From NCBI GenBank assembly GCA_937142855.1, contig CAKZQZ010000031.1, forward strand, positions 2,201 through 66,200: a DNA stretch of 64,000 nucleotides, read 5' to 3'. Positions 1-64,000 of this stretch are shown here, piece after piece. A program made the translations under genes and the position numbers. The stretch comes from an uncultured Alphaproteobacteria bacterium. Lineage in GTDB: Bacteria > Pseudomonadota > Alphaproteobacteria > Puniceispirillales > Marisalimonadaceae. Positions within the stretch are counted from its first letter, which is position 1. Each line of letters opens with the position of its first letter. The notes beneath the pieces are model-generated. The model had not been told where the DNA came from. It did no database searches and saw only the letters and a program-made list of their open reading frames with translations.

Positions 1-1
1 G

Positions 2-1024
2 GTTGAAGCTTCTCTAAAGTTAGCCAAGCAATATTTTAATGAAATTGGTAAACCAGGAAAACATAAGGTTATTTCAAGAAGACAAAGCTATCATGGCAAT
101 ACTTTGGGAGCTCTTGCCGCAGGGGGTAACGTTTGGAGAAGGTCTTTTTTTGAAGATTTACTAACTGAAACAAGTTTAATTTCACCTTGTTACCAATATA
201 GACATCAAAGACCAACAGAAAATTCTATCGATTATGGCTTAAGAGTTGCCAATGAATTAGAAAGAGAAATAATTAAACTTGGTCCAGATAATGTGATGGC
301 CTTTATTGCAGAAACAGTTGTTGGGGCTACTGCTGGCGCATTAACACCTGTAGAGGGATATTTTAAACGTATAAGAGAAATTTGTAATCAATATGACGTT
401 TTATTAATTTTAGACGAAGTTATGTGTGGTATGGGTAGAACCGGGTCACTATTTGCTTGTGATGAAGAAGGAGTTATCCCCGATATCATAACTATTGCCA
501 AAGGTTTAGGAGCTGGATATCAACCTATTGGAGCAATGTTGTGTCAAAACTTTATTTATGAGGCGATAGCGAAAGGTACCGGTTTTTTTCAACATGGACA
601 TACGTATCTTGGTCATCCCGTAGCCTGTGCAGGTTCGTTAGCTGTGTTAAATAAATTAATAAATGAAAACTTCCCAGAACAAGTTAGTGAAAAAGGTAAA
701 ATTCTTCAAAAAAAGCTTGAAACGATGATTGGTCAACACGAATTTGTTGGAGACATAAGAGGAAGAGGTTTGTTTAGAGGTATTGAGATAGTCAAAGATA
801 GGGATACAAAAGATCCTTTTGAAAAAAATCTAAACATAGCTGGGAAAATTAAGAAAGAAGCTTTGGATATGGGATTAATTTGCTACCCAATGCAAGGCAC
901 TGTTAATGGTATACTTGGAGACCATATTTTAATTGCCCCGCCTTTTATAATAAATGAAAATGAAATGGATGAACTTTGTGAAAAATTAAAGAAAACAATA
1001 GATAATGTTTGTTATAATAGCTGA
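2..1024 (+). CDS. Class III PLP-dependent aminotransferase (5' truncated by window edge)
   Basis: Frame is open from position 2 (VEASLKLAKQ...RRQSYHGNTLGA). Class III motifs LILDEVMCGMGRTG, DIITIAKGLG (PLP Lys) and HGHTYLGHPVACA. Confidence 0.9.
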   Translation, partial: VEASLKLAKQYFNEIGKPGKHKVISRRQSYHGNTLGALAAGGNVWRRSFFEDLLTETSLISPCYQYRHQRPTENSIDYGLRVANELEREIIKLGPDNVMAFIAETVVGATAGALTPVEGYFKRIREICNQYDVLLILDEVMCGMGRTGSLFACDEEGVIPDIITIAKGLGAGYQPIGAMLCQNFIYEAIAKGTGFFQHGHTYLGHPVACAGSLAVLNKLINENFPEQVSEKGKILQKKLETMIGQHEFVGDIRGRGLFRGIEIVKDRDTKDPFEKNLNIAGKIKKEALDMGLICYPMQGTVNGILGDHILIAPPFIINENEMDELCEKLKKTIDNVCYNS

Positions 1025-1714
1025 TTAAACTCCTAAAAACTTTTGTGCAATATCAGTTGTTAATTGCTTTGAAAGACCTTTCCATACGGTCCTACCTTTT
1101 TCAAGAATATAAAATTTATCAGCCAAAGTTTGTAATTGTTTAAGTGATTTATCGATAATTAAAATAGATATATTTTTGTTTTTTAAAATTTCTATAACTT
1201 TCCATATTTCTGATCTAATTGTAGGAGACAAACCCTCTGTTGCTTCATCTAAAATTAATAACCTTGGGTTTGTCATCAATGCCCTTCCAATAACTAACAT
1301 CTGCTGTTCCCCCCCAGATAAAGAGAACGCACCTTGTAACTTTCTTTCTTCAAGTTTTGGGAATAATTCAAAAACTTTTTCTAAAGTCCATTCTCCTTCA
1401 ACTGAAGTTGCAATAAGATTTTCTAAAACTGTTAAATTGGAAAAGGCTCTTCTTCCTTCTGGAACTAAACCTATTCCTAATTGTGCAATTTTATAACTGG
1501 GCATTCCTAAGAGAGATATATTGCTAAAATTAATTTCTCCTTGAAAGTTATTCATTAAACCGCATATCGATTTAATTGTAGTTGATTTACCCATTCCATT
1601 TCTTCCAAGTAAAGCTACAATTTCACCTTCTTTAATTTCTAGATTAACATCAAAGAGTGCCTGGCTAGCGCCATACCAAGCCCTAAGTGATTTTATCTCT
1701 AAAAAATTATTCAT
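1025..1714 (-). CDS. livF: Branched-chain amino acid-type ABC transporter ATPase (LivF family)
   Basis: Walker A GRNGMGKST, signature LSGGEQQ, Walker B LLILDE, GLVPEGRR. Confidence 0.9.
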   Translation of the reverse strand: MNNFLEIKSLRAWYGASQALFDVNLEIKEGEIVALLGRNGMGKSTTIKSICGLMNNFQGEINFSNISLLGMPSYKIAQLGIGLVPEGRRAFSNLTVLENLIATSVEGEWTLEKVFELFPKLEERKLQGAFSLSGGEQQMLVIGRALMTNPRLLILDEATEGLSPTIRSEIWKVIEILKNKNISILIIDKSLKQLQTLADKFYILEKGRTVWKGLSKQLTTDIAQKFLGV

Positions 1715-2463
1715 TAAATCTCATAACCTAAATAAACGTCTCTTACTAATTCATTAGATTTAATCTGATCAACTGTCCCTGTAGCCACTATTCTTCCATA
1801 ATTAATTACTGACACCCTATCAGCTAGGGCAAAAACAGCATCCATATCATGCTCAATTAATAGTATTGGAGTATTTAATTTTATTTTTTTAAATAAATTA
1901 ATCATTATTTTTGTTCCATTTTCATCTAATCCTGCCATTGGCTCATCAAATAAGAACACTTTTGGATTAGTTGCCAATGCAAGCCCTACCTCTAATTTTC
2001 TTCTATCTCCATGACTAAGTTGAGACGCCACTATCTCAGACTTATCTATTAACTCTATTTCTTTGAGTATATTTTTAGCTTTAAAATCTAGGTCTTTATT
2101 GTTTTTTATGTTTTTAAAAAACTGAAAAGTTTTATTCGACCCATTAAGAAGAGATAAAATAATATTCTCTAAAGCACTAAAACTCGGAATTATAGAAGAT
2201 ACTTGAAAAGTTCTAGATATGCCAATTTTAGCTCTTTCAACATCACTTAAATCAGTTATATTCTCTTGGTCTAAAATTATTGATCCTATATCATGCCTAA
2301 CGCTTCCAACTATCTGCTTTATAAGAGTTGATTTACCTGCTCCATTAGGCCCTATTAATGCATGAATCTCATTAAAATTGAGATCAATAGCTATTTCATC
2401 CGTAACCTTAAACGCACCATATGATTTTGATAAATTTTTAATATTTAAAATTTTATTATTCAT
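1714..2463 (-). CDS. livG: Branched-chain amino acid-type ABC transporter ATPase (LivG family)
   Basis: GPNGAGKST, LSHGDRR, FDEPMAG, IEHDMD. Start moved to ATG 2463, which overlaps the upstream stop (ATGAATAA). Confidence 0.9.
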   Translation of the reverse strand: MNNKILNIKNLSKSYGAFKVTDEIAIDLNFNEIHALIGPNGAGKSTLIKQIVGSVRHDIGSIILDQENITDLSDVERAKIGISRTFQVSSIIPSFSALENIILSLLNGSNKTFQFFKNIKNNKDLDFKAKNILKEIELIDKSEIVASQLSHGDRRKLEVGLALATNPKVFLFDEPMAGLDENGTKIMINLFKKIKLNTPILLIEHDMDAVFALADRVSVINYGRIVATGTVDQIKSNELVRDVYLGYEI

Positions 2464-3436
2464 TATTTTTTTTCTTATCAAATAATCCTAATATACCAGA
2501 GCGTACGTATAATATTTCTAGTATTAATATTAAACCCAACCAGAATTGCCAGTTTTCAGTATATGCACCAAGAGTTTGTTCTAATATTATAAAGAAAGCT
2601 GCACCCACAATAGGACCATAAAGTCTTGCCATGCCGCCAAGGATTACAAATATCATTATTTCTCCAGAAGTATGCCAATCAAGAACAGATGGACTTACAA
2701 ATCTATTTAAGTCCGTATAAAGAGAGCCTGCCAAGCCCGCTATTGTACCTGAAATAACAAAAACTATTAGCTTAACCTTTAATGTTTCTATTCCTACAGA
2801 TTTTACTCTTTCTTCATTTTCTTTAATAGCCTGAAACGCCATACCAAAGGCTGAATTAATTAATTTAAAAGATACAAATAAAGCAATCACCAACCACACG
2901 AGACAAATTAAATAAAATGTAAAAGGATCCATTGTATTTACCATTGGAAACGAGTTTCTTAAATAGATTGAAAGGCCATCTTCTCCTCCATACGTAGGCC
3001 AGCTTATTGAGAAAAAATATAACATTTGCGCAAAAGCAAGAGTAATCATAATAAAATAAACACCGCTTGTTCTAAGCGAGAGAAGCCCAATAATAAAAGA
3101 TAGGGCCGCACAGACTAATATTGCTATTGGCCATATTATTAGCATTTCAGATGTACCAAAAAACTCAATTGGCCAACTAAAAAGTAATTCATCGTTAAGA
3201 GCATGAAAAGATAATATTCCTGTTACGTATCCTCCAGTTCCAAAAAAAGCTGCATGTCCAAAAGAAATTAGCCCACAATAACCAAGAGCTAAGTTTAAAC
3301 CAATACCTGCAATAGCGAGTATAATTACCTTAGTTGTTAATGTTATATAATAAGGTTCTTCAAAAACTAGACCACAGAGAGGAATAATTAAAAGCAAAAA
3401 TAATATCCATTTATTTAAAAATTTTTCGATAATCAT
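2456..3436 (-). CDS. livM: ABC transporter permease (LivM family)
   Basis: GLISFGHAAFFG, LRTSGVYFIMITLAFAQ, ILGG...GPIVGA. ATG 3436 lies right after the livH stop. Confidence 0.88.
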   Translation of the reverse strand: MIIEKFLNKWILFLLLIIPLCGLVFEEPYYITLTTKVIILAIAGIGLNLALGYCGLISFGHAAFFGTGGYVTGILSFHALNDELLFSWPIEFFGTSEMLIIWPIAILVCAALSFIIGLLSLRTSGVYFIMITLAFAQMLYFFSISWPTYGGEDGLSIYLRNSFPMVNTMDPFTFYLICLVWLVIALFVSFKLINSAFGMAFQAIKENEERVKSVGIETLKVKLIVFVISGTIAGLAGSLYTDLNRFVSPSVLDWHTSGEIMIFVILGGMARLYGPIVGAAFFIILEQTLGAYTENWQFWLGLILILEILYVRSGILGLFDKKKNNE

Positions 3437-3437
3437 T

Positions 3438-4355
3438 TTAACTTTTTCCAAATAATCCAGAAGGTTTGGTAATTAAAATCAATGCCATGAGAATATAGAT
3501 TAACATTGAACCAATAGAAGACCCTATTGCAGTTGCCTCAGCAGGTTGCATAAAAATTTTAAGTAAATCTGGTAAAAAAACACGTCCTAAGGTGTCTGTA
3601 ACTCCAACTAAAATTGAGCCAACAAAAGCACCCTTTATTGATCCAATACCCCCAATAACTATGACCACAAAAGCTAAAATTAAAATCGGTTCTCCCATAC
3701 CAACTTCAACTGATTGTATGGCACCTATCATCGCCCCAGAAAGTCCTGCAAGAGCTGCTCCTAAAGCAAAGACAACTGTATAAAGTTTTGAAATATCTAC
3801 ACCAAGAGCAGAGATCATTTCACGATCATTCTGCCCGGCTCTAATACGAATACCTAGCCGTGTTTTTGTGATTAATAAGTATAGACCAACAGCTATCAAA
3901 AAACCCATTAATATTATAAACAGTCTATATTTGGAATAAATTATTTCACTAAATATAGGTACAGTTCCATTTAAGCTATCTGGAATACTAAGATATAAAG
4001 GAAAGGCGCCAAAATACCATCTTACTCCCTCAGATAATAACAATATGAGAGCAAAAGTTGCTAAAACTTGATCCAAATGATCTCTTCTATATAATCGTCT
4101 AATTATTAATATTTCAATTAGAACACCTGCGATTGCTGCTCCACATAAGCTGGCTCCTAATGCCAGCCAAAATGAACCTGTTATACCAGCAACCAAAGCT
4201 GCACAGAAAGCGCCTATCATATAGAAAGAACCATGGGCAAGATTTATTAAACCCATGACGCCAAATATTAAAGTTAGCCCAGCAGACATAAGAAACAGCA
4301 TTGTTCCAAATTGTATGCCGTTTAAGAGTTGTTCAATAAATAAGATACTTGTCAT
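3438..4355 (-). CDS. livH: ABC transporter permease (LivH family)
   Basis: GLTLIFGVMGLINLAHG, TRLGIRIRAG, AFVVIVIGGIGSIKGA. Confidence 0.9.
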   Translation of the reverse strand: MTSILFIEQLLNGIQFGTMLFLMSAGLTLIFGVMGLINLAHGSFYMIGAFCAALVAGITGSFWLALGASLCGAAIAGVLIEILIIRRLYRRDHLDQVLATFALILLLSEGVRWYFGAFPLYLSIPDSLNGTVPIFSEIIYSKYRLFIILMGFLIAVGLYLLITKTRLGIRIRAGQNDREMISALGVDISKLYTVVFALGAALAGLSGAMIGAIQSVEVGMGEPILILAFVVIVIGGIGSIKGAFVGSILVGVTDTLGRVFLPDLLKIFMQPAEATAIGSSIGSMLIYILMALILITKPSGLFGKS

Positions 4356-4370
4356 TTAAATATAAAGTCA

Positions 4371-4397
4371 TAGGTGATTTCTACAGGAAATCACCTA
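4371..4397 (-). terminator. Stem-loop between SBP gene and livH (mRNA stabiliser or partial terminator)
   Basis: TAGGTGATTTC-TACAG-GAAATCACCTA, perfect 11-bp stem immediately downstream of the SBP stop. Confidence 0.7.
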
Positions 4398-4407
4398 GAC
4401 ATATAAT

Positions 4408-5544
4408 TTACATTTTACATTCAGAAACATAAACGTTTGAATGATCCTTTAACCCAACAGAAACAATCTTGTTTGTAAGTGTCTTTCCTTCTTTAATGAC
4501 TTCTCTAACATAGATATCTTGTATTGGGTGATGATTTTTATCAAAACTAAATTTTCCTCTTGTAGAAGCAAAATTAGCCTTTCTAAGTTCATCTCTAAAC
4601 TTGTCTTTATCATCAACTTTAGCATTAATCATTGCAGAAATTAAAAGTTTACCTGTGTCGTATCCTTGAGAAGCATATAATGATGGAAGGCGCCCATATT
4701 CAGATTGAAAATCACTGACAAACTTTTTATTTGCTGGGTTATCTATATCTTTAGACCATTGTGAGGTATTTTTTACACCTAATGCAGCATCTCCAACTGC
4801 CTTTAAAATACCTTGATCAAAAGAAAAAGCAGGACCTACAACCGGGACATTGATTCCAGATTGTGAAAATTGTTTCATAAAACCGATTCCCATCCCACCT
4901 GGTAAAAAGAAAAACACACTATCTGCACCTGAAGCTCTGATTTGAGCGATCTCTGCTGCATAATCTTTTTGACCAAGTTTGGTATATATTTCTCCAGCTA
5001 ATTTTCCCTTAAAGAATCTTTTATAACCTGTTAGGGCGTCTTTTCCAGCTGGATAGTTAGGGGCAAGGATAAAGGTATTTTTAAAGCCAGCTGAATTAGC
5101 ATAACCACCAGCTGCTTCATGTAAATTATCATTTTGCCAAGCAACATTAAAATAATTTTTATGACAACCTTTGCCTGCTAGCTTAGATGGTCCAGCATTA
5201 GGTGATAAATAGAATTTCCCTTGATTAACAGCAGCTGGTACAACTGCCATAGCTAAATTAGACCAAATAATTCCAGTAAGAACATCAACTTTGTCAGATT
5301 GTATCATCTTGTCGGCTAACTGAACCGCAATATCTGGTTTTCTTTGATCATCTTTTATAATTACACTTATATTTTGATTGCCTTTTACTGCAAGCATAAA
5401 GCCGTCTCTTACATCAATCCCTAAACCGGATCCACCCCCTGATAAAGTAGTTATCATACCAACTTTTAATTGATGACCATCTGCAAAAATGGTTGATGAT
5501 GACATTATCATTAGCGCTGCTAATGTAGTTTTAAGTTTTTTCAT
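4408..5544 (-). CDS. ABC transporter periplasmic substrate-binding protein (LivK/Leu-Ile-Val-binding family; ligand unknown, possibly an aromatic or other carboxylic acid)
   Basis: Signal peptide MKKLKTTLAALMIMSSSTIFA; KVGMITTLSGG, DDQRKPD, SPNAGPS, YASQGYD; heads a complete Liv-type operon. Confidence 0.88.
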   Translation of the reverse strand: MKKLKTTLAALMIMSSSTIFADGHQLKVGMITTLSGGGSGLGIDVRDGFMLAVKGNQNISVIIKDDQRKPDIAVQLADKMIQSDKVDVLTGIIWSNLAMAVVPAAVNQGKFYLSPNAGPSKLAGKGCHKNYFNVAWQNDNLHEAAGGYANSAGFKNTFILAPNYPAGKDALTGYKRFFKGKLAGEIYTKLGQKDYAAEIAQIRASGADSVFFFLPGGMGIGFMKQFSQSGINVPVVGPAFSFDQGILKAVGDAALGVKNTSQWSKDIDNPANKKFVSDFQSEYGRLPSLYASQGYDTGKLLISAMINAKVDDKDKFRDELRKANFASTRGKFSFDKNHHPIQDIYVREVIKEGKTLTNKIVSVGLKDHSNVYVSECKM

Positions 5545-5636
5545 CTTTCCCCCTAATTATTCTAATAAAAAAAGAATCTCAAAATACAAAATTATTTATC
5601 TAAAGGCAAAGTAATAAAGATTCGATTAACGCATTA

Positions 5637-5825
5637 CTAAAAATCTATTTCTATTCCGTTGATAGTAAATGTCTTTCCGTTAAAACCCTTATCCATTTTT
5701 TCAACATCTGTCATATTTTCACTATCAACTCTTTTGTAAGGGTTTTTTTTCATTTTTTCTAAACGAGTTTCTACCTTTTTAATTTCACTATTTTTATTTT
5801 TATTATTTCTAATCCACTTAAACAT
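5637..5825 (-). CDS. Small basic hypothetical protein (62 aa)
   Basis: ATG directly abuts the stop of the upstream DCC gene (TAAATG), suggesting coupling. No family recognised. Confidence 0.55.
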   Translation of the reverse strand: MFKWIRNNKNKNSEIKKVETRLEKMKKNPYKRVDSENMTDVEKMDKGFNGKTFTINGIEIDF

Positions 5826-6206
5826 TTATTTGTAAACTTCTTGGCTAGCCATTTGGCAGTGTGTTAATTTTTTAAATCTATAACTCGCAAACATATTATA
5901 TAATGACTTTGTTATCTGATAAATAATGGGAAGTTTTACGAAGAAAGATAATAAATTCCATAATTTCAATTCATCCCAAATCAATATAAATGCGTCTACT
6001 CCAATTTTTAAATTTTTATTTCTATCTAGAGCATGCAAATACATTAAAGCATCGTATTGTGAAACTTTTATTACTTTTAAATCGTCAGGGTTATTTGCAA
6101 TATCATTCCACTTAAAAATATTTTGTGGAGATATCTTTTTATAATAATTAATTTCCTTGCTACAAAGCCCACATTTTCCGTCATAAAAAACCTGAATTAA
6201 CTTCAT
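5826..6206 (-). CDS. DCC1/DUF393 thiol-disulfide oxidoreductase family protein
   Basis: N-terminal FYDGKCGLC (DxxCxxC) motif; GVDAFILIW and Y..FA.YR C-terminal pattern. Confidence 0.85.
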   Translation of the reverse strand: MKLIQVFYDGKCGLCSKEINYYKKISPQNIFKWNDIANNPDDLKVIKVSQYDALMYLHALDRNKNLKIGVDAFILIWDELKLWNLLSFFVKLPIIYQITKSLYNMFASYRFKKLTHCQMASQEVYK

Positions 6207-6214
6207 TTTTTAAC

Positions 6215-6775
6215 CTATATCAATTTTGAGATACTAACTGCTAAACTAGATCCAGATCCGACTACCCTAGACCAAAAATTTTCAATGTAATTATTAATTT
6301 TACCTTTTTTAAATCCTGCATCATTTTGATGCTCTACTTCTTCTTCACAACAAATCTCTAAGACCTTTAAAAGATCATAGGAAATAGAATGTGTATATAA
6401 ATATTCTATTTGTTCTTGGTAATGCTTCTCTACAAAAGTTTCTACTGCTTGTATAGTAACACAAAAAAATCTATAGCCAAAAACTGCGGAAAAAAAACCT
6501 AAACTAAAGCCTAAAACTCTCCATATTAATAACAATTTACTTTTATTTTGGTTTTTTAATAAATGATTCATAATGATAAGATGATTTTTTTCTGTTTGGC
6601 AGTGTTCTCTGGACATTTTTTTTATATCTTTATTCCAAAAGACACATCTGGAACCTATATATATCCAAACAGCACCAGTTTCACCTGCATGATTAGATCT
6701 CATCCACCCAATCATAGACATCGGCACAGAAATATTTGATGCCTTATAACGCTCAATTAAATCGTTGTTATTCAT
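6215..6775 (-). CDS. Coq7/Clk-1-like demethoxyubiquinone hydroxylase family di-iron protein
   Basis: NHAGETGA..IY.G, EKNH, W...GF.LG, AVETFVEKHYQEQI, EEEVEH: ferritin-like di-iron ligand pattern. Confidence 0.8.
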   Translation of the reverse strand: MNNNDLIERYKASNISVPMSMIGWMRSNHAGETGAVWIYIGSRCVFWNKDIKKMSREHCQTEKNHLIIMNHLLKNQNKSKLLLIWRVLGFSLGFFSAVFGYRFFCVTIQAVETFVEKHYQEQIEYLYTHSISYDLLKVLEICCEEEVEHQNDAGFKKGKINNYIENFWSRVVGSGSSLAVSISKLI

Positions 6776-6929
6776 AAAATTTAGGATGGCTGTATTTATA
6801 GTTAATTAAAGAATTATTTATTTATCTATTGTATTTTTTATATTATTCAACACATTTTTTATACATAACAATTTTTTCTTTTTTATTGGCATGTTTTATG
6901 CAGATTTCTTTAATTCTTAGGAGCATATT

Positions 6930-7100
6930 TTGGAACCACTCTCGATTATCTCTGTAATTTTTCAACTGGCAAGCGCAGCACCTGAATTTGATAAGTTCCT
7001 TCAAAATGAAGTTAATAAAACTTACACAAGAACTGAAGCTATTGAGATATATAGAACAAATATGAATAAAAATTCATTTAAAGAAAAAATAAATCAATAA
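6930..7100 (+). CDS. Putative small protein (56 aa), absent from the ORF track
   Basis: AGGAG at 6919-6923, TTG at 6930, open frame MEPLSIISVIFQLASAAPEFDKFLQNEVNKTYTRTEAIEIYRTNMNKNSFKEKINQ, TAA 7098-7100. Confidence 0.5.
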   Translation: MEPLSIISVIFQLASAAPEFDKFLQNEVNKTYTRTEAIEIYRTNMNKNSFKEKINQ

Positions 7101-7170
7101 TATTTTTAAATTTTTTAATAATTTAAACTTAACAAATTAAGCATTAATAACGTTTACTCATCTGTTATAC

Positions 7171-7198
7171 TTGACTCATATTTTTAATTAGCAATAAT
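7171..7198 (+). promoter_or_regulatory. Possible sigma70 promoter for tctCBA
   Basis: TTGACT (7171-7176), 16-nt spacer, AATAAT (7193-7198). Weak evidence in AT-rich DNA. Confidence 0.3.
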
Positions 7199-7282
7199 CA
7201 TCATATTAATTTTAGGTGTGATTTGATTTAATTCAATGCGCTGTAAATTTAAGTGGGGATAATAATTTATTCTTAAAATTCG

Positions 7283-7320
7283 CTGTCATTATGACAGTTT
7301 AATTACCAGCGAAAGCTGGT
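7283..7320 (+). promoter_or_regulatory. Two tandem inverted repeats in the tctC leader
   Basis: CTGTCAT-T-ATGACAG (7283-7297) and ACCAGC-GAAA-GCTGGT (7305-7320, GNRA loop), ending about 10 nt before the GGAGG RBS. Confidence 0.5.
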
Positions 7321-7342
7321 TAATCATTGTGGAGGATATTAA

Positions 7343-8320
7343 ATGATTAAATCTAAAACACTTTTCAAAGTTGGAACTGGTTTAGCTGCTATAGTTTCAG
7401 CTGTAGCATTTACTTCTGCTCCAGCATTAGCTGCTAAGAAGCCTGCTATTGAAGTTGTAACACACGCAGGTGCTGGTGGTGGTACCGATGTTAACTCAAG
7501 AATGATGATGCTTCGTTCAAGAAGAGTTTTAAAACAGGATATGGTAGTTGTGAATAAAAGAGGCGGCGGTGGAGCTGCTGCAATGAATTACTTCATGACA
7601 AGACCTGCAGATGGGAACACTATTTTAACTTTTACAGTTGGTCACGCCATTACAATGGCAATGGGCAAAACTAAATTAAAAGTTGAGGATATGGCACCTA
7701 TAGCAAGAGGTACAAATGATCCTCAGATATTGATGGTGAATTGTAAAACTAGCCCGTATAAAACTCCTGAAGCATTTGTAGCAGGAATGAAAAAGGGTGA
7801 CAAAATTGCTTTTGGTGGAACTCATACAGGTACTATTGATCATATAACAGCATATTTGTTTGCTAAAAAACTCGGTCAGCCAATGCCTAAATATATTCCA
7901 TTTAAAGGTGGTGGAGAACTTGCAACGCAAGTTGTAGCCGGCGCTGTGGACGTTGGAGTTTTAAATTTATCTGAAGCTGGTGGACCAATTGATGCAGGTG
8001 ATTTATGCCCATTAGTTATCTTAGGTGATAATGCTATGGCACCAATTCCTAAAGCTAAAACTGCTAAGTCAATGGGTATTGATCTTGTTCTATCAACTAC
8101 TAGAGGATTTGTTACACACGCAGGAGCTGATAAAGCAAGAGTTGCTGAGCTTGAAGCAGGTTTGTCAAAAGCTATGAAACATTCTATGTATCAAGCTTAC
8201 CTTGCAAATTCTGGGTTAGATAACACTTCTCCACAACCTTCTGGTCCTTGGGGTGAGCAGATTAAGTTTATGGTTGGTGAATTTGGTCCTGCTTTAAAAG
8301 AAATGGGCTTAATTAAGTAA
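7343..8320 (+). CDS. tctC: Tripartite tricarboxylate transporter substrate-binding protein (TctC/Bug)
   Basis: Signal peptide, AGAGGGTD, NKRGGGG, YIPFKGGGE, VVAGAVDVG; GGAGG RBS; followed by tctB and tctA. Confidence 0.9.
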   Translation: MIKSKTLFKVGTGLAAIVSAVAFTSAPALAAKKPAIEVVTHAGAGGGTDVNSRMMMLRSRRVLKQDMVVVNKRGGGGAAAMNYFMTRPADGNTILTFTVGHAITMAMGKTKLKVEDMAPIARGTNDPQILMVNCKTSPYKTPEAFVAGMKKGDKIAFGGTHTGTIDHITAYLFAKKLGQPMPKYIPFKGGGELATQVVAGAVDVGVLNLSEAGGPIDAGDLCPLVILGDNAMAPIPKAKTAKSMGIDLVLSTTRGFVTHAGADKARVAELEAGLSKAMKHSMYQAYLANSGLDNTSPQPSGPWGEQIKFMVGEFGPALKEMGLIK

Positions 8321-8334
8321 AAACAAATCAATTT

Positions 8335-8358
8335 AGATGCCCCTTTTTTGGGGCATCT
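8335..8358 (+). terminator. Stem-loop between tctC and tctB
   Basis: AGATGCCCC-TTTTTT-GGGGCATCT, 9-bp GC-rich stem just after the tctC stop. Confidence 0.7.
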
Positions 8359-8370
8359 GAAAGTTTTATT

Positions 8371-8835
8371 ATGAATATTAAAATTTACTCTATACCTCTA
8401 TTTCTTACGATATTCTCTATTGTAATAATTTATTTATCTCTTCAATTAGAGACTTCTCCTGAGATGATAGTGGGTGATAGTATGCAAGCTCGTTCATTTC
8501 CCATTTTTTTAATGGTTATTAATTTAATACTGGTAGGAGTACTATCATACCAATTCTCTAAAACTTACCCGAAAGAAGTCGAGCTTGAAAAATTTCCTAC
8601 TTGGTCAAGTATGTTACTTTTCTTAGTCTTTTATATTTTAGTAACAATCAGTGGCGATCTATTTGTAGCGATACCTGTAATCATGTTTTTAATGGGTATG
8701 GTATGGGGACAAAAGAAATTATGGGTTAGCCTTACTAACGCTATTATAACTCCACTCTCCGTTTTTCTTCTTTTTGATTATGTTCTCCAAGTAAGATTTC
8801 CTCGGGGATGGTTAACAAATATTTATTATGGTTAG
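8371..8835 (+). CDS. tctB: TTT small transmembrane subunit TctB
   Basis: About four TM helices, ARSFP motif, C-terminal LFDYVLQVRFPRG; lies between tctC and tctA. Confidence 0.85.
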   Translation: MNIKIYSIPLFLTIFSIVIIYLSLQLETSPEMIVGDSMQARSFPIFLMVINLILVGVLSYQFSKTYPKEVELEKFPTWSSMLLFLVFYILVTISGDLFVAIPVIMFLMGMVWGQKKLWVSLTNAIITPLSVFLLFDYVLQVRFPRGWLTNIYYG

Positions 8836-8846
8836 GTTAAAGTTAC

Positions 8847-10328
8847 ATGATTGAAGCATTATCAGCTATGGCATCAGTGTTTACTGATCCCTACTTATTA
8901 GTTTTAATTTTTGCCACCACTATATTAGGTGTGATTATAGGTGTATTACCTGGTTTAGGTGCAACAACAGGTGCAGCTTTGTTACTGCCATTTACCTTGA
9001 CAATGGAGCCCGTGCAAGCAATAGCCGTTTTATCAACAATATACGTATCGGCCACCTTTGCAGGGTCTATTACAGCCATATTAATCAACACACCAGGAAC
9101 TTCAGCAGCGGCAGCCACTACCTTCGATGGATACCCGTTAGCTCAAAAAGGGGAAGCTGGAAGAGCTCTTGGTATTGCCGTTGTATCAAGTACTATTGGG
9201 GGCGTGTTCTCTGTTATAGTTTTATGTATAGCCGCTCCCCTCCTAGCCAGGGTAGCCTATGAGTTTCGTCCACCAGAATATTTTGCCTTAACTATATTTG
9301 GATTATCAATGCTAGCTAGTATAAGTGCTGGAGGTGCTGTCAAAAATCTTATTGGTGGTATTTTTGGAGTATGGCTCTCTACAATTGGCGCTGAAAGAGT
9401 TACGGCCATAGAAAGATTTATGTTTGGAAATTACGATTTATACGAAGGCCTCTCTTTTGTTCCAGTATTTATTGGTCTCTTTGCCATCTCAGAACTACTT
9501 GTTCAATCTAAAATGGTTAATAGGGTTGTAAATGCAGTATCTTTGAAAGCCGTAAAATTACCTACAAAAGAAGACTATAAAAAAATATGGAAGACCATTG
9601 TTCGGTCTTCGGGTATAGGTACTTTTATTGGGATTCTTCCTGCAGAAGGAGCCACTGTTGCTTCAATGATTGGATACTCAGAAGCAAAAAGATGGTCTAA
9701 AAATAAAGAAGAATTTGGAAAAGGCTCTATTGAGGGAATTGCAGGTGCTGAAGCAGCTAATAATTCAGCAACAGGCGGAGCAATGGTTCCAACTATGGTT
9801 CTTGGAATACCAGGCAGTGGAACAACAGCAATAATATTAGTTGGCTTAATGGTTCATGGACTTAGACCAGGAGCTTATTTGTTTACTGAACAAGTTGAAA
9901 AAGTTTACCAAATATTTGGCTCAATGTTATTAGCTAATTTAATGTTTATGGCAATGGGTCTTTACGCAGCAAGGCTTTTTGCAAGAGTGTCATTAGTTCC
10001 AATATCAATATTATGGCCTATTGTTTTTGCGCTCTCTGTTATAGGTGCGTATGCTCTTTCTCAATCACTGATTGATGTATGGATAGCTTTGATTTTTGGT
10101 GTGATAGGCTTTTTTGCAAGAAGACATGGGTTTGCTGTTGCGCCAATAGCCGTTGGTTTGATTTTAGGAGAAATGGTAGAGACTAACCTTCAACATTCTT
10201 TAAAAATGTATGATGGTCAATGGTGGATGATATTTGCCCAACCGCTAGCTTTATTTTTTCTTGTATTAGCTTTTTTAGGACTTTGTGGACCTTATTTATA
10301 TAGTTTGATTGTAAAGCGTAAGGACTAA
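8847..10328 (+). CDS. tctA: TTT large transmembrane subunit TctA
   Basis: GVLPGLGAT, ILINTPGT..AAATTFDGYPLA, GAEAANNSATGGAMVPT..LGIPG. Confidence 0.93.
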   Translation: MIEALSAMASVFTDPYLLVLIFATTILGVIIGVLPGLGATTGAALLLPFTLTMEPVQAIAVLSTIYVSATFAGSITAILINTPGTSAAAATTFDGYPLAQKGEAGRALGIAVVSSTIGGVFSVIVLCIAAPLLARVAYEFRPPEYFALTIFGLSMLASISAGGAVKNLIGGIFGVWLSTIGAERVTAIERFMFGNYDLYEGLSFVPVFIGLFAISELLVQSKMVNRVVNAVSLKAVKLPTKEDYKKIWKTIVRSSGIGTFIGILPAEGATVASMIGYSEAKRWSKNKEEFGKGSIEGIAGAEAANNSATGGAMVPTMVLGIPGSGTTAIILVGLMVHGLRPGAYLFTEQVEKVYQIFGSMLLANLMFMAMGLYAARLFARVSLVPISILWPIVFALSVIGAYALSQSLIDVWIALIFGVIGFFARRHGFAVAPIAVGLILGEMVETNLQHSLKMYDGQWWMIFAQPLALFFLVLAFLGLCGPYLYSLIVKRKD

Positions 10329-11083
10329 AAACTATTTAAATAACCACTCATCTTTATAGAATTCCAAACAAGATTTAATGCTATTAAAGTTAATATTGTA
10401 TTAAGAACAAGCTTAAAGTATTTTTTGCCAAACTTTATTAGTATTTTTTTGCCAATTATAGTTCCAATAAAACCACTTATGATCATACCAGCAATGAGAA
10501 AAAAATATTCTGCATACGCAAACCCTACAAATCCAAAAATAACCACTTTTGCTGAGTGTTGGATTGTCATTAATGCTGAATGAGTTGCTAAATGCTTAAC
10601 TGGTTCTAGCTTCATAGTTTTAACCATACCCGCAACCAATGTACCAGAGGCTCCAAAAAACATTGTACAAAAACCAGAAAAAACTCCACCTAAGGTTATG
10701 TGACTAGCACCAACAGCTGGAATTTTACCAAAGACAGACCATAAGATAAAAACAGCTACAATTAATTGAAGTAACCAAGGTTCAATTTGTACAAAAAATG
10801 TACCACCCAGGAAAGATCCTAATATTGTTCCTAGACTAAAAGGAATAATGACATCTTTTTTAATATCTTTTAAAAAAATCATTGTTCTGCCAAAGTTAGA
10901 ACCAATTTGTACAATCCCATGAATAGGCAGTAAGGCAAAAGGAGGAAGCTTAATTGCAAGCAAACCTATTAAAACAGCACCTCCTCCAATACCAAAAGCT
11001 GAGGTTATAAAAGACGTAACCATACTCGCAAAAATTAAAAAATAAAAAGTAAATTCAGAGAGATCAGCTGGGATATCTATCAT
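10325..11083 (-). CDS. TauE/SafE (TSUP) family sulfite/anion exporter
   Basis: FGIGGGAVLI and FFGASG repeat halves, about eight TM helices. ATG 11083 with AAGGA RBS, two nt after the upstream stop. Confidence 0.8.
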   Translation of the reverse strand: MIDIPADLSEFTFYFLIFASMVTSFITSAFGIGGGAVLIGLLAIKLPPFALLPIHGIVQIGSNFGRTMIFLKDIKKDVIIPFSLGTILGSFLGGTFFVQIEPWLLQLIVAVFILWSVFGKIPAVGASHITLGGVFSGFCTMFFGASGTLVAGMVKTMKLEPVKHLATHSALMTIQHSAKVVIFGFVGFAYAEYFFLIAGMIISGFIGTIIGKKILIKFGKKYFKLVLNTILTLIALNLVWNSIKMSGYLNSF

Positions 11084-11085
11084 TC

Positions 11086-12738
11086 TCAATCCTTTTGAGC
11101 ATGAGGTGGAGGAGCAAAATAACGGGGCATTTCTCCAACTGAATGGACGTTTACTTCTAAAAGAACAGGTCCTAAAAAATTCAAAGCTTGTTTTAACTTT
11201 TCTTCTAAATCGTCTGCGTGATCAATTCTAGAATATTTAATTTTAGCTGCTTTTGCTAATTCTTCAAAGTTTGGTCCAATCAGGTCGGCATAAAATTTTC
11301 TTCCTCCATACATACTTTCTTGAATGTGTTTTATCACTCCATAACCCTGATCATTCATGACAAGGAAAACCACATCACAATTAGTTTCTACTGCAGTCCA
11401 CAAGTCTGGAAGATTCAACATAAAACCACCATCACCACACATTGCGATAGTCTTATTACCCTTACAACCTATTGATGCTCCTATAGCAAGTGCCATTCCC
11501 GGACCAATAGCAGCACCCACTGGATAAATATTTTGTTGTGGTTCATTGATAAACATAGATCTATTACCCCACATACTATTGGATATAGTTACATCTCTAA
11601 CCCACATACCATTTTCTGGTAAAACCTTTCTGACAATTTCTGGAAAATCTTTGTATGCTCCAAGATTGCTCTTATAATCCTCTAAGATTTTATTTTTTAA
11701 TTGAGAGATCTCATTCTCCCATTCTTTATCTAGAGTTAATTGGTTTGATAATCTATTAGATAATTCATCTAAAACTTTCTGCGCATCACCACAGTGGAAT
11801 TTTTTAGTTTTATAAGTCCTATTTTTGGCTTTAGGATCAATATCAATCTGAATAATGTTATTAGGCAGTTTTAGAGACATATCCCTAGTTTCATGACCTC
11901 TTAATCTACTACCAGCAACTATCATTAAGTCTACTGTTTTATAAAATTCTTCTATTAGTGGTACCGCATTAAAAGCACCTAAGCTCATATGATTACTCTC
12001 AGATATTACACCTCTACCCAGTGTGCTAGTAACTATTGCAAATCCCATATTTATAAATTTTTTTACTTCCTCTCTAGCAAACTTACATCCATTTCCTACC
12101 CAAAGCATTTTTCTTTTTGAGTTCTTAATTATGGTTTCAATTTCGTCTAAAGATGCTTCTTCTCCAAGTTTTAAATCTATCGATGGTATTTTGATTTGTT
12201 CAAGGTTTTTGGGTTTTGATACAACTGTTCTTTGAATATCAATAGGTATTTCAATTGATACCGGTCCTTTAGGCGGGGTTAAAGATATCTTGACTGCATC
12301 TAATAATTTTGAGAGGACATTTTCCGCATCATCAATTCTAATAGCCGCTTTGGATATTGATTTTAGCATTCCCAGCTGATTTGAAACATCATGAACCGTT
12401 CCTTGATTTTTATCTAAGTTTTCTGTTGCAGTTTGACCGGTAAAGTGAAGAACCGCTGATCCAGAAAACCTTGCTTCGACAATTGCTCCAGCAATATTTG
12501 CTGCTCCTGGACCAGTACTTGTAAAAACAACGCCAAGTCCATTATGGGCTCTAGCGTATCCATCAGCCATATGACCTGCGCCCATTTCTCCTCTTGCTGG
12601 GATCATTTTAATATAATTTCGCCTTCCAATTGCGTCTAACATTGGGATGTTATGAACAGAAACAACGCCAAAAACATCTTCAACTCCCAAACAATGCAAA
12701 AACTCTGCAACTAAATCGCCCACATTATATTCAGACAT
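11086..12738 (-). CDS. Thiamine pyrophosphate-dependent enzyme (acetolactate synthase-like superfamily, function unknown)
   Basis: GDLVAEFL, ARGEMGAGHMADGYAR, TSTGPG, TPP motif GDGGFM...NDQGYG. ATG 12738 preceded by AAGGGGG. Confidence 0.88.
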   Translation of the reverse strand: MSEYNVGDLVAEFLHCLGVEDVFGVVSVHNIPMLDAIGRRNYIKMIPARGEMGAGHMADGYARAHNGLGVVFTSTGPGAANIAGAIVEARFSGSAVLHFTGQTATENLDKNQGTVHDVSNQLGMLKSISKAAIRIDDAENVLSKLLDAVKISLTPPKGPVSIEIPIDIQRTVVSKPKNLEQIKIPSIDLKLGEEASLDEIETIIKNSKRKMLWVGNGCKFAREEVKKFINMGFAIVTSTLGRGVISESNHMSLGAFNAVPLIEEFYKTVDLMIVAGSRLRGHETRDMSLKLPNNIIQIDIDPKAKNRTYKTKKFHCGDAQKVLDELSNRLSNQLTLDKEWENEISQLKNKILEDYKSNLGAYKDFPEIVRKVLPENGMWVRDVTISNSMWGNRSMFINEPQQNIYPVGAAIGPGMALAIGASIGCKGNKTIAMCGDGGFMLNLPDLWTAVETNCDVVFLVMNDQGYGVIKHIQESMYGGRKFYADLIGPNFEELAKAAKIKYSRIDHADDLEEKLKQALNFLGPVLLEVNVHSVGEMPRYFAPPPHAQKD

Positions 12739-12820
12739 TTTTACCCCCTTTTGACTTAACATGTTAAAAATCTTATATTAATTTTTCAATTTGTTAAAAT
12801 TAAATTATGATTGTCTTCTT

Positions 12821-14386
12821 ATGGAAAAAACATTAAGTGCGAATAAAATTAAGAGTTGGCTTTCAGACAATAAAGAGATCTCATTTATTGATGTTAGAGA
12901 AATTGGACAACACACTGAAGGTCATCCATTTTTTTCTATCTCGGTTCCATACAGTATATTTGAATATAGACTTTTAGAGCTTTTACCTAATAAAAATGTC
13001 AGAGTTGTATTGTTCGATAATAATGACGGTATTGCTAACTTAGCTGCAAAACAAGCCAAACTCATAGGTTATAAGAATATTTTTATTTTAGAAAATGGTA
13101 TAGATGGTTGGTTAAATGCAGGTTTTGAATTATTCGACGGAATCAATGTGCCAAGCAAAAGTTTTGGTGAACTTGTTGAGCATAAGTACAATACACCATC
13201 AATAAACTCAAATGAGTTGTTTAATAAACAAAAACAAAAAAAAGATCTCATTATTTTAGATGGGCGGCCATTTGAGGAATATGAAAAAATGAGTATCCCA
13301 GGAAGTATTTGTTGTCCTAACGCAGAAATTCCATATAAAATATCTTCTTTAGTCAAAAATACTAAAACAGAAATTATTGTTAATTGTGCTGGTAGAACAA
13401 GGTCCATTATTGGAGCCCAAGCTCTTATTAATTTTGGTGTTGAAAACAAAGTTTATGCTTTGGAAAATGGAACGCAAGGATGGTTTTTGTCTGATTTAAA
13501 ATTAGACCATGGAAAAAAAAACTACCTAGATATACAACCAAATGAAGAAGAGATTAAAAAATTAAACTCTAAGATAAAGTCCTTACTAATTGACAATGAA
13601 ATTGAAATTATAAATTTAAAAAAAGCAAATGATCTAATTAGTAAAAAGGATAGGTCTACATTTATTTTTGATGTTACAACAAAAAAATCACTTAAAGATA
13701 AGGTCAGTTTTATAAAAAATGTTCCAGGAGGACAATTAGTTCAGGCAACAGATAATTTTGTTGGAGTATTAAATTCACAAATAATACTTTTGGACGAAGG
13801 TGACCTTGTAAGATCAGGCATAACCGCACTATGGTTGAAAAAATTAAACTTTGATTGCTATGTCCTTGATGTAAAGCATGAAGAAATAAAAAACTTAAAC
13901 TTTAAAAATAATAAAGAATACGAAAGTCAAACTGCTCAAAAACTAACTCTAAATGAGTTAAAAAACATGAGAAATATCTTGATCTTTGATATTAGAAATA
14001 GCGTTGACTTCTGCAAATCAAGATTAAAACAATCTACTTGGTTAAACCGGTGTAATCTCAAAGACTATAATAATTTAATCAAGAAAAACGTTATCTTAGT
14101 TTGTGATGATTTACATAAGTTAAGCCTAATCCAAAAAGATCTAAATATTAAATTTCCAGATATTGATATTAAAGTTTATTATTGGGATGAAATAGATAAG
14201 GATAAATTTTCAGAGTATTTTGATACAAGTGAAATTCAGATGAACAAAAACTTTATTGACTTTAATTTTCATACTTATTTACGTCATAACGGAAATAAGG
14301 AACATGCTACACAGTATTTAAAATGGGAAACAGGTTTGTTGAATAGAATGGATAAGGAGGAAACAAGTTTTTTTAAATATTTTTAA
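12821..14386 (+). CDS. Four-domain rhodanese/sulfurtransferase
   Basis: Repeated DVRE/DGRP/DVTT/DIRN rhodanese starts, active-site loop NCAGRTRS in domain 2, C-terminal YLKWETGL. Start could be TTG 12791. Confidence 0.85.
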   Translation: MEKTLSANKIKSWLSDNKEISFIDVREIGQHTEGHPFFSISVPYSIFEYRLLELLPNKNVRVVLFDNNDGIANLAAKQAKLIGYKNIFILENGIDGWLNAGFELFDGINVPSKSFGELVEHKYNTPSINSNELFNKQKQKKDLIILDGRPFEEYEKMSIPGSICCPNAEIPYKISSLVKNTKTEIIVNCAGRTRSIIGAQALINFGVENKVYALENGTQGWFLSDLKLDHGKKNYLDIQPNEEEIKKLNSKIKSLLIDNEIEIINLKKANDLISKKDRSTFIFDVTTKKSLKDKVSFIKNVPGGQLVQATDNFVGVLNSQIILLDEGDLVRSGITALWLKKLNFDCYVLDVKHEEIKNLNFKNNKEYESQTAQKLTLNELKNMRNILIFDIRNSVDFCKSRLKQSTWLNRCNLKDYNNLIKKNVILVCDDLHKLSLIQKDLNIKFPDIDIKVYYWDEIDKDKFSEYFDTSEIQMNKNFIDFNFHTYLRHNGNKEHATQYLKWETGLLNRMDKEETSFFKYF

Positions 14387-14416
14387 AGTAAAATGTAATT
14401 CTTTAATTTCAAAGAA

Positions 14417-14926
14417 TTACATTGCTTGTATGTTTGATCTCTTAATATTATCTAAATTGGCACCTTCTATTCTTAACAGTCTTACTGGGTCTTTACGAAC
14501 AGGAGAATGTACATGACCTACTCCATAAAAATGAACGTCTCCGGCTTTCATTGTATATGTTTTCTTAGGTTTAACAAAAATTATATCATCAACTGATCTT
14601 TCTTTAATTATCTCCCAATCAGTCATCTCTGTTTCTCCTGAGGCTTGACCATAAATAGCCCAACTCGATCCATGATCATGAGGTGATCCTATTGCTTCTG
14701 TACTATAAACATGACCACAAACACAAAAACCTGTTTCCTTATCTTCATAAAGTATCTGCCTTGGGTGCTCTCCATTTTGTCTATCTGGAAGATTTTCTGA
14801 TATGAAGTTTTGATCCATAAGAGCCTTTGAGACAAAATAACATATCTTATCCGAGCCATTGGGAAGTGATTCCTGTAAAATAGCATCTTTTATATCTATA
14901 ATCAGGTCATTTAAAGAATAAGGCAT
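14417..14926 (-). CDS. Cysteine-dioxygenase-like (thiol dioxygenase) 3-His cupin
   Basis: PHDHGSSWAIYGQASGETE (H83, H85) and VHSP (H140); GGAGGG RBS. Confidence 0.7.
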   Translation of the reverse strand: MPYSLNDLIIDIKDAILQESLPNGSDKICYFVSKALMDQNFISENLPDRQNGEHPRQILYEDKETGFCVCGHVYSTEAIGSPHDHGSSWAIYGQASGETEMTDWEIIKERSVDDIIFVKPKKTYTMKAGDVHFYGVGHVHSPVRKDPVRLLRIEGANLDNIKRSNIQAM

Positions 14927-14956
14927 AATTCCCTCCAGAAAATTTTAAACTTTTTA

Positions 14957-15874
14957 TTAAAGGCCCCAGTTTAGTGCAATGGGGTTATACTTACTTGCTA
15001 GCTTAATTAATCCTTCTCTTGTATTAGCTTCTAATGGGGGAATTGGATGTCTACAAAAATCAGATTTTATAACTCCACCCTCCTTCATTATAGCTTTAGC
15101 GGCTCTGAAACCACATTGCCTGTTTTCATAATTAATTAATGGAAGTATTTCATTGTATTTATTTTCAGCCATATCAATTTTTCCATCAAGAAAATCTAAG
15201 ACTATTGGCCTTATTAAATCAGGTATCATTGCTGAACTCATGTTTCCCGTGGCTCCAGCTTCTAAATCAGCAAATAGAGTGATACCTTCTTCACCATCAA
15301 AAGGACCTTCAATGACATCTCCACCCTCTTTTACAAGAACTCTTAATTTAGCAGCTGCTTGAGCACATTCGATTTTAAAGCATTTGACCATCTCAATCTC
15401 TTTCGCCATTTTTACTAAAAGAGGAACTGGTAATTCAACTCCTGATAATGGTGCATCTTGAACCATTATGGTGACGCCAGCTTCACCAACTTTTGCAAAC
15501 TGCTCAAATGTCTGCTGTGGAGTTCCCTTCATTAGTGCTCCGTGATATGGAGCCATCATCATCAGCATTTCTCCACCTAGAGATTTAACTAATTTAGCCC
15601 TTGATAATGCAATGTCGGTAGAGAAATGACTAACGGTAGTAATAACGGGAACTCTACCATCAACATGCTCAATACATAATTTTGTTAGAATTTCTCTTTC
15701 CTCATCTGACAACAAAAATTGTTCTGAATAGTTAGCAAGGATGCATATTCCATCTACATTTTGGTCAATCATACAGTCAATTACTCTCTTCATTCCTTCT
15801 TTGTCAATTTCACCATTCGGCATGAAAGGAGTTGGAGCGACAGGCCAACAACCTTTAAATATATTATTAGCCAT
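14957..15874 (-). CDS. araD: DHDPS-family enzyme, L-2-keto-3-deoxyarabonate dehydratase-like
   Basis: GICILANYSEQF, MVQDAP, FKIE (Schiff-base Lys), GPFDGEEGITL, LPLINYENRQ: matches the recalled Azospirillum L-KDA dehydratase pattern rather than DapA. Confidence 0.75.
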   Translation of the reverse strand: MANNIFKGCWPVAPTPFMPNGEIDKEGMKRVIDCMIDQNVDGICILANYSEQFLLSDEEREILTKLCIEHVDGRVPVITTVSHFSTDIALSRAKLVKSLGGEMLMMMAPYHGALMKGTPQQTFEQFAKVGEAGVTIMVQDAPLSGVELPVPLLVKMAKEIEMVKCFKIECAQAAAKLRVLVKEGGDVIEGPFDGEEGITLFADLEAGATGNMSSAMIPDLIRPIVLDFLDGKIDMAENKYNEILPLINYENRQCGFRAAKAIMKEGGVIKSDFCRHPIPPLEANTREGLIKLASKYNPIALNWGL

Positions 15875-15912
15875 TTTTAACCCTCTTATTATTCTTAAAA
15901 AACTTATGATAA

Positions 15913-17508
15913 TTAAATATTTTTATTTTGCCAAGTATCAACCGTAACGCCCTCTTCTCTAAGTTTGTTTTTCTGAATTTTCCCTGTTTGTGTTTTAGGA
16001 AACTCTTTCATAATTCTTAAATATTTAGGTACAGAAAACTTTGCTAAATTTCTTTTTGCAGTATTAATTAAATCTTCAAAATTTATTGAAATATCTGTGT
16101 TTGTCATTAATGAAACCATCACCTCATCTTCCATGCCTTCACCACCCTCTGCAGGAATTGCATAAGCCGCTGCTTCAGTAATATATGGTATCTCTAAAAA
16201 AGCTTGTTCTACTTCATAGGAAGAAATGTTTTCACCTCTTCTACGAATACAATCTTTTATTCTATCAACAAATATAAAATGTCCAGAGGCCTCCCTTATT
16301 CCTGCATCACCTGTATGGAACCAAAAATTTCTCCAGCTTTCTATAGTTTTATCCGGCATTCCCATATATCCAGACATGAACCCAAATGGTTGTTTAGGCC
16401 TTACCATAATTTCACCAACTTTTCCATCTTCTACTGGGATATCTTGATCAGGGTCTCTTATTTCAACTTCGAAGTATTTTTCATATACTTTTCCACACTT
16501 CCCTGCACCAATTTCATTTTTTAGGCCGTATATAGGAATATTGACTTCTGTCATTCCATACAAAGGCAAGACATCTTTTACACCAAACCTTTCTCTAAAT
16601 ATTCTCTCTGGTTCACTGGGTAAGGGTGCTGATCCAATCATAATAAGTTCATGATCTTTGTCATATTTAGATGGAGGTTGAGACACTACAAATGCAGCAA
16701 TTGCGCCTAACATGTTTGTATGAGTTATTCGATACTTCCTTATATCATTTAGCCAGTTAGAGGCCGAAAACTTGTTTCTTATGATTGCTCTAGCGCCTGT
16801 CATAAAACACGCTAAGAGCTGCATAAATAACCCATTGGCATGAAATAAAGGAAGCGAAATATAAAAATTATGATGATGTTTTAGATTATAATTTTCTATT
16901 GTTCCTATAGCAAATAAAACACAATGAGCGTTTGGCATCATAACACCTTTTGAAGGACCAGATGTGCCACTTGTAAACATTGCACAAACATTATCGCTTA
17001 GTTTGCCAAATTTTATTTCATTTTCATTAAACAAATCTTCGGTAGATAAATCTTCACAATTAAAAACAATCACCTCTAGTTTTTTTTCCTTAGTTACCCC
17101 CAAAACTTTATGGTAAAAATAATCTTCAACTATTATGTATTTAGATTGAGAAATTTGTATTTGGTGTGATAATCCGTTCCCTTTTATTGCGGTGTTTAAT
17201 GCAACAAAAATTAATCCAAGAAAATTAGAAGCAATCCAGTATAAGATGAACTCTTTAGGGTCTTGGATAAAAACGGTAACAGTTTCACCTCTTTTTAATC
17301 CTATTTTCTTTAAAATATTAGCTTTTTGTAGAGACTTTATTTTTAAATCGTTATATGTCCACTCAGGACCATCAATAAATTTAATAATTTTTAAATTTGG
17401 ATGGCTTGAAGATTGTTTTAATATGATTTCAGAAACTCTCCAATGAATTGGATTTTTTATATTAGGGTATAAAAATGAGCTATGTTTATTCATAAGTTTT
17501 TGAACCAC
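15913..17508 (-). CDS. AMP-forming acyl-CoA ligase, CaiC (crotonobetaine/carnitine-CoA ligase)-like
   Basis: FTSGTSGPSKG, LPLFHANG, YGMTE, WFHTGD, DRIKDCIRRRGENISSYEVE, TGKIQK. Confidence 0.85.
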   Translation of the reverse strand: MVQKLMNKHSSFLYPNIKNPIHWRVSEIILKQSSSHPNLKIIKFIDGPEWTYNDLKIKSLQKANILKKIGLKRGETVTVFIQDPKEFILYWIASNFLGLIFVALNTAIKGNGLSHQIQISQSKYIIVEDYFYHKVLGVTKEKKLEVIVFNCEDLSTEDLFNENEIKFGKLSDNVCAMFTSGTSGPSKGVMMPNAHCVLFAIGTIENYNLKHHHNFYISLPLFHANGLFMQLLACFMTGARAIIRNKFSASNWLNDIRKYRITHTNMLGAIAAFVVSQPPSKYDKDHELIMIGSAPLPSEPERIFRERFGVKDVLPLYGMTEVNIPIYGLKNEIGAGKCGKVYEKYFEVEIRDPDQDIPVEDGKVGEIMVRPKQPFGFMSGYMGMPDKTIESWRNFWFHTGDAGIREASGHFIFVDRIKDCIRRRGENISSYEVEQAFLEIPYITEAAAYAIPAEGGEGMEDEVMVSLMTNTDISINFEDLINTAKRNLAKFSVPKYLRIMKEFPKTQTGKIQKNKLREEGVTVDTWQNKNI

Positions 17509-17521
17509 TCTCCAATAAAAA

Positions 17522-18316
17522 TTATAATTTCATCAAATAAGAATAGACTTTTGAGTTGAGTTCTTTAGGTTTTTCAGATTGAAGAAAATGACCACTTTCA
17601 ACCACGTGTGTGTCACATTTTTTTATCAACTGAACAAATTTTAAACCAGATTTTATTGGGGTCATTTGATCATTTCTAGCTAAAACAGCAAGAGCTGGTG
17701 TTTCAATACTTTTAGCAGCTTCTAAACCATCCTTATAATTATTACATGCATGTAAATCATAATTTAAACTCTTTGGCTTGTTCATACCCATGACATTATT
17801 AGCTTCACCATAGTGAGAGTGACCTGGCCAATTGTTTACAGACATATCTCCGTCTATTCCGTGTCCCCATGTCACCATCATATTTGAAGCTTTACGTTCA
17901 TTAGTCAAAGATAAATCCAATAAATATTGATTAACTGGGATTTCATTTGAACCTGCTACAAATATAATGCCACTAAGTATTTCAGGATAAAGTCTATTAA
18001 GTTCTAAGGCTACTAAACATCCTTGAGAATGACCTAAAACAACTAATTTTTTAACCTTCAAATAAATTAATAAGTCATGAATCCAATCAGCATTTTCTTT
18101 TATTGATTTGCAAGGCGTTCCTTCAGATAAACCGTGAGCAGGCATATCAGGTACTATTACAGAATACCCTTTGTAAGCAAAAAATCTTGCCTGTTGAACA
18201 AAACTTAAATGATTTTGACCTGCTCCATGAAGAAAGCATATTGTGGTTTTGCTATTATCTAATTTTTTCCCTCCAGTGCCAACATACGTATCAGCTCCTT
18301 TAAAATTTATTAACAT
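17522..18316 (-). CDS. Alpha/beta hydrolase
   Basis: FLHGAG, DMPAHG, nucleophile GHSQG, acid DQMTP, His GHFL; overlaps the metY stop. Confidence 0.88.
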   Translation of the reverse strand: MLINFKGADTYVGTGGKKLDNSKTTICFLHGAGQNHLSFVQQARFFAYKGYSVIVPDMPAHGLSEGTPCKSIKENADWIHDLLIYLKVKKLVVLGHSQGCLVALELNRLYPEILSGIIFVAGSNEIPVNQYLLDLSLTNERKASNMMVTWGHGIDGDMSVNNWPGHSHYGEANNVMGMNKPKSLNYDLHACNNYKDGLEAAKSIETPALAVLARNDQMTPIKSGLKFVQLIKKCDTHVVESGHFLQSEKPKELNSKVYSYLMKL

Positions 18317-19611
18317 CTAGCACCCAATTTTTTTACAGCTTTAAAACCTTTTTCAAAATCTTTTTTAATATCATTAATATCCTCAAGGCCCACAGAAAGT
18401 CTAATCATATCGTCAGTCAGACCACCTTCTTTCATTGCTTCAGCGCTTAAGTGGGAATGTGTTGTGCTCCCAGGATGAATTAGAAGTGTTTTGGCATCAC
18501 CTACATTTGCAAGGTGTGAAGCTAATTGAACAGACTCAATAAAAACTTGTCCAGCTTCTCGGCCTCCTTTAATACCAAAAACAATTATTGACCCAGAACC
18601 TTTGGGCAATATTTTCTTTGCAACCTCATGGTCTGGATGCGTCTTCAAGTCAGGATGCTTTACCCATGCTACTTCTTCATGGTTTTGAAGAAAATCTAGC
18701 ATTTCATGAGTATTTTCAATATGTTTTTTCATTCTCAATGGTAACGTTTCTATCCCTTGCATAAGGTAAAAAGCATTAGTTGGTGACAAAGAGGGACCAA
18801 AATTATACATTCCCTCAGCTCTTATTTTAGCTATTAAAGCAGAAGGACCAAATTCTTCCCAAAAACTTATTCCACCGAGTGCAAAATGTGGACCTGAAAT
18901 AGTTGGAAATTTATCTCTGTCCCCCCAATCAAAGTTTCCGCCATTGACAACAGCTCCTCCTATAGCAATACCATGTCCACCTAACCATTTTGTTAGAGAA
19001 TGGATCACAATGTTAGCTCCATATTTAAATGGTTGCATCAAATATGGTGTATTAAAAGTGGCATCAAGCACTAGAGGCACATTGTACTTTTTACATATAT
19101 CAGCAATGGTTGGGACATCCATTATATCTAACCCAGGATTTCCTATGACTTCTCCAAAGACCATCTTTGTGTTAGGTTTAATAGCTTTTTCAATTGCTTC
19201 TGGGTCGTTTGGGTTTACAAAATCTGTGTTAACTCCAAATCTCGGCATTGTATGTTGAAGTAAGTTAATATTAGCTCCATACATTTTACTTGAAGCAACA
19301 ATATGATCTCCACTGCTACAAATTGTAGAAACAACTAAATGCATAGCAGCCATACCACTAGAGCAAGCAACTGCGCTTGCACCTCCTTCTAAGGCAGCTA
19401 ATCTTTGTTCTAGTGCTGCAACTGTTGGATTTGAAATTCTTGTATAAAGATGTCCTCCAACCTCCATATTATACAATGAAGCAGCTTCTTCTGTGCTGTT
19501 GAAAACATATGACGTTGTCTGATAAATTGGTACTGCTCGAGATCCAGTTTCTTTATCAGGAATGTGCCCTGCATGCAAAGAGAGTGTATCAAACTTATAA
19601 TTTTCACTCAT
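18310..19611 (-). CDS. metY: O-acetylhomoserine aminocarboxypropyltransferase/sulfhydrylase (MetY family), copy 1
   Basis: LHAG, PIYQTTSYVF, YTRISNPT, HSLTKWLGGHG (PLP Lys), HLANVGDAKTL, IRLSVGLE. Confidence 0.9.
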   Translation of the reverse strand: MSENYKFDTLSLHAGHIPDKETGSRAVPIYQTTSYVFNSTEEAASLYNMEVGGHLYTRISNPTVAALEQRLAALEGGASAVACSSGMAAMHLVVSTICSSGDHIVASSKMYGANINLLQHTMPRFGVNTDFVNPNDPEAIEKAIKPNTKMVFGEVIGNPGLDIMDVPTIADICKKYNVPLVLDATFNTPYLMQPFKYGANIVIHSLTKWLGGHGIAIGGAVVNGGNFDWGDRDKFPTISGPHFALGGISFWEEFGPSALIAKIRAEGMYNFGPSLSPTNAFYLMQGIETLPLRMKKHIENTHEMLDFLQNHEEVAWVKHPDLKTHPDHEVAKKILPKGSGSIIVFGIKGGREAGQVFIESVQLASHLANVGDAKTLLIHPGSTTHSHLSAEAMKEGGLTDDMIRLSVGLEDINDIKKDFEKGFKAVKKLGARC

Positions 19612-19680
19612 TAGGATTCCTTTAGAAAAAATTCTTAATTCAATAATATAGCTTATTTTTTATCATTAAGTAAAAATAAA

Positions 19681-21318
19681 TTAATCAGTTTTTCTTAGGT
19701 CCTTCCGAATAATTTTTCCAGTTGTTGTCATTGGTAATTCATCAACAAACTCTATTACACGAGGGTATTCATGATATGCTAATTTTGACTTCACATCGTT
19801 TTGAATTACTTTTTTAAGTTTACTGTTTTGAGTTGAAACATTTTTTTTATCTCTTGGGACAATAAAGGCTTTAATTATATTTCCTCTTATAGTATCGGGA
19901 ACTCCAACAACTGCAACCATCTCAACATTAATATTAGACATAATACAATCTTCGACCTCACTTGGCCCCACTCTATAACCAGCAGTGTTTATAATATCAT
20001 CTTCACGTCCTTTAAAATAAAAATATCCTTCATCATCTTTAAATGCAAAATCACCTGTAAACAGCCAGCCATTAACAATTTTTTTTTGTGTTTCTTTTTC
20101 ATTTTCCCAATATCTTAGAAACGCAACTGGTGTGTTATATCTAACTACTATTTCACCATCTATTCCTGGTTCATTTATAAACTCACCTTTTGTGTCAATT
20201 ATTTTTACTTCTTGACCAGGTACAGGTTTACCAATTGACCCCTGTTTTCTTGGCATTAAGGCACCACTATTAGATATGGTTAAATTACATTCTGTCTGAC
20301 CATAAAATTCATTTATTCCAACACCTAGTACATCTTTACCCCATTCTAGTAAATCTTCTCCCAACGCCTCTCCACCTGAACCAACAGTTCTTAAGTTCAG
20401 CTTCATATTTCTCTTTGTTGGATTAAATGCCTTCATCAATTTTAAAGCTGTGGGAGGTAAAAAAGTATTTTTAATTTTTAGTTTAGATAGCAAGTCAAAG
20501 GTAAATTCAGGGTCAAATTTTTGTGACCTATAACTTACAACAGGAATGCCAAAATGCCACGAAGGAAGCAAGACATCAAATAAACCACCTATCCAAGCCC
20601 AGTCAGCAGGAGTCCAAAAAAGATCAACTACTGGTTCAGAAGAAGATAAAAATTCATGAGGAAGTTCTACACCAGGTATATGTCCCAATAATGATTGATG
20701 TGGAAGTAATGCCCCTTTGGGCCCTCCTGTCGTGCCCGAAGTATATATAATTAAAGCTGGGTCGTCGGCTTTTGTTTTTTTAGTAAAATAATTATCAGAA
20801 GATTTTTCTAACAATTTACTGAAGCTAAGGATATTTCCTTTGTTATTTTTTTGATCAATACAAATAATAAATTTTAAGTTTGGTAATTTTGAAAAAATTT
20901 CTTCTATTTTTAGCAGACCAATTTGATCACAAATAACTATTGATGCTTTTGAGTTTTGCAATCTATAGAATAACGCATCAGTACCAAACAAATTAAAAAG
21001 GGGAATTGATATTTTTCTAGATTTAAAGCAAGCCATGTGAGCGATGGCAGTTTCTGGGCATTGACCTAAAACTATACCTACTCTAGCGTCACAAGGTACA
21101 TTTAATCCGTCAAAAGCATTAGCCAATTTATTAGCTGACCTTCTAATATCTAAAAAAGACCAATTTTCTAAATTACCATCATTTAAAAAGTTAATTAAAG
21201 CCGTTCTATGACTATATTCATCCCTATCAATAGTGTCTGAAGCAATATTATAAAATTGTGGTATGTCCCATCTAAAATTAGAATATAAATCGTCATAATT
21301 GATAGATCTTAAAAGCAT
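19681..21318 (-). CDS. Short/medium-chain acyl-CoA synthetase (AMP-forming)
   Basis: YTSGTTGGPKG, WTPADWAWIGG, EFYGQTE, TGD, GREDDII, TGKIIR. Confidence 0.88.
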   Translation of the reverse strand: MLLRSINYDDLYSNFRWDIPQFYNIASDTIDRDEYSHRTALINFLNDGNLENWSFLDIRRSANKLANAFDGLNVPCDARVGIVLGQCPETAIAHMACFKSRKISIPLFNLFGTDALFYRLQNSKASIVICDQIGLLKIEEIFSKLPNLKFIICIDQKNNKGNILSFSKLLEKSSDNYFTKKTKADDPALIIYTSGTTGGPKGALLPHQSLLGHIPGVELPHEFLSSSEPVVDLFWTPADWAWIGGLFDVLLPSWHFGIPVVSYRSQKFDPEFTFDLLSKLKIKNTFLPPTALKLMKAFNPTKRNMKLNLRTVGSGGEALGEDLLEWGKDVLGVGINEFYGQTECNLTISNSGALMPRKQGSIGKPVPGQEVKIIDTKGEFINEPGIDGEIVVRYNTPVAFLRYWENEKETQKKIVNGWLFTGDFAFKDDEGYFYFKGREDDIINTAGYRVGPSEVEDCIMSNINVEMVAVVGVPDTIRGNIIKAFIVPRDKKNVSTQNSKLKKVIQNDVKSKLAYHEYPRVIEFVDELPMTTTGKIIRKDLRKTD

Positions 21319-21415
21319 TTAATCTAATTACCTTTCTATAAAATAATTCTTATCACTTGTTAAAGCCCTTTAAATTAATTAAATTATAAACAAGTTAATT
21401 TATTATGAGACAATA

Positions 21416-24400
21416 TTGAATTTTATTAACACCATTAAATTAGACGATTGTTTTACAAAGGACAATGATTTAGCACTCATGAATGGAGTTCAGGCCCTTG
21501 TACGTCTTTTAATTGAACAAGCAAAACTTGATAAAGATAATGGTTTGTCAACCAAAGGTTATGTGAGTGGATACCCAGGCTCACCACTCGGAACCCTGGA
21601 CCTAGAACTTGGAAGAGCTAGAAAACATTTAGATTTAAATAATATAGTTTTTCAACCAGCTGTTAATGAAGAGCTAGCAGCAACAGCTGCATGGGGCACT
21701 CAAATGCTTGGTCTTTATGATAGACCAGAAATAGATGGTGTTTTTTCTATGTGGTATGGTAAAGGTCCAGGCCTCGATAGAGCAATGGATGCACTAAGAC
21801 ATGCTAATATGGGTGGTGTTGCATTAAAAGGAGGCATGGTTCTAGCTGTTGCAGATGATCCAATAGGAAAAAGTTCAACGTTAGCATATCAATCTGAACA
21901 GTCTCTCATTTCTGCAGGTATTCCTGTTTTCTATCCTGCAAATGTTGATGAAGTTATACCGATGGGTTTGCAAGCTTTTGCTTTATCTCGTCATGCAGGA
22001 ATATGTGTTGCTCTCAAAATCACAAGTGATACTGCAGACTCTAATGCCGTTATTGATCTAAGTAAATTAAGGCCTACTTTTTCAAATTTGGATAACCCAA
22101 CAAATGTTCATGTTAATAGACACGATCCAGCATTAGATAGAGAAGCGGCTCTTATCAAAAGAAGAGTTCCTGCAGCTAAAAATTTTATCAAACATAATAA
22201 AATTAACAAATCTATATTTTACCCTGAGAAAAAAAAACTTGGCATTATAGCTGTTGGCAAGGCAGCTACAGAGACAATGGATGCACTTGACAAAATTGGG
22301 ATTAATGAACCAGAAAAAAGCGGAATAGGGCTTTTCGCATGTAAAGTTCCTTGGCCACTAATTCATGATGAAATAAAAAATTTCTCAGATGGATTTAAAG
22401 AAATTTTAGTAATTGAAGAAAAAGCATCTATAGTTGAAGAACAAGTTGCGCATATCCTTTTTAATTCTAAAACCAGGCCTTTATTATCTGGTAAAACAGA
22501 TGGTTTTACTAATGATGAGCTAGTCCCAAAGGTTTCAGAATTATCAAGTGATATCATATCAGATTGTCTTTTAAAAAAAATTATAGATAACAATAATGAT
22601 TTTGATATTCCAAAGGTAAAATCTGAAACATTGGGAAATAATTTACCACCTATTGTATCAAGAACACCTTGGTATTGTGCAGGATGTCCTCACAACTCCG
22701 GAACCAAAACACCCGATGATGAGGTTGTAGGGATAGGCATTGGTTGTCATTCTATAGGATATTTTTTGCATCCAGAAAAATTAACAAACTTCAGCCAAAT
22801 GGGTGGAGAAGGTGGACATTGGATAGGACGAGCACCTTTCTCAAACCAAAAACATACTTTTCAAAATATTGGTGATGGAACTTATGCGCACTCGGGTTCT
22901 CTTGCAATAAGAGCGGCCGTGTCTGCAAATGTTAATATTACTTTCAAAATTTTGTATAATGATGCTGTAGCTATGACAGGTGGCCAAAAAGCGATTGGAG
23001 GTGCTACACCATGGGATATATCTAAACAATTATCTGCAGAAGGGGTTAAAAAAATCTTTGTAGTATCGGACGAGCCTGAACAATTCAGGGATACTAGATT
23101 ATTTGCAGACAAAGTTGGTATTTTTCATAGAGATGAACTCATTAATATCCAAAAAGAAGTTCGCAATATAACTGGTGTAACTGCAATAATATACGTTCAA
23201 ACTTGTGCTACTGAGCTGCGAAGAAGGCGTAAAAGAGGGTTTATAAAAGACAGAGAAATAAAGATGTATATCAACCCAGATGTTTGTGAGGGTTGTGGAG
23301 ATTGTGCTGAGAAATCTAATTGTGTTGCAGTAAAGCCCTTCAATCACTTTGAGGGAGTAAAAAGACAAATTGATCAAAGTGTATGTAATAAAGATTATTC
23401 ATGTAAAAAAGGGTTCTGCCCCAGTTTCATTGGTGTTAATTCCGTTGATATATCTCAGCCTTCCAAAAAAATATTTCCAGATCTTCCTAAAAGTTTTAGT
23501 AACTTAACTAATCCGAAACCAAACCTTAGGAAAATCAAAAATATTATAATGGCTGGAATTGGAGGCACAGGTATATCAACTGTTGCTGCTATAATAGTCA
23601 TGGCTGCAAGAATTGATAAATTATATGCGCAATCGATGAACTTTACCGGATTAGCTCAGAAAAATGGAGCTGTTACCAGCCAAATAAGAGTTAGTCGTGA
23701 AAAATCCTTGTACTTCAGATCAGCTAGACTTCCAAATGAAACTGCCGATTTGCTTCTAGGCTGTGATGCAGTAGTTTCTGTTTCACCCTCAATTACAAGA
23801 ACTCTCAACCCAAATAAAACTGTAGCTATTGTTAACGGAAGAGTTGAGCCGGTAGGCGTGGCAGGTGTACATATAGGAACAGTTGTTGACGATAGTCTAC
23901 TAAAAAAACACCTTGAAAATCATTTAGCACTAGAAAATTTACAATTCATAGACATATCAAAATTAGCAGAAACCTTGGTTGGTGATACTGTATTTGCCAA
24001 CATAATGATGCTAGGAATTGCAGCACAAAAAAATCTTATTCCAATAAATATTAATTCACTTCAAAAAGCTATAGAACTAAATGGTGTTGCCGTTGAACAA
24101 AACCTTAAAGCATTTAACTGGGGCAGATTATTATCTGAACACCCTCAAGAGGTTTTTAATGCCGCTAAAATTGATGAAAATATTGATAAAGAAAAAACTA
24201 TAGATTCATATAATGAAAAATTTTATAAAACTCTTGAACATTTTCAAGACAAACAATATGCAGATTTATTTCTTTCTAAAGTTAATAAAATTATGAATTT
24301 AGAAAAGAATATAAGTAAATTCCAAAAAAATCTTCCCTTAACTAGAAAAATTGCACTAACTCTATTTAGAATAATGAGATATAAAGATGAATATGAAGTA

Positions 24401-24859
24401 GCTAGACTTCATACCTCTGGTGATTTTGCTCAAGATTTTTTAAATAAAAATAAAGGTGGAAAGTTAGAGTTTTATTTAGCTCCTCCCCTTTTCTCTCAAA
24501 AAGATCCTGAGACAGGACATTTAAAAAAGAAACGTTTTGGACCTTGGGTTTTTAATGTTTTTAAACTTTTATCTAAATTTAAATTGCTTAGAGGATCTAA
24601 ACTTGATGTCTTTGGATATACTGAAGAGAGAAAAAGAGAGAGAAAATTAATAGATAAAATCTTTTTTACTGTGGATAAAATATCTGAAGTCCTTAATGAA
24701 GAAAATCATAATAAAATTATCGATTTTTTAGATATTCCTTTGTCAATCAAGGGATATGGTCACGTAAAAGAAAAAAATATGGATGAGGCTGAAGCGAAGT
24801 GGGACCCAACACTTGATAAAATTATTAGTAATAATAAATTAAAGAAGTTAGCTAGTTAA
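21416..24859 (+). CDS. Fused indolepyruvate:ferredoxin oxidoreductase family protein (2-oxoacid oxidoreductase, alpha-ferredoxin-beta fusion)
   Basis: SGYPGSPLG, NEELAATA, CAGCPHN, GDGTYAHSG, CEGCGDC..SNC, GIGGTG, YKDEYEVARL, GYGHVK; 1147 aa. Confidence 0.9.
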   Translation: MNFINTIKLDDCFTKDNDLALMNGVQALVRLLIEQAKLDKDNGLSTKGYVSGYPGSPLGTLDLELGRARKHLDLNNIVFQPAVNEELAATAAWGTQMLGLYDRPEIDGVFSMWYGKGPGLDRAMDALRHANMGGVALKGGMVLAVADDPIGKSSTLAYQSEQSLISAGIPVFYPANVDEVIPMGLQAFALSRHAGICVALKITSDTADSNAVIDLSKLRPTFSNLDNPTNVHVNRHDPALDREAALIKRRVPAAKNFIKHNKINKSIFYPEKKKLGIIAVGKAATETMDALDKIGINEPEKSGIGLFACKVPWPLIHDEIKNFSDGFKEILVIEEKASIVEEQVAHILFNSKTRPLLSGKTDGFTNDELVPKVSELSSDIISDCLLKKIIDNNNDFDIPKVKSETLGNNLPPIVSRTPWYCAGCPHNSGTKTPDDEVVGIGIGCHSIGYFLHPEKLTNFSQMGGEGGHWIGRAPFSNQKHTFQNIGDGTYAHSGSLAIRAAVSANVNITFKILYNDAVAMTGGQKAIGGATPWDISKQLSAEGVKKIFVVSDEPEQFRDTRLFADKVGIFHRDELINIQKEVRNITGVTAIIYVQTCATELRRRRKRGFIKDREIKMYINPDVCEGCGDCAEKSNCVAVKPFNHFEGVKRQIDQSVCNKDYSCKKGFCPSFIGVNSVDISQPSKKIFPDLPKSFSNLTNPKPNLRKIKNIIMAGIGGTGISTVAAIIVMAARIDKLYAQSMNFTGLAQKNGAVTSQIRVSREKSLYFRSARLPNETADLLLGCDAVVSVSPSITRTLNPNKTVAIVNGRVEPVGVAGVHIGTVVDDSLLKKHLENHLALENLQFIDISKLAETLVGDTVFANIMMLGIAAQKNLIPININSLQKAIELNGVAVEQNLKAFNWGRLLSEHPQEVFNAAKIDENIDKEKTIDSYNEKFYKTLEHFQDKQYADLFLSKVNKIMNLEKNISKFQKNLPLTRKIALTLFRIMRYKDEYEVARLHTSGDFAQDFLNKNKGGKLEFYLAPPLFSQKDPETGHLKKKRFGPWVFNVFKLLSKFKLLRGSKLDVFGYTEERKRERKLIDKIFFTVDKISEVLNEENHNKIIDFLDIPLSIKGYGHVKEKNMDEAEAKWDPTLDKIISNNKLKKLAS

Positions 24860-26492
24860 TCTCCTTTGTTTTTTCCCTTAACTTAAATTTTTGTATTTTA
24901 CCAGTGCTTGTTTTAGGTAGTTCAGTAAAGACAAAGAAACGCGGCACCTTAAAACCAGCCAGTTGAGCTTTACAATGATTTTTTAATTCTGTTTCATCAA
25001 CCACCGATCCATTGCTAAGCTCTACAAAAGCACATGGCGTCTCTCCCCACTTTTCATCATCTTTAGCAACAACAGCTACAGCAACAACATCAGGGTGCTT
25101 ATATAAAGCATCTTCTACTTCAATAGATGAAATGTTCTCACCTCCAGAAATTATAATGTCTTTTGATCTATCTTTAAGTTGTATGTAGCCATCTTCATGC
25201 CAAACACCAAGGTCACCTGTATGAAACCAGCCTCCTTCAAATGCCTCATTGGTAGCTTTTTTGTTTTTAAAATATCCTTTCATCGTGATGTTTCCTTTTA
25301 CAAGCACTTCACCTAAAGTACTTCCATCTTTAGGAACATCTTTGTTTGTTTTGGTATCTATAATCTTCATATTCTCTTGAACAGAATAGACCACTCCCTG
25401 TCTAGCTTTGAGTTTTGCCTGTTCGGATGCTTCTAACTCACTCCATTCAGGGTGCCAGGCACATACGACGGCAGGCCCATAAATTTCGGTTAATCCATAA
25501 ACATGAATTACTTCTATTCCACATGAGGCCATTTTGCTTAACACAGCTTCAGGAGGAGGAGCTCCAGCTGTCATCATTTTAATTTCTGTTTTAAGAGAAA
25601 TATTATTTTGTATTAGATAATCTGCAACCATTTGCATAACTATTGGCGCTCCACATAAATGAGTAATTTTATGTTTTTGGAAAGCTTTAACAATTTCTTC
25701 TCCTGATGGCTGTCTGAGGCATACATGAGTTCCTGCTCTTTCTGTAATTGTCCATGGAAAGCACCAACCGTTGCAATGAAACATTGGTAAAGTCCATAAA
25801 TATTTGGAATGCATAGGAAGGTCCCATGTAAGAGTGTTGCCAATGGCGTTTAAATATGCACCTCGGTGATGATAAACCACACCTTTTGGATTTCCCGTAG
25901 TTCCAGATGTGTAATTTAAGGCTATTGAATTCCATTCATCATCAGGCAAAGTATGTTCTATTTTAATATTAATGAGTTTTTGTATTTCTGTTTCATAGTC
26001 CAAACAATTATGTTGATTAGCAAAATCAGACCTTTTATTTCCTGCGATTTTATCGACGAATTCTACTAAAATTGGAGGGTTGGGTAGGCTTTCAAAAGCT
26101 TTTTCAACTATCAAACTATATTCAGAATCATAAATAAATAACTTAGCTTCGCCATGATCAAGAATAAAATTAACTGTTTTACTGTCTAGTCTTGTATTAA
26201 TGGCATTTAAAACACAGCTAACCTTAGGTATTCCAAAATGGCATTCCCACATTACAGGAATGTTGGGGAGCATTACAGCGACAGTAGATCCATGATGAAT
26301 ATTTTTTTGTTTTACAAAGTTTGCCAAAGCGTCGCAACGAGCGGAGGCTTGTTCATAATTAATTTTATAGTCTTTATATTCTATAGCTATTTGGTTTGGA
26401 TAAGTTTTCCTTGTTCTTTCAAGAAATGATAAGGGACTTAAAGCTGCAAAATTAGCTTGATTTTTAATTAAACCATCTTCAGATATAGTCAT
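24852..26492 (-). CDS. Acyl-CoA synthetase, DmdB (MMPA-CoA ligase)-like clade
   Basis: ANFAALSPLSFLER, LNAINTRLD, NYTSGTTGNPKGVVYHHRGAYL, WTLPMFHCNGW. ATG 26492 with AGGAGG RBS. Resembles the recalled SAR11 DmdB. Confidence 0.8.
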   Translation of the reverse strand: MTISEDGLIKNQANFAALSPLSFLERTRKTYPNQIAIEYKDYKINYEQASARCDALANFVKQKNIHHGSTVAVMLPNIPVMWECHFGIPKVSCVLNAINTRLDSKTVNFILDHGEAKLFIYDSEYSLIVEKAFESLPNPPILVEFVDKIAGNKRSDFANQHNCLDYETEIQKLINIKIEHTLPDDEWNSIALNYTSGTTGNPKGVVYHHRGAYLNAIGNTLTWDLPMHSKYLWTLPMFHCNGWCFPWTITERAGTHVCLRQPSGEEIVKAFQKHKITHLCGAPIVMQMVADYLIQNNISLKTEIKMMTAGAPPPEAVLSKMASCGIEVIHVYGLTEIYGPAVVCAWHPEWSELEASEQAKLKARQGVVYSVQENMKIIDTKTNKDVPKDGSTLGEVLVKGNITMKGYFKNKKATNEAFEGGWFHTGDLGVWHEDGYIQLKDRSKDIIISGGENISSIEVEDALYKHPDVVAVAVVAKDDEKWGETPCAFVELSNGSVVDETELKNHCKAQLAGFKVPRFFVFTELPKTSTGKIQKFKLREKTKEIN

Positions 26493-26567
26493 AGTTGCTT
26501 TCCTCCTATTATTATTCATAATAGTAAGGCTAAGTTTTATCAACTATGAAAAAATCCGGAGTTTAGA

Positions 26568-28277
26568 ATGGCTTACATGTCTCCATTACAGGATACAAAA
26601 TTTGTTTTAGAAAATCTTTTACCTCCTCATATAGATCTAGATGATTCTACCATAGAAGCTGTTCTATCAGAGGCTGGTAAGTTGGCTGATAATCATTTGG
26701 CTCCACTGAATCACTTTGGTGATAAAAATAACCCAGTTCTTAGACAAGATAATGAAGTTCAAACTCCAGAAGGGTTTAGTGAGGCTTTTTCAAGAATTGC
26801 AGAAGGCGGCTGGATTGGTGTTGCTAGTGAAACCGATTATGAAGGAATGGGTCTTCCAGGAAGAATGAGTGCCGCCATTAATGAATATTGGCACGGCGCC
26901 AACATGTCTTTTGCGTTATGTAGCCTTCTAACTCAAGGCTTAATTGATGCCTTTACTTTGGTAGGAACTGATGAAGAAAAGAAAACATACCTGCCAAAAT
27001 TTAATTCTGGCGCCTGGACAGGAACTATGAATTTAACAGAACCTCAATCTGGGACAGACTTGGCAACTATAAAAACAAAGGCAAAACACGATGGTCAGAA
27101 CTGGAGAATACAAGGACAAAAAATTTATATTACATATGGTGAACATGATATGTCTGAAAATATTATTCACCTTGTTCTTGCAAGAACTGAAGGAGCACCT
27201 GAGGGTATTAAAGGAATATCGACTTTTATAATACCTAAATATTTAAAAGATGAAAATGGTAACTACACTATAAGAAATGATCTTAAATGCATTTCGATTG
27301 AACATAAAATGGGAATAAAGGCAAGCCCAACTGCTGTTATGTCCTATGGTGAAAATGAAGGCGCTATTGGTTATATGTTAGGAGAAGAAGGTCGCGGCAT
27401 TGAGTACATGTTCATAATGATGAATAGAGCAAGATTTGATGTTGGTCTTCAAGGAATGGCGATATCAGAGGCGGCACGTCAAAAAGCCCTAGAATATGCT
27501 AATACCAGAATACAAGGCACTCCTATTAATAGAGTTAAAGGTACGCCTATTATTGGGCATGGAGACGTAAAAAGACTACTTTTATCAATGAGAAGCCTGA
27601 CTGAAGCAATGAGAGCTTTAATATTAGTTTCCTCCGAAATAATGGAAAGAGCTCATTCTGGAAATGACAACTGTAAAATGAAAGAAGGTTTTTTAATTCC
27701 AATCATAAAAGGATGGTCTACCGAATTGGCTCAAGAAGTTACAAGTAACGGTGTACAAATTCATGGCGGTATGGGCTTTATTGAAGAAACTGGAGCTGCT
27801 CAATACATGCGGGATGCAAGAATTCTTCCTATTTATGAGGGTACTAACGCCATTCAGGCTAATGATTTCATGTTTAGGAAAACTATAAGAGATAATGGAG
27901 AAATTGCTCAACAGATTGTTAATGAGATAAATGTAGATTGTAAAGATAACAATGAGATGAAAGATGCTATAAATTTGGCATCAGAAACTTTAGATTTCAT
28001 TCTCGAAAATAGGGATGATCACGAGATGCTTTCATGTGTTAGCTTTGATTATTTAATGGGTTTTGGTTATCTAATAGGTGGCTGGTTAATGAATAAAGCA
28101 AAATTGAAAGCTCAAGAAAAAATATTAAAAAATTCTAAGGACCAAACCTTTTTAAAAAGTAAAGTTTTATCGTCTGAATTTTATGACCTACATATACTCC
28201 CTCGAATACAAACTCACTTTAAAATTGTTCTGAAAGGAGCGAAAGTAGTTAAATCCTCAAATGATTCTTTTGTTTAA
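26568..28277 (+). CDS. dmdC: Acyl-CoA dehydrogenase, DmdC (MMPA-CoA dehydrogenase) family
   Basis: GTMNLTEPQSGTDL, ITYGEHDMSENIIHLVLAR, EHKMGIKASPT, QIHGGMGFIEETG, PIYEGTNAIQANDF; GGAG RBS; divergent from the DmdB-like ligase. Confidence 0.75.
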   Translation: MAYMSPLQDTKFVLENLLPPHIDLDDSTIEAVLSEAGKLADNHLAPLNHFGDKNNPVLRQDNEVQTPEGFSEAFSRIAEGGWIGVASETDYEGMGLPGRMSAAINEYWHGANMSFALCSLLTQGLIDAFTLVGTDEEKKTYLPKFNSGAWTGTMNLTEPQSGTDLATIKTKAKHDGQNWRIQGQKIYITYGEHDMSENIIHLVLARTEGAPEGIKGISTFIIPKYLKDENGNYTIRNDLKCISIEHKMGIKASPTAVMSYGENEGAIGYMLGEEGRGIEYMFIMMNRARFDVGLQGMAISEAARQKALEYANTRIQGTPINRVKGTPIIGHGDVKRLLLSMRSLTEAMRALILVSSEIMERAHSGNDNCKMKEGFLIPIIKGWSTELAQEVTSNGVQIHGGMGFIEETGAAQYMRDARILPIYEGTNAIQANDFMFRKTIRDNGEIAQQIVNEINVDCKDNNEMKDAINLASETLDFILENRDDHEMLSCVSFDYLMGFGYLIGGWLMNKAKLKAQEKILKNSKDQTFLKSKVLSSEFYDLHILPRIQTHFKIVLKGAKVVKSSNDSFV

Positions 28278-28515
28278 CCTTTGTTTTAATAGGCATTTAC
28301 TTCTGAAAAGATACATGGTGCTCACAAAAGCCTAGAAAACATGGAAAGATAAATAATATAATTTTTATTAAAGTTTAGGTTGATTTTAATAACTTTTTGG
28401 ATAGCCTATTAAATAATGTAGTGGGGGCTACTTATTCATTTTAAGTTTGATCTCTTCATTGATAATTTTATAGTTAACTAGTTTTATTAGAACGGGTTCA
28501 AATTTGTAGGTTAAA

Positions 28516-30483
28516 ATGTCTAGCTATCCAAATACTAAAATTTACAACACTCTTCCAAAAATTTTAAGGCATAGAGCCGAAACTATTCCAAATACTGTGG
28601 CATTGCGAGATAAAGATCTTGGTATATGGAATGAGATCTCATGGAAGCATTACAATGATCAAGTTTCTTACCTGGCACTCAGCCTGGCAAAAAGAGGTTT
28701 TAAAACCGGTGATGTAATAGGTTTGATTGGAGATAATAAACCATCTTGGTTGTTTTTTGAACTTGCTGCACAGGCTGTTGGCGGAATGAGCCTGGGTATT
28801 TATAGAGATACACTTGATGAAGAAGTTGGCTACTTAATAGATGCTGCAAAAGTTAATTTTGTATACGCAGAAGATCAGGAACAAGTTGATAAAATTTTGA
28901 CAATAAAGAGGCCAAAAGGTAATAAAATTAATATTTATTATGAAGATAGTCGTGGCCTTAAGGAATTAGAAGACCCAAATATAACTGACATGCTTGACTT
29001 GATAAGTGAAGGCAAAGAAATAGCCTCAAAACACCCAGACAAATATAATAAAATGATAGACCAGGTATCAGCTGATCAAGAAGCAATCTTGTGTACTACT
29101 TCAGGAACAACCTCAAACCCTAAATTAGCCATGCTACCAGGTGGAAAATTTATTGAGCATGTCCTTAGATATTTAAAAGTAGATCCTAAAAATATAAACG
29201 ACGAGTATGTTTCTGTTCTACCGTTCCCTTGGATCATGGAACAAACCTACGGCGTTGGTTTTAACATTGTTGGAGGAATGAAAGTTAACTTTCCTGAAAG
29301 ACCTGATACCGCAATGGATGATTTACGAGAGGTTGGCCCTACTTTTATGCTTGGAGCACCTAGACTATGGGAACAAATAGCAGCAGATATGCGTTCAAGA
29401 ATATTAGATGCTCCTAAAATAACACAATGGTTATTTAATGTTATGGTTGAAAGAGGTTTAAAAGCAGTTGACCAAGGTAAAAGAGATTTTCTTGCTGATA
29501 AACTTTTATTCTCATCGTTAAAGGATAGACTAGGTTTTAGTAAAGTTACCTCCGCTGCAACCGGTGGTTCAGCAATTGGGCCGGAAACATTCAAATTTTT
29601 CTTAGCAATGGGGATACCACTTAGGCAATTATATGGTCAAACAGAATTAATGGGGGCGTACACTCTTCAAGATGTTCCCGAGGGGACAATGGATTGTGAG
29701 ACCGTTGGTGTGCCTTTTCCTGATTGTGAAATCAAAATTATAGACCCTGACCCTAATGGACTTGGTGAAATCATAACAAAACATCCAAGCATGTTCTCTG
29801 GTTATTACAATAATCCAAAAGCTTATAAAGAAACTATAAAAAAGGGATGGATGCACACAGGAGATGCTGGTTATTTTGATGATCAGGGAAGGCTTAATGT
29901 TCTTGATAGAGTAAATGATATTGCGATTAAATCAGACGGGGTAAAATTTTCACCGCAAAACATTGAAAACAAACTTAAGTTTTCCCCTTACGTTGGTGAA
30001 GCTGTTGTTATTGGAGCAGAAAAACCTTATTTGACAGCCATAATTTGTATAAGGTTCTCGATTGTATCTAAATTAGCAGAAAAATGGCAGTTAGCATTTA
30101 CTTCCTACACCGGTCTTGCTGCAGATAAAAAAATATATGCACTAATTGAAGAAGAAATATCAAAAGTAAACGAGCAACTACCTGATAATATCAAAATTGC
30201 AAAATTTTTATTATTGTTCAAGGAATTGGAAGCAGACGACGGCGAATTAACAAGAACAAAAAAAGTACGTAGAAGCGTTATAAATTCAAGATATAAAGAT
30301 ATTATTAAGGATTTATATTTAGACAAAGATACTGCCTCAATTGATACTGAATTCACTTTAGAAGACGGAAGAAAAAGTAAGATTAGCGCGACTATGGAAA
30401 TAAGGCATCTAATAGATACCAAAACTTCAAAGACTACCAAAGCTAAATCTAAAGCAAACAAATCCAGTAAAGGCAAAAAGTAA
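28516..30483 (+). CDS. Long-chain fatty acid-CoA ligase (AMP-binding)
   Basis: TTSGTTSNPK, LPFPWIME, YGQTE, HTGDAG, SPQNIENKLKFSPY, GELTRTKKVRR. Confidence 0.88.
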   Translation: MSSYPNTKIYNTLPKILRHRAETIPNTVALRDKDLGIWNEISWKHYNDQVSYLALSLAKRGFKTGDVIGLIGDNKPSWLFFELAAQAVGGMSLGIYRDTLDEEVGYLIDAAKVNFVYAEDQEQVDKILTIKRPKGNKINIYYEDSRGLKELEDPNITDMLDLISEGKEIASKHPDKYNKMIDQVSADQEAILCTTSGTTSNPKLAMLPGGKFIEHVLRYLKVDPKNINDEYVSVLPFPWIMEQTYGVGFNIVGGMKVNFPERPDTAMDDLREVGPTFMLGAPRLWEQIAADMRSRILDAPKITQWLFNVMVERGLKAVDQGKRDFLADKLLFSSLKDRLGFSKVTSAATGGSAIGPETFKFFLAMGIPLRQLYGQTELMGAYTLQDVPEGTMDCETVGVPFPDCEIKIIDPDPNGLGEIITKHPSMFSGYYNNPKAYKETIKKGWMHTGDAGYFDDQGRLNVLDRVNDIAIKSDGVKFSPQNIENKLKFSPYVGEAVVIGAEKPYLTAIICIRFSIVSKLAEKWQLAFTSYTGLAADKKIYALIEEEISKVNEQLPDNIKIAKFLLLFKELEADDGELTRTKKVRRSVINSRYKDIIKDLYLDKDTASIDTEFTLEDGRKSKISATMEIRHLIDTKTSKTTKAKSKANKSSKGKK

Positions 30484-31287
30484 ATGAGCTTAGATGATTT
30501 AAAAAAAATACCATACGGCAAGACTTCTATTGAATTAAAAAATATCAGTCTCGCCTTTGGTGGCGTGAAAGCCTTAACCGATGTTTCCTTTGATATTAAA
30601 AAAGGGGAAGTTTTTGCAATTATTGGACCTAATGGAGCTGGGAAATCATCAATGTTAAATGTGATTAATGGCTTCTACAAACCCACAAGTGGGTTAATTA
30701 ATTTTGCTGGAACAGATAGAAATGCAATGGAACCTGAATTTGCAGCCAAAAGTGGTATAGCAAGGACTTTCCAAAATATTGCTCTCTTTAAGGGTATGAG
30801 TACATTAGACAATTTAATGACAGGAAGACTGTTAAAACAAAAACAAAATTTTTTAATGCAAGCGCTTTATTTTGGTCCTGTTGAGAAAGAAGAGGCAGAA
30901 CATCGTGAAAAGGTAGAGCGAGTAATAGACTTTTTAGATCTTCAATCTATTAGAAGAACACCTGTAGGATCACTCCCCTATGGTTTACAAAAAAGAGTAG
31001 AACTCGGACGCGCATTAGCCATGGAACCAGAAATACTACTTCTTGACGAACCAATGGCAGGTATGAATGTTGAAGAAAAACAGGATATGAGCCGATTTGT
31101 TTTGACTGTAAACAATGAGTTAAAAACAACTATAGTTTTAATAGAACATGACATGGGTGTTGTGATGGATATTTCAGATAGAATTGTTGTATTGGATTAC
31201 GGAAAAAAAATAGGGTCTGGCTTGCCTGAAGAAATTAGAGATAACAAAGCAGTAATAGATGCTTATCTAGGAGTATCTGATGAGTAG
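30484..31287 (+). CDS. livG: ABC transporter ATPase (LivG family)
   Basis: GPNGAGKS, RTFQNIALF, LPYGLQKRVELGRAL, DEPMAG, IEHDM. Confidence 0.9.
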   Translation: MSLDDLKKIPYGKTSIELKNISLAFGGVKALTDVSFDIKKGEVFAIIGPNGAGKSSMLNVINGFYKPTSGLINFAGTDRNAMEPEFAAKSGIARTFQNIALFKGMSTLDNLMTGRLLKQKQNFLMQALYFGPVEKEEAEHREKVERVIDFLDLQSIRRTPVGSLPYGLQKRVELGRALAMEPEILLLDEPMAGMNVEEKQDMSRFVLTVNNELKTTIVLIEHDMGVVMDISDRIVVLDYGKKIGSGLPEEIRDNKAVIDAYLGVSDE

Positions 31288-31298
31288 GGAATTATAAA

Positions 31299-32303
31299 AT
31301 GAGCGTAGAGTTACTTAATTTTATTGAAACAGTTCTTAATGGACTTATGTCTGGCGTGATGTACTCATTAGTTGCTTTAGGATTTGTTTTAATTTTTAAA
31401 GCATCAGGGGTTTTTAATTTTGCACAGGGCGTCTTTGCATTATTTGCAGCCTTGACTCTCGTAGGGTATCAGACAGGTCAAGTTCCTTTTGCACACGTAA
31501 TCAATGAACTTTTTGGAACTAATTACCATAATTGGTATGCATCCATGCCAAACTTTTTAGCTATTATTTTGACTATGATTACGATGATCGCTCTTGCGTG
31601 GATTATTGAACGCCTTGTGCTCAAACATTTAGTAAATCAAGATCCTATTATTTTATTTATGGCTACTATTGGTTTAGCCTTTGCCTTAGAAGGTGTAGGA
31701 GACTTAATGTGGGGATCTGACGTTAAGGTTCTTGATGTAGGCATACCAAGTGGAGGATCTGTCTGGTTAGAAGAAGCCACAATAGGCTTGGCTGCTGAAG
31801 GAAGCGATTATTATGGAATGTATATTGACGTACTTAATGTATGGGCAACAGTAATAGCTGTTATTTTAGTTATTACATTAGCTCTTTTTTCACAGTATAC
31901 GAAGACAGGGAGAGCTCTAAGAGCAGTTGCAGACGATCATCAAGCTGCTTTGTCAGTTGGAATATCATTAAGAACAATTTGGATACTGGTTTGGGCCATT
32001 TCTGGATTTATAGCGATGGTCGCTGGAATTATGTGGGGCACTGAATCAGGTGTTCAATTTTCATTATCACTTATTGCTCTAAAAGCATTACCAGTTTTAA
32101 TACTTGGAGGATTTACTTCAATTCCAGGTGCAATAATTGGTGGCCTGCTAATTGGTGTAGGAGAAAAGTTAGCAGAAATTTATATTGGTGGTTATTTCGA
32201 GACAGGGGCGCTAGAAAATTGGTTTGCCTACGTTATGGCATTAGTATTTTTATTATTTCGTCCCCAAGGATTATTTGGCGATAAGATTATCGAGAGGGTT
32301 TAA
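31299..32303 (+). CDS. livH: ABC transporter permease (LivH family)
   Basis: ALGFVLIFKASGVFNFAQG, TKTGRALRAVADD, ILGGFTSIPGA. Confidence 0.88.
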   Translation: MSVELLNFIETVLNGLMSGVMYSLVALGFVLIFKASGVFNFAQGVFALFAALTLVGYQTGQVPFAHVINELFGTNYHNWYASMPNFLAIILTMITMIALAWIIERLVLKHLVNQDPIILFMATIGLAFALEGVGDLMWGSDVKVLDVGIPSGGSVWLEEATIGLAAEGSDYYGMYIDVLNVWATVIAVILVITLALFSQYTKTGRALRAVADDHQAALSVGISLRTIWILVWAISGFIAMVAGIMWGTESGVQFSLSLIALKALPVLILGGFTSIPGAIIGGLLIGVGEKLAEIYIGGYFETGALENWFAYVMALVFLLFRPQGLFGDKIIERV

Positions 32304-32308
32304 GGCTT

Positions 32309-33388
32309 ATGATTTACAAAGAAACAGGACAATATAAATCTTCATATAAGTCAGATCATGCTATTTTTCCTCTCATTCAGGACAAAATTGCTTTTAGCAC
32401 TCTTATGTTTATAGCATTTCTTGTAATTCCTTTTGTTATTAATAGTTATTGGGAAAAGGCTATACTTGTACCTTTTTTAATTTTCTCTCTAGCTGCAATT
32501 GGTCTTAATATATTGACAGGCTACTGTGGCCAGGTTTCACTTGGCACAGGAGGCTTTATGGCCGTTGGTGCCTTTTCCACCTATAAAATTATGACCTATT
32601 TCCCTGATATGAACATTATGATAATTATATTAATTTCAGGATTAATTACTGCAGGTGTTGGTATTCTTTTTGGACTGCCTTCTCTTCGGATAAAAGGCTT
32701 TTATTTGGCAGTTGCAACTCTTGCTGCTCAATTTTTTCTTGTTTGGTTATTTAACAAAGTACCATGGTTCTATAACTACTCAGATACAGGACAAATAACT
32801 GTATCCGAGAGGCTGATGTTTGGAATACCAGTTACTGGGGCATCAGCCCCACCATACGCTACTTATCTATTTTGTTTAGTCCTTGTAGTTTTACTTGGGT
32901 TTGCTGCCAAAAATCTTATAAGAAGTAAAATAGGAAGATCATGGATGGCTATTAGAGATATGGATATTGCCGCAGAAATTATTGGGGTTCCTCCATTAAA
33001 AACAAAATTATCTGCCTTTGCTATTAGTTCATTTTATATAGGTGTCGCAGGTGCATTGTATTTTGCAGTGTTTCTTGGGGCGATAGAAGTAACAGAATCA
33101 TTTGATATAATGACAATCTCATTCCCAGTTTTATTTATGATAATTATTGGTGGGCTTGGTTCTATGTTAGGATCGTTTCTTGGAGCTGCTTTTATCGTCA
33201 CCCTACCAATTGGCTTAAAGTTTGTTATGGTAGACATGGTAGGTATGTCTGCAGTGACAGCCAAACACTTTGAGATAACAATCTGGGGATTGTTAATGAT
33301 TATTTTTCTAATTGTAGAGCCTCACGGCCTTGCAAGACTTTGGTCCATCGCAAAAGAAAAGTTAAGAAGATGGCCTTTCCCCTACTAA
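32309..33388 (+). CDS. livM: ABC transporter permease (LivM family)
   Basis: GYCGQVSLGTGGF, LRIKGFYLAVATLA, GRSWMAIRD, IIGGLGS. Confidence 0.88.
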   Translation: MIYKETGQYKSSYKSDHAIFPLIQDKIAFSTLMFIAFLVIPFVINSYWEKAILVPFLIFSLAAIGLNILTGYCGQVSLGTGGFMAVGAFSTYKIMTYFPDMNIMIIILISGLITAGVGILFGLPSLRIKGFYLAVATLAAQFFLVWLFNKVPWFYNYSDTGQITVSERLMFGIPVTGASAPPYATYLFCLVLVVLLGFAAKNLIRSKIGRSWMAIRDMDIAAEIIGVPPLKTKLSAFAISSFYIGVAGALYFAVFLGAIEVTESFDIMTISFPVLFMIIIGGLGSMLGSFLGAAFIVTLPIGLKFVMVDMVGMSAVTAKHFEITIWGLLMIIFLIVEPHGLARLWSIAKEKLRRWPFPY

Positions 33389-33437
33389 ATTTTATTTAGT
33401 AGATTTTTTGTTAATTTTATCTCTAAGGGAGGATCTA

Positions 33438-34733
33438 ATGAGAATAAAACAACTTCTAATGGGAATAGTAGCTTCTGTTATAGCTGTTTCTAGTTATGTA
33501 GAAATTGCGGTTGCAGATCTAAAATTTCCAATGTTAGTTTACCGAACAGGAGCGTATGCGCCTAATGGTATTCCTAACGCTGATGGTTTTGTAGATTACT
33601 ACAAAATGATCAATGCCAGAGACGGTGGTATTGGTGGTGAGAAAATATTACACCCTGAGTGTGAAACTGGTTATAAGACACAAGTTGGTGTTGAGTGTTA
33701 TGAAAAAAACAAACAAGACGCTATGGTTTTCCAACCAATGTCTACTGGTATTACTTACCAGTTGATTCCAAAAGCAACAGCTGATGGTGTAACTGTATAT
33801 TCAACAGGATATGGAAGAACATCTGCTGCGAACGGAAAGGTTTTTAAGTGGATATTTAATGCACCCGTTACTTATTGGGATGGAGCTTCTATTGCCGTCA
33901 AACATATATTGGGTAAAAACTCGAACGATATTAAAGGTAAAACTATAGCACTTGTTTATCATAACTCAGCATATGGAAAAGAACCAATAAGAACTTTGGA
34001 ACAGCTTGGAAAAAAGCATGGCTTTAAATTAATGTTACTGCCTGTTGACCATCCAGGACAAGAGCAAAAAGCGACATGGTTAAAAATACGAAAGGCTCGT
34101 CCTGATTATATTTTAATGTGGGGATGGGGAGTTATGAACCAAGTTGCTGTTAAATCTGCAGCGTCAATTAAATTTCCAATGGAAAATTTTATAGGCATCT
34201 GGTGGTCAGGTTCTGAGAATGATGTTTTACCAGCTGGAGAAGGTGCGCATGGATATAAGTCTTTAACTTTCAATGCACCTGGATCTAATTATCAAGTTCA
34301 TAAAGACATTAAGAAATATGTTCATGATAAAGGAGAAGCATCTGGTGACGGCTCACACTTTGGAACAGTTCTATATAATAGAGGTTTATTCCAGGCTATG
34401 GTTCAAGTAGAAGCTGCAAGAGTTGCACAACAAATTCATGGTACTTCTAAAATAACACCCGCAATGTATAGAGATGGTATGGAGAATGTTAAACTTGATG
34501 CTAAGAGATTAGAAGAGCTTGGGTTTAAGGACTTTGCCCCTCCATTTGCGAACAGTTGTGAAAACCACGGTGGTAGTGGCCTTGCAGCTGTTCAGCAGTG
34601 GGATGCAAAAACTAAGTCATGGAGTATGATCACTGACTATATGGGAAGTGATAGAGCTATTATTGACAAGTTAATTGCTGAAGACTCTAACAAATATGCA
34701 GCTGAGCAAAAAATTGCTGAGCGTTGTAACTAA
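33438..34733 (+). CDS. ABC transporter substrate-binding protein (Liv-type family, probably fatty/organic acid)
   Basis: AAGGGAGG RBS, ATG 33438, signal peptide, RTGAYAPNG, YHNSAYGKE, LWGWGVM-like motif, CENHGG. Confidence 0.85.
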   Translation: MRIKQLLMGIVASVIAVSSYVEIAVADLKFPMLVYRTGAYAPNGIPNADGFVDYYKMINARDGGIGGEKILHPECETGYKTQVGVECYEKNKQDAMVFQPMSTGITYQLIPKATADGVTVYSTGYGRTSAANGKVFKWIFNAPVTYWDGASIAVKHILGKNSNDIKGKTIALVYHNSAYGKEPIRTLEQLGKKHGFKLMLLPVDHPGQEQKATWLKIRKARPDYILMWGWGVMNQVAVKSAASIKFPMENFIGIWWSGSENDVLPAGEGAHGYKSLTFNAPGSNYQVHKDIKKYVHDKGEASGDGSHFGTVLYNRGLFQAMVQVEAARVAQQIHGTSKITPAMYRDGMENVKLDAKRLEELGFKDFAPPFANSCENHGGSGLAAVQQWDAKTKSWSMITDYMGSDRAIIDKLIAEDSNKYAAEQKIAERCN

Positions 34734-34740
34734 AAATATT

Positions 34741-34764
34741 GAGAGCCTAATAAATTAGGCTCTC
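34741..34764 (+). terminator. Stem-loop after the SBP gene
   Basis: GAGAGCCTAA-TAAA-TTAGGCTCTC, perfect 10-bp stem followed by TTT. Confidence 0.75.
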
Positions 34765-34785
34765 TTTAACTATAGGATTAATAAT

Positions 34786-35622
34786 ATGGATGACATTAAA
34801 ATGGCTAAAAATGAAACCAGCTCTACTGAAGATATATTAATCGTTAATAATATTGAGGTAGTCTATAGCCATGTTATTTTAGTGTTAAAAGGCGTTAGCC
34901 TTAAAGTTAAAAAAGGTGGAATAACTGCTTTGCTTGGTGGTAACGGTGCAGGTAAAAGTACAACCTTAAAATCAATCTCAAATTTACTAGCTTCAGAAAG
35001 AGGAGAAGTTACAAAAGGATCTGTAACTTTTAGTGATGAGTATATACATGACCTTGATCCTGCCCAATTAGTTAAGAAGGGCGTAATTCAAGTTATGGAA
35101 GGAAGACATTGTTTTGAGCATTTAACTGTTGAAGAAAATCTTTTGACTGGTGCCTACACTAGAAGTAACTCTAAGGAAGTAAAAGATGATTTGGAAAGAG
35201 TTTACAATTACTTTCCAAGACTTCGTGAAAGAAGAACATCTTTAGCTGGGTATACCTCTGGAGGCGAACAACAAATGATTGCCATTGGAAGAGCATTAAT
35301 GGCTCATCCAACCATGATATTACTTGATGAGCCGTCAATGGGACTTGCCCCTCAATTAGTAAAACAAATATTTGAGATAGTTGCAGAAATAAATAGAAAG
35401 GAGGGTGTCACAATCCTTCTAGCTGAACAGAATACAAACATAGCTCTTCAATATTCAGAATATGCATATATACTTGAAAACGGTCGAGTGGTGATGGAAG
35501 GATCTGCTGAATCAATGAGAGATAATGAAGATGTCAAAGAATTCTATCTTGGTATTTCTGGAGAAGGAAGACAATCTTTTAAAGATGTAAAACAATACAG
35601 ACGCAGAAAAAGATGGTTGTAA
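34786..35622 (+). CDS. livF: ABC transporter ATPase (LivF family)
   Basis: GGNGAGKST, QVMEGRH, TSGGEQQM, DEPSMGLAP, AEQN. Confidence 0.9.
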   Translation: MDDIKMAKNETSSTEDILIVNNIEVVYSHVILVLKGVSLKVKKGGITALLGGNGAGKSTTLKSISNLLASERGEVTKGSVTFSDEYIHDLDPAQLVKKGVIQVMEGRHCFEHLTVEENLLTGAYTRSNSKEVKDDLERVYNYFPRLRERRTSLAGYTSGGEQQMIAIGRALMAHPTMILLDEPSMGLAPQLVKQIFEIVAEINRKEGVTILLAEQNTNIALQYSEYAYILENGRVVMEGSAESMRDNEDVKEFYLGISGEGRQSFKDVKQYRRRKRWL

Positions 35623-35628
35623 AAATAA

Positions 35629-36873
35629 ATGAAGAAGTTCGAATTTTTTGATGACTTAGAATTACGTTCTACTGAACAAAGAAACGAAGATCATCTAAAA
35701 CAACTAACTCGACTTATCCAAGAAGCAAAAAAAAATAAAAACCAATTATCAAGACTTAACAAAGAAGTTAAAGATTTAAGTGATTTAGAATTAATACCTG
35801 TCTTAAGAAAATCTGATTTAATCGAAAAACAAAGTAAATCTCTTCCTTTCGCTGAATTAAATGTAAGTGAAATAATAAAATTTAAGCATATATATAGATC
35901 ACCAGGGCCAATTTATGATTTAGACGGTCATGCTAATAATTGGTGGCGTTTTGCAAGAGCACTTCACGCAGCAGGTTTCAAGCATGGTGATATAGTACAA
36001 AATTGTTTTTCTTATCATTTTACGCCGGCAGGAGCTATGTTCGAAGAAGCTGCTAAGATTCTTAAATGTACTGTTTTTCCTGCTGGAGGAGAAAATTCAG
36101 ATTTACAATTAGAGGTTATGAGAGATATCGGAACAACCGCCTATGTAGGCGTTCCTGATTTTTTGAAAATCATATTAGAAAAAGCTGACGAAAACAAAAT
36201 TTTACTTCCAAATCTTAAAAAAGCAATGGTAACAGGTGGTCCCCTTTTTCCTGCTGTTGCACAAAATTTTAAAGAACGTAATATTCAAACCAGACAGTGT
36301 TATGGTACTGCCGACCTAGGGTTAGTTGCTTATGAGGGTGCAGAAAATGATGGAATGATAATTGATGAAGATGTTATTTTAGAAATAGTTAAACCTGGAA
36401 CGGGGAAGCAAGTTAAAGATGGGGAAGTTGGCGAGGTTGTAGTAACTGTTCTTAATAATTACGAATTACCTATTATTAGATTTGCTACTGGTGATCTTTC
36501 AGCATTCATGGAAGGTAAAAGCATAACAGGTAGGACAAACAAAAGAATTAAAGGTTGGATGGGCAGAGCTGACCAGACAACAAAAGTAAGGGGAATGTTT
36601 GTACAACCTTCTCAAATAAATAAAATTTTAGAAAATCTTAAAATTAATGATAATGCTAGAATGATTATTTCTAGGTCAAATGACAGGGATGAGCTTCTGC
36701 TTAAGGTAGAATCAAAACTTACTGATATTAATGAAATAGATGCCATTCAAAAAAGAATTTCAGAAGAAATAAAAAGTGTCATTAATTTACGAGGAGAGAC
36801 AAAAATTGTTACGGTAAATAGTTTACCAAATGATGGAAAAGTGATAGATGATATTCGAGATTTTGGAGATTAA
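35629..36873 (+). CDS. Phenylacetate-CoA ligase family protein (PaaK-like)
   Basis: SPGPIY, NCFSYHFTPAG, YGTADLG, IRFATGD, GRADQTTKVRGMFV. Confidence 0.82.
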   Translation: MKKFEFFDDLELRSTEQRNEDHLKQLTRLIQEAKKNKNQLSRLNKEVKDLSDLELIPVLRKSDLIEKQSKSLPFAELNVSEIIKFKHIYRSPGPIYDLDGHANNWWRFARALHAAGFKHGDIVQNCFSYHFTPAGAMFEEAAKILKCTVFPAGGENSDLQLEVMRDIGTTAYVGVPDFLKIILEKADENKILLPNLKKAMVTGGPLFPAVAQNFKERNIQTRQCYGTADLGLVAYEGAENDGMIIDEDVILEIVKPGTGKQVKDGEVGEVVVTVLNNYELPIIRFATGDLSAFMEGKSITGRTNKRIKGWMGRADQTTKVRGMFVQPSQINKILENLKINDNARMIISRSNDRDELLLKVESKLTDINEIDAIQKRISEEIKSVINLRGETKIVTVNSLPNDGKVIDDIRDFGD

Positions 36874-36876
36874 ATA

Positions 36877-37626
36877 ATGAAACTTGAAAATGTTAAAGCC
36901 GTTATTACGGGTGCTGGCAGTGGTCTTGGAGAAGGAACAGCAAGGTACTTAAGTGAAAGAGGTGCAGAACTTTTATTAATTGACCTCAATGAGGAAGGTC
37001 TTAAGAAAGTAGCTAATGACTTAGGTGCTAATTATTTTGTAGGTGATGTATCTAATGAAATCGAAATGACAAAAGCGGTTAAGGATTTTGAAGGTGTAAA
37101 TTGCCTAGTAAATTGTGCTGGAATTGCAGTTGGAGCAAAAGTTGTTTCTAGTAGAGGTATGCATAGTTTAAATTTATTTGAAAAAGTCCTTAATGTTAAT
37201 TTGATAGGAAGCTTCAACATGCTTCGTTTGTGTGCCGATAAAATGCAATCTAATGATCCAGACCACGAAGGAGAAAAGGGAGTTATAATAAACACTGCAT
37301 CTGTTGCAGCTTATGATGGCCAAATAGGTCAGGCTGCCTATTCCGCTTCTAAGGGTGGTATAGTGGGAATGACATTGCCAATCGCAAGAGAATTGGCTGC
37401 ACATGGAATAAGGGTGAATACGATTGCTCCAGGCTTGTTTTCCACTCCAATGTTATCAGGCATGAGCGAGGAAGTTCAAAAAAGTTTAATAGCAACGACT
37501 ATTTTCCCAAAACGCCTTGGAACGTCTTTAGAGTATGCCATGTTAGTAGAGAGCATTTTAACAAACGTTTTATTAAATGGGGAAACAATCAGACTTGATG
37601 GATCAGTTAGATTAGCTCCTAGATAA
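36877..37626 (+). CDS. SDR, type II 3-hydroxyacyl-CoA dehydrogenase (HSD17B10-like)
   Basis: TGAGSGLG, NCAG, NTASVAAYDGQIGQAAYSASKGG, GETIRLDG. Confidence 0.88.
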   Translation: MKLENVKAVITGAGSGLGEGTARYLSERGAELLLIDLNEEGLKKVANDLGANYFVGDVSNEIEMTKAVKDFEGVNCLVNCAGIAVGAKVVSSRGMHSLNLFEKVLNVNLIGSFNMLRLCADKMQSNDPDHEGEKGVIINTASVAAYDGQIGQAAYSASKGGIVGMTLPIARELAAHGIRVNTIAPGLFSTPMLSGMSEEVQKSLIATTIFPKRLGTSLEYAMLVESILTNVLLNGETIRLDGSVRLAPR

Positions 37627-37647
37627 TAATTTTGGTATTATTCTATA

Positions 37648-38097
37648 ATGAAAATAACTCCAAAATATTTTGAAGATTTTAATGTAGGGTATACCTTTGA
37701 AACTGAACCTACTCTAATCTCTAAAAATGAAATTATAGATTTTGCTTCAAAATACGATCCACAACTTTTTCATCTTGATGAGGAAAAAGCAAAAAAAGGT
37801 CCGTTTGGTCAATTAACCTCAAGTGGGTTCATGACGCTTGGCAAATCTTTTACTCAAATATTTCTGACAGGAATTTTTGATGGAACAAGTATGGGCGCTT
37901 GGGGAATAGATGAGTTACGGTGGACAAAACCTGTTTGTCCTGGTGATCTTTTAAAAACTAAAGTAGAAGTCCTAGAAACCAAAAGGTCTTCTAAAAATCC
38001 AAAGAAAGGTACTGTAAGATTAAAACATACAGTTACAAATCATAATAAGGAAGTTGTGATGACCTGGATATCTAACCAAATGCTAAAAACGAAGTAA
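37648..38097 (+). CDS. MaoC-family dehydratase
   Basis: YFEDF, FASKYDPQLFHLDEE, SGFMT, WTKPVCPGD. Confidence 0.85.
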   Translation: MKITPKYFEDFNVGYTFETEPTLISKNEIIDFASKYDPQLFHLDEEKAKKGPFGQLTSSGFMTLGKSFTQIFLTGIFDGTSMGAWGIDELRWTKPVCPGDLLKTKVEVLETKRSSKNPKKGTVRLKHTVTNHNKEVVMTWISNQMLKTK

Positions 38098-38117
38098 TAA
38101 TTTAATGAAAAACTAAT

Positions 38118-39005
38118 CTAATGTATTATTTTTTTAAACAAACGTCCGTCTAAAATAATTAGCCCTAAAATGATTACTATTAATCCTAAATACTCATTAG
38201 TGGTAATATTTTGATCCAAGAAAAAAGCATTTAAAAAAATAGACGAGGGAGGAATTATTATAGTGCAAATTAATAAATTTCCTGCCCCAGCACTTTCAAG
38301 TATTTTAAAATATAAAAAGTAAGCAAACACAGAACAAATTATTGCAAAAACGAATGCATATTTAACAATATAAAAATTTAAAGAGTATATTTCTTCCAAG
38401 TGATTAATGATAGCGTATGGGGTAAGTATGATAGTGCTGACAGTTAACATCCCTGTTGCAGCTATTATTGGAGAAAAATTTTGCAATCTTAACTTTCCCC
38501 ATACTCCAGCAAAACCATACGAAATTGTTGCTATTATTATTAAATACTTTCCTAAATCATCATTTTTTAATTCAAATATATTTTGGTAACCAACAGCTAT
38601 CACGACCCCTAAAATACCAATTGATATCCCTACTACTCTACTCAAATTCAACCTCTCAAGAGGCAAAAATAATGATGCTAAAATTATAGCTACAAAAGAT
38701 GTGTTAGCATTTAAAATAGATGCTAATCCACCTGTTGTTGTCTGTTGACCAAAAGTTATCAATAAAAAAGGAAAAATATTATTTAATAAACTCATGATGG
38801 AAAGGTTAAAAAAATTATTAAATGTAAACTGAAATTTAATACCCTTGATATATATAAAGAGTATTAAAAAAATAGAAGCAATAGACACACGAAGATAAAC
38901 AATCATAAAGGGACTTAAATATTTTAGGAGAACCTCAACAAAGAAAAAACTTGATCCCCAAAACAGCCCTAATAATGAAACTAATAACCAATCTTTATTT
39001 GCCAT
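38118..39005 (-). CDS. DMT/EamA family transporter
   Basis: WGSSF, NNIFPFLLI..GQ, two EamA repeats, about ten TM helices. Confidence 0.88.
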   Translation of the reverse strand: MANKDWLLVSLLGLFWGSSFFFVEVLLKYLSPFMIVYLRVSIASIFLILFIYIKGIKFQFTFNNFFNLSIMSLLNNIFPFLLITFGQQTTTGGLASILNANTSFVAIILASLFLPLERLNLSRVVGISIGILGVVIAVGYQNIFELKNDDLGKYLIIIATISYGFAGVWGKLRLQNFSPIIAATGMLTVSTIILTPYAIINHLEEIYSLNFYIVKYAFVFAIICSVFAYFLYFKILESAGAGNLLICTIIIPPSSIFLNAFFLDQNITTNEYLGLIVIILGLIILDGRLFKKIIH

Positions 39006-39150
39006 AAGTTATAATAACATTGTCATCAAATTATTTAACTATTTATTTATGACACACATTCATGGTTTTTAATTAGTGTGGAAAGGTTATTATTAAATTA
39101 TTTTGCACAGAAATTTACTAATTTATAACTCCATTAATACCGAGAAAAAG

Positions 39151-39168
39151 TATGATGTTTACATCATA
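39151..39168. promoter_or_regulatory. Palindromic operator-like site upstream of the pseudoazurin gene
   Basis: TATGATGT-TT-ACATCATA, perfect 8-2-8 inverted repeat flanked by A tracts, 50 nt before ATG 39218. Confidence 0.45.
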
Positions 39169-39217
39169 AAAAAATTACTATAGCTTTCACAAGATATTGA
39201 TTTGGAGAAAATTTATT

Positions 39218-39640
39218 ATGTTCAATAAAATTTTACTATTTATATGTTTCTTAACTGTTTCATCATTAAGTTACGCTAAAAGTATTGAAATAGAAATGTT
39301 GAATAAACTTGGAAAAGAAAGAATGGTTTATTCATTGAAAATAGCTAATGTTGATTTAAATGACAAGATAGTTTGGAAATCCTCTTCAAAAGGTCATAAT
39401 GTAGAATTTGTTGAGACGCCTAAGGGTGTAAAAAAGTTTAAATCCAAAATTAATAAAGATGCTACTTATGAATTTAAGATTCCTGGTGTTTACCTTTATC
39501 AATGCACACCTCACAAAGCTATGGGTATGATTGGAATTGTTGTCGTAGGTGATGATAAAAGTAATCTTGATAAAATTAAAAAGGTAAAAATGAGGGGTAA
39601 ATCTAAAAAAGTTCTAAAAGAGCTTTTGAAAGAGCTTTAA
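39218..39640 (+). CDS. paz: Pseudoazurin (periplasmic blue copper protein)
   Basis: Signal peptide, IEMLN, GHNV, YQCTPHKAMGM (His, Cys, His, Met type-1 Cu ligands). ATG 39218 after GGAG. Confidence 0.88.
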   Translation: MFNKILLFICFLTVSSLSYAKSIEIEMLNKLGKERMVYSLKIANVDLNDKIVWKSSSKGHNVEFVETPKGVKKFKSKINKDATYEFKIPGVYLYQCTPHKAMGMIGIVVVGDDKSNLDKIKKVKMRGKSKKVLKELLKEL

Positions 39641-39712
39641 TAACTTAAAATTTTAATATGTACTAAACATTTTATTAACTTTGAATTATTAAAATATAGA
39701 GTTATAACAGTA

Positions 39713-40015
39713 TTAATTGGGCTCTTTGATCCATCCTGCATAACCCTCATCCATACTGTAAACGTATTTAAAACCTTGCTCGCTAAAAAAATTAGCTGCT
39801 GGCTGGCTAGAATTGCCGTGGTAACAGTAAATTAAAACTGGTTCATTCTTATCTTTTTCTTTTATAAAATTTTCTATATTTATATCCTCAATATGGATAG
39901 CATTTTTAATATGACCAGACGTAAATGAATTTAAATCTCTTATGTCAATTAGAGTTATTTTATCTGTTTCAATAAATTTTTGTGCATCTTCTATAGATAT
40001 TCTTTTATACGACAT
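39713..40015 (-). CDS. glpE: Thiosulfate sulfurtransferase GlpE (single-domain rhodanese)
   Basis: LIDIRD, GHIKNA, active loop CYHGNSSQ, SMDEGYAGW. Confidence 0.88.
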   Translation of the reverse strand: MSYKRISIEDAQKFIETDKITLIDIRDLNSFTSGHIKNAIHIEDINIENFIKEKDKNEPVLIYCYHGNSSQPAANFFSEQGFKYVYSMDEGYAGWIKEPN

Positions 40016-40021
40016 ATAAAA

Positions 40022-41194
40022 TCAAAGAGCCTCTATTATCACTGCAATGCCCTGGCCTCCTCCAATGCACATTGTTGCTAAACCGAATTTACCTTTACGT
40101 TTTCTTAATTCATAAACTAATTTAGTCATAATTATTGCACCGGTTGCTCCAACTGGGTGACCAAGAGCAATAGCGCCACCATTAACATTCACAATTTCTG
40201 GATTAAGCCCTAATTGTTTATTAACCGCACATGCTTGAGCTGCAAATGCTTCATTTGACTCAACCAAATCTAAATCAGAAATATTAAGACCTGCTTTTTT
40301 AAGTGCCATTTTAGTAGCAGGAACAGGCCCCATACCCATTTCATCAGGCTCAACCCCACCAAACCCATAAGAAATTATTCTAGCTAAAGGTGTACCTTTT
40401 TTTGCTTTATCTTCATTAGCAAGAACTAATGCCGCAGCACCATCATTTATACCTGACGCGTTACCAGCGGTTACAACACCTTCTTTTTTAAAAGCTGTTC
40501 TTAGATTAGACAAAGTCTCTATGGTTGTTTCTGGTTTTGGATGTTCATCAACTTCAAAAATATTAATACCTTTTCTTGTCTTAATCTCAATTGGTAAAAT
40601 TTGGTCTTTAAAAAAACCTTCATTTATAGCTTTGCTTGCTCGTTTTTGACTGGTTAATGCGAACTCATCTTGGTTATCACGGCTAATTTCGTATCGATCT
40701 GATATGTTTTCTGCTGTGATCCCCATGTGACCATGGCCAAAAGGATCATGTAGAGCACCAAGCATCATATCATGCACATTACCATCTCCCATTCTGTTTC
40801 CCCATCGAAAACCTTGAACAATATGGGCACTATTCGACATTACTTCTACACCACCGGCCAAAGTAATGGAGGCATCTCCCAGCATTAAAAGTTGAGTTGC
40901 GCTTACAATAGCTTGCAGCCCAGAACCACAAAGTCTATTGACTGTTAATGCTGCAGATTCTTTGCTAAGACCTGCCTGAAGAGCAATTACCCTACTAACA
41001 TACATATCTCTTGGTTCTGTATGAATTACATTACCAAAAACCGCATGTTCTACTTCATCTGCATCGAATCCTGATCTAGTTATAGCTTCTTTAGCTACCA
41101 AGGTTCCGAGATCAACAGGACAAAAACTTTTTAAAGTTCCACCAAAACTTCCAATTGCTGATCTATTAGCAGACATTATATAAACTTCGCTCAT
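40022..41194 (-). CDS. bktB: Acetyl-CoA C-acyltransferase (beta-ketothiolase, BktB-like)
   Basis: NRLCGSG, HMGITAENI, NEAFAAQ, GHPVGATG, TMCIGGGQG. ATG 41194 with GGAGG. Confidence 0.85.
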   Translation of the reverse strand: MSEVYIMSANRSAIGSFGGTLKSFCPVDLGTLVAKEAITRSGFDADEVEHAVFGNVIHTEPRDMYVSRVIALQAGLSKESAALTVNRLCGSGLQAIVSATQLLMLGDASITLAGGVEVMSNSAHIVQGFRWGNRMGDGNVHDMMLGALHDPFGHGHMGITAENISDRYEISRDNQDEFALTSQKRASKAINEGFFKDQILPIEIKTRKGINIFEVDEHPKPETTIETLSNLRTAFKKEGVVTAGNASGINDGAAALVLANEDKAKKGTPLARIISYGFGGVEPDEMGMGPVPATKMALKKAGLNISDLDLVESNEAFAAQACAVNKQLGLNPEIVNVNGGAIALGHPVGATGAIIMTKLVYELRKRKGKFGLATMCIGGGQGIAVIIEAL

Positions 41195-41222
41195 TTTAGC
41201 TTCCTCCAAGATTATGCATATT

Positions 41223-42302
41223 CTATTTTGTTAAAATTAGATCTCGATCGCCTAAGCTTTCAAAAAAATTATTTATTCTTATTTCATCTACATCGTTTAT
41301 GTTTGAAGGGTTCCAAACTGGCTTTCTATCTTTTTCAACTAGCATAGCTCTAACACCTTCAAAAAAATCTCCTATTTCAAGACATTTTTGAACCATCCTA
41401 TACTCCATTATAAGTTCATCTTTTAGACTCATTTTGGAAGCAGATCTAATTTGTTTTAACGAAATTTTTAATGAAGTTGGTGACTTATGTTTTAGCTCAT
41501 CCAATTGATTTTTTATGAATTCATTTCCAGAGGATGAAATTGATTCACATTTTTTTAAAATTTCTTCAACAGTATCAAATGAAAAAGCTTCTTTAATAAA
41601 TTTCTCATTCTGTATAAGAACACTCTCAGATGAATTTGGTTCTGTAGAAAACTGATCTATTATAAAATTAACTTTTTCATTAGTTTTTGGTGAAGAAGAA
41701 ACTAAAGATTCTTTTAAAGATTTTATTTTATCTGAATAAACATAATGAGTAATAAGTTTTAATTCCATTAAATCATAAGCTTTTATCTTAGCGCCAACTA
41801 GAGACAACCAAGCACCTATACCTTTATCTAATTGCCCAAGAAGCCAACCACCACCTACATCAGGGAATAATCCGATTGCAGTTTCTGGCATCGCAAACAA
41901 CGTTTTTTCAGAACCAACAATATGGCTTCCGTGCATTGATACTCCAACACCTCCACCCATAGTGTAACCGTTGATAAGTGATATAAAAGGTTTTCTGTAA
42001 TTACTGATTTTATAATTTAAACTATATTCATCATAGAAAAATGACCTAGATAAGTTAGTAGGAGGTCCTCCATTAGCTAAAACCTCTTTTCTTAATTTTA
42101 CCACATCCCCACCAGCACAAAACGATCGATCTCCTGCGCCCTCGATTACAACACAGTTTATATCATTATTTGTTTCCCAGAGGCTAAGGTTTTGGTTTAT
42201 TAGATCTACCATAGAATAAGTCAGGGCATTTAATCTATCTGGTCTGTTTAGAGTAATTATACCTACACCATTATCCTCAGAAAATATAACTTCATTTTGC
42301 AT
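41223..42302 (-). CDS. 3-hydroxyisobutyryl-CoA hydrolase (crotonase family)
   Basis: LNRPDRLNAL, FCAGGD, TMGGGVG, FAMPETAIGLFPDVG, SPTSLK, DFFEGVRA.LV.KD..P.W. Confidence 0.85.
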   Translation of the reverse strand: MQNEVIFSEDNGVGIITLNRPDRLNALTYSMVDLINQNLSLWETNNDINCVVIEGAGDRSFCAGGDVVKLRKEVLANGGPPTNLSRSFFYDEYSLNYKISNYRKPFISLINGYTMGGGVGVSMHGSHIVGSEKTLFAMPETAIGLFPDVGGGWLLGQLDKGIGAWLSLVGAKIKAYDLMELKLITHYVYSDKIKSLKESLVSSSPKTNEKVNFIIDQFSTEPNSSESVLIQNEKFIKEAFSFDTVEEILKKCESISSSGNEFIKNQLDELKHKSPTSLKISLKQIRSASKMSLKDELIMEYRMVQKCLEIGDFFEGVRAMLVEKDRKPVWNPSNINDVDEIRINNFFESLGDRDLILTK

Positions 42303-42326
42303 TATTTAATTGTTCCTTTTTAAAAT

Positions 42327-43469
42327 CTAATTAGTTTTTAAATGTCTGGAAATAATTACTCTCATTATTTCATTTGTTCCTTCTAAGATTTGATGAACTC
42401 GTAAGTCTCTTACAAGTCTTTCTAAAGGAAAATCTTTTAAATATCCATAACCACCATGAATTTGAAGTGCCATGTTACAAATTTCTGAACAAATATCAGT
42501 TGCATATCTTTTAGCCATTGCGCAAAGCTTTGTTGCCTGCTTATCATGAGTATCAAGAGCGCAAGCAGCTCTTAAAACCATTAACCTAGAAGCCTCAAGT
42601 TCTGTTGCCATATCTGCAAGCTTAAATTGTGTCACTTGAAACTTATCTAAAGATTTTCCAAATTGTTTTCTTTCCGCTGCATAATTCAAGGATGCCTCTA
42701 AGGCAGCCCTTGCGCCACCAAGAGAGCAAGCTGCAATATTAACCCTGCCTCCATCTAGACCTTTCATAGCTATCTTAAAGCCATCCCCTTCATTTCCTAC
42801 TAAGTTATCTATTGGGATTTCACAATTATCAAAATTTACCATTGATGTGTGTTGACTATTCCAACCCATTTTCTTTTCTTGTTTACCAAATGTTAAACCT
42901 TTAGTCCCCTTTTCAACTAACAAACATGAAACTCCGGCAGCACCCTCTTCTCCTGTCCTACACATTACAGCAAAAACGTCACTTGTAGGTCCTCCAGATA
43001 TAAAGCTTTTTGAACCATTTAATAAATAATGGCTATTACCTTGTTTCGCAGCTTTTGTTTTTAATGCAACGGCATCTGAACCTGAGCCAGGTTCAGTAAG
43101 ACAATAGCTAGACATGATTTCCATTGTAGATAGTTTTGGAATAAATCTCTTTTTTACATCGTCAGAACCATGAGTATCTATCATCCATGTCACCATATTA
43201 TGGATAGAAATATACGCTGCAGTAGAAACACATCCTCTTGAAAGTTCTTCAAATATGATAGCAGCATGTAATCTAGAAAGCCCAGAACCTCCATACCTGT
43301 CATCAACATAAATAGCAGCCAAACCAAGCTCAGCAGCTTTTTTCAATGTTTCAACTGGGAAAATCTCTTTTTGATCCCATTCAGAGGCATAAGGCATAAG
43401 TTCAGTTTCAGAAAAAGTTTTTGCCATTTCTTTTACTGCTAACTGATCTTCATTATATTCAAAGTTCAT
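42327..43469 (-). CDS. Isobutyryl-CoA dehydrogenase-like acyl-CoA dehydrogenase (ACAD8 family)
   Basis: AAYISIHNM, SYCLTEPGSGSDA, GLDGGRVNIAACSLG, RDLRVHQILEGTNEIMR. Confidence 0.85.
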   Translation of the reverse strand: MNFEYNEDQLAVKEMAKTFSETELMPYASEWDQKEIFPVETLKKAAELGLAAIYVDDRYGGSGLSRLHAAIIFEELSRGCVSTAAYISIHNMVTWMIDTHGSDDVKKRFIPKLSTMEIMSSYCLTEPGSGSDAVALKTKAAKQGNSHYLLNGSKSFISGGPTSDVFAVMCRTGEEGAAGVSCLLVEKGTKGLTFGKQEKKMGWNSQHTSMVNFDNCEIPIDNLVGNEGDGFKIAMKGLDGGRVNIAACSLGGARAALEASLNYAAERKQFGKSLDKFQVTQFKLADMATELEASRLMVLRAACALDTHDKQATKLCAMAKRYATDICSEICNMALQIHGGYGYLKDFPLERLVRDLRVHQILEGTNEIMRVIISRHLKTN

Positions 43470-43500
43470 TTTTACCTCATATTGGCTAAATTAATAGACA

Positions 43501-45102
43501 TTAAATTTTATTAGACTTCAATATCATTTCTGATGCTTTTTCAGCAATCATTAAAGTAGGTGCATTTGTGTTGCCAGAAGTAATTGTTGGCATTATAGAA
43601 GCGTCAGCAATCCTTAAACCCTCCACACCTCTAACCTTTAAATTACTATCAGTCACTGATGAGACATTTGTTCCCATAGCACAAGTCCCAACAGGGTGAA
43701 AAATTGTTGTTCCTATATCACCTGCTACTTTTTTTAAATCATCTTCAGATTGAAATTGAATTCCTGGAGCATACTCTTTTGGGTTATATTTTTTCATTGC
43801 TGGTTGAGAAATTATTTTTCTTGCCAACTTTATAGATTGAGCGGCTACAATTTTATCTTTTTCTGTAGATAAATAATTAGGATCAATTGATGGTGCAATT
43901 TTATAATCCTTAGACACTATATGAACATTGCCTCTACTTTGAGGGTTAAGGTTGCAAACACTTGCAGTTAAACCAGGAAAATTATGGAGTGGCTCTCCAA
44001 ACTTGTCTAATGATAATGGCTGAACATGAAACTGAAGATTAGGTGTCTCATGAGACTTATCTGACATTGCAAATAAGCCTAACTGACTAGGAGCCATAGA
44101 CATTGGACCTGTTCTCTTAAGAGCATATTCTAGACCAATTCCTAATTTACCAATAAATGAGTTTGCTTTTTGATTTAATGTTTTTGCGTTTTCTAACTCA
44201 TAAATTACTCTTAATTGAAGATGATCTTGAAGATTTTCTCCAATGTTTTTACTTTCTACTTCAGTATCAATACCTAATTTTGACAAAATGTTGGGATTTC
44301 CAATACCAGATAATTCTAATATTTTGGGAGACCCAATAGACCCTGAAGATAATATAATTTCTCTATTAACATATATTTCTTCTGATTTACCATTCCTAAA
44401 AACTTTTACGCCTTTAGCTTTTTTGTTTTTTAAAATTATTTTGCTGACTTCGCATTTACTTATTACCCTTAAATTTTTTCTATTTTTAACAGGCTTTAAA
44501 AATGCTTTAACAGTATTCCATCTTAACCCATCATTTTGATTAACTTTAAAGTATGAAACACCAAAATTATTTCCTTCATTAAAATCATCTACTTGAGGTA
44601 TCCCAGCTTCTATGGTTGCTTCTTTAAAACTATCTAACACTTCCCAAGATAGTCTTTGCTGATTTACTTTCCATTCACCTCCAGAACCATGGAATTTATT
44701 TTCTCCTTCATAACTATCTTCCATATTTTTGAAATATGGTAAAACATCATCCCAACTCCAACCTTCATTGCCCATTTGTCGCCACTGGTCATAATCATTC
44801 GCTTGTCCTCTCATATAAATCATTCCATTTATAGAAGAACAACCTCCCATAACTTTTCCTCTTGGATAGTTTAATTCTCTTCCGTTGAGTCCCTTCTGTT
44901 TAGTTGTTTTATATAGCCAATCTGTCCTTTTGTTACCCATGCAATATAAGTAACCCACTGGTATATGTACCCAATGATAGTTATCGCTTCCACCTGCTTC
45001 AAGTAAAGCTACAGTATATTTACCATTTGCCGATAACCGATTCGCTAAAAGACATCCTGCAGTACCCGCTCCAACTATTATAAAATCAAATTGTAGGGAC
45101 AT
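43501..45102 (-). CDS. GMC oxidoreductase (choline dehydrogenase-like; resembles 3-hydroxypropionate dehydrogenase HpdH)
   Basis: GAGTAG, HIPVGYLYC, PRGKVMGGCSSINGMIYMRGQ, HPVGTCAMG, GNTNAPT. Confidence 0.85.
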   Translation of the reverse strand: MSLQFDFIIVGAGTAGCLLANRLSANGKYTVALLEAGGSDNYHWVHIPVGYLYCMGNKRTDWLYKTTKQKGLNGRELNYPRGKVMGGCSSINGMIYMRGQANDYDQWRQMGNEGWSWDDVLPYFKNMEDSYEGENKFHGSGGEWKVNQQRLSWEVLDSFKEATIEAGIPQVDDFNEGNNFGVSYFKVNQNDGLRWNTVKAFLKPVKNRKNLRVISKCEVSKIILKNKKAKGVKVFRNGKSEEIYVNREIILSSGSIGSPKILELSGIGNPNILSKLGIDTEVESKNIGENLQDHLQLRVIYELENAKTLNQKANSFIGKLGIGLEYALKRTGPMSMAPSQLGLFAMSDKSHETPNLQFHVQPLSLDKFGEPLHNFPGLTASVCNLNPQSRGNVHIVSKDYKIAPSIDPNYLSTEKDKIVAAQSIKLARKIISQPAMKKYNPKEYAPGIQFQSEDDLKKVAGDIGTTIFHPVGTCAMGTNVSSVTDSNLKVRGVEGLRIADASIMPTITSGNTNAPTLMIAEKASEMILKSNKI

Positions 45103-45246
45103 AAAAAATTCCTTTTTAAAATTCTTCCAATAACGAGAATATTATTAAATTATGATATTTGATCTAGGAAATATTTACTATGTTAAAAATAAATTTTTAA
45201 ATTTTTTCTTTGGGCAGTATAGAGTGTCTCTTGAAAGGTAAAAATC

Positions 45247-47052
45247 ATGAGTATATCAAGTAATGCATTTGAAGATGAAGATATTTTTATTGCAGATATT
45301 TTATCTAAAAATAAAATAATAGCTATGGTTGGGGCTAGTAAGAATTGGAAACGCCCCTCTAACTTTGTCATGAAATATCTTCAGAAACATGGGTACACAG
45401 TTATACCTATAAACCCTGGTAATGCAGGTCAATATATTCTGGATGAATTATGCTATGCATCCCTTCAAGATGTACCTATTAAAATAGATATGGTTAATAT
45501 ATTCAGACCTAGTGAGTTTTGTGCTTCGATTACTAAAGATGCAATAAGTATTGGTGCTAAAACTGTTTGGATGCAATTAGGTATTAAAAACGAAGAAGCT
45601 ATTAATTTAGGCAAAAAAGCAAAAATAAATGTTATTTATGATAAATGTCCAAAAATGGAACATTCAAGGTTATCTGGCGCACTTGGATTAGCTGGCTTTA
45701 ATTCACGATTAATTTCTTCAAAAAGACCTGTTGTTAAAAAACCACCATCAGCTTCAAGAAATGGAGGAATTGTAAAAACTAATGAATTAGAAACACTTGC
45801 TATACATGCAGGAACTAGACCTGATGCCTCAACTGGATCAAGAAGTATTCCAATTTATCAAACAACTTCTTTTACATTTGATGATATAGATCATGCAGCA
45901 AGCTTATTTAACCTTCAAGAACCAGGAAATATTTATGCTCGATTGTCTAATCCTACAATTTCTGCTCTAGAACAAAGAATAGCAGCTTTAGATGATGGCT
46001 TAGGCGCCTGCTGCGCCTCATCTGGGCATGCCGCACAAATGCTAGCTTTATTTCCTTTAATGGAGCCTGGGGCAAAAATAATTGCTAGTTCTAAATTATA
46101 TGGGGGTTCTATTACTCAATTTACTAAAACATTTAAAAACTTCTCTTGGGATGCTGAATTAGTTGATGTGTCTGATTTAGATGCTGTTAAGGATGCTGTT
46201 AAAGATGTTTCTGTAAAAGTTTTATTTGCTGAAAGTTTAGCTAACCCTGACGGAAATATAACCGATATTACATCTCTTGCAGATATAGCTCATGAAGCTG
46301 GTATTCCACTTGTAATTGATAACACAATGGCAACACAAATTTTATGTCAACCTGGAAAATTTGGAGCTGATTTAATTGTTTACTCAACAACAAAATTTTT
46401 ATCAGGACATGGAAACGCAATGGGTGGAGCTGTTGTAGATATGGGAAACTTTCCTTGGGATAAGGGTAGAGTATTTTCAAAACTAACAACTCCCGATTCT
46501 TCCTATCATGACATTAATTTTTATGAAAGTTTTGGAAACCATGCATTTATCAATTATTGCCATGCAAGTGTACTAAGAGATCTAGGATCAACAATGGCTC
46601 CTTTAAATGCATATTTAACGCTAATCGGTTTAGAAACTCTTCCGTTAAGAATGAAACAACACATGAAAAACGCGGAACTAGTTGCCAATTTTCTTAAAGA
46701 CCATCCAAAGGTAAATTACGTGTCTTGGGCAGGCTTTAAAGAAAATATTTATCATGAATTAGCAAAAAAATATTTTAAAGATGGGTTTGGTTCAGTTTTT
46801 ACATTTTCTGTAAATAGTGGATATGAAGGAGCCATAAAATTAGTAGAAAATTGCAACTTAATATCTCATCTTGCAAACGTAGGTGATACTAGGTCATTGA
46901 TTGTACATCCTGCATCAACGACACATAGACAACTGAATAATGAACAAAAAGAAAAATCTGGAGTTAGTGACTCTATAATTCGTTTGTCAATTGGACTAGA
47001 AAGTCATAAGGATATTATCGGTGACTTAGAAGGGGCTTTATCCAAAATATAA
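45247..47052 (+). CDS. metY: Fusion: YccU-like CoA-binding domain + O-acetylhomoserine sulfhydrylase (MetY family), copy 2
   Basis: N-terminal IAMVGAS..RPS..VM.YL..GY.VIPINP...WMQLG...CPKMEH, then a linker, then AIHAG, PIYQTTSF, YARLSNPT, YSTTKFLSGHG, HLANVGD, IRLSIGLE in one 601-aa frame. Confidence 0.88.
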   Translation: MSISSNAFEDEDIFIADILSKNKIIAMVGASKNWKRPSNFVMKYLQKHGYTVIPINPGNAGQYILDELCYASLQDVPIKIDMVNIFRPSEFCASITKDAISIGAKTVWMQLGIKNEEAINLGKKAKINVIYDKCPKMEHSRLSGALGLAGFNSRLISSKRPVVKKPPSASRNGGIVKTNELETLAIHAGTRPDASTGSRSIPIYQTTSFTFDDIDHAASLFNLQEPGNIYARLSNPTISALEQRIAALDDGLGACCASSGHAAQMLALFPLMEPGAKIIASSKLYGGSITQFTKTFKNFSWDAELVDVSDLDAVKDAVKDVSVKVLFAESLANPDGNITDITSLADIAHEAGIPLVIDNTMATQILCQPGKFGADLIVYSTTKFLSGHGNAMGGAVVDMGNFPWDKGRVFSKLTTPDSSYHDINFYESFGNHAFINYCHASVLRDLGSTMAPLNAYLTLIGLETLPLRMKQHMKNAELVANFLKDHPKVNYVSWAGFKENIYHELAKKYFKDGFGSVFTFSVNSGYEGAIKLVENCNLISHLANVGDTRSLIVHPASTTHRQLNNEQKEKSGVSDSIIRLSIGLESHKDIIGDLEGALSKI

Positions 47053-47182
47053 ATTAGATACTAACTTTCTAACTTTTTAAACATATTATTACCGCCAGAA
47101 ATGCTGGGCTTACTTTGCACTTGTTATAGCTAACTTATAATTATATAAAATTATTGTATTAATAATTTTAAGGAGCTTAATC

Positions 47183-48538
47183 ATGGACGGATTATGTTGT
47201 GGCCCAGGTTACGCTAGCCCCTCTGAAGCTATTAAAGCGCCCAGAGAAAAATTATTATATACCATAGCAATTTATACTGGGACTGGAATTCAAAAACCAG
47301 ACTATCTTGCTACTATTGATATAGATCCAGATAGTCCAAATTATTCAAAAGTTATTCATAGACTTGAAATGCCTGGCATTGGAGATGAACTTCATCATAT
47401 GGGTTGGAATGCATGTTCTTCATGTCATAATGATGAAAAAATGAGTCGTAAATACTTACTAGTACCTGGCGTTCGTTCTAATAATATATATGTAGTTGAT
47501 ACTGCCACTAATCCTATGTCACCAAGTATTTATAAAATAATTGATGGATCTGAAATTAAATCTAAAACTAATCTTTCAGGACCACATACAGTTCATTGTT
47601 TAGGGTCTGAAATTATTATTTCTTTTCTTGGAGATGCTAAAGGGGAAGCACCAGGAGGGTATTTGCATCTGAATAAAGATTTTGAAATTGTAGGTCGTTG
47701 GGAAAAATCTATGGGAAATATCCCTTTTAGTTATGACTTTTGGTACCAGCCACGCCATAACGTTATGATTAGTTCAGAATGGGCGGCACCAAACACTTTT
47801 ATGCCAGGATTTGATCTAGAAGAAGTTGGGCACTTAAAATATGGCCGTCGATTACATATTTGGGACTTTGAAAAGAAAAAACCAATTGAAACAATGTATT
47901 TAGGTGAGGATGGGCTTATACCGCTTGAAGTTAAGTTTTTACATAACCCTAATAGTAGCCATGGATTTTGTGGTGCCGCCCTAAGCACAAATGTAATTCA
48001 TTTCTGGAAATCTGAAGAAGGAAAATGGGAATGGGAAAAAATCATTGATGTCGATAATGAACCCCACCCAGATTGGCCAATTCCTATACCTGGTGTAATG
48101 TCGGCGATTTTAGTTTCAATGGACGACAAATATCTTTATATAAACAACTGGCTTCATGGTGATTTACGCCAATATAATATTTCTGATCCTCATAAACCTA
48201 TTCTAACTGGACAGATATGGATGGGCGGTCTTTTAGATAAAGCCCCTATTGTAAATGGAGTAAAAATTGCGGGTGGTCCACAAATGTATCAATTATCCTT
48301 AGATGGTAAGAGAATGTACGTAACAACCTCTCTTTTCTCAACATGGGATAATCAATTTTATCCAGAAATTCGTACTCAGGGTGGCGTTATGCTCATGATT
48401 GACTGTGACGTAGAAAATGGAGGCATGAAAATTAATGAGGATTTTGTTGTTGATTTTGGAAAAGAACCTAATGGACCCAGCAGATGTCACGAAAGCCGTT
48501 ACCCAGGAGGCGATTGTACAAGTGATATTTGGTTATGA
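47183..48538 (+). CDS. Selenium-binding protein SBP56/SELENBP1-like (methanethiol oxidase family), cytoplasmic
   Basis: CCGPGYASP, DYLATID.DP.SP, DELHHMGWNACSSC, HTVH, YDFWYQPRHNVMISSEW, NWLHGD, GGPQM, STWDNQFYP, RYPGGDCTSDIW; AAGGAG RBS; no signal peptide. Confidence 0.92.
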   Translation: MDGLCCGPGYASPSEAIKAPREKLLYTIAIYTGTGIQKPDYLATIDIDPDSPNYSKVIHRLEMPGIGDELHHMGWNACSSCHNDEKMSRKYLLVPGVRSNNIYVVDTATNPMSPSIYKIIDGSEIKSKTNLSGPHTVHCLGSEIIISFLGDAKGEAPGGYLHLNKDFEIVGRWEKSMGNIPFSYDFWYQPRHNVMISSEWAAPNTFMPGFDLEEVGHLKYGRRLHIWDFEKKKPIETMYLGEDGLIPLEVKFLHNPNSSHGFCGAALSTNVIHFWKSEEGKWEWEKIIDVDNEPHPDWPIPIPGVMSAILVSMDDKYLYINNWLHGDLRQYNISDPHKPILTGQIWMGGLLDKAPIVNGVKIAGGPQMYQLSLDGKRMYVTTSLFSTWDNQFYPEIRTQGGVMLMIDCDVENGGMKINEDFVVDFGKEPNGPSRCHESRYPGGDCTSDIWL

Positions 48539-48900
48539 ATAAAATTACGATTGCTAATCGTGACAATAATTTTTTTAAAGTTAAAGGATCAAAACCTTTA
48601 CTCCATGAATTACGTGCCCAAGGACTTGATCTACCATACGGTTGTCAGTATGGTGGTTGCATAACGTGTGCTGCCAAACTTATAAAAGGTGAAGTTGACC
48701 AACGATCTCAAGTTGCTCTTAATAATAGACAAATAAATGACGGTTATGTAATTTTATGTGTGGCTCGCGCTAAAACTGATTGCACTTTCGAAATTGGCGT
48801 TGAAAGTCATGACAAGCTCTATCGTAATCCCTTTATAGACCCCCTTGCTTCTCATGAATTAAAAGCCAATATCGCAACCAAGAAGGATGTTAAGTCATGA
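48535..48900 (+). CDS. Plant-type [2Fe-2S] ferredoxin with C-terminal extension
   Basis: LPYGCQYGGCITC (CX4CX2C) and ILCVAR. ATG 48535 overlaps the SBP56 TGA (ATGA). Confidence 0.88.
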   Translation: MNKITIANRDNNFFKVKGSKPLLHELRAQGLDLPYGCQYGGCITCAAKLIKGEVDQRSQVALNNRQINDGYVILCVARAKTDCTFEIGVESHDKLYRNPFIDPLASHELKANIATKKDVKS

Positions 48901-49355
48901 ACTTTATGAATCATAATGAAGCTTACGATGATGATTATTTACAAGACATCCTTAGCTCAGTTAAAACTATTGCGATGGTTGGAGCTAGCCCAGATAAAAC
49001 AAAATTTAGTTATGGGGTACTCCGCGTTTTAAGTGAAACTGGTTATGATATGATACCAGTCAACCCAAAACCAAACCTTCATGAAATCAGGAATCTAAAA
49101 GTTTATCCAAATCTAAAGGCTATTGATAGACCTGTCGATATGGTTGAAGTTTTTCGAAAATCTGAGGATTTATATAACGTTACTGAAGATGCTATAGCTA
49201 TCAACGCTAAAGTTATATGGGCACAAATTGGTGTTATTGACCATAATGCTGCAAAGCTTGCAGAGAAAGCTGGTTTAAAGGTAGTTATGAACCGATGTCC
49301 AAAAATTGAACTCTTTCGACCTTTTTGGAAACCTCGACTTGATCTTAAAATCTAA
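48897..49355 (+). CDS. CoA-binding protein (YccU family)
   Basis: TIAMVGASP, MIPVNP, DMVEVFRKS, WAQIGV, MNRCPKIE; ATGA overlap with the ferredoxin stop. Confidence 0.88.
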   Translation: MNFMNHNEAYDDDYLQDILSSVKTIAMVGASPDKTKFSYGVLRVLSETGYDMIPVNPKPNLHEIRNLKVYPNLKAIDRPVDMVEVFRKSEDLYNVTEDAIAINAKVIWAQIGVIDHNAAKLAEKAGLKVVMNRCPKIELFRPFWKPRLDLKI

Positions 49356-49360
49356 ATTTT

Positions 49361-50140
49361 TTATTCATTCCAATTCGGATGTCTTTTATCTAAAAATGCA
49401 CTAATACCCTCATGAGCATCTATCTCCATCATATTAGCAGTCATTACTTCAGAGGTATAATTATAGGCCTCATTGATTGGCATTTCAACCTGCCTGTAAA
49501 AAGCTTCCTTGCCAATTTTTACTGTAGAAACTGGCTTAGATGCTATTAATTTTGCTAGTTGCATTGTCTTATTATGCAGTTGCTCTAGAGGGACAGAATG
49601 ATTTATTAAGCCATATTGAACTGCATCATCAGCATTAAGTTTTTCACCAGTCAAAAGCATTTCCATTATTTTCTTTCTACTAATATTTCTAGAAACAGCA
49701 ACCATAGGCGTTGAACAAAAAAGACCTATATTAACACCTGGTGTCATAAAAGAAGATTGTTCTGATGCTACCGCTAGATCACAGCTAGCAACTAACTGAC
49801 AACCTGCTGCTGCTGCAATTCCAGATACTTCTGCTATAACTGGTTGCGACAAGGTCATTATAGTTTGCATTAAATTTGAACATTCATTAAATAATGTTTT
49901 AAAAAAGTCTTTGTTTTTTTTATTCTGTCTTAATTCTTCTAGATCATGACCTGCTGAAAAACCTGGGCCCTCAGAAGAAATAATTAATACCCTCACTTTA
50001 TCTATTGATGATATTTGTTTTAAAGATTTTATTAGAGCTCTTATTAACTCTAGTGATAATGGATTGTACTTTTTTCCATTTGTTAGCTCAATTCTGACTA
50101 TATGATCCGTTTCATTGATTATAGTAAAAAGATTGTGCAT
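49361..50140 (-). CDS. Enoyl-CoA hydratase (crotonase family)
   Basis: FSAGHDL, AAAGCQLVASCDLA, TPGVNIGLFCSTP, EGISAFL.KR.P.W. Confidence 0.88.
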   Translation of the reverse strand: MHNLFTIINETDHIVRIELTNGKKYNPLSLELIRALIKSLKQISSIDKVRVLIISSEGPGFSAGHDLEELRQNKKNKDFFKTLFNECSNLMQTIMTLSQPVIAEVSGIAAAAGCQLVASCDLAVASEQSSFMTPGVNIGLFCSTPMVAVSRNISRKKIMEMLLTGEKLNADDAVQYGLINHSVPLEQLHNKTMQLAKLIASKPVSTVKIGKEAFYRQVEMPINEAYNYTSEVMTANMMEIDAHEGISAFLDKRHPNWNE

Positions 50141-50270
50141 CTATTTTTCTCATATTAATATAATATGTATATAAGAAACATTTTTTAAATTTTGGTCAAT
50201 AAATAATCTTAATTGATTATTTAGCTCATATTTTAAAGATTAGTTCATGTAATGGAAAAAATAAAATTTG

Positions 50271-51449
50271 ATGCAAAAATTTAATTTTAAAGTATTAATT
50301 TTAATTGTAACTGGAGCTGCTGCATTAGCTTTGGCAGTTGGAATTGGAAGATTTGCTTACACTCCTATTCTACCTTACATGTTAGAAGAATTAAATATGA
50401 GCAAGACTATTGGGGGTCTAATTGCCTCGTGGAATTTCTTTGGTTATTTGTGTGGTTCATTATTATCAATCCTTTCAATTTTTAAAAAAAGAGTAAAGTT
50501 AGTTTTCTTTATCTCTATTGTTGTTTCCTTAATAACGACACTACTTATGGGCTTACATGACAATATAAATTTTTTTATAATAGTTCGTTTCTTAAGTGGT
50601 CTATCCAGCGCTTTTGTTTTAATTTTTGGCACATCATTAATACTTCCTTCAATACAGGCTTTTGGGAAAAAATCTTTAAGTACTGCACATTTTATGGGCG
50701 TTGGGTTTGGAATTGTTTTATCCTCAATTATAGTATCTATTCTAGGTATCCTTGGTTATGAGTGGAACGAGCTATGGATAGGCGTAACAATTTTATCAAT
50801 AATTTTAGCTATCCCTATTTTTGTTTTTACACCTGATGAATCAATTATAAGTACAACTAATAAAACCTCTAGTCTTCATAGTAATTTTGGGTTTAGTTTA
50901 ATAACCTTATCTTATGGGTTATATGGTTTTGGTTATGTTGTTCTGGGAACTTTTATTTCAGCTATGGCTAGGGAAACTGCTGGTTTGGAAACAACTGAAA
51001 TATACGTTTGGTTGTTAGTTGGATTAACAGGGATACCAATGGTTATTTTTTGGCCTTGGTTTGGTAAAAAAATAGGTAATGATTTAGCTCTTTTTTTAGC
51101 TTGTGCTATAATGGGATTAGGGATTTTAATGCCCGTAATATTGGAAAATAAATTTGGTATTACTCTAGCATCTATTCTTCTTGGTTCAACTTTTATACCA
51201 ATAACTGCATTAGCTCTTTTAGAGGGCCAATCCAGATATAAAGGATCTATAAGAGTTTCTACAGCAATATTAACTTCTGCTTTTAGTTTAGGCCAAATGG
51301 TTGGCCCTTACTTTGGTGGAGTGATGATAGATTTATTTTCATCTTATAAGATTGCTTTATTGATATCATCAATCTCGCTTTTAGTTGCTTCACTATTAAT
51401 GATAAATCCTATAAGGGTATTTCCAAAAAAATTTACAAATACTCCTTAA
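50271..51449 (+). CDS. MFS transporter, YbfB/YjiJ family
   Basis: AVGIGRFAYTPILPYM, GVGFGI, YGLYGFGY, GQMVGP; twelve TM pattern. Confidence 0.85.
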   Translation: MQKFNFKVLILIVTGAAALALAVGIGRFAYTPILPYMLEELNMSKTIGGLIASWNFFGYLCGSLLSILSIFKKRVKLVFFISIVVSLITTLLMGLHDNINFFIIVRFLSGLSSAFVLIFGTSLILPSIQAFGKKSLSTAHFMGVGFGIVLSSIIVSILGILGYEWNELWIGVTILSIILAIPIFVFTPDESIISTTNKTSSLHSNFGFSLITLSYGLYGFGYVVLGTFISAMARETAGLETTEIYVWLLVGLTGIPMVIFWPWFGKKIGNDLALFLACAIMGLGILMPVILENKFGITLASILLGSTFIPITALALLEGQSRYKGSIRVSTAILTSAFSLGQMVGPYFGGVMIDLFSSYKIALLISSISLLVASLLMINPIRVFPKKFTNTP

Positions 51450-52473
51450 AAATCTCTTTTCCTAAGTTAGCAACTATTTCAGCTTGCTCACCAACCTCGT
51501 AAGCGTTTTCTCCAGCATTATTACCATCAATGACTCTTTTTGCTATACCCTGCAGTATCCCTGCAAACCTAAAGCTGTTAAATGCTAATAAATATTTCCA
51601 ATATTTAGGCTTATCAAAACCAGTAATATTTAAATAACTCTCTAACATTTCTTCTTCTTCGGGAATACCTGAATTTTTATGAATATTTCTATATTGACCC
51701 AATCCTCCTATAGGCCAGTTTGTCTCAAACCTAAGCATCAAAGCCCAATAAGATAAATCTATGAATGGAGGAGATAACGTAGATAATTCCCAATCTAATA
51801 AGCCAAGTACTTTCATAGAATTATTTTCATTTTTTAACATCATATTATCAAGACGAAAGTCACCGTGTAACAGACAAGGCGACAAGTCATCTATTTCTTT
51901 TGGTATATATTTAGGTATATTTTCAATCAAGAATTCCATACTTTCTATATTTTTTGTTTGTGACGCTCTGTATTGTTTTATCCATAAGCTAATTTGTCTT
52001 TCAAGATAGCCTTTAGGTCTTCCAAACTTTTCTAGACCAAGCTCTTCTAAATCAACTGACGCTAGCTCAGCTAAAATTTCTATTTTATGTCTATAGATTT
52101 GCTTTCTCTGCTTAGATGAGTAATGAGGAAGTATAGGATCAAATTCATGGGAACCATCTAAAAATTCCATTATATAAAACTCACTACCAAATACATTAAC
52201 ATCATTACAGTATCCATACATCTTGGGAACGGGTAACTTAGATCCTATAAGAGCAGACATAACCTTGTATTCTCTGTCAATACGATGTGCACCTGGTAAG
52301 AGATTTCCTAATGGTTTCGACCTTAGTACAAAATTTTTAAAATTTGCCTTCAAAAGATATGTTGGATTTGATTGACCTATCTCAAATTTTTTAATGGATA
52401 CAATATCTTCTTCTAAAGAAGTTTTTTCTCTAATCCATAAATTTAAATTATTAATTTTGTTTTTTACTGACAT
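51433..52473 (-). CDS. Aminoglycoside phosphotransferase-family kinase (LvaA / ACAD10-11 kinase-like)
   Basis: GQSNPTY, LRSKP.G.LLPGAHRIDREYKVM, LLHGDFRLDN, LDWELSTL. Confidence 0.88.
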   Translation of the reverse strand: MSVKNKINNLNLWIREKTSLEEDIVSIKKFEIGQSNPTYLLKANFKNFVLRSKPLGNLLPGAHRIDREYKVMSALIGSKLPVPKMYGYCNDVNVFGSEFYIMEFLDGSHEFDPILPHYSSKQRKQIYRHKIEILAELASVDLEELGLEKFGRPKGYLERQISLWIKQYRASQTKNIESMEFLIENIPKYIPKEIDDLSPCLLHGDFRLDNMMLKNENNSMKVLGLLDWELSTLSPPFIDLSYWALMLRFETNWPIGGLGQYRNIHKNSGIPEEEEMLESYLNITGFDKPKYWKYLLAFNSFRFAGILQGIAKRVIDGNNAGENAYEVGEQAEIVANLGKEIFKEYL

Positions 52474-52540
52474 ATCTATACGACTTAATTAATCTATTTT
52501 TATATCATTACTAATTATTTATCTTATTGGGTGTTATATC

Positions 52541-53275
52541 ATGAATTATCAATCTAACACTGTTTTAATTACAGGTGCAAGCCGTGGCCTTGGAGCTAAT
52601 TTTTCTAAAGTTTTAGCTGCTGAAGGCTTTAAAATTATAGGGGTTGGACGAAATAAAAAAAACCTTAAATCTGTTATATCAAACCTACCAAACCAAAATC
52701 TTGAACATGAGTTTTTAGAAATTGATATTACTAATGAACAAGAAGTTTTTGAAAAACTATCTGGTTTAAATATTTATGGTTTAGTTAATAATGCAGGTAT
52801 TGCTAATACTAAGCTTTTGCATGAAGAAACATACTCAAATTTATCTAAAATATTTAATACAAACCTCCTGGGGTCAATGAACGTATCGAATGCTATTATT
52901 CCAAATATGATAAAAAACAAGAGTGGTAAAATCATTAATATTGCATCAACCTTGGGATATAGGCCATTGTCATATGTAGGTGCTTATTCTGCAACTAAAG
53001 CAGCGTTAATTCAAGTCACTAAATCTCAATCAATTGAGTTAGCTCGTTTCAATATATGTGTAAATGCTTTAGCACCAGGTTATATTTTAACTGATATTAA
53101 CAAAGAGCAACTAGAAGGAGATGCTGGTGTTTTACTTAAAAAGAAAATACCTTTAAAAAGGTTTGCAACTGCTGAAGAGCTTGATGTCATAATTTCAATG
53201 TTATTAAATCGTCATAACACTTATATGACAGGAGCAGTCATTGCAGTAGATGGTGGTCTTAGTGCTGGGCTATAA
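52541..53275 (+). CDS. Short-chain dehydrogenase/reductase
   Basis: TGASRGLG, NNAG, YSATK, NALAPG, VDGG. Confidence 0.88.
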   Translation: MNYQSNTVLITGASRGLGANFSKVLAAEGFKIIGVGRNKKNLKSVISNLPNQNLEHEFLEIDITNEQEVFEKLSGLNIYGLVNNAGIANTKLLHEETYSNLSKIFNTNLLGSMNVSNAIIPNMIKNKSGKIINIASTLGYRPLSYVGAYSATKAALIQVTKSQSIELARFNICVNALAPGYILTDINKEQLEGDAGVLLKKKIPLKRFATAEELDVIISMLLNRHNTYMTGAVIAVDGGLSAGL

Positions 53276-53292
53276 TTTTTTAGGAGACTTTT

Positions 53293-54492
53293 ATGGATTT
53301 TAAACTTCCCAACAATGTTGAACAACTAAGAGTAAAAACAAGAAAATTTGTTGATGATAATATTATTCCACTTGAATCAGAACCTTCTTCTTATGACGAT
53401 CACGAAAACATTAATGAAAGTTTATTAGAAGAAATCCGCCAAGAAGTAAAAAAGGAAGGACTTTGGTCTCCTCAAATGCCTGTTTCCAGATCTGGTCTTG
53501 GCTTTGGTCCTATTGGAATGTCCGCTCTATATGAAGAAATGAATAGATCTATTTTTGGTCCAGTTTGTTTTAATTGTGCTGCTCCTGATGATGGCAACAT
53601 GTATATTTTAAACAGAATAGGAAGAGAAGATCAAAAAGCTAAATGGTTAGACCCAATTATTAATGGAGATGTAAGGTCATCTTTAGCAATGACTGAACCA
53701 GCTCCTGGAGGAGGATCAGACCCTTCTATGATTAAAACCGAAGCCATTTACAACAACGGAAAGTGGATTATAAATGGTCTCAAATGGTATATTACTGGTG
53801 CAGCCGTTGCATCTCATTTTATACTTTTAGCAAAGACTAAAGATGGGCTAACCGCCTTTCTATATCATAAAGATCAGCCAGGTTGGAATATTAAAAGACG
53901 CATTCCTATCATGGGACCTGAGGAGCATGGTGGACATTGTGAGTTAGAATATAGTGGATTAGAGGTACCAGATGAAAACCGTCTAGGTGAAGTGGGTCAA
54001 GGACTTAAAATCGTCCAAATTAGACTAGGGCTTGCCCGCCTCACACATTGCATGCGCTGGATTGGCCTTTCAAGAAGAAGCTTGGAGATTGCGTTAGATT
54101 ATGTTTCACATAGAGAAGGCTTTGGAGTTAAATTAGCTGACAGAGAATCTGTTCAAATTAAACTAGGTAATGCTGCCATGGATATTGATATTGCAAGATT
54201 ACTGGTAATGAGAGCTGCATGGAAAATTGAAAATGGTAGTAAATCTAGACAAGATGTATCTATGGCTAAAATACATGTTGCTGACACTCTTAATAATGTT
54301 TGCGACACCGCAATTCAATTAAATGGGGCTAAGGGATATAGCAAGGATACTATTCTTGAGTGGATTTACCGTTATGCTCGTCAAGCAAAATTAGTAGATG
54401 GTGCTTCCGAGGTTCATCAAATGATTATCAATAGATTCTTTAATAATTATAAATCTGATTTTTGGCACTGGGGTGTTGGCCATGATATGTGA
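53293..54492 (+). CDS. Acyl-CoA dehydrogenase, LvaC/ACAD10-11 family
   Basis: NCAAPDDGN, AMTEPAPGGGSDP, RLGLARLTHCMRWIG, VDGASEVH. Confidence 0.85.
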   Translation: MDFKLPNNVEQLRVKTRKFVDDNIIPLESEPSSYDDHENINESLLEEIRQEVKKEGLWSPQMPVSRSGLGFGPIGMSALYEEMNRSIFGPVCFNCAAPDDGNMYILNRIGREDQKAKWLDPIINGDVRSSLAMTEPAPGGGSDPSMIKTEAIYNNGKWIINGLKWYITGAAVASHFILLAKTKDGLTAFLYHKDQPGWNIKRRIPIMGPEEHGGHCELEYSGLEVPDENRLGEVGQGLKIVQIRLGLARLTHCMRWIGLSRRSLEIALDYVSHREGFGVKLADRESVQIKLGNAAMDIDIARLLVMRAAWKIENGSKSRQDVSMAKIHVADTLNNVCDTAIQLNGAKGYSKDTILEWIYRYARQAKLVDGASEVHQMIINRFFNNYKSDFWHWGVGHDM

Positions 54493-54493
54493 T

Positions 54494-55159
54494 TTAAATA
54501 ATTTCGTCTATTTTTTCTAAGGAGTTAACGATATTTATTGGCTTTCCTGGTAACTTTTCTAGTTTTGCATTAAACCTATTCACCCATATTGTATTAAATC
54601 CATAATTAGATGCCGCATGCATATCCCATGCATTGCTTGAAAAAAACATAACGTTTTCTTTTTTAACTTTCATAATTTTTTCTACTAAATCATAAACTTT
54701 TTTGGATGGTTTATATGTTTTACACTCTTCAACCGATAATATTTGATCCAGAAGTTCTCGTATATTTGCGTTGTCTACTGCACTATTTAACATTTTCATG
54801 CTTCCATTAGATAAAATACCAGTCTTAAAACCTTTTTGTTTTAATTTTGTTAATAAGTCTTTTACCTCAGGGTAAGCCTCTAACTTTAAATAAAGTGCTA
54901 ATAGTTCCTGCTTTAACTTAATATTATCAATCTCTAAGGTTTCCATGGCATAATCTAATGCATGAGATGTAATTTGCCAAAAATCTATATATTCATCCAT
55001 TGAATTTCTCAACCATGTATATTCAACTTGCCTTAATCTCCAAAGAGACGCCAAACTTTCCCATTTATGTCCCACTTCTTTAGATAACTCTCTACATGCG
55101 GCATTAACATCAAATAAAGTACCATATGCATCAAATATGCATGCCTTAATCTGTTCCAT
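54494..55159 (-). CDS. Haloacid dehalogenase type II (HAD superfamily)
   Basis: FDAYGTLFDV, WRLRQVEYTW, LSNG, YKPS, SSNAWD, WVNR. Confidence 0.88.
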   Translation of the reverse strand: MEQIKACIFDAYGTLFDVNAACRELSKEVGHKWESLASLWRLRQVEYTWLRNSMDEYIDFWQITSHALDYAMETLEIDNIKLKQELLALYLKLEAYPEVKDLLTKLKQKGFKTGILSNGSMKMLNSAVDNANIRELLDQILSVEECKTYKPSKKVYDLVEKIMKVKKENVMFFSSNAWDMHAASNYGFNTIWVNRFNAKLEKLPGKPINIVNSLEKIDEII

Positions 55160-55163
55160 ATGA

Positions 55164-55961
55164 CTATTTCCTTTCGCTTAAGAACTCGTAAAATCCACCT
55201 TTGTTTTTTTCAAACCAATTGGTATATTTTTTATTATTTATTCGCCTTAATGCAAAGACTCTTGCTACTTTATAATTTCCAATTTTCAATGAATAAATTT
55301 GATATTGTCTATACGCTATATCGATCTTATGAGAAAAACCACCTTCTTTTGTAACAGACTTATCCTGTAAGTTTAATTTATAGAATGCCTCAGTCACCAT
55401 TTTTACTTTTTTATTATTTTTGTTTATCAAATTTGCGGTGTTGTAAACATCTTGACTTCTTTTATTCCAAAATTCACCTTGTTTTTCTCTTTTTACAAAT
55501 GGATGGAAACTGCATGGTACTTCACCTATATCAGTTATATTTATATAGTCTTTATCGCATCCTCTAAATTCATCTACTAACTCCTCGTTTCTATAAATTC
55601 TAGTTGGTGCAAATGCCAAATCATACTTTTTTACCAAATTATACATATCTTCAAGATAGTTTTGTGACCACTCATCATCTGCATCTAAAAAACCTATATA
55701 CTTACCTCTTGCTTTTTTAATACCTATATTTCTTGCATTACCTGGACCTGTTTTTATTCCTTTCGTTTTTAAAACTTTAACTTGTATTCCACTTTTCATC
55801 TTTGGAATTATATTTTCATAATTCTTGCCATCATCTATGATAATTATCACCTCTATAGATAAATCAGATTTAAATATTTGATTATTAATGGAGCTCAAAC
55901 AGCTGACCAAAGTTTTCTTTGCGTTATACACTGGCACTATAATAGAAAGATTTATTTTCAT
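55164..55961 (-). CDS. Glycosyltransferase family 2
   Basis: SIIVPVYNA, IIDDG, GPGNARNIGI, GFLDADD. Confidence 0.82.
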   Translation of the reverse strand: MKINLSIIVPVYNAKKTLVSCLSSINNQIFKSDLSIEVIIIIDDGKNYENIIPKMKSGIQVKVLKTKGIKTGPGNARNIGIKKARGKYIGFLDADDEWSQNYLEDMYNLVKKYDLAFAPTRIYRNEELVDEFRGCDKDYINITDIGEVPCSFHPFVKREKQGEFWNKRSQDVYNTANLINKNNKKVKMVTEAFYKLNLQDKSVTKEGGFSHKIDIAYRQYQIYSLKIGNYKVARVFALRRINNKKYTNWFEKNKGGFYEFLSERK

Positions 55962-56038
55962 TTTATTTCTTTATTTTTCCTTTATTATTATACTTACAAT
56001 TTATTTTAGCAAAACTATAATTGATAGGAATTTTCCTA

Positions 56039-56950
56039 ATGAAGCCACTTTTATTACATGCAGATTTATGGGATGACTATGCCTTAATTGATAGTGGTAA
56101 TGGTGAAAAGTTAGAACGTTTTGGTCGTTATTTTTTTTCACGACCTGAACCCCAAGCTTTTTGGGGAAAGAAATTATCTCCTAAAGTATGGAAAAATGTT
56201 TCAGGTAAGTTTCTTACTTCTTCTACAGCAGATAATGATGATGTTACAGGAAAATGGTCTTTGGATACTAACCTCCCTAATAAATGGGAATTAAAGTATG
56301 ATCATATTAGGTTTTTTGCTACACCAACACCCTTTCGTCATCTTGGTTTTTTTCCTGATCAATCACCACACTGGTTATGGGCTGCAAAAAAAATTGAGCG
56401 TTTCACACAATTACCTACCAATAATGAACCGCCTAAAATCCTAAATCTATTTGGTTATTCTGGGCTCGCTTCATTGCATGCTGCTTATAATGGTGCATCT
56501 GTTACTCATGTTGACGCAAGCAAAAAAGCTATTAATTTTGCATTTGAAAATAGAAACCTATCATCTTTACAACACCTACCTATTAAATTTATTACAGACG
56601 ATGCCATTAAGTTTGTTCAACGTGAAATACGTCGAAATAATAAGTATGATGCCGTAATTCTAGACCCACCCAAATATGGAAGAGGGCCAAATGGTGAAAA
56701 ATGGGAATTATTTAAAGATCTTCCATCTTTATTAAAATTAATCCCACAAGTTTTATCGACCAATCCTACTTTTGTTATCCTGAACAGTTATGCAATTAGA
56801 TGCAGTTATTTATCTTTGCACCATGCGCTAAAAGAAGTTATGCAAAACTTTCCTGGCCAAGTTCATTCAGGAGAACTATCTATTAAAGAGAAACAAAGTA
56901 ATCCAAGGCAAATTAGCACAGCTATTTTTGCAAGATGGGAATCATTATAG
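56039..56950 (+). CDS. Class I SAM-dependent methyltransferase (RlmI/RlmK-like, probably rRNA)
   Basis: LIDSGNGEKLERFG, RHLGFFPDQ, LNLFGYSG, VDAS, ILDPPKYGRG. Confidence 0.82.
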   Translation: MKPLLLHADLWDDYALIDSGNGEKLERFGRYFFSRPEPQAFWGKKLSPKVWKNVSGKFLTSSTADNDDVTGKWSLDTNLPNKWELKYDHIRFFATPTPFRHLGFFPDQSPHWLWAAKKIERFTQLPTNNEPPKILNLFGYSGLASLHAAYNGASVTHVDASKKAINFAFENRNLSSLQHLPIKFITDDAIKFVQREIRRNNKYDAVILDPPKYGRGPNGEKWELFKDLPSLLKLIPQVLSTNPTFVILNSYAIRCSYLSLHHALKEVMQNFPGQVHSGELSIKEKQSNPRQISTAIFARWESL

Positions 56951-56951
56951 A

Positions 56952-57761
56952 TTAATTAGGATTTTTCCTAATTGATTCATAAAGGGCAATCCCAGTTGAT
57001 ACGGCTAAGTTTAAACTATCTGATTTTCCATTCATTGGGATTTTAATCAATTGGTCACATGCACTTGTTAATTCATCCGTTAATCCCTGCTGCTCATTCC
57101 CCATAGCTAAAACAAAAGGTGATTTCCAATCTGTCTTAGTGTAATCAATTGCATTTATCAATGATGTACCAATTAGATTAATCTTATTATTTAACTTCCA
57201 CTTGATAAAATTTTTAGTTGTCGAAGCTATTATATTTACATTGAAAATAGCTCCCATGCTTGCCCTTACAGATTCATATGAGAAAGGATCGGTACATTCA
57301 TTCAACAAAATACAATCTTGAGCACCAACCCCATCCATGGTCCTCAATATTGTTCCAAGGTTTCCTGGATCTCTTACGCTCTCTAACGCAACAATATTAT
57401 TTATACCTAAAACTTGATTTAGCATTTGCCATTTTTGTTCAAAAACACCTAATACGTTTTGAGGGTTACTTTTGTGAGAGATTTTTGTTAGAATTTGAGG
57501 TGTGACGCCAATAACGTCGCCACCTAATAATACTACTTCGTTTATTAGATTTTTAATAAATAAATTATTAGTATTAGTAATATCAAATAAAAGATATTTT
57601 ATAGTCCAATTATTTTCCAACGCCTCTTTGCAAACTCTAACCCCTTCAGCCACAAATAAATTTAATTCTTTTCTATATTTACGTTGATAAAGACTATTAA
57701 TAAATTTAACTTTTTCATTAGTTAAGCTTGAAATTTCATATTTTTTTCCAGCTTTAACCAA
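56952..57761 (-). CDS. TrmH/SpoU family RNA 2'-O-methyltransferase
   Basis: FVAEG, RDPGNLGTILRT, RASMGA, MGNEQQG, IPM.G..DSLNLAV. Confidence 0.9.
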   Translation of the reverse strand: MVKAGKKYEISSLTNEKVKFINSLYQRKYRKELNLFVAEGVRVCKEALENNWTIKYLLFDITNTNNLFIKNLINEVVLLGGDVIGVTPQILTKISHKSNPQNVLGVFEQKWQMLNQVLGINNIVALESVRDPGNLGTILRTMDGVGAQDCILLNECTDPFSYESVRASMGAIFNVNIIASTTKNFIKWKLNNKINLIGTSLINAIDYTKTDWKSPFVLAMGNEQQGLTDELTSACDQLIKIPMNGKSDSLNLAVSTGIALYESIRKNPN

Positions 57762-57771
57762 ATTACATTCC

Positions 57772-58188
57772 CTAAACTACTTTGATCTTAGCTGCATTTT
57801 TAATAGAAGAAACAAGAGAAGAGAGTCCATTTTTTCTGGTTGGCGACAAATGTTCATCAAGTCCAATTTGCTTTAAAAAACTAATATCAGTATCTAAGAT
57901 TTCTTGGGGTTTTTTCTCTGAAAAAACTTTAAGCATTAAGGCTATTAGTCCTTGAACTATTGCTGCATCACTATTAGCCATAAAAGTTATAGTACCATCA
58001 TCATTATAGCTGTTGCTAAAATAAACAATCGATTGGCACCCTCTTAATTTATTTTCATCAATTTTTAAATGATCTGCCATTTGAGGAACATTCCTTCCCA
58101 TGTCTATCAAATATTGGTACTTATCTTCCCAAGATTCGAAGAAAGAAAAATCTTCTATCAATTCATCAATTTCTTTATTTTGGCCCAT
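57772..58188 (-). CDS. sufE: SufE Fe-S assembly sulfur acceptor
   Basis: WEDKYQYLIDMG, LRGCQS, SDAAIVQGL, HLSPTRKNGL. Confidence 0.9.
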   Translation of the reverse strand: MGQNKEIDELIEDFSFFESWEDKYQYLIDMGRNVPQMADHLKIDENKLRGCQSIVYFSNSYNDDGTITFMANSDAAIVQGLIALMLKVFSEKKPQEILDTDISFLKQIGLDEHLSPTRKNGLSSLVSSIKNAAKIKVV

Positions 58189-58342
58189 TAACTTCTCTAA
58201 AAATTAATTTTAAACTCTAATTAAACCTAAACTTATAACAAATCAAGGTTAGTGAAACTAAAACAAGTGTCCTTCAATTTTTAATTATAAGATTGTAATA
58301 TTAACTAAATTAGAATATTTAGTATAGTGTGAGGATATAGTC

Positions 58343-59833
58343 ATGCTATCACTCAAAAATAAGAGAGTTAATTATTCTTTCTTTAACCCTACCTTTGTTA
58401 TAACAGTTTTAATCTCTGTTACTTTAATCAGAATATACAGCTTAATTGTTTCTCCAATAGAACTATCAGTAGATGAAGCTCAATATTGGGATTGGTCAAG
58501 AAATGTTGATTTTGGTTATTTCACAAAACCTCCTCTCATAGCATGGACCATAGCACTTACAACTAGTATATTTGGTAACGAAGAATGGGCTGTAAGGCTT
58601 TCTTCACCAATTTTCCATTTTCTTACATCAATAGTTTTATGGAAATGCGGTCAACTTGCCTTTGGTTTTAATGCGGGAAGAATAGCCGCTTTAATATGGA
58701 TATTTACTCCTGCAGCTTCATTGGGAAGCTTTGTTATATCAACTGATACACCTTTGCTACTATTTTGGTCATTAAGCTTATTGTTTCTTTTTCAATTGCT
58801 TAACAATAGCAGTTATAATTTGGCTTTAGGGATGGGCATAAGCATAGGGTTAGCTTTCCTATCTAAATATGCAGCCTTATATTTCATAATTTTCTTTATT
58901 TTATGGTGGTTAATTTACGATAGAGGTTTGGATTTAGATATAAAAAAAATATTTGTTATAATTTTTTCTAGCTTAATAATATCTGCTGGAAATATATATT
59001 GGAATTACTTAAACGATTTTGTTACCCTTAACCATACCGTTTCAAATGCAGACCTCTCAGAAATTCTTTTAAATTATAGTAATGTTATTGATTTTCTATC
59101 TTCACAATTACTAGTGTTTGGACCAATTATTTTTTTAATCTTCATCTTTATTGTATTTGATGGATTTTCTAAAAATAAAAAACTTGCCCTACTAGCCATG
59201 CTTTCTCTACCTATTTTGCTCCTTATTACAATTCAAAGCTTTTTAAAGATTGCTAATCCAAACTGGGCTGTTACCTCTTATATAGCTGCCTCTTTATTAA
59301 TAAGCGCTTATCTAACTTTAAACAGGTCTAAGTTTTTAAGATTATCTTTCAATACTGGATTAGTAATTAATTTAATTATTTCAATATATATTTTGAAAGT
59401 GACAATGGTTGGTAACTTTTTACCAGTGAGTCTAAAATCAGACCCTTTGAGAAAAAATTTAGGGTTTGAGATACTAGCCAATAATCTTGATGAAATTATT
59501 GATAAAAAAAATATATCTAAAGTTATTTTTGAAAGAAGAGGGGACATAACCAGATTTAACTATTATTTAAATAGGGATAACAACAAACATAAAAATAAAG
59601 TTTTTATTAAAACAAACAGTGTAACTCCTGGAAATTTTTATGAAGCGAATTATAATTATAAATATTCTCAAAATTCTCCAGGAGATAAAATTTTGATAGT
59701 TAGGAATTTACCAAATTTAGAAGTTGGTTCATACGACAATCTAAATGACATAAAATTTGTTAAAAGTATTTCTAGCAATACAGTAAAAGATCTTAAAAGA
59801 ATTTATTATTTATATGAGAGCACTTATAAATAA
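58343..59833 (+). CDS. ArnT/PMT-like membrane glycosyltransferase (GT-C fold)
   Basis: VDEAQYWDW, GYFTKPPLIAW, STDTPLL, LSKY; multi-TM N-terminal domain. Confidence 0.85.
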   Translation: MLSLKNKRVNYSFFNPTFVITVLISVTLIRIYSLIVSPIELSVDEAQYWDWSRNVDFGYFTKPPLIAWTIALTTSIFGNEEWAVRLSSPIFHFLTSIVLWKCGQLAFGFNAGRIAALIWIFTPAASLGSFVISTDTPLLLFWSLSLLFLFQLLNNSSYNLALGMGISIGLAFLSKYAALYFIIFFILWWLIYDRGLDLDIKKIFVIIFSSLIISAGNIYWNYLNDFVTLNHTVSNADLSEILLNYSNVIDFLSSQLLVFGPIIFLIFIFIVFDGFSKNKKLALLAMLSLPILLLITIQSFLKIANPNWAVTSYIAASLLISAYLTLNRSKFLRLSFNTGLVINLIISIYILKVTMVGNFLPVSLKSDPLRKNLGFEILANNLDEIIDKKNISKVIFERRGDITRFNYYLNRDNNKHKNKVFIKTNSVTPGNFYEANYNYKYSQNSPGDKILIVRNLPNLEVGSYDNLNDIKFVKSISSNTVKDLKRIYYLYESTYK

Positions 59834-59835
59834 AT

Positions 59836-60252
59836 CTATTTCTTTTTATTAAAATTTTCAAAAACAGTTAATGTTTCATTACTTACATGATGCTCTAAAC
59901 CTTCTGCATCATTTTTTGCAATATCCTCATTCACACCAATTTTAATTAAGAAATTATAAACTATCTCGTGTCTTTTTTTACAATAATCAGCTAGTACTTT
60001 ACCTTCATTAGTTAAAAAAATCGACCTGTAAGGTCTACTCTCAACCAAGCCCTCTCTAACCAAACGTCGAATTATGCTATTTACAGTAGGACCAGTCACT
60101 CCAAAATGTTTTGCTAAATCAACAGCTCTTGCTTCACCAGTTTCTCTGATTAAATCTGCTATCATTTCAGTGTAGTCTTCAGCTATCTCGGTGTTTCGTG
60201 CGTTACGCACCTGAGCAAATCTATCAGAGTTAATTTTAAATTCATTATTCAT
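59836..60252 (-). CDS. mntR: Manganese-dependent transcriptional regulator MntR (DtxR family)
   Basis: EIAEDYTEMIADL, LAKHFGVTGPTV, RHEIVYNFL, DAEGLEHHVS. ATG 60252. Confidence 0.88.
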   Translation of the reverse strand: MNNEFKINSDRFAQVRNARNTEIAEDYTEMIADLIRETGEARAVDLAKHFGVTGPTVNSIIRRLVREGLVESRPYRSIFLTNEGKVLADYCKKRHEIVYNFLIKIGVNEDIAKNDAEGLEHHVSNETLTVFENFNKKK

Positions 60253-60269
60253 AAGCAAAATATCTAAAG

Positions 60270-60283
60270 TTAGCCTAAGCTAA
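60270..60283. promoter_or_regulatory. MntR-box-like palindrome
   Basis: TTAGC-CTAA-GCTAA, 18 nt upstream of mntR; matches the TAGC-N4-GCTA core of enterobacterial MntR boxes. Confidence 0.6.
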
Positions 60284-60382
60284 TATATTTTTTTGGGTTT
60301 TGCAATTCTATAAAAAATTTGTATTTACACTGGATTTAGATTAAGTAGATATTCATTAAGATTATAGGATTTGTATAATAAA

Positions 60383-60682
60383 ATGAATAATGAAATTGAA
60401 ACAAAAATAGAAGCTAAAGTTTTTAGGAGACTTGTCGAGCATCTTCAAAACAGAACTGATGTACAAAATATTGATCTCATGAACTTAAGTGGTTTTTGTA
60501 GAAACTGTCTTTCTAGATGGTATTCTGAGGCAGCACAAGAAAATGATGTAGATATTACCAAAGACAAGGCTAGAGAAATAGTTTACGGCATGCCTCACGA
60601 TGTTTGGAAAGAAAAGTATCAAACTGAAGCTTCTGAAGATCAAAAAGACAAATTCCAATCATCATTCTCTAAAGATCATTAA
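60383..60682 (+). CDS. DUF1244 family protein
   Basis: [34 protein letters not shown]...YGMP...WK. Confidence 0.85.
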
Positions 60683-60683
60683 T

Positions 60684-60950
60684 ATGGATGATATAGAAAA
60701 TAAAGGGAATGCTTCAAACGCTAAAAAAGATGAAAGACTAAAAAGTTTTATAGAGAGAATTGAAAGACTGGAAGAAGAAAAAAATAATATTACTTCTGAT
60801 ATCAAAGAAGTATTCTCTGAAGCTAAATCTATGGGATATGACCCTAAAATAATGAGAAAAATATTAGTTTTACGCAAAATGGATATTGACGAAAGACTTG
60901 AACAAGAAGCTTTGTTAGACACTTATAGAAGTGCATTGGGTATTTATTAA
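60684..60950 (+). CDS. gapR: DUF2312/GapR nucleoid-associated protein
   Basis: [15 protein letters not shown]...[17 protein letters not shown]. True ATG 60684, one nt after the DUF1244 stop; the track's 60600 start overextends. Confidence 0.85.
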
Positions 60951-60953
60951 TAC

Positions 60954-61856
60954 ATGGTTGACCATTTTGGGGATAGACTTTCAGAAAAAATAAGAAAAAC
61001 TAAGTCTTTTTTATGTCTTGGAGTTGATCCTCATTTAGATTTAATCCCAGAAATATTTAATGCTAATAATGAGATAAGTAAAATTACAAAAGTTGAAAAA
61101 TTTTGCTTTTCTTTGCTAGAAGTCGTTATAGGAAAAGTTCCAGCTATAAAACCTCAAATTGCATTGTTTGAACAATTAGGCCCAGAAGGAATGAGCTTGT
61201 TATCATCCTTATGCAATTATGCTCATTCTAAAGACCTCTTAGTTATAATGGATGCAAAGAGAGGTGATATCGGTAGCACTAGTAAGGCATATGCAAATGC
61301 TTATCTCGGTAAAAACGCCCCATTTCCTAGTGATGCACTCACTGTAAATCCATGGTTAGGACTTGATAGCCTTGAACCTTTTTTTAAAAAAGCATTAGAT
61401 ACGGGTTCTGGTTTGTTTATTTTGGTTCATACTAGCAACAAAGGATCTCAAGACATTCAAGAAGTATTAATTAATAATAATTTAAAATGCTATGAACACC
61501 TCGCCAAAATTCTTAAGCCTATAATAGAAAAAAATAACGGTAAATCAGGCTTATCTTCGATCGGCATAGTATCAGGAGCCACATATAAAGAACAAGCAAT
61601 GTCACTCAGAAAGTTATTACCTACGGCTCCTTTCCTAATCCCAGGATATGGCGCACAAGGGGCGTCCGCAAGGGATGCTTGCGCTCCATTAAAATTAGAT
61701 AACTATCATTCTGGCCTTAGAAATTTTGGCTTAATTAATTCATCTAGAGGTATTTTGTTTCCTGAAAAATCATATTTAGCAAAGAATGTTAAAGAGTGGC
61801 AAGATATCATCTTCTCAGAATTAAACAGAACCAATGACGAGCTTATCAACATTTAA
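60954..61856 (+). CDS. pyrF: Orotidine-5'-phosphate decarboxylase
   Basis: CLGVDPH, KPQIALFE, DAKRGDIGST, TVNPWLG, LIPGYGAQG, NSSRGI. Confidence 0.92.
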   Translation: MVDHFGDRLSEKIRKTKSFLCLGVDPHLDLIPEIFNANNEISKITKVEKFCFSLLEVVIGKVPAIKPQIALFEQLGPEGMSLLSSLCNYAHSKDLLVIMDAKRGDIGSTSKAYANAYLGKNAPFPSDALTVNPWLGLDSLEPFFKKALDTGSGLFILVHTSNKGSQDIQEVLINNNLKCYEHLAKILKPIIEKNNGKSGLSSIGIVSGATYKEQAMSLRKLLPTAPFLIPGYGAQGASARDACAPLKLDNYHSGLRNFGLINSSRGILFPEKSYLAKNVKEWQDIIFSELNRTNDELINI

Positions 61857-61876
61857 AATATAAGTGAGATAATTAA

Positions 61877-62335
61877 ATGAGTAAATCAGACAAACTTGAT
61901 GCCCTTGGGGGTAAAAGCAATATACCTGTAAAACCAGACAAGAACGTGTTAGAGAAAATTCCTAACCCTAAAATAGGTATCAATTACTCTATAAGGTTAA
62001 CCTGTCCTGAATTTACTTCTATATGCCCAGTAACGTCTCAACCGGATTTTGCTTATATTATTATAGATTATGTGCCAAATAAGTTCATAGTAGAGAGTAA
62101 ATCTTTTAAACTTTATCTATTGGGCTACAGGAATCATGGTGCATTTCACGAAGACTGTACAGTTTCACTTGGTCAAGATATTATAGACCTTTTATCACCT
62201 AAATGGCTTAGAATTGCTGGTTACTGGTATCCAAGAGGAGGTATTCCAATAGATATTTTCTGGCAAACCGGAAAACAACCTGAAAACTTATTTTTACCTG
62301 ATCATGATGTACCAAATTATAGAGGTCGAGGTTAA
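61877..62335 (+). CDS. queF: NADPH-dependent preQ0 reductase (unimodular QueF)
   Basis: [41 protein letters not shown]. Confidence 0.93.
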
Positions 62336-62388
62336 AAATTTTTCAATTTTTAATAAATCAAAATCAATAATTTTATGAGGAAAATAGA

Positions 62389-63603
62389 ATGTTACCAAAA
62401 AAAGTAGATTGGCAATTAGTCGTTCTCGTTTGCTCCATAATAATTATTATGATTATGGGAGTCCGACAATCTTTAGGCTTGTTTTTAGAACCAATTAGTC
62501 AGTTTATGAAAGATGGTAAAGAATTTTTTTCATTTGCCATTGGTTTTCAGGCAATAATCTGGGGCGTTGTTACTTTTGGCTTAGGTATACTCATAGATAA
62601 ATTTGGTCCCCAAAAAGTTTTGGCTTTTGGAATAATTTGCTTTGCATCTGGCATCTTTTTAATGAGCAACCCTGCTAATCAACTTACATTATTTTCTGCA
62701 ACTACATTAATGGGATTTGGATTAGGTGGTGCAGGCATGGCTACCATGGTAAGTATTGCAGGTAAAGTTGCACCTCCAGAGAAAAGATCTTTAGCCATGG
62801 GTTTGATTGCTGCAGCAGCTTCATTTGGTCAATTTGCAGTTGTCTTGCCAACAATGTGGATGAATAAAGAATTTGGATGGGAAACCAGTCTTCTTGTTTT
62901 ATCCACAATTTCAATCTCACTATTATTACTTCTACCTCTTCTAAATAATACAAATGTAACAAATAATAAAAAAGAAGAGTTTCAAAACAGTCTTCAAAAT
63001 ACGTTGATGTTTTCCTTAAAAGAACGAAACTATATTTTATTAATCATGGGTTTTTTTGTGTGTGGCTTTCACGTTACTTTTATAGCATTACACCTACCTG
63101 CTGATTTAATGTCTAAGGGTATATCTGCAGAAGTGGCAGGTTGGTCTCTTGCAATCATTGGTGTTACAAATATCATTGGAACACTTAGCTTTGGATGGTT
63201 GGGAACAAAAGTTAAAAAACCAGTGCCTCTTGCGTCCATATATTTAATGAGGTCTCTAACTATCACAATATTTGTTTTATCTCCTCCTTCTGCGACAGTT
63301 GCCCTGTTATTTGGAGCAGTAATAGGCATTTTGTGGTTAGCTACTGTCCCAATGACGAATGCCATTATATTATCATTTATAGGACCTAAATATTTAGCGA
63401 CATTGTCTGGTATATGTTTCATTTGTCACCAGTTAGGTGCCGTTTTAGGAGCTTGGTTGGGAGGTAAGTTTTTTGATACCTATGGAAGTTATGAAAATAT
63501 GTGGTGGCTAAGCGTAGCACTTGGTATTATTGCTTTCTTGCTAACTATAACTGTTAAAGAAGAGCCCTTCTCAGTAAATTCAGAGATCAAACAAACAGTT
63601 TAA
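62389..63603 (+). CDS. MFS transporter
   Basis: [25 protein letters not shown]...GAWLGG..FD..GSY. Confidence 0.88.
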
Positions 63604-63998
63604 AAATTTAGTTCGTTAATATTCTTATATTCATCTAAACATTCTGGATTGGCTAGGGCCGTTTGGTTGTTGATTTGTTTATTATGGATTAAATCCCTAA
63701 CTGCAAGTTCTGCAATTTTACCTGACTTTGTTCTCGGAATATCATTAACTGCAATAATTTTTGCTGGAATGTGCCTTGGTGACGCCCCGACTCTAATTTT
63801 CCTTTTAATTTTATCTATTAAATCTTGGGTTAAATCGTTATTTTTATTTAACCTTATAAATAAAATGACTCTCGTATCTCCTTGCCATATTTGTCCAACA
63901 ACCAAACCCTCAAGAACTTCTTCAATTTGTTCAACTTGTCTGTAGATTTCTGCTGTTCCAATGCGCACTCCACCGGGATTTAAAGTTGCGTCTGAACG
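63600..63998 (-). CDS. Acetoacetate-CoA ligase, C-terminal part (5' truncated by window edge)
   Basis: Frame is open to the window end: [19 protein letters not shown]...SPRHIPAKI...[15 protein letters not shown]...ALANPE. Confidence 0.88.
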
Positions 63999-64000
63999 AC

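What the first reader, a model, noticed from the sequence alone, without database searches (positions are those of the whole stretch)
12821..14926. Atypical thiol-dioxygenase-like cupin convergent on a four-domain rhodanese
Seen: a 169-aa cupin with a CDO-like 3-His set (H83, H85, H140), but the C-terminal Ser-His-Tyr outer-sphere motif of CDO/MDO is replaced by LLRIEG. It ends 30 bp from a roughly 520-aa rhodanese with a clear catalytic loop (CAGRTRS) in domain 2 and Asp at the matching position in domains 1 and 3. Known: thiol dioxygenases (3-mercaptopropionate, mercaptosuccinate) occur with multi-domain rhodaneses, e.g. P. aeruginosa PA2602/PA2603 and Variovorax mercaptosuccinate catabolism. 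Inference: a thiol-carboxylate oxidation module for an unknown marine thiol, with a non-canonical active site. TctCBA (uptake) and TauE (sulfite export) are nearby.
Basis: partly seen in the sequence, partly recalled or inferred. Interest (0 to 1): 0.7.

Follow-up and report, generated by a model that had tools for sequence, protein, structure and literature searches.

The report
Divergent thiol-dioxygenase-like cupin with rhodanese partner
It has lost their usual helper residues but keeps their usual four-domain sulfur-transfer partner, so it probably oxidises a small acidic thiol in a way nobody has yet tested.

Summary
The 169-aa protein (14417-14926, minus strand) matches no Pfam or NCBIfam model.

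**Evidence that it is a thiol-dioxygenase relative**
- Its AlphaFold model (pLDDT 93.6) hits only thiol dioxygenases in the PDB. MSDO 8VNI is the top hit, followed by 3MDO, CDO, ADO and PCO.
- A broad family profile reaches MSDO (E 3.5e-11) and 3MDO (E 3e-7) by sequence alone.
- The alignments keep the three His ligands (H83, H85, H140). They also keep both substrate-carboxylate arginines: R56 = CDO R60 / MSDO R66, and R163 = 3MDO R168 / MSDO R175.
- The Ser-His-Tyr outer sphere is replaced by Leu-Arg-Glu. R152 is invariant across about 780 sequence clusters.
- In a tree the family forms its own clade (100/99), outside MSDO and MDO/CDO_I.

**The partner**
- The convergent neighbour is a PA2603/1YT8-type four-domain rhodanese with one catalytic loop (CAGRTRS).
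- This rhodanese type lies within four genes of the new cupin in 42 of 80 species loci, often among unrelated housekeeping genes.
- The same rhodanese type is also adjacent or fused to canonical MDO- and MSDO-like cupins.

**Verdict:** a new variant of the known thiol dioxygenase-rhodanese module. The substrate is unknown, and activity is inferred, not shown. The TctCBA, TauE and DHDPS-like neighbours are specific to SAR116.

The parts
14417..14926 (-). 169-aa cupin, a divergent member of the thiol-dioxygenase fold. Three His ligands: H83, H85, H140. Arginines: R56 and R163. Outer sphere: L150, R152, E154 in place of Ser-His-Tyr. Subfamily-specific: C68-x-C70-x-H72.
   Evidence: ORF. No Pfam or NCBIfam hit. 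AF2 pLDDT 93.6. Foldseek hits only thiol dioxygenases. hhalign. PDB profile hits with residue alignments. Conservation. Tree.
12821..14386 (+). 521-aa four-domain rhodanese of the PA2603/1YT8 type. The single catalytic loop CAGRTRS (Cys189) is in domain 2. Asp occupies the equivalent site in domains 1 and 3.
   Evidence: Pfam Rhodanese. PDB 1yt8 at E 7e-76. Start confirmed by an identical 521-aa cluster. Loop conservation. Adjacency statistics.
14393..14422 (.). Perfect 12-bp inverted repeat with a 6-nt loop, lying between the two convergent genes and overlapping the cupin stop codon and last codon (14417-14422). It may be a bidirectional terminator hairpin.
   Evidence: Read directly from the sequence. 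The consensus terminator scan did not flag it, because the stem is AT-rich.
14957..15874 (-). DHDPS-family (class I aldolase-like) gene directly upstream of the cupin, probably co-transcribed with it. This neighbour is specific to the lineage.
   Evidence: Pfam DHDPS. It sits upstream of the cupin in 20 of 20 same-genus loci and is absent from loci outside SAR116.
10325..12762 (-). TPP enzyme of the PRK07064 type (11086-12762) and a TauE-family exporter (10325-11089), divergent from the rhodanese. This context is specific to SAR116.
   Evidence: Orthologues above 59% identity occur only in SAR116 loci.
7343..10328 (+). TctC-TctB-TctA tripartite carboxylate transporter. This context is specific to SAR116.
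   Evidence: Pfam TctC on the window's protein. Pfam labels TctB and TctA on the called genes at the matching positions of L004.

Best explanation

Proposed mechanism (inferred):
- It binds a small anionic thiol through its thiolate. The carboxylate is held by R163 and R56, as in 3MDO and MSDO.
- It adds O2 to give a sulfinate, which may then release sulfite.
- The usual His-Tyr outer sphere is replaced by an invariant Arg (R152), paired in this subfamily with Glu (E154). This should change how O2 or a distal anionic group is positioned.

Partner (inferred role): the PA2603-type four-domain rhodanese, with one catalytic Cys, is its conserved functional partner. It probably handles the sulfite, sulfinate or sulfane sulfur made or needed by the cupin.

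SAR116 setting: the pair sits in an organosulfur (DMSP / methanethiol) island with a carboxylate transporter, acyl-CoA ligases and a TauE exporter. That setting fits 3-mercaptopropionate or a related mercapto-acid as the substrate.

Shown: fold, homology, residue equivalences and conserved gene pairing. Inferred: metal, O2 chemistry, substrate and the role of the rhodanese.
For: - Foldseek: the top 50 listed matches are all thiol dioxygenases. The best is MSDO 8VNI (E 8e-11, TM 0.79).
- Profile A3 against the PDB: MSDO at E 3.5e-11; Pa3MDO, Av3MDO and the R. eutropha CDO homologue at about 1e-6 to 1e-7; B. subtilis CDO at 0.004.
- These alignments pair H83/H85 with the HxH motif, H140 with the third His, R56 with MSDO R66 / 3MDO Q62, R152 with His163/157, E154 with Tyr165/159, and R163 with R175/R168.
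- hhalign against five Pfam-verified CDO_I proteins gives 94.9% probability over 157 columns.
- H140 and R152 are invariant, and H83 and H85 at least 90% conserved, in members at 27-47% identity.
- The rhodanese matches 1yt8 at E 7e-76.
- The rhodanese lies within four genes of the cupin in 42 of 80 species loci, mostly directly adjacent. In Hyphomicrobiaceae-type loci the other neighbours are housekeeping genes such as a pseudouridine synthase and MgsA.
- The same rhodanese type lies next to MDO-like cupins (9 loci) or MSDO-like cupins (8 loci) among 29 loci from a phylum-wide sample. Three of the MSDO-like cases are fusions, and two more fusions occur in Reyranella.
- The SAR116 genome has no other CDO_I gene and only one such rhodanese.
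- In 8 of 20 same-genus loci a family III CoA-transferase and an enoyl-CoA hydratase sit between the cupin and the rhodanese. The CoA-transferase is closest to succinate-glutarate CoA-transferase. This recalls the Advenella Mdo cluster of CoA-transferase III, desulfinase and TctC (PMC5373536).
- Literature: 3mdo and tst form one transcription unit (PMC12947264). The two Arg residues bind the carboxylates in MSDO (bioRxiv 10.64898/2026.05.19.726356). SHY raises the rate but is not required for activity (PMC8050391).
Against: - No Pfam or NCBIfam thiol-dioxygenase model matches.
- The His and Tyr of the SHY motif, shared by CDO, 3MDO and MSDO, are missing.
- The family sits on a long branch outside all sampled canonical enzymes, so the chemistry could have changed.
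- Most cupin-rhodanese pairs are convergent and so are not co-transcribed.
- Many family members have no adjacent rhodanese, for example Reyranella and Limibacillus.
- No conserved metabolic neighbour points to a particular thiol.
- Deleting tst had no significant effect on 3-MPA levels in P. protegens (PMC12947264).
- I could not read the model coordinates, so the metal-site geometry is inferred from alignment only.
Confidence: 0.55

Rival explanations
1. The cupin is a persulfide (sulfane-sulfur) dioxygenase built on a cupin fold. It oxidises a persulfide to sulfite. The persulfide is either a small molecule or is carried on Cys189 of the rhodanese. This would be a convergent analogue of ETHE1/CstB-type persulfide dioxygenase-rhodanese systems. 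R152 would stabilise the extra negative charge, and E154 would take the place of a substrate carboxylate.
For: - The two-gene pair is the only conserved unit across lineages and often sits among housekeeping genes. That fits a self-contained sulfur-detoxification module.
- Cupin-rhodanese fusions exist in the sister clade.
- The window also encodes an SBP56-family protein. That is the family of methanethiol oxidases, which release sulfide (my own knowledge).
- E154 occupies the Tyr position that lies about 3 A from the substrate carboxylate in 3MDO (PMC8050391).
Against: - Both carboxylate-binding Arg positions (R56, R163) are kept in this subfamily. That argues for a substrate with a carboxylate.
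- Canonical partners of the same rhodanese type (3MDO, MSDO) act on ordinary thiols.
- There is no direct evidence for protein-protein persulfide transfer.
Confidence: 0.15
2. The protein keeps the thiol-dioxygenase fold and metal site but carries out a different reaction. Examples would be C-S lyase or desulfinase chemistry, an isomerase, or oxidation of a non-thiol substrate. The loss of His-Tyr would mark this change of function.
For: - The family sits on a long branch outside all characterised enzymes.
- Five of the eight MSDO pocket positions differ (mapping).
- No family model recognises it.
- In SAR116 the cupin is always co-oriented behind a DHDPS-family aldolase-like gene. That could point to 2-oxo-acid chemistry.
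Against: - The conserved rhodanese partner is the same one used by genuine thiol dioxygenases.
- The three His ligands and both Arg positions are retained.
- The top 50 listed structural neighbours are all thiol dioxygenases.
Confidence: 0.15
3. The proximity to the rhodanese is a historical leftover with no functional coupling. In SAR116 the cupin serves the upstream operon of ligase, MetY, hydrolase, ligase and DHDPS-like genes, and the rhodanese serves the TPP-enzyme/TauE unit.
For: - The orientation is convergent, with a hairpin between the genes.
- In 8 of 20 genus loci two other genes separate them.
- The rhodanese diverges much faster than the cupin: 48-58% against 75-81% identity in most same-genus loci.
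Against: - The adjacency persists in distant lineages where all other neighbours differ.
- The same rhodanese type is fused to sister-clade cupins.
Confidence: 0.1

Closest known systems
Mercaptosuccinate dioxygenase (MSDO/Msdo), Variovorax paradoxus B4; PDB 8VNI, 9NYV, 9NYW
   Same: - It is the best structural match (TM 0.79) and the best sequence-profile match (E 3.5e-11).
- It shares the three His ligands.
- It has Ala at the CDO crosslink-Cys position (A90 = Ala99).
- Both carboxylate-binding Arg positions are present (R56 = Arg66, R163 = Arg175).
- Its gene is clustered with a rhodanese-domain protein (PMC5373536).
   Different: - Identity is only 19%.
- His163 is replaced by R152 and Tyr165 by E154. 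Further changes are Asn82 to H72, Lys88 to A78 and Gln64 to H54 (H54 is not conserved).
- The tree places it in a separate clade.
- MSDO-like cupins carry the PHNHTTWA and RH[LF]H[ML]YG signatures. This family carries PHDHG[SP]SWAIYGQ and R-I-E-G.
3-Mercaptopropionate dioxygenase with its tst partner (P. aeruginosa PA2602-PA2603; P. protegens c14110-c14100; PDB 4TLF, 6XB9, 1YT8)
   Same: - The fold is the same (E 3e-10; profile E 3e-7).
- R163 aligns with Arg168.
- The partner rhodanese matches 1YT8 at E 7e-76. The stretch IVNCAGRTRSIIG, which holds the catalytic loop, is identical.
   Different: - 3MDO has Gln at the R56 position and an intact Ser-His-Tyr motif.
- 3mdo and tst are co-transcribed (PMC12947264), whereas here the genes converge.
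- 3MDO matches Pfam CDO_I; this protein does not.
Cysteine dioxygenase (CDO_I, PF05995; rat, human and B. subtilis)
   Same: - It shares the cupin fold with N-terminal helices.
- It shares the three His ligands.
- It has Arg at the position of R60.
   Different: - There is no Cys-Tyr crosslink and no Ser-His-Tyr motif.
- The profile match is weak (E 0.004 to 0.6).
- There is no PF05995 hit.
Persulfide dioxygenase-rhodanese systems (ETHE1/CstB/PRF type)
   Same: They work alike: an O2-dependent iron enzyme that oxidises sulfur is paired or fused with a rhodanese. This rests on my own knowledge and was not tested here.
   Different: The fold is unrelated (metallo-beta-lactamase, with a 2-His-1-Asp iron site). 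There is no homology.

Membership tests
Thiol dioxygenases of the CDO/3MDO/MSDO type (Pfam CDO_I, PF05995) | Cupin barrel with N-terminal helical segment, superimposable on solved thiol dioxygenases | tested here: met
   AF2 model at pLDDT 93.6. The top 50 Foldseek PDB hits listed are all thiol dioxygenases, with TM up to 0.80.
Thiol dioxygenases of the CDO/3MDO/MSDO type (Pfam CDO_I, PF05995) | Three-His iron site (HxH in cupin motif 1 plus His in motif 2) | tested here: met
   H83, H85 and H140 align with the ligand His residues of MSDO and 3MDO. Across the family H140 is invariant and H83/H85 are at least 90% conserved. The geometry itself was not measured.
Thiol dioxygenases of the CDO/3MDO/MSDO type (Pfam CDO_I, PF05995) | Outer-sphere Ser(His)-His-Tyr motif next to the iron | tested here: not met
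   L150, R152 and E154 occupy the positions of Ser/His161, His163/157 and Tyr165/159. R152 is invariant; E154 becomes Thr in distant members.
Thiol dioxygenases of the CDO/3MDO/MSDO type (Pfam CDO_I, PF05995) | Significant match to the curated family model | tested here: not met
   No Pfam or NCBIfam hit even at E = 10. No thiol-dioxygenase or other cupin model is matched significantly by any of 31 diverse members. The genome search with PF05995 was negative. Homology shows only profile to profile.
Thiol dioxygenases of the CDO/3MDO/MSDO type (Pfam CDO_I, PF05995) | Arg that binds the substrate carboxylate (CDO R60 / MSDO R66, and/or 3MDO R168 / MSDO R175) | tested here: met
   R56 and R163 align with these positions. 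Both are invariant in the close subfamily.
Thiol dioxygenases of the CDO/3MDO/MSDO type (Pfam CDO_I, PF05995) | Fe(II)- and O2-dependent conversion of a thiol to a sulfinic acid | not testable with these tools
   This needs purified protein, metal analysis and O2-uptake or product assays.
PA2603/1YT8-type four-domain rhodanese | Four tandem rhodanese modules in about 520-540 aa, homologous over their length to 1YT8 | tested here: met
   phmmer gives E 7e-76 over residues 19-427. More than 7,000 homologues of similar length were found.
PA2603/1YT8-type four-domain rhodanese | Single catalytic Cys loop (CAGRTRS) in module 2; Asp or no nucleophile in the other modules | tested here: met
   Alignment of 41 partner rhodaneses.
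PA2603/1YT8-type four-domain rhodanese | Gene adjacency or fusion with a thiol-dioxygenase-fold cupin | tested here: met
   42 of 80 loci of the new cupin family. 17 of 29 rhodanese loci in a phylum-wide sample carry an MDO- or MSDO-like cupin, including fusions.
PA2603/1YT8-type four-domain rhodanese | Sulfurtransferase activity | not testable with these tools
   I found no biochemical data for this subfamily. The tst deletion had no significant phenotype in PMC12947264.
Cupin DMSP lyases (DddK/Q/W/L) | HxHxxxxExY metal motif and closest structural neighbours among the Ddd cupins | tested here: not met
   The motif here is H83-D-H85-G-S-S-W-A-I-Y, with no Glu. No Ddd protein appears among the top 50 Foldseek hits listed.

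The most novel reading that the evidence does not exclude
The invariant Arg (with Glu in this subfamily) that replaces His-Tyr may mark a change of substrate class. The enzyme would oxidise sulfane sulfur or a thiol without a carboxylate, for example a persulfide handed over by Cys189 of the rhodanese, or methanethiol or sulfide from the surrounding DMSP/methanethiol island. E154 would supply the carboxylate that 3MDO and MSDO take from their substrates. This would be a new cupin-based route from reduced sulfur to sulfite in abundant marine SAR116 bacteria and many soil Alphaproteobacteria.
Probability: 0.15. Interest if true: 0.8.

Novelty: new variant of a known kind. Interest (0 to 1): 0.55.

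Why it matters
Thiol dioxygenases are studied closely for their mechanism, and the His-Tyr outer sphere is treated as a shared hallmark of the small-molecule enzymes.

- This is a large natural clade: about 780 clusters at 50% identity, found in at least 576 species genomes.
- It keeps the iron ligands, the substrate arginines and the rhodanese partner, but swaps His-Tyr for Arg-Glu/Thr.
- It therefore offers a ready-made natural test of what the outer sphere does.
- It also gives a third, independent case for asking why these cupins travel with a four-domain rhodanese, a question still open for PA2602/PA2603 and for Msdo.
- It is nearly universal in one SAR116 genus and sits in a DMSP/methanethiol gene island. 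Its substrate may therefore be a marine thiol, such as 3-mercaptopropionate, whose bacterial sink is poorly known.

Tried and rejected
- Direct family assignment failed. Pfam at E = 10 and NCBIfam at E = 0.01 gave nothing for the cupin.
- A single-sequence search of the PDB and a search with the narrow profile A1 gave only chance hits: lamin, unsaturated glucuronyl hydrolase. Only the broader profile A3 reached the thiol dioxygenases.
- I considered a cupin DMSP lyase because of the DMSP context. I rejected it because the Glu/Tyr metal motif is missing and no Ddd protein appears among the top 50 listed structural neighbours.
- I looked for a conserved metabolic neighbour that would name the substrate. 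Outside SAR116 the neighbours are housekeeping genes (ValRS, TolC, pseudouridine synthase, MgsA) or vary between loci (aldehyde dehydrogenase, thiolase-like protein, a TPP enzyme with a TIGR03084 metal-binding protein). None is consistent.
- The TPP enzyme next to the rhodanese has orthologues only in SAR116, so it is not part of the core module.
- Expression evidence could not be obtained.
- Model coordinates are not exposed. I therefore could not measure distances from the metal site to R152, E154, H72 or C70.
Full report
**1. What is there**

The window has about 33% G+C. Titles of close relatives place it in the SAR116 cluster of marine Alphaproteobacteria. The genome is 2.32 Mb.

- The cupin is a clean 169-aa ORF at 14417-14926 on the minus strand.
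- It is the last gene of a minus-strand run: acyl-CoA ligase, O-acetylhomoserine sulfhydrylase, alpha/beta hydrolase, acyl-CoA ligase, DHDPS-family protein, cupin.
- The rhodanese ORF on the plus strand ends 30 bp from the cupin stop.
- The rhodanese gene as called elsewhere starts at the ATG at 12821, giving 521 aa, 100% identical to a database cluster.
- A perfect 12-bp inverted repeat with a 6-nt loop (14393-14422) lies between the two genes and runs over the cupin's stop codon and last codon.

*What did not work*
- It matches no Pfam or NCBIfam model, even at E = 10 for Pfam.
- It matches no PDB sequence, either alone or as a narrow profile.

*How large the family is*
- It has more than 1,296 homologues at 90% clustering.
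- A profile search of 1.84 billion representatives finds 779 clusters at 50% identity with E <= 1e-3.
- None of 31 diverse members matches a thiol-dioxygenase or other cupin Pfam model significantly; the one hit below E 0.01 is to an unrelated bacterial PH domain.
- A few JGI records name it only [quoted passage not shown].

*Structure*
- An AlphaFold2 model built on 26 homologues is confident: pLDDT 93.6, pTM 0.88.
- Its 50 best Foldseek matches in the PDB are all thiol dioxygenases.
- In order these are MSDO 8VNI (E 8e-11, TM 0.79), A. vinelandii and P. aeruginosa 3MDO, B. subtilis and mammalian CDO, then ADO, PCO4 and ergothioneine dioxygenase.

*Sequence*
- hhalign of the family against five Pfam-verified CDO_I proteins from the same class gives 94.9% probability over 157 columns.
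- A broader family profile (A3, members at 27-47% identity) reaches the PDB by sequence:

| PDB target | E-value |
|---|---|
| MSDO | 3.5e-11 |
| Pa3MDO | 3e-7 |
| Av3MDO | 7e-7 |
| R. eutropha CDO homologue | 1.4e-6 |
| B. subtilis CDO | 0.004 |

*Tree*
- In a maximum-likelihood tree the 31 family members form one clade (support 100/99).
- The clade sits on a long branch outside a clade holding the MSDO-like, MDO-like and other CDO_I sequences.

**3. Active-site comparison**

The HMMER alignments to solved enzymes were combined with the exact match of MSDO numbering on an MSDO-like neighbour (residue roles from bioRxiv 10.64898/2026.05.19.726356 and PMC8050391). They give these equivalences:

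| This protein | Equivalent in known enzymes |
|---|---|
| H83, H85, H140 | the three iron ligands |
| R56 | CDO R60 / MSDO R66 (Gln in 3MDO) |
| R163 | 3MDO R168 / MSDO R175 |
| A90 | MSDO Ala99 (the crosslink Cys in CDO) |
| P142 | MSDO Val151 |
| H72 | MSDO Asn82 |
| R152 | His163 (MSDO) / His157 (3MDO) |
| E154 | Tyr165 (MSDO) / Tyr159 (3MDO) |
| L150 | Ser/His of the motif |

- Both arginines that hold substrate carboxylates in 3MDO and MSDO are therefore kept. They are invariant in the close subfamily.
- The His-Tyr pair is gone.
- Across the whole family R152 is invariant. E154 is Glu in the subclade holding the window and Thr in the more distant one.
- C68-x-C70 is specific to the close subfamily.
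- The literature states that Ser-His-Tyr raises the rate but is not required for activity (PMC8050391). Its loss therefore does not exclude dioxygenase chemistry.
- I could not read the model coordinates. Whether E154 reaches the iron is unknown.

**4. The rhodanese and the pairing**

- The rhodanese matches PDB 1YT8, the P. aeruginosa "thiosulfate sulfurtransferase" (539-residue chain), at E 7e-76. The stretch IVNCAGRTRSIIG, which holds the catalytic loop, is identical.
- PA2603 is the tst gene co-transcribed with 3mdo (PA2602) in pseudomonads (PMC12947264).

*Within the genus*
- The cupin occurs in 31 of 36 genomes, many of them incomplete. It is rare elsewhere in the order.
- In 20 genus loci the DHDPS-like gene is always upstream of the cupin.
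- Downstream there is either the rhodanese directly (12 loci) or an enoyl-CoA hydratase plus a family III CoA-transferase (8 loci).
- Where the flank is long enough, the rhodanese follows those two inserted genes.

*Beyond the genus*
- I examined 80 species loci of the family from genome contigs.
- The rhodanese is within four genes of the cupin in 42 of them, usually directly adjacent. At the +1 position it is convergent in 28 and co-directional in 6.
- This holds in Hyphomicrobiaceae, in MAGs labelled Bradyrhizobium, and in other Alphaproteobacteria. In Hyphomicrobiaceae-type loci the remaining neighbours are unrelated housekeeping genes, such as a pseudouridine synthase and MgsA.
- One marine lineage has a completely different upstream context but the same convergent pair with a 30-nt gap.

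*The reverse test*
- In 401 genomes sampled across the phylum, this rhodanese type occurs in 24.
- Of 29 loci outside the window's own genome, 17 carry a thiol-dioxygenase-type cupin within 1.5 kb.
- Nine of these are MDO-like (SIHVYG) and eight are MSDO-like (RH[LF]H[ML]YG).
- Three of the MSDO-like cases are single cupin-rhodanese fusion proteins. Reyranella genomes carry two more fusions.
- The four-domain rhodanese is thus the habitual partner of three separate clades of this fold. The window holds the third and most divergent clade.
- The SAR116 genome has no canonical CDO_I gene and only this one rhodanese of the type.

**5. Context and substrate**

- The window is an organosulfur island. 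Pfam confirms an SBP56-family protein, a CoA-binding/MetY fusion, a DmdC-like acyl-CoA dehydrogenase, several acyl-CoA ligases and a fused 2-oxoacid oxidoreductase. TctC and TauE are confirmed directly, and TctB/TctA through the labelled genes of L004.
- The TPP enzyme, TauE, TctCBA and the DHDPS operon accompany the cupin only in SAR116. They bear on the local use of the enzyme, not on the core function of the family.
- The inserted CoA-transferase is closest to succinate-glutarate and succinyl-CoA:mesaconate CoA-transferases.
- The characterised Advenella Mdo cluster contains a family III CoA-transferase, a desulfinase and TctC receptors (PMC5373536).
- This parallel, together with the two retained arginines, makes 3-mercaptopropionate or another mercapto-acid the most economical guess. 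It remains a guess.

**6. Explanations**

- *Best, about 0.55:* a divergent Fe(II) thiol dioxygenase. It acts on a small anionic thiol and works with the rhodanese, which deals with sulfite, sulfinate or sulfane sulfur.
- *Rival, about 0.15:* a cupin-based persulfide dioxygenase fed by the rhodanese.
- *Rival, about 0.15:* a changed, non-dioxygenase chemistry on the same scaffold.
- *Rival, about 0.10:* adjacency without functional coupling.
- The role of the rhodanese is unknown even for the canonical pairs. Deleting tst had no significant effect on 3-MPA in P. protegens (PMC12947264).

**7. Novelty and limits**

- The cupin-rhodanese pairing itself is known from the literature. Earlier notes of this scan recorded it many times, and one of them mentions a "third, very divergent cupin type".
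- What is new here is the definition of that third clade: its size, its signature (PHDHG[SP]SWAIYGQ ... R-[IV]-[ET]-G), its residue mapping onto solved enzymes, and its near-universal presence in one SAR116 genus.
- I rate it a new variant of a known kind and of moderate interest.
- All functional statements are inferences from homology and synteny.

Noticed in passing
window 14393-14422: A perfect 12-bp inverted repeat (ATGTAATTCTTT / AAAGAATTACAT) with a 6-nt loop lies between the convergent rhodanese and cupin genes and overlaps the cupin stop codon and last codon. It may be an AT-rich bidirectional terminator. The consensus scan did not report it.
   Followed up: partly
L124, L141, L142 (phylum sample); L145, L146 (Reyranella): Single open frames of 729-857 codons join an MSDO-like cupin to the four-domain rhodanese. 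These are natural fusions of the sister-clade pair.
   Followed up: partly
L017-L019, L021-L023, L026, L027; L004 10547-12497: In 8 of 20 same-genus loci an enoyl-CoA hydratase and a family III CoA-transferase sit between the cupin and the rhodanese. The CoA-transferase is closest to succinate-glutarate CoA-transferase. A homologue of it (51% identity) also lies next to a canonical Gln-type CDO_I gene in L011.
   Followed up: partly
L014 (same-genus genome G169): The rhodanese next to the cupin matches only residues 3-185 and 420-529 of the window's protein, so the catalytic loop appears to be deleted. The DHDPS-like gene there is also split. This may be a real deletion or an assembly fault.
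   Followed up: no
L001, L002, L058, L073, L080: In Hyphomicrobiaceae-type genomes the cupin follows a different TPP enzyme (PRK07586 type, about 20% identical to the window's) and a TIGR03084 DinB/MDMPI-like metal-binding protein, all in the same orientation.
   Followed up: partly
window 45247-48538: A 601-aa fusion of a CoA-binding domain with a MetY-type PLP enzyme lies beside a 451-aa SBP56-family protein (PF05694 at E 1.6e-203). The whole window looks like a DMSP/methanethiol island.
   Followed up: partly
window 10325-12762: A TPP enzyme matches NCBIfam PRK07064 well above its cut-off (704 bits) and overlaps a TauE-family exporter gene by 4 bp. Orthologues occur only in SAR116 loci. This looks like a candidate sulfite-releasing step that is not Xsc.
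   Followed up: partly
P0179, P0201: Some JGI records name homologues of this four-domain rhodanese "cystathionine beta-lyase". This looks like an annotation carried over from a neighbouring gene.
   Followed up: no

What the first reader, a model, noticed from the sequence alone, without database searches (positions are those of the whole stretch)
45247..47052. Rosetta-stone fusion of a YccU-like CoA-binding domain to MetY
Seen: one uninterrupted 601-aa frame with a full CoA-binding domain ending at ...NSRLISSKRP, a Pro/Lys-rich linker (VVKKPPSASRNGG), and a complete MetY with PLP Lys (YSTTKF). A GGAGG at 45763-45767, just before the MetY part, has no usable in-frame start and may be a relic of the ancestral RBS. 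Known: YccU-family proteins have no established function and often neighbour metY in Alphaproteobacteria; MetY-type enzymes can use sulfide or methanethiol with O-acetylhomoserine. Inference: the fusion implies a direct functional link, such as CoA/acetyl-CoA sensing, recapture of released acetate, or in situ acyl donation, and offers a route to the function of the YccU family.
Basis: partly seen in the sequence, partly recalled or inferred. Interest (0 to 1): 0.75.

Follow-up and report, generated by a model that had tools for sequence, protein, structure and literature searches.

The report
CoA-binding domain fused to MetY
A marine SAR116 bacterium makes its homocysteine/methionine-forming enzyme MetY as one chain with a small CoA-binding protein of unknown function; the two are normally separate but tightly coupled neighbouring genes in over a quarter of sampled Alphaproteobacteria, which gives the uncharacterised YccU family a concrete, testable partner.

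Summary
Window 45247-47052 (+) is one uninterrupted 601-aa frame. It carries a YccU-type CoA_binding_2 domain (aa 24-139), a conserved 25-30-aa tail, a short variable linker and a complete MetY-type O-acetylhomoserine (thiol)-lyase with its PLP lysine.

It is not an assembly artefact. More than 115 protein clusters from independent assemblies share the architecture at 59-94% identity, including a cultured Candidatus Levibacter isolate.

The fusion is a rare covalent form of a common module:
- In 301 alphaproteobacterial species genomes, 84 (28%) have a tail-bearing yccU-like gene directly upstream of metY. Only 4 of these are fused.
- The fusion arose at least twice and was re-split at least once.
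- A reverse-order MetY-CoA_binding_2 fusion exists in another MetY clade.
- The two parts co-diverge (Mantel r 0.83).

A direct functional, probably physical, link is therefore well supported. The mechanism is not settled. I favour an accessory or regulatory CoA/acyl-CoA-binding subunit docked on MetY through its tail.

Acyl donation in place of MetX/MetA is disfavoured, because 82 of 83 module genomes keep MetX or MetA. The GGAGG simply encodes a conserved Gly-Gly. The neighbouring SBP56-ferredoxin-YccU2 cassette is a recent insertion. No paper on the association was found.

The parts
45247..47052 (+). 601-aa fusion ORF (YccU-type CoA-binding domain + tail + linker + MetY), stop codon included
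   Evidence: ORF; Pfam and NCBIfam matches; full-length homologues
45316..45663 (+). CoA_binding_2 (PF13380) Rossmann-type domain, aa 24-139. The motifs VGAS....RPS, IPxNP, DxVxxFR, WxQ and CPK.EH are invariant or nearly so across 50 fused homologues.
   Evidence: E 6e-37; best solved relative is 2DUW, a putative CoA-binding protein, E 2e-35. Conserved (invariant or nearly invariant) columns. AF2 pLDDT is about 90 over aa 11-140.
45646..45726 (+). Conserved C-terminal tail of the CoA-binding partner, aa 134-160 (CPKMEHSRLSGALGLAGFNSRLISSKR). This is the signature of the MetY-linked YccU subfamily. In split forms it reads CPKIE[YF]xRLxGELGWxGxN[ST]GVISSKRR.
   Evidence: Of the 105 YccU-like hits that have the tail, 84 lie directly upstream of metY; hits without the tail mostly do not.
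45727..45789 (+). Variable Pro/Lys-rich linker followed by the conserved R-N-G-G (aa 161-181). GGAGG at 45763-45767 encodes Gly173-Gly174.
   Evidence: Gly-Gly codons vary among relatives. AF2 confidence is low over aa 141-170.
45790..47040 (+). MetY-type O-acetylhomoserine (thiol)-lyase domain, aa 182-598. Catalytic set Y285, D358, K383 (PLP lysine, codon 46393-46395) and R561 is invariant.
   Evidence: best solved relative is 7KB0, Thermotoga maritima O-acetylhomoserine sulfhydrylase, E 1e-127. Invariant columns.
47183..48538 (+). Context: SBP56-family protein (predicted methanethiol oxidase type), first gene of a 3-gene cassette inserted downstream of the fusion only in the closest relatives
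   Evidence: 677 bits against PF05694; only 153 bits against MtoX NF052453, cut-off 650
48529..48900 (+). Context: 2Fe-2S ferredoxin; its start overlaps the SBP56 stop by 10 nt
48897..49355 (+). Context: stand-alone YccU-type CoA_binding_2 protein (152 aa, no tail, about 39% identical to the fused domain); its start overlaps the ferredoxin stop by 4 nt

Best explanation
The gene encodes a covalently joined version of a two-protein module, tail-bearing YccU-like protein plus MetY, that is widespread in Alphaproteobacteria.

Shown by sequence:
- The C-terminal 430 residues are a catalytically intact MetY.
- The N-terminal 140 residues are a YccU-type Rossmann domain with its ligand-binding motifs intact.
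- The domain is followed by a 25-30-residue conserved tail.

Inferred from family membership: MetY replaces the O-acyl group of activated homoserine with sulfide to give homocysteine, or with methanethiol to give methionine. In this organism MetA supplies the activated homoserine.

Inferred from genomic evidence: in split forms the tail docks the small protein onto the MetY oligomer at 1:1 stoichiometry, and here the tail has become part of the linker.

Inferred and untested: the domain binds CoA or an acyl-CoA and acts as an accessory or regulatory subunit. It would tie the last irreversible step of direct sulfhydrylation to the state of the CoA/acetyl-CoA pool that feeds the acyltransferase step. 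This is comparable in logic to regulatory subunits or domains attached to biosynthetic enzymes, and to the acetyl-CoA-sensing ACD-like domain of Pat acetyltransferases (recalled from the literature, not tested here).

In this lineage the gene lies next to a recently inserted SBP56-ferredoxin-YccU2 cassette, and the genome lacks sulfite reductase. The enzyme therefore probably assimilates reduced sulfur derived from methanethiol or DMSP.
For: - Domain calls and catalytic residues.
- The fused frame is conserved in more than 115 clusters and in 23 named SAR116 genomes, including a complete Ca. Levibacter isolate genome.
- Split, translationally coupled pairs with the same tail occur in a sister genus and at the same chromosomal site in a near relative.
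- At class level, 84 of 301 genomes carry tail-bearing yccU directly upstream of metY, with a median gap of 44 nt; 4 are fused.
- The MetY tree shows at least two independent fusions and one re-split.
- A reverse-order MetY+CoA_binding_2 fusion exists in another MetY clade.
- The N-domain and MetY parts co-diverge at equal rates: Mantel r 0.83, 0 of 2000 permutations reached it, slope 1.0.
- After the main fusion event the tail's Glu and Trp (GELGW) were replaced (GLLGLGGF). The earliest-branching fused member and the independent G097 fusion keep them. This fits a relaxed need for non-covalent docking.
- MetA is present, and MetX and sulfite reductase are absent, in the window's genome.
Against: - No binding or activity data exist, and ligand identity is inferred only from family membership.
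- The AF2 monomer model gives no confident inter-domain packing: pTM 0.69, tail pLDDT 55-63. Docking is therefore not shown structurally.
- No regulatory logic for CoA acting on MetY is known from the literature searched.
- Fusion and operon linkage would equally fit a substrate- or sulfur-donor-presenting role, or a purely structural role.
- The substrate (O-acetyl- or O-succinyl-homoserine) and the nucleophile (sulfide or methanethiol) are not resolved.
Confidence: 0.45

Rival explanations
1. Sulfur-donor presentation. The YccU-type domain holds CoA by its nucleotide end and presents the thiol end, as CoA persulfide or another CoA-bound sulfane sulfur, to the MetY active site. Homocysteine would then be made from sulfane sulfur rather than free sulfide. 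This would be analogous to MetY or CysM enzymes that take sulfur from protein thiocarboxylates.
For: - A second YccU-type gene is translationally coupled to an SBP56 (methanethiol-oxidase family) gene and a ferredoxin. The cassette recurs at 76-85% identity in genomes of two other families.
- Other MetY fusions in the representative library carry domains that may handle sulfur donors: Prok-JAB and Lactamase_B.
- The window's genome has no sulfite reductase.
- Unchecked scan notes report a rhodanese-metY-yccU operon elsewhere.
- An invariant Cys (C134) sits at the end of the domain exactly where the tail starts. From memory it corresponds to the Cys next to the CoA thiol in succinyl-CoA synthetase alpha; this was not tested.
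Against: - No persulfide-forming enzyme is conserved next to the module. Neighbourhoods differ between lineages.
- Glutathione, not CoA, is the usual low-molecular-weight thiol of Alphaproteobacteria (general knowledge).
- The SBP56 cassette is limited to the closest relatives.
- There is no biochemical precedent for CoA persulfide as a MetY substrate.
Confidence: 0.15
2. Structural or scaffolding role without ligand-dependent control. The small protein stabilises the MetY oligomer or tethers it to the homoserine acyltransferase (MetX or MetA) so that O-acylhomoserine is channelled. The CoA site would serve only to recognise the CoA-loaded acyltransferase or would be vestigial.
For: - The tight 1:1 coupling and repeated fusions fit any stable complex.
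- The module is enriched in genomes with MetX: 69 of 83, against 167 of 301 overall.
- Unchecked scan notes report metX-metY-yccU operons.
Against: - The ligand-binding motifs of the domain are invariant across fused homologues at 59-94% identity, which argues for a maintained ligand site.
- MetX and MetA are unlinked to the module in the alphaproteobacterial genomes sampled (coordinates).
Confidence: 0.2
3. Acyl chemistry by the fused domain. It would donate the acyl group to homoserine in situ as a non-canonical acyltransferase, or recapture released acetate as acetyl-CoA.
For: The window's genome lacks MetX.
Against: - The window's genome has MetA/HTS.
- 82 of 83 module-bearing genomes have MetX or MetA; the one exception is an 810-contig, 7%-contaminated assembly.
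- The protein has only the CoA-binding domain 1 of the NDP-forming acyl-CoA synthetase architecture. It has no ATP-grasp, ligase or phosphohistidine domain.
Confidence: 0.05
4. Artefact or decaying accident: a mis-assembly, or a recent read-through of a stop codon with no selective value.
For: None, beyond the fact that split neighbours differ from the fusion by as little as one stop codon in the same frame.
Against: The identical architecture occurs in more than 115 clusters from ENA, JGI, NCBI, Tara and Logan assemblies and in a complete isolate genome. The fused clade is old, down to 59% identity, with both parts under equal constraint.
Confidence: 0.01

Closest known systems
MetY / O-acetylhomoserine sulfhydrylase (TIGR01326; e.g. 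Thermotoga maritima OAHS PDB 7KB0, Thermus thermophilus 2CTZ)
   Same: Full-length match (aa 176-601). Phmmer E 1e-127 to 7KB0. The PLP lysine and the Y, D and R catalytic set are conserved. The score is above the TIGR01326 cut-off.
   Different: It carries a 175-residue N-terminal CoA-binding domain plus tail, which no solved MetY chain has (solved chain lengths 421-464). It scores below the cut-offs of all equivalog-level NCBIfam MetY models, for example NF004650 at 580 against 667. It is the third MetY paralogue in this genome.
YccU / COG1832 stand-alone CoA-binding proteins (PF13380; PDB 2DUW, 2D59 PH1109, 1IUK TT1466)
   Same: Same domain over its whole length and the same conserved motifs; E 2e-35 to 2DUW.
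   Different: It belongs to a subfamily marked by a conserved 25-30-aa C-terminal tail and by obligate adjacency to metY. The solved proteins and the window's own YccU2 lack the tail.
Cysteine synthase complex (serine acetyltransferase CysE + O-acetylserine sulfhydrylase CysK)
   Same: By analogy only, from established knowledge: an acetyl-CoA-linked protein binds a PLP-dependent O-acyl-amino-acid sulfhydrylase through a conserved C-terminal tail.
   Different: The partner here is not an acyltransferase. CysK and MetY are different PLP fold types (II and I). The CysE tail needs a free C-terminal Ile, whereas this tail is basic at its end and tolerates being an internal linker. No complex has been demonstrated.
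Reverse-order MetY-CoA_binding_2 fusions and metY-yccU operons
   Same: The same two families are joined (P0122: MetY aa 8-422, CoA_binding_2 aa 467-581).
   Different: The order is opposite and the linker differs. The MetY belongs to a different clade, grouping with the window genome's C56 paralogue. The reverse-order metY-yccU operons themselves are known only from unchecked earlier scan notes.

Membership tests
MetY-type O-acetylhomoserine (thiol)-lyase (TIGR01326 / PF01053) | Full-length match to the family profile above the curated cut-off | tested here: met
   TIGR01326 scores 552.7 bits against a 495.1 cut-off. PF01053 covers profile positions 1-380 of 381.
MetY-type O-acetylhomoserine (thiol)-lyase (TIGR01326 / PF01053) | PLP-binding lysine in the S-T-T-K motif, plus the Asp (DNT), Tyr (LYGG) and C-terminal Arg (THRQ) of the fold-type I gamma family | tested here: met
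   K383, D358, Y285 and R561 are invariant in 50 fused homologues and align with 7KB0. The roles of the residues are assigned from general knowledge of the family.
MetY-type O-acetylhomoserine (thiol)-lyase (TIGR01326 / PF01053) | Catalyses gamma-replacement of O-acetylhomoserine with sulfide or methanethiol | not testable with these tools
   Needs an enzyme assay. The genome supplies activated homoserine through MetA, but the acyl group is unknown.
YccU / CoA_binding_2 (PF13380, COG1832) | Full-length domain match above the gathering score | tested here: met
   127 bits against a 22.8 cut-off, profile positions 2-115 of 116. E 2e-35 to 2DUW.
YccU / CoA_binding_2 (PF13380, COG1832) | Binds CoA | not testable with these tools
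   Only motif conservation can be shown. No docking or binding measurement was possible.
Rosetta-stone (composite versus split) gene pair | The same two components occur as separate genes in other genomes, and the split components are the closest relatives of the fused parts | tested here: met
   Split pairs form the grade from which the fused clade emerges. A split pair occupies the same chromosomal site in a near relative.
Rosetta-stone (composite versus split) gene pair | Association is more than chance adjacency | tested here: met
   84 of 105 tail-bearing YccU-like genes are directly upstream of metY, against few of the 45 without a tail. There are independent fusions in both orders. The parts co-diverge with r 0.83.
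Cysteine-synthase-like regulatory complex | The partner's C-terminal tail inserts into the sulfhydrylase active site, and the complex responds to the O-acyl substrate and to sulfide | not testable with these tools
   Considered only as an analogy. The AF2 monomer model is uninformative on the tail.

The most novel reading that the evidence does not exclude
YccU-type domains are thiol or persulfide carriers. By holding CoA they would deliver CoA-bound sulfane sulfur, or position the CoA thiol, at the active site of sulfhydrylases. This would define a new sulfur-donor route to homocysteine in bacteria that lack sulfite reductase, and would explain why a second YccU paralogue rides with a methanethiol-oxidase-ferredoxin cassette.
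Probability: 0.12. Interest if true: 0.85.

Novelty: new variant of a known kind. Interest (0 to 1): 0.6.

Why it matters
YccU/COG1832 proteins have solved structures but, to my knowledge, no assigned function. MetY is the key enzyme of direct sulfhydrylation and of methanethiol assimilation in marine bacteria.

About 28% of sampled alphaproteobacterial species encode a tail-bearing YccU-like protein translationally coupled to MetY, and the pair has fused repeatedly in both orders. This points to an unrecognised subunit of a central sulfur-assimilation enzyme.

The fusion protein offers a single-chain, fixed-stoichiometry form for biochemistry and structure work. A cultured SAR116 isolate (Ca. 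Levibacter sp.) carries it. I found no paper describing the association in the open literature searched.

For ocean sulfur cycling, it concerns how abundant SAR116 cells that lack sulfite reductase turn DMSP-derived sulfur into methionine.

Tried and rejected
1. **RBS relic.** The Gly-Gly codons vary among relatives (GGT GGA, GGC GGA, GGG GGG, GCG GGG). GGAGG appears only where the first codon happens to be GGA, the commonest Gly codon of this AT-rich gene. Rejected as evidence.
2. **Riboswitch or leader control.** An Rfam gathering scan of the whole window gave 0 hits. The promoter and terminator scan was at chance level.
3. **General SBP56 link.** The SBP56-Fer2-YccU2 cassette follows the fusion only in species at 88% identity or more. 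In the other 18 or so SAR116 genomes the fusion is followed directly by the convergent ECH1 gene. In distant fused homologues the neighbours differ: a PF02574 S-methyltransferase in one, nothing shared in the others.
4. **AF2 monomer.** With a 50-sequence alignment both domains fold, but the tail and linker are low-confidence and pTM is 0.69. This gives no information on docking.
5. **Acyltransferase replacement.** Tested by MetX and MetA presence and rejected.
6. **Literature.** Ten searches (YccU, COG1832, PF13380, CoA-binding + metY, sulfhydrylase or acetylhomoserine, TT1466/PH1109) found nothing on the association.
8. **NCBIfam naming of neighbours.** The scan gave only generic names such as enoyl-CoA hydratase and choline-dehydrogenase-like GMC, and no DmdB/C/D assignment.
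Full report
**Observation**

Window 45247-47052 (+) is a single 601-aa ORF with an ATG start and no internal stop.
- Pfam places CoA_binding_2 (PF13380) at aa 24-139 (E 6e-37) and Cys_Met_Meta_PP (PF01053) at aa 182-598 (E 2e-117).
- NCBIfam TIGR01326, the OAH/OAS sulfhydrylase subfamily, scores 552.7 bits against a cut-off of 495.1. The equivalog-level MetY models all fall below their cut-offs.
- The nearest solved relatives are 2DUW, a stand-alone putative CoA-binding protein (E 2e-35), for the N-domain, and Thermotoga maritima O-acetylhomoserine sulfhydrylase 7KB0 (E 1e-127) for the rest. No solved chain has both parts.
- The PLP lysine is K383 (codon 46393-46395).

**Not an artefact**

- A search of 5.8 billion clustered proteins returned more than 115 clusters with the same two-domain architecture. 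They are 594-611 aa long and 59-94% identical, and come from ENA, JGI, NCBI, Tara and Logan assemblies. Sources name them only 'PLP-dependent transferase' or 'O-acetylhomoserine (thiol)-lyase'.
- Named genome records place the gene in SAR116 (Puniceispirillales). The closest are a MAG at 94% and the complete genome of Candidatus Levibacter sp. Uisw_134_01 at 93%.
Cross-assembly conservation makes this unnecessary for the general claim.

**Anatomy**

An alignment of 118 and then 50 fused homologues shows three things:
- The CoA-binding domain keeps its family motifs invariant or nearly so: VGAS....RPS, PxNP, DxVxxFR, WxQ and C134-x-K-x-E-H.
- Residues 134-160 (CPKMEHSRLSGALGLAGFNSRLISSKR) are conserved beyond the Pfam domain boundary.
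- Only about aa 161-172 is a variable Pro-rich linker. It is followed by a conserved R-[ND]-G-G and then MetY, whose Y285, D358, K383 and R561 are invariant.

The GGAGG at 45763-45767 encodes Gly173-Gly174. In relatives these glycines use GGT GGA, GGC GGA, GGA GGC, GGG GGG and other codon pairs. The conservation is therefore at the amino-acid level, and the nucleotide motif is a by-product of the preferred GGA codon.

**Split forms**

- In another genus of the same order, a 183-184-aa YccU-like gene directly precedes a 445-aa metY with an ATGACTAA or ATGA overlap. Its product ends CPKIEFGRLSGELSWLGVNSGIITSK..., which is the same tail.
- A metagenomic contig carries a 429-aa stand-alone MetY (P0117) that is 84% identical to the window's MetY part and 93% identical to the MetY part of a fused protein from another species of the window's genus (G020). 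It is preceded by a gene fragment ending ...CPKIEYGRLFGELSWFGINSGIISSKRLKK, with an ATGA overlap.
- That MetY is followed by the same convergent enoyl-CoA hydratase gene as in the window's genus.

**How common the module is**

I searched 301 alphaproteobacterial species genomes (at least 90% complete) with the whole protein and with the N-domain alone, then cross-referenced the coordinates.
- 105 of the best 150 YccU-like matches carry the tail.
- 84 of those 105, in 84 genomes or 28% of the sample, lie directly upstream of metY on the same strand.
- Of the 84, 71 are separate genes (median gap 44 nt), 9 are in the same frame with a stop between, and 4 are truly fused.
- YccU-like matches without the tail are mostly elsewhere in the genome.

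Within the window's own genus only 5 of 37 genomes have the fused gene. The fusion is thus a rare covalent state of a very common operon.

**History of the fusion**

- In a maximum-likelihood tree of the MetY parts, split-module MetYs form a grade. One strongly supported clade (100/97) holds all SAR116, Magnetospiraceae and related fusions.
- G097 is an independent fusion outside that clade.
- P0117 is a re-split nested inside it.
- The minimum number of state changes is 3.
- The earliest-branching fused member (G178) and G097 keep the split-type tail (GELSW...). The inner fused clade changed it to GLLGLGGF.
- In the 50%-identity representative library, P0122 is a reverse-order MetY (aa 8-422) + CoA_binding_2 (aa 467-581) fusion. 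Its MetY groups with a different clade.
- Unchecked notes from this scan report metY-yccU operons and C-terminal fusions in at least 12 other genomes.
- N-domain and MetY distances co-vary: Mantel r 0.83, 0 of 2000 permutations reached it, slope 1.0.

Together these results support a direct, probably physical, partnership.

**Context in this genome**

- The genome is 2.3 Mb and estimated complete. It has two further MetY-type genes, a 395-aa MetZ/MetB-like gene and MetA/HTS. It has no MetX and no NIR_SIR sulfite reductase, so it depends on reduced sulfur.
- The MetY part of the fusion is 50-61% identical to the main alphaproteobacterial MetY, but only 42-45% identical to the genome's other two paralogues.
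- Across 23 SAR116 genomes the gene sits between a divergent GMC oxidoreductase/acyl-CoA dehydrogenase block and a convergent enoyl-CoA hydratase. Only the four or five closest species have SBP56-Fer2-YccU2 inserted downstream.
- That cassette, chained by 10-nt and 4-nt overlaps, recurs at 76-85% identity in genomes of two other families. SAR116 SBP56/SELENBP1-type proteins are predicted methanethiol oxidases (PMC12262181).
- The placement suggests, but does not show, that methanethiol-derived sulfide feeds this MetY.

**Mechanism**

Shown: the MetY part is intact, the ligand motifs of the CoA-binding domain are intact, a conserved tail exists, and the two proteins form an evolutionary unit.

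Inferred: the tail docks the small protein on MetY, and the domain binds CoA or an acyl-CoA and modulates or assists MetY.

| Model | My confidence |
|---|---|
| Accessory or regulatory CoA/acyl-CoA-binding subunit | 0.45 |
| Purely structural or scaffolding role | 0.2 |
| Sulfur-donor presentation (for example CoA persulfide) | 0.15 |
| Acyl donation or acetate recapture | 0.05 |

- The sulfur-donor model draws on the second YccU-SBP56 link, on Prok-JAB and Lactamase_B fusions to MetY in other organisms, and on the invariant Cys at the start of the tail.
- Acyl donation or acetate recapture is disfavoured. 69 of 83 module genomes have MetX and 13 of the other 14 have MetA. No ligase or ATP-grasp domain is present.
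- The AF2 monomer model (mean pLDDT 80, pTM 0.69, tail pLDDT 55-63) does not discriminate between the models.

**Novelty**

The architecture is present in public databases under generic names. Ten full-text searches found no paper on a YccU-MetY association or fusion. I class it as a new variant of a known kind: MetY with an uncharacterised, widely conserved accessory CoA-binding subunit, here covalently attached.

Noticed in passing
window 47183-49355: SBP56 (451 aa), a 2Fe-2S ferredoxin (123 aa) and a tail-less YccU-type protein (152 aa) are chained by 10-nt and 4-nt overlaps. The same three-gene cassette occurs at 76-85% identity in genomes of two other alphaproteobacterial families, which suggests a mobile methanethiol-oxidase unit with its own YccU paralogue. 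The SBP56 scores 677 bits on Pfam SBP56 but only 153 bits on the bacterial MtoX model (cut-off 650).
   Followed up: partly
whole genome G000 (C39:24625-25515 for MetA): The estimated-complete genome has no NIR_SIR sulfite reductase and no MetX. It has MetA/HTS, three MetY-type genes and one MetZ/MetB-like gene. This suggests dependence on reduced sulfur, with several parallel sulfhydrylases.
   Followed up: partly
window 17522-19611 (-): A second MetY paralogue (432 aa; NF006004 634.7 bits, just under its 636 cut-off) overlaps by 7 nt a 264-aa alpha/beta hydrolase that has no NCBIfam match. The pair is flanked by two AMP-binding acyl-CoA ligases. Other scan notes also report metY-hydrolase pairs.
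   Followed up: no
P0136, P0192, P0253, P0177: Other MetY fusions exist in the representative library: Prok-JAB+MetY, MetY+GNAT acetyltransferase, Lactamase_B+MetY, and Ala_racemase_N/D-Ser-dehydratase+MetY.
   Followed up: no
L087 (G097:C8) 1649-5052: The independent G097 fusion is followed on the same strand by two further YccU-like copies (3484-3891 and 4747-5052).
   Followed up: no
L043 1-150: The split pair P0117 is nested inside the fused clade by its MetY sequence, but the tail of its upstream partner is of the split type (GELSWFGINSGIISSKR). This suggests replacement by recombination rather than simple re-insertion of a stop codon.
   Followed up: partly
L039 3591-7836 and L041 3809-8069: In the split-module SAR116 genus, the yccU-metY pair lies downstream of what looks, from ORF sizes and N-terminal sequences alone, like an N-methylglutamate/gamma-glutamylmethylamide (methylamine utilisation) gene set. 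No domain scan was run on these ORFs.
   Followed up: no

Follow-up and report, generated by a model that had tools for sequence, protein, structure and literature searches.

We propose, at a probability of about 0.55, that a 4.9-kb stretch of a marine SAR116 genome carries two separately mobile sulfur modules in one variable site, and that both act on the known methanethiol node, probably partly in series. The first module would be a YccU-MetY fusion serving as an accessory PLP-dependent O-acylhomoserine sulfhydrylase. The second would comprise a cytoplasmic SELENBP1-type, copper-dependent methanethiol oxidase together with the [2Fe-2S] ferredoxin and the YccU-type CoA-binding protein that constantly accompany it. 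Both appear to be lodged between an ECHDC3-like crotonase and a GMC oxidoreductase, inside a conserved acyl-CoA catabolic run. A gene predicted to burn methanethiol here adjoins one that may build it into amino acids, in a bacterium that seems unable to use sulfate.

Gene layout of the locus

The DNA comes from an uncultured Alphaproteobacteria bacterium (Puniceispirillales; Marisalimonadaceae; assembly GCA_937142855.1). The whole analysed stretch, hereafter the window, is 64,000 nt long and covers positions 2,201–66,200 of the forward strand of contig CAKZQZ010000031.1; the part at issue occupies window positions 45247–50140. The relevant features are as follows, with the basis of assignment in brackets.

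18310..19611, minus strand: second MetY paralogue, unfused, PRK08134 type, core in the genus
24852..26543, minus strand: acyl-CoA ligase of family PRK08162, previously described as DmdB-like
26568..28277, plus strand: DmdC-type long acyl-CoA dehydrogenase with a PF12806 C-terminal domain (Pfam; PDB)
43501..45102, minus strand: GMC flavoprotein, heading a GMC-ACAD-HIBCH-thiolase-rhodanese run (39713-45102)
45247..47052, plus strand: YccU(CoA-binding)-MetY fusion, 601 aa (Pfam and NCBIfam)
47053..47182: spacer between fusion and SBP56, 130 bp
47183..48538, plus strand: SBP56, 451 aa (Pfam SBP56, 677 bits)
48529..48900, plus strand: plant-type [2Fe-2S] ferredoxin, overlapping the end of SBP56 by 10 nt (Pfam and NCBIfam)
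48897..49355, plus strand: free-standing YccU2 (CoA_binding_2), overlapping the ferredoxin by 4 nt (Pfam)
49361..50140, minus strand: ECHDC3-like crotonase (ECH_1; NCBIfam PRK08139), convergent with YccU2 at 5 bp
50268..51449, plus strand: MFS_4 (YbfB-like) transporter, divergent from the crotonase, a neighbour kept across the family

Every gene lies where the preliminary description had placed it, with the fusion and SBP56 on the same strand and exactly 130 bp apart. The two YccU paralogues said to bracket the pair are indeed the sole PF13380 proteins of the genome, and are ~38–40% identical. The chance of such an adjacency is ~0.3%, given one oxidase gene, three MetY paralogues and ~2,200 genes. 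The 130-bp spacer contains an AGGAG ribosome-binding site and a promoter-like TTTGCA-16-TATAAT (47114–47141), which suggests separate transcription of the fusion and SBP56, a point against the reading preferred here; no terminator was detected in it. Such promoter-like sites occur across the region no more often than in shuffled sequences. The -35/-10-like stretch is kept in the window and in genomes G051, G021 and L001, and the spacer of G006 and G022 is 180 bp long and diverged.

The oxidase triad and the YccU-MetY fusion

SBP56 is predicted from its sequence to be a cytoplasmic, copper-dependent methanethiol oxidase of the SELENBP1 type. It shares fold family, cytoplasmic location and length class with human SELENBP1 and with RdMTO (RD1_2378) of Roseobacter denitrificans, whose methanethiol-oxidase activity and residues are established (PMC10936201, PMC13603461). 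Every key residue reported for these enzymes is kept: the cysteine pair C5/C6, H71/H72, the CSSC motif at 78–81, H135/H138 (HxxH), D185, E249 and the C-terminal C445, all of them important in the Roseobacter protein (PMC13603461). Identity is 87–98% across SAR116, SAR11, Rhodobacteraceae and gammaproteobacteria, and 87–89% to the Roseobacter homologues. The MtoX enzymes of Hyphomicrobium sp. VS and Ruegeria pomeroyi (SPOA0269; PMC5739008) would have the substrate in common with SBP56 but are distant superfamily members, and SBP56 reaches only 152.7 bits on the MtoX model, whose cut-off is 650. MtoX is periplasmic, carries a signal peptide and clusters with SCO1/SenC and MauG, whereas a signal peptide and SCO1/MauG neighbours were looked for in the case of SBP56 and found absent.

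The ferredoxin follows SBP56 in 80 of 80 related loci and is an obligate partner of the oxidase; YccU is third in the triad at 78 of the 80, which is every locus whose flank extends that far. The best solved relatives of YccU2 are the CoA-binding proteins 2duw and 2d59. It belongs to a different YccU clade from the N-terminal domain of the fusion, whose own clade includes an additional free YccU encoded in half of the SAR11 oxidase operons. The RdMTO and SELENBP1 papers treat the enzyme alone, whereas SBP56 in the window has ferredoxin and YccU partners, of which the cited methanethiol-oxidase literature makes no mention. A plain oxidase reaction gives the ferredoxin and both YccU units no explanation, which counts against the reading preferred here.

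The fusion starts with a CoA_binding_2 domain (residues 24–139, nt 45316–45663; Pfam, 127 bits), joined by a linker of ~40 residues to a Cys_Met_Meta_PP domain (residues 182–598, nt 45790–47040; Pfam, 392 bits). It scores 552.7 on TIGR01326 (cut-off 495), the solved structures closest to it are those of the OAH sulfhydrylases 7kb0 and 8sf5 (~427 bits), and its MetY domain has the S-x-T-K PLP motif; judged by these features, it is a genuine O-acylhomoserine sulfhydrylase, the third and accessory MetY paralogue of the genome. An assembly artefact is ruled out because more than 110 clusters, at 59–94% identity, have the same domain architecture. The C-terminal 420 residues match a full OAH/OAS sulfhydrylase such as SAR11_1030 (PMC5069961), from which the fusion differs in its added N-terminal YccU CoA-binding domain and in being an accessory third paralogue, not a core gene; in contrast to SAR11 metY, no SAM riboswitch was detected in a search upstream of it, which counts against our reading. 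It is accepted that MetY-family enzymes capture methanethiol or sulfide (PMC7157515, PMC5069961). In another lineage a homocysteine S-methyltransferase follows the fusion, which fits a sulfide-using, homocysteine-forming role. Against our reading, SBP56 was near the fusion in none of nine contexts outside the family.

No NIR_SIR or PAPS_reduct family gene was found in the genome, which is estimated to be 100% complete, so the bacterium, apparently lacking assimilatory sulfate reduction, would depend on reduced sulfur. MetA is present and O-acylhomoserine should thus be available. In the working model, methanethiol would come from DMSP demethylation or methionine breakdown. The oxidase would turn it into formaldehyde and sulfide or sulfane sulfur, as shown for the Roseobacter orthologue, and MetY, by its family-level activity, would join sulfide to O-acylhomoserine to give homocysteine ('reassembly') or, alternatively, convert methanethiol into methionine ('direct capture'). 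These steps would place both modules on one known metabolic node, probably at least partly in series. Work in Ruegeria has established both (Wirth et al. 2020, PMC7157515); in that form, the branch-point idea is already published. The Ruegeria study and a SAR116 pangenome prediction (PMC12262181) describe the same fates, methanethiol to methionine or via sulfide to homocysteine, but no physical clustering of both enzymes; in the window they are neighbours, an arrangement of a subclade only. Since the sulfate-assimilation genes are absent, a serial route from the oxidase through sulfide to homocysteine is no less likely than a partition. The earlier branch-point proposal is partly supported: the kinds of enzyme that it names are upheld, on the RdMTO residues and the MetY family, and candidates for DMSP demethylation occur in the genome (below).

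A variable site in the family

The region between the crotonase and the GMC-led acyl-CoA operon was compared across 66 genomes of the family, and four states were found.

Empty: G013, G046, G034, G047 (crotonase directly upstream of GMC, same strand)
Fusion only: G001, G004, G020, G025, G055, G057, G012-C101
Fusion and triad: G000, G021, G051, G022, G006
Triad only: G009, L001

The fusion is present in ~24 of the 66 genomes and SBP56 in 35; they occur together in eight, against ~13 expected if independent, and are adjacent in five, from two genera. The phyletic patterns show no dependence between them, which also weighs against our reading. L001, a close, near-identical strain, has deleted the fusion: what it keeps, the 5' end of GMC and ~45 nt from the start of the fusion ORF, runs straight into the SBP56 leader. 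The adjacency is an insertion at a variable site, and is recent, subclade-confined and dispensable. The conserved linkage across relatives expected in the preliminary description fails beyond this small subclade, and a conserved operon or regulatory unit is refuted by the four site states together with the deletion. At this site, the triads of the window, G012-C97, G051 and G021 cluster as a single clade (support 1.0). G009 has a divergent triad there, which may mean that the site was used repeatedly, and G025 carries its triad elsewhere in the chromosome.

The crotonase and alternative readings

The crotonase, found in 55 of the 66 genomes, is a core gene of the family that forms one edge of the variable site. 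It scores 365 bits on NF006008 (cut-off 313) and matches human ECHDC3 (2vx2) with 234 bits, against 128 bits for AcuH (5xzd). With ECHDC3 and the M. smegmatis homologue 3MYB it shares the NCBIfam family PRK08139 and the motifs GHDL, AAGCQLVASCD and TPGVN(I/V)GLFCSTP. To our knowledge, these two are crotonase-fold proteins without known function, and we know of no member whose substrate has been established. His65 and four cysteines are invariant in the family. AcuH of Roseovarius nubinhibens and DmdD (PMC5651017, PMC6850173) share the crotonase fold and, in other lineages, comparable neighbouring genes (an oxidase, a ligase and a DmdA-family gene), but the window crotonase carries Gln115 and Gly135 in place of Glu112 and Glu132, both essential for catalysis in AcuH (PMC5651017). 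The Q/G signature occurs in 63 of 63 linked homologues. The earlier suggestion that the crotonase stands in for DmdD/AcuH is not borne out, and an ordinary hydratase of this type is ruled out by the ECHDC3-type match and the absence of both glutamates. The crotonase also occurs in many genomes with neither oxidase nor fusion.

A genome search for dmdA, dmdD and acuH, advised in the preliminary description, yielded a DmdA-like candidate on contig C17 (380 bits, cut-off 410) and a canonical AcuH/ECHS1-type hydratase on C90; a DmdB-like candidate lies on C25/C84 (782, cut-off 822). Of the DmdB/DmdC-like pair reported at 24.8–28.3 kb, the DmdC-like member stands, with DmdC 6IJC as best PDB match (413 bits over the full length; PMC6850173), and the other is the PRK08162 ligase, with 289 bits against 822 on the DmdB model. 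This ligase is of the family (49% identity) that follows the crotonase in roseobacter-type clusters, together with a DmdA paralogue; the roseobacter supercluster also holds rhodanese and persulfide dioxygenase. Members of the crotonase family are linked with the triad across several orders, in differing arrangements (SAR11 40/40, Rhodobacteraceae 10/16, other alphaproteobacteria 2/3, gammaproteobacteria 2/2). This company suggests a putative unconventional thiol-releasing enzyme, and a role of crotonase and ligase in organosulfur acyl-CoA metabolism by a non-canonical mechanism is plausible. The papers cited here make no mention of a link between bacterial ECHDC3-type crotonases and SELENBP1-type oxidases.

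The preliminary description had envisaged a dedicated locus partitioning methanethiol between assimilation by MetY and detoxification by SBP56, with the crotonase as a methylthioacryloyl-CoA hydratase fed by the DmdB/DmdC-like pair. Co-orientation of the adjacent genes in all five genomes, their bracketing by YccU units, the fusion-type YccU in SAR11 operons, the DmdC-like gene and the co-clustering of crotonase and ligase families with the oxidase elsewhere all agree with it. We nevertheless consider it unlikely, as most genomes with one or both genes lack the adjacency, a close strain has lost the fusion, the crotonase is ECHDC3-like and devoid of the essential glutamates, a canonical hydratase is encoded on C90, and C25/C84 offers a much better DmdB. 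Improbable too, on gene neighbourhood as its sole basis, is a crotonase that frees a thiol, methanethiol or sulfide, from an acyl-CoA carrying sulfur, either by addition-elimination on methylthioacryloyl-CoA or by retro-Michael elimination from 3-methylthiopropionyl-CoA or 3-mercaptopropionyl-CoA to acryloyl-CoA. Such release would explain the attraction of both triad and fusion. The postulate of an enzyme for this step in SAR11, from which DmdD is absent (PMC5069961), the triad linkage, the roseobacter supercluster and the invariant His65 and cysteines are consistent with it. The crotonase is moreover linked to the fusion in all fusion-bearing SAR116-family genomes examined and on the unrelated contig L111, and in 'empty' genomes it comes first in an operon that also encodes an acryloyl-CoA-reductase-like ACAD, a HIBCH-like hydrolase, the GMC enzyme and rhodanese. 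Against it stand the two missing glutamates and the many genomes without oxidase or fusion; its GH(D/N)L motif, presumably resembling that of crotonase-fold decarboxylases such as E. coli methylmalonyl-CoA decarboxylase, makes a decarboxylase or proofreading role equally possible.

Two coincidental neighbours at a permissive site, the fusion for general sulfide assimilation and the oxidase for detoxification or energy gain, without interplay, make a rather doubtful reading. The four site states, the lack of positive co-occurrence, the unrelated contexts of the fusion outside the family and the displaced triad of G025 are as it would predict. Several observations speak against coincidence: both modules handle one small sulfur pool in an organism dependent on reduced sulfur, each has a YccU paralogue, the divergent triad of G009 points to possible repeated use of the site, and the gene next to the site belongs to the very crotonase family found with the triad in other orders.

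Organization of the locus and its enzymes

The window lies on contig C31 of a SAR116-type genome (G000; 2.32 Mb, about 33% G+C), which among public records comes closest to SAR116 MAGs and Candidatus Levibacter; Candidatus Levibacter sp. Uisw_134_01 (L002) carries the same locus. The preliminary description had placed a MetY fusion and an SBP56 operon in the same orientation, 130 bp apart, bracketed by YccU units and facing a crotonase gene, and every detail of this arrangement was confirmed.

Genes of the locus
45247-47052, plus strand: YccU-MetY fusion, 601 aa, with a YccU-type CoA_binding_2 domain (residues 24-139) and an O-acylhomoserine sulfhydrylase domain (residues 182-598)
47183-48538, plus strand: SBP56 oxidase, 451 aa, after a 130-bp gap
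48529-48900, plus strand: plant-type [2Fe-2S] ferredoxin, overlapping the SBP56 gene by 10 nt
48897-49355, plus strand: free YccU protein (YccU2), overlapping the ferredoxin gene by 4 nt
49361-50140, minus strand: crotonase, convergent, 5 bp from YccU2

The genome encodes no PF13380 proteins besides the two YccU units. A search for a terminator between the fusion and SBP56 found none; a promoter-like site at 47114-47141 lies in the 130-bp gap and is only suggestive, as such sites were no commoner than in shuffles. Rfam families, SAM riboswitches included, were looked for upstream of the fusion and across the rest of the window, and none was detected. Solved close homologues were available for every domain.

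The fusion exceeds the TIGR01326 cut-off (552.7 bits versus 495.1), and it carries the PLP-lysine motif STTKFLSGHG; the solved structures nearest to its C-terminal domain are O-acetylhomoserine sulfhydrylases. The fusion architecture is real and widespread, occurring in more than 110 clusters at 59-94% identity. Two more MetY paralogues, both unfused, are encoded in the genome (18310-19611 in the window and another on contig C56), which makes the fusion an accessory third copy. MetX was not found in the genome; a MetA/HTS gene (C39:24625-25515, 371 bits) indicates that an O-acylhomoserine donor exists.

The oxidase contains a full-length SBP56 domain (PF05694, 677 bits, residues 5-451 on profile positions 2-453). 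Its copper-site residues H71/H72, H135/H138, D185 and E249, together with the C-terminal C445, are kept and correspond, at a constant offset of -4 or -3, to His75/76, His139/142, Asp189, Glu253 and Cys448 of RdMTO (numbering of PMC13603461); it also carries Cys5/6 and CSSC at 78-81, the residue set of RdMTO and human SELENBP1 (PMC13603461). RdMTO of Roseobacter denitrificans is a proven copper-dependent methanethiol oxidase, and the copper-dependent reaction, in which methanethiol yields formaldehyde, sulfide and peroxide, has been demonstrated for RdMTO and SELENBP1 only (PMC13603461); whether RdMTO forms sulfide or sulfane sulfur is in dispute (PMC10936201, PMC13603461). These sequence features assign the window protein to the eukaryote-like, cytoplasmic SELENBP1 type, in contrast to the periplasmic MtoX type (PMC5739008). 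Against the MtoX clade model (NF052453) it reaches 152.7 bits, the cut-off being 650; its N-terminus (MDGLCCGPGY) contains no signal peptide, and neither SCO1 nor MauG is among the neighbours, the adjoining genes coding for the ferredoxin and YccU. Homologues 87-98% identical to the oxidase occur in SAR116, SAR11, Rhodobacteraceae, Hyphomicrobiales and gammaproteobacteria. Among the SELENBP1-type loci examined (the best 80 of about 600), the ferredoxin gene directly follows the oxidase gene in 80 of 80, and YccU2 comes third in 78, that is, in all whose flank extends that far.

A variable site between the GMC and crotonase genes

The adjacency of the two modules was surveyed in all 66 family genomes, representing four genera; many of these are incomplete single-cell or metagenome assemblies, and absences are accordingly soft. 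SBP56 is present in 35 of the 66, the fusion in about 24, and the two together in 8, versus about 13 expected if the two were independent. The fusion adjoins the oxidase in five of these eight. Outside the family, the pair was present in none of 78 other oxidase loci and none of 9 other fusion contexts. The flanks are the same family-wide, with rhodanese, thiolase, HIBCH, ACAD and GMC genes on one side and crotonase, MFS, kinase, SDR and ACAD genes on the other, while the content of the site between GMC (43501-45102 in the window) and crotonase varies. The SBP56-ferredoxin-YccU2 genes (47183-49355) are referred to below as the triad.

Occupancy of the GMC-crotonase site in family genomes (G), one relative's contig (L001) and one named contig (C101)
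Empty, crotonase directly upstream of GMC on the same strand: G013, G034, G046, G047
Fusion only, in four genera: G001, G004, G020, G025, G055, G057, G012-C101
Fusion and triad, the window's subclade: G000, G021, G051, G022, G006
Triad only: G009, L001

L001 is a 3-kb contig (C97 of G012) whose SBP56 is 98% identical to that of the window. When its positions 1-575 are compared with window positions 44826-45304 and 47074-47182, the GMC 5' end and the first approximately 45 nt of the fusion ORF are seen to run directly into the SBP56 leader. A very close strain has thus cleanly lost the whole fusion by natural deletion and kept the triad. The G012 MAG also holds a fusion-only version of the locus on C101; the presence of both alleles indicates that the bin mixes strains.

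One clade, with support of 1.0, unites the triads of the window, G012-C97, G051 and G021, and that of G022 is nearest to it. The G009 triad (L103 7581-10541) occupies the same GMC-crotonase site and is divergent, with 75-77% DNA identity to all others; no fusion remnant was found at that site, and this triad may have inserted there independently. A SAR11 origin for it was considered and not adopted, as tree support reached only 0.49 and the identities were flat (75-77%).

The preliminary description had named the lack of conserved linkage across relatives as an outcome that would speak against a methanethiol branch-point locus. The linkage is indeed largely unconserved, as judged from the five of eight family genomes, the absence from the other oxidase loci and fusion contexts, and the deletion allele, which makes the adjacency a recent, dispensable juxtaposition of two cassettes. 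The side-by-side arrangement is thus specific to a lineage and not a conserved branch-point operon, and a conserved functional MetY-oxidase gene pair is ruled out because adjacency is not kept and a deletion allele exists. The oxidase module of SAR116 and its accessory CoA-domain-fused homocysteine/methionine synthase behave as cassettes that are gained and lost separately at one site, and natural strain variants with both, either or neither of them can be compared directly.

Fate of methanethiol sulfur

The flow of DMSP sulfur in surface seawater has methanethiol as its hub, and the way in which cells divide this compound between biomass and oxidation affects sulfur-gas emission. Methanethiol can be captured directly into methionine, or oxidized to sulfide that is converted to homocysteine by the same kind of sulfhydrylase, as established with flux measurements in Ruegeria (PMC7157515); the idea of capture versus oxidation has already been applied to SAR116 (PMC12262181) and SAR11 (PMC5069961). 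With both routes published and the enzymes of known kinds, the locus adds no new pathway. The earlier interpretation, that the locus partitions methanethiol between assimilation and detoxification, is partly supported: the kinds of enzymes stand, the conserved branch-point operon does not.

Genes for assimilatory sulfate reduction were searched for in G000 (estimated 100% complete), and neither PF01507 (PAPS/APS reductase or CysD) nor PF01077 (sulfite reductase) was found, while control matches for the two families were obtained in 14 of 14 and 11 of 14 genomes. Like SAR11, this bacterium apparently cannot assimilate sulfate, which implies that all the sulfur of its cysteine, iron-sulfur clusters and homocysteine would have to be taken up in reduced form. 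In G000, only the oxidase offers an evident route from methanethiol to sulfide. In a lineage with a 63% identical fusion, a homocysteine S-methyltransferase gene (PF02574) directly follows the fusion on the same strand (L108 8001-10756 and L109 89-2844), which suggests that the fusion family makes homocysteine, with sulfide as the substrate. Given the missing sulfate genes, the oxidase as sole evident sulfide source and this neighbour, a serial route from oxidase through sulfide to homocysteine appears no less likely than a pure branch point, and both may operate. The lack of sulfate-assimilation genes also suggests that the oxidase is probably an assimilatory enzyme here, not only a detoxifier. 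At two other loci (L110 and L116), an ABC transporter with a sulfate/molybdate-type binding protein precedes the fusion.

The ECHDC3-like crotonase and its neighbours

The crotonase had been proposed as a stand-in for DmdD/AcuH, acting on methylthioacryloyl-CoA made by a DmdB/DmdC-like pair in the window; it is not one in any conventional sense. It scores above the NF006008 (PRK08139) cut-off (365 bits versus 313), and among solved structures human ECHDC3 (2vx2, 234 bits) comes closest, followed by a mycobacterial homologue (3myb, 217 bits), with AcuH (5xzd) at 128 bits; the GHDL, GCQL and TPGVN motifs are common to human ECHDC3. Hydratases of the DmdD/AcuH kind have two catalytic glutamates (Glu112/Glu132 in AcuH, corresponding to Glu144/Glu164 in rat ECH), and mutation of either abolishes AcuH activity (PMC5651017). 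In the alignment with 5XZD, they are replaced by Gln115 and Gly135 in the crotonase; human ECHDC3 (2VX2) likewise has Gln/Gly, and the Q/G signature with a GH(D/N)L motif is present in 63 of 63 triad- or fusion-linked homologues (the window crotonase and 62 others). The catalytic residues and nearest relatives rule out a DmdD/AcuH orthologue. No DmdD was identifiable among its 45 PDB matches at E<=1e-20, which bear generic names only. The only crotonase of the genome with both glutamates is a canonical AcuH/ECHS1-type hydratase on contig C90.

The genome search for dmdA, dmdD and acuH thus yielded the AcuH/ECHS1-type enzyme and a DmdA-like gene below the cut-off (C17:59244-60344, 380 bits versus 410) that adjoins a methylenetetrahydrofolate-reductase-like gene; for DmdD, no candidate in the genome stood out. 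The best DmdB candidates, C25:674-2308 and C84:7495-8596 (782 bits versus the NF005426 cut-off of 822), are about 95% identical; the contig of one is 2.4 kb long, and the other is truncated at the edge of its contig. They are most likely strain variants of one gene, not a true duplication. The window ligase at 24852-26543 had been called DmdB-like, an assignment rejected by its NCBIfam scores (289 bits versus 822 for DmdB; 824 bits for PRK08162) and PDB relatives; the gene is partly rehabilitated, as its PRK08162 family clusters with the oxidase in roseobacters. The adjacent gene at 26568-28277 is DmdC-like as described: it encodes a long ACAD with a PF12806 C-domain (59.8 bits) and is predicted to be DmdC, its closest solved relative being DmdC 6IJC (413 bits over residues 3-562).

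The crotonase recurs beside the triad far beyond the family. The counts are not phylogenetically independent within SAR11 or Rhodobacteraceae, and the independent evidence lies in the varied arrangements across orders.

Crotonase beside the triad
SAR11: upstream and co-oriented in 40 of 40 determinable loci
Rhodobacteraceae: downstream and co-oriented in 10 of 16
Other alphaproteobacteria: downstream and co-oriented in 2 of 3
Gammaproteobacteria: adjacent in 2 of 2, upstream and divergent in one, downstream in the other

The roseobacter-type order is SBP56-ferredoxin-YccU-(rhodanese)-(Blh-like persulfide dioxygenase)-crotonase-acyl-CoA ligase-DmdA-like (L065 8001-14265 and L047 8001-15197; also L054, L068, L074 and L077). 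Its ligase belongs to PRK08162 (792-831 bits) and is 49% identical to the window ligase. The DmdA paralogue scores 366-384 bits, under the cut-off of 410, and was rejected as the true dmdA since a better-scoring DmdA lies elsewhere in five of six genomes; the paralogue may therefore use a different methylated sulfur compound. Throughout the SAR116 family the crotonase is the constant neighbour of the fusion, and the two recur on an unrelated contig, 3 kb apart, with a fusion that is 62% identical. In SAR11, about half of the operons contain a second free YccU, which groups with the N-domain of the fusion and not with YccU2. In the empty-site genomes (L101, L102, L104, L105), the crotonase leads a co-oriented crotonase-GMC-ACAD-HIBCH-thiolase-rhodanese run, the counterparts of window genes at 39713-45102 and 49361-50140, with an ACAD that resembles acryloyl-CoA reductase; that an acyl-CoA operon should close with a rhodanese gene hints that its substrate carries sulfur.

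The recurrent partnership of a SELENBP1-type oxidase, ferredoxin, YccU and ECHDC3-like crotonase is the part worth following. A crotonase family orthologous to human ECHDC3 and lacking the canonical catalytic residues recurs beside the oxidase in SAR11, roseobacters and gammaproteobacteria, and in roseobacters acyl-CoA ligases of one specific family and a DmdA paralogue join this company. Judged from such neighbourhoods, a parsimonious reading is that the crotonase would release a thiol from a sulfur-bearing acyl-CoA, either by addition-elimination on methylthioacryloyl-CoA or by retro-Michael elimination from 3-methylthiopropionyl-CoA. A decarboxylase-type role is an equal alternative; the GHD motif is reminiscent of E. 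coli methylmalonyl-CoA decarboxylase. The family has 80 invariant or nearly invariant positions, including an invariant His65 in GH(D/N)L, and four such cysteines (C87, C114, C120 and C142).

Thiol release extends to a wider proposal, to which we give a little under one chance in five: ECHDC3-family crotonases could be the missing methanethiol/sulfide releasers of organosulfur acyl-CoA catabolism, including the DmdD substitute postulated for SAR11, working by a glutamate-independent mechanism and feeding the SELENBP1-type oxidase and/or YccU-MetY. As ECHDC3 and SELENBP1 are both conserved from bacteria to humans, their pairing could explain how mammalian methionine transamination, through 3-methylthiopropionyl-CoA and methanethiol, feeds SELENBP1, and would assign a function to human ECHDC3. 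The family is a testable candidate for the methanethiol-releasing step of SAR11. In the literature searched, ECHDC3 and SELENBP1 appeared together only in expression lists, nothing useful was found on YccU, and the cassette behaviour, the assimilatory oxidase and the crotonase partnership were all absent.

One SAR11 locus (L015 2373-7166) has EgtB-like (FGE-sulfatase and DinB_2) and EgtD-like (Methyltransf_33) genes upstream of its crotonase-SBP56 operon, together with genes for a further methyltransferase and a Rieske oxygenase and a small ORF that resembles a kinase. These genes look like a set for thiol-histidines of the ergothioneine/ovothiol type, placed beside a thiol oxidase.
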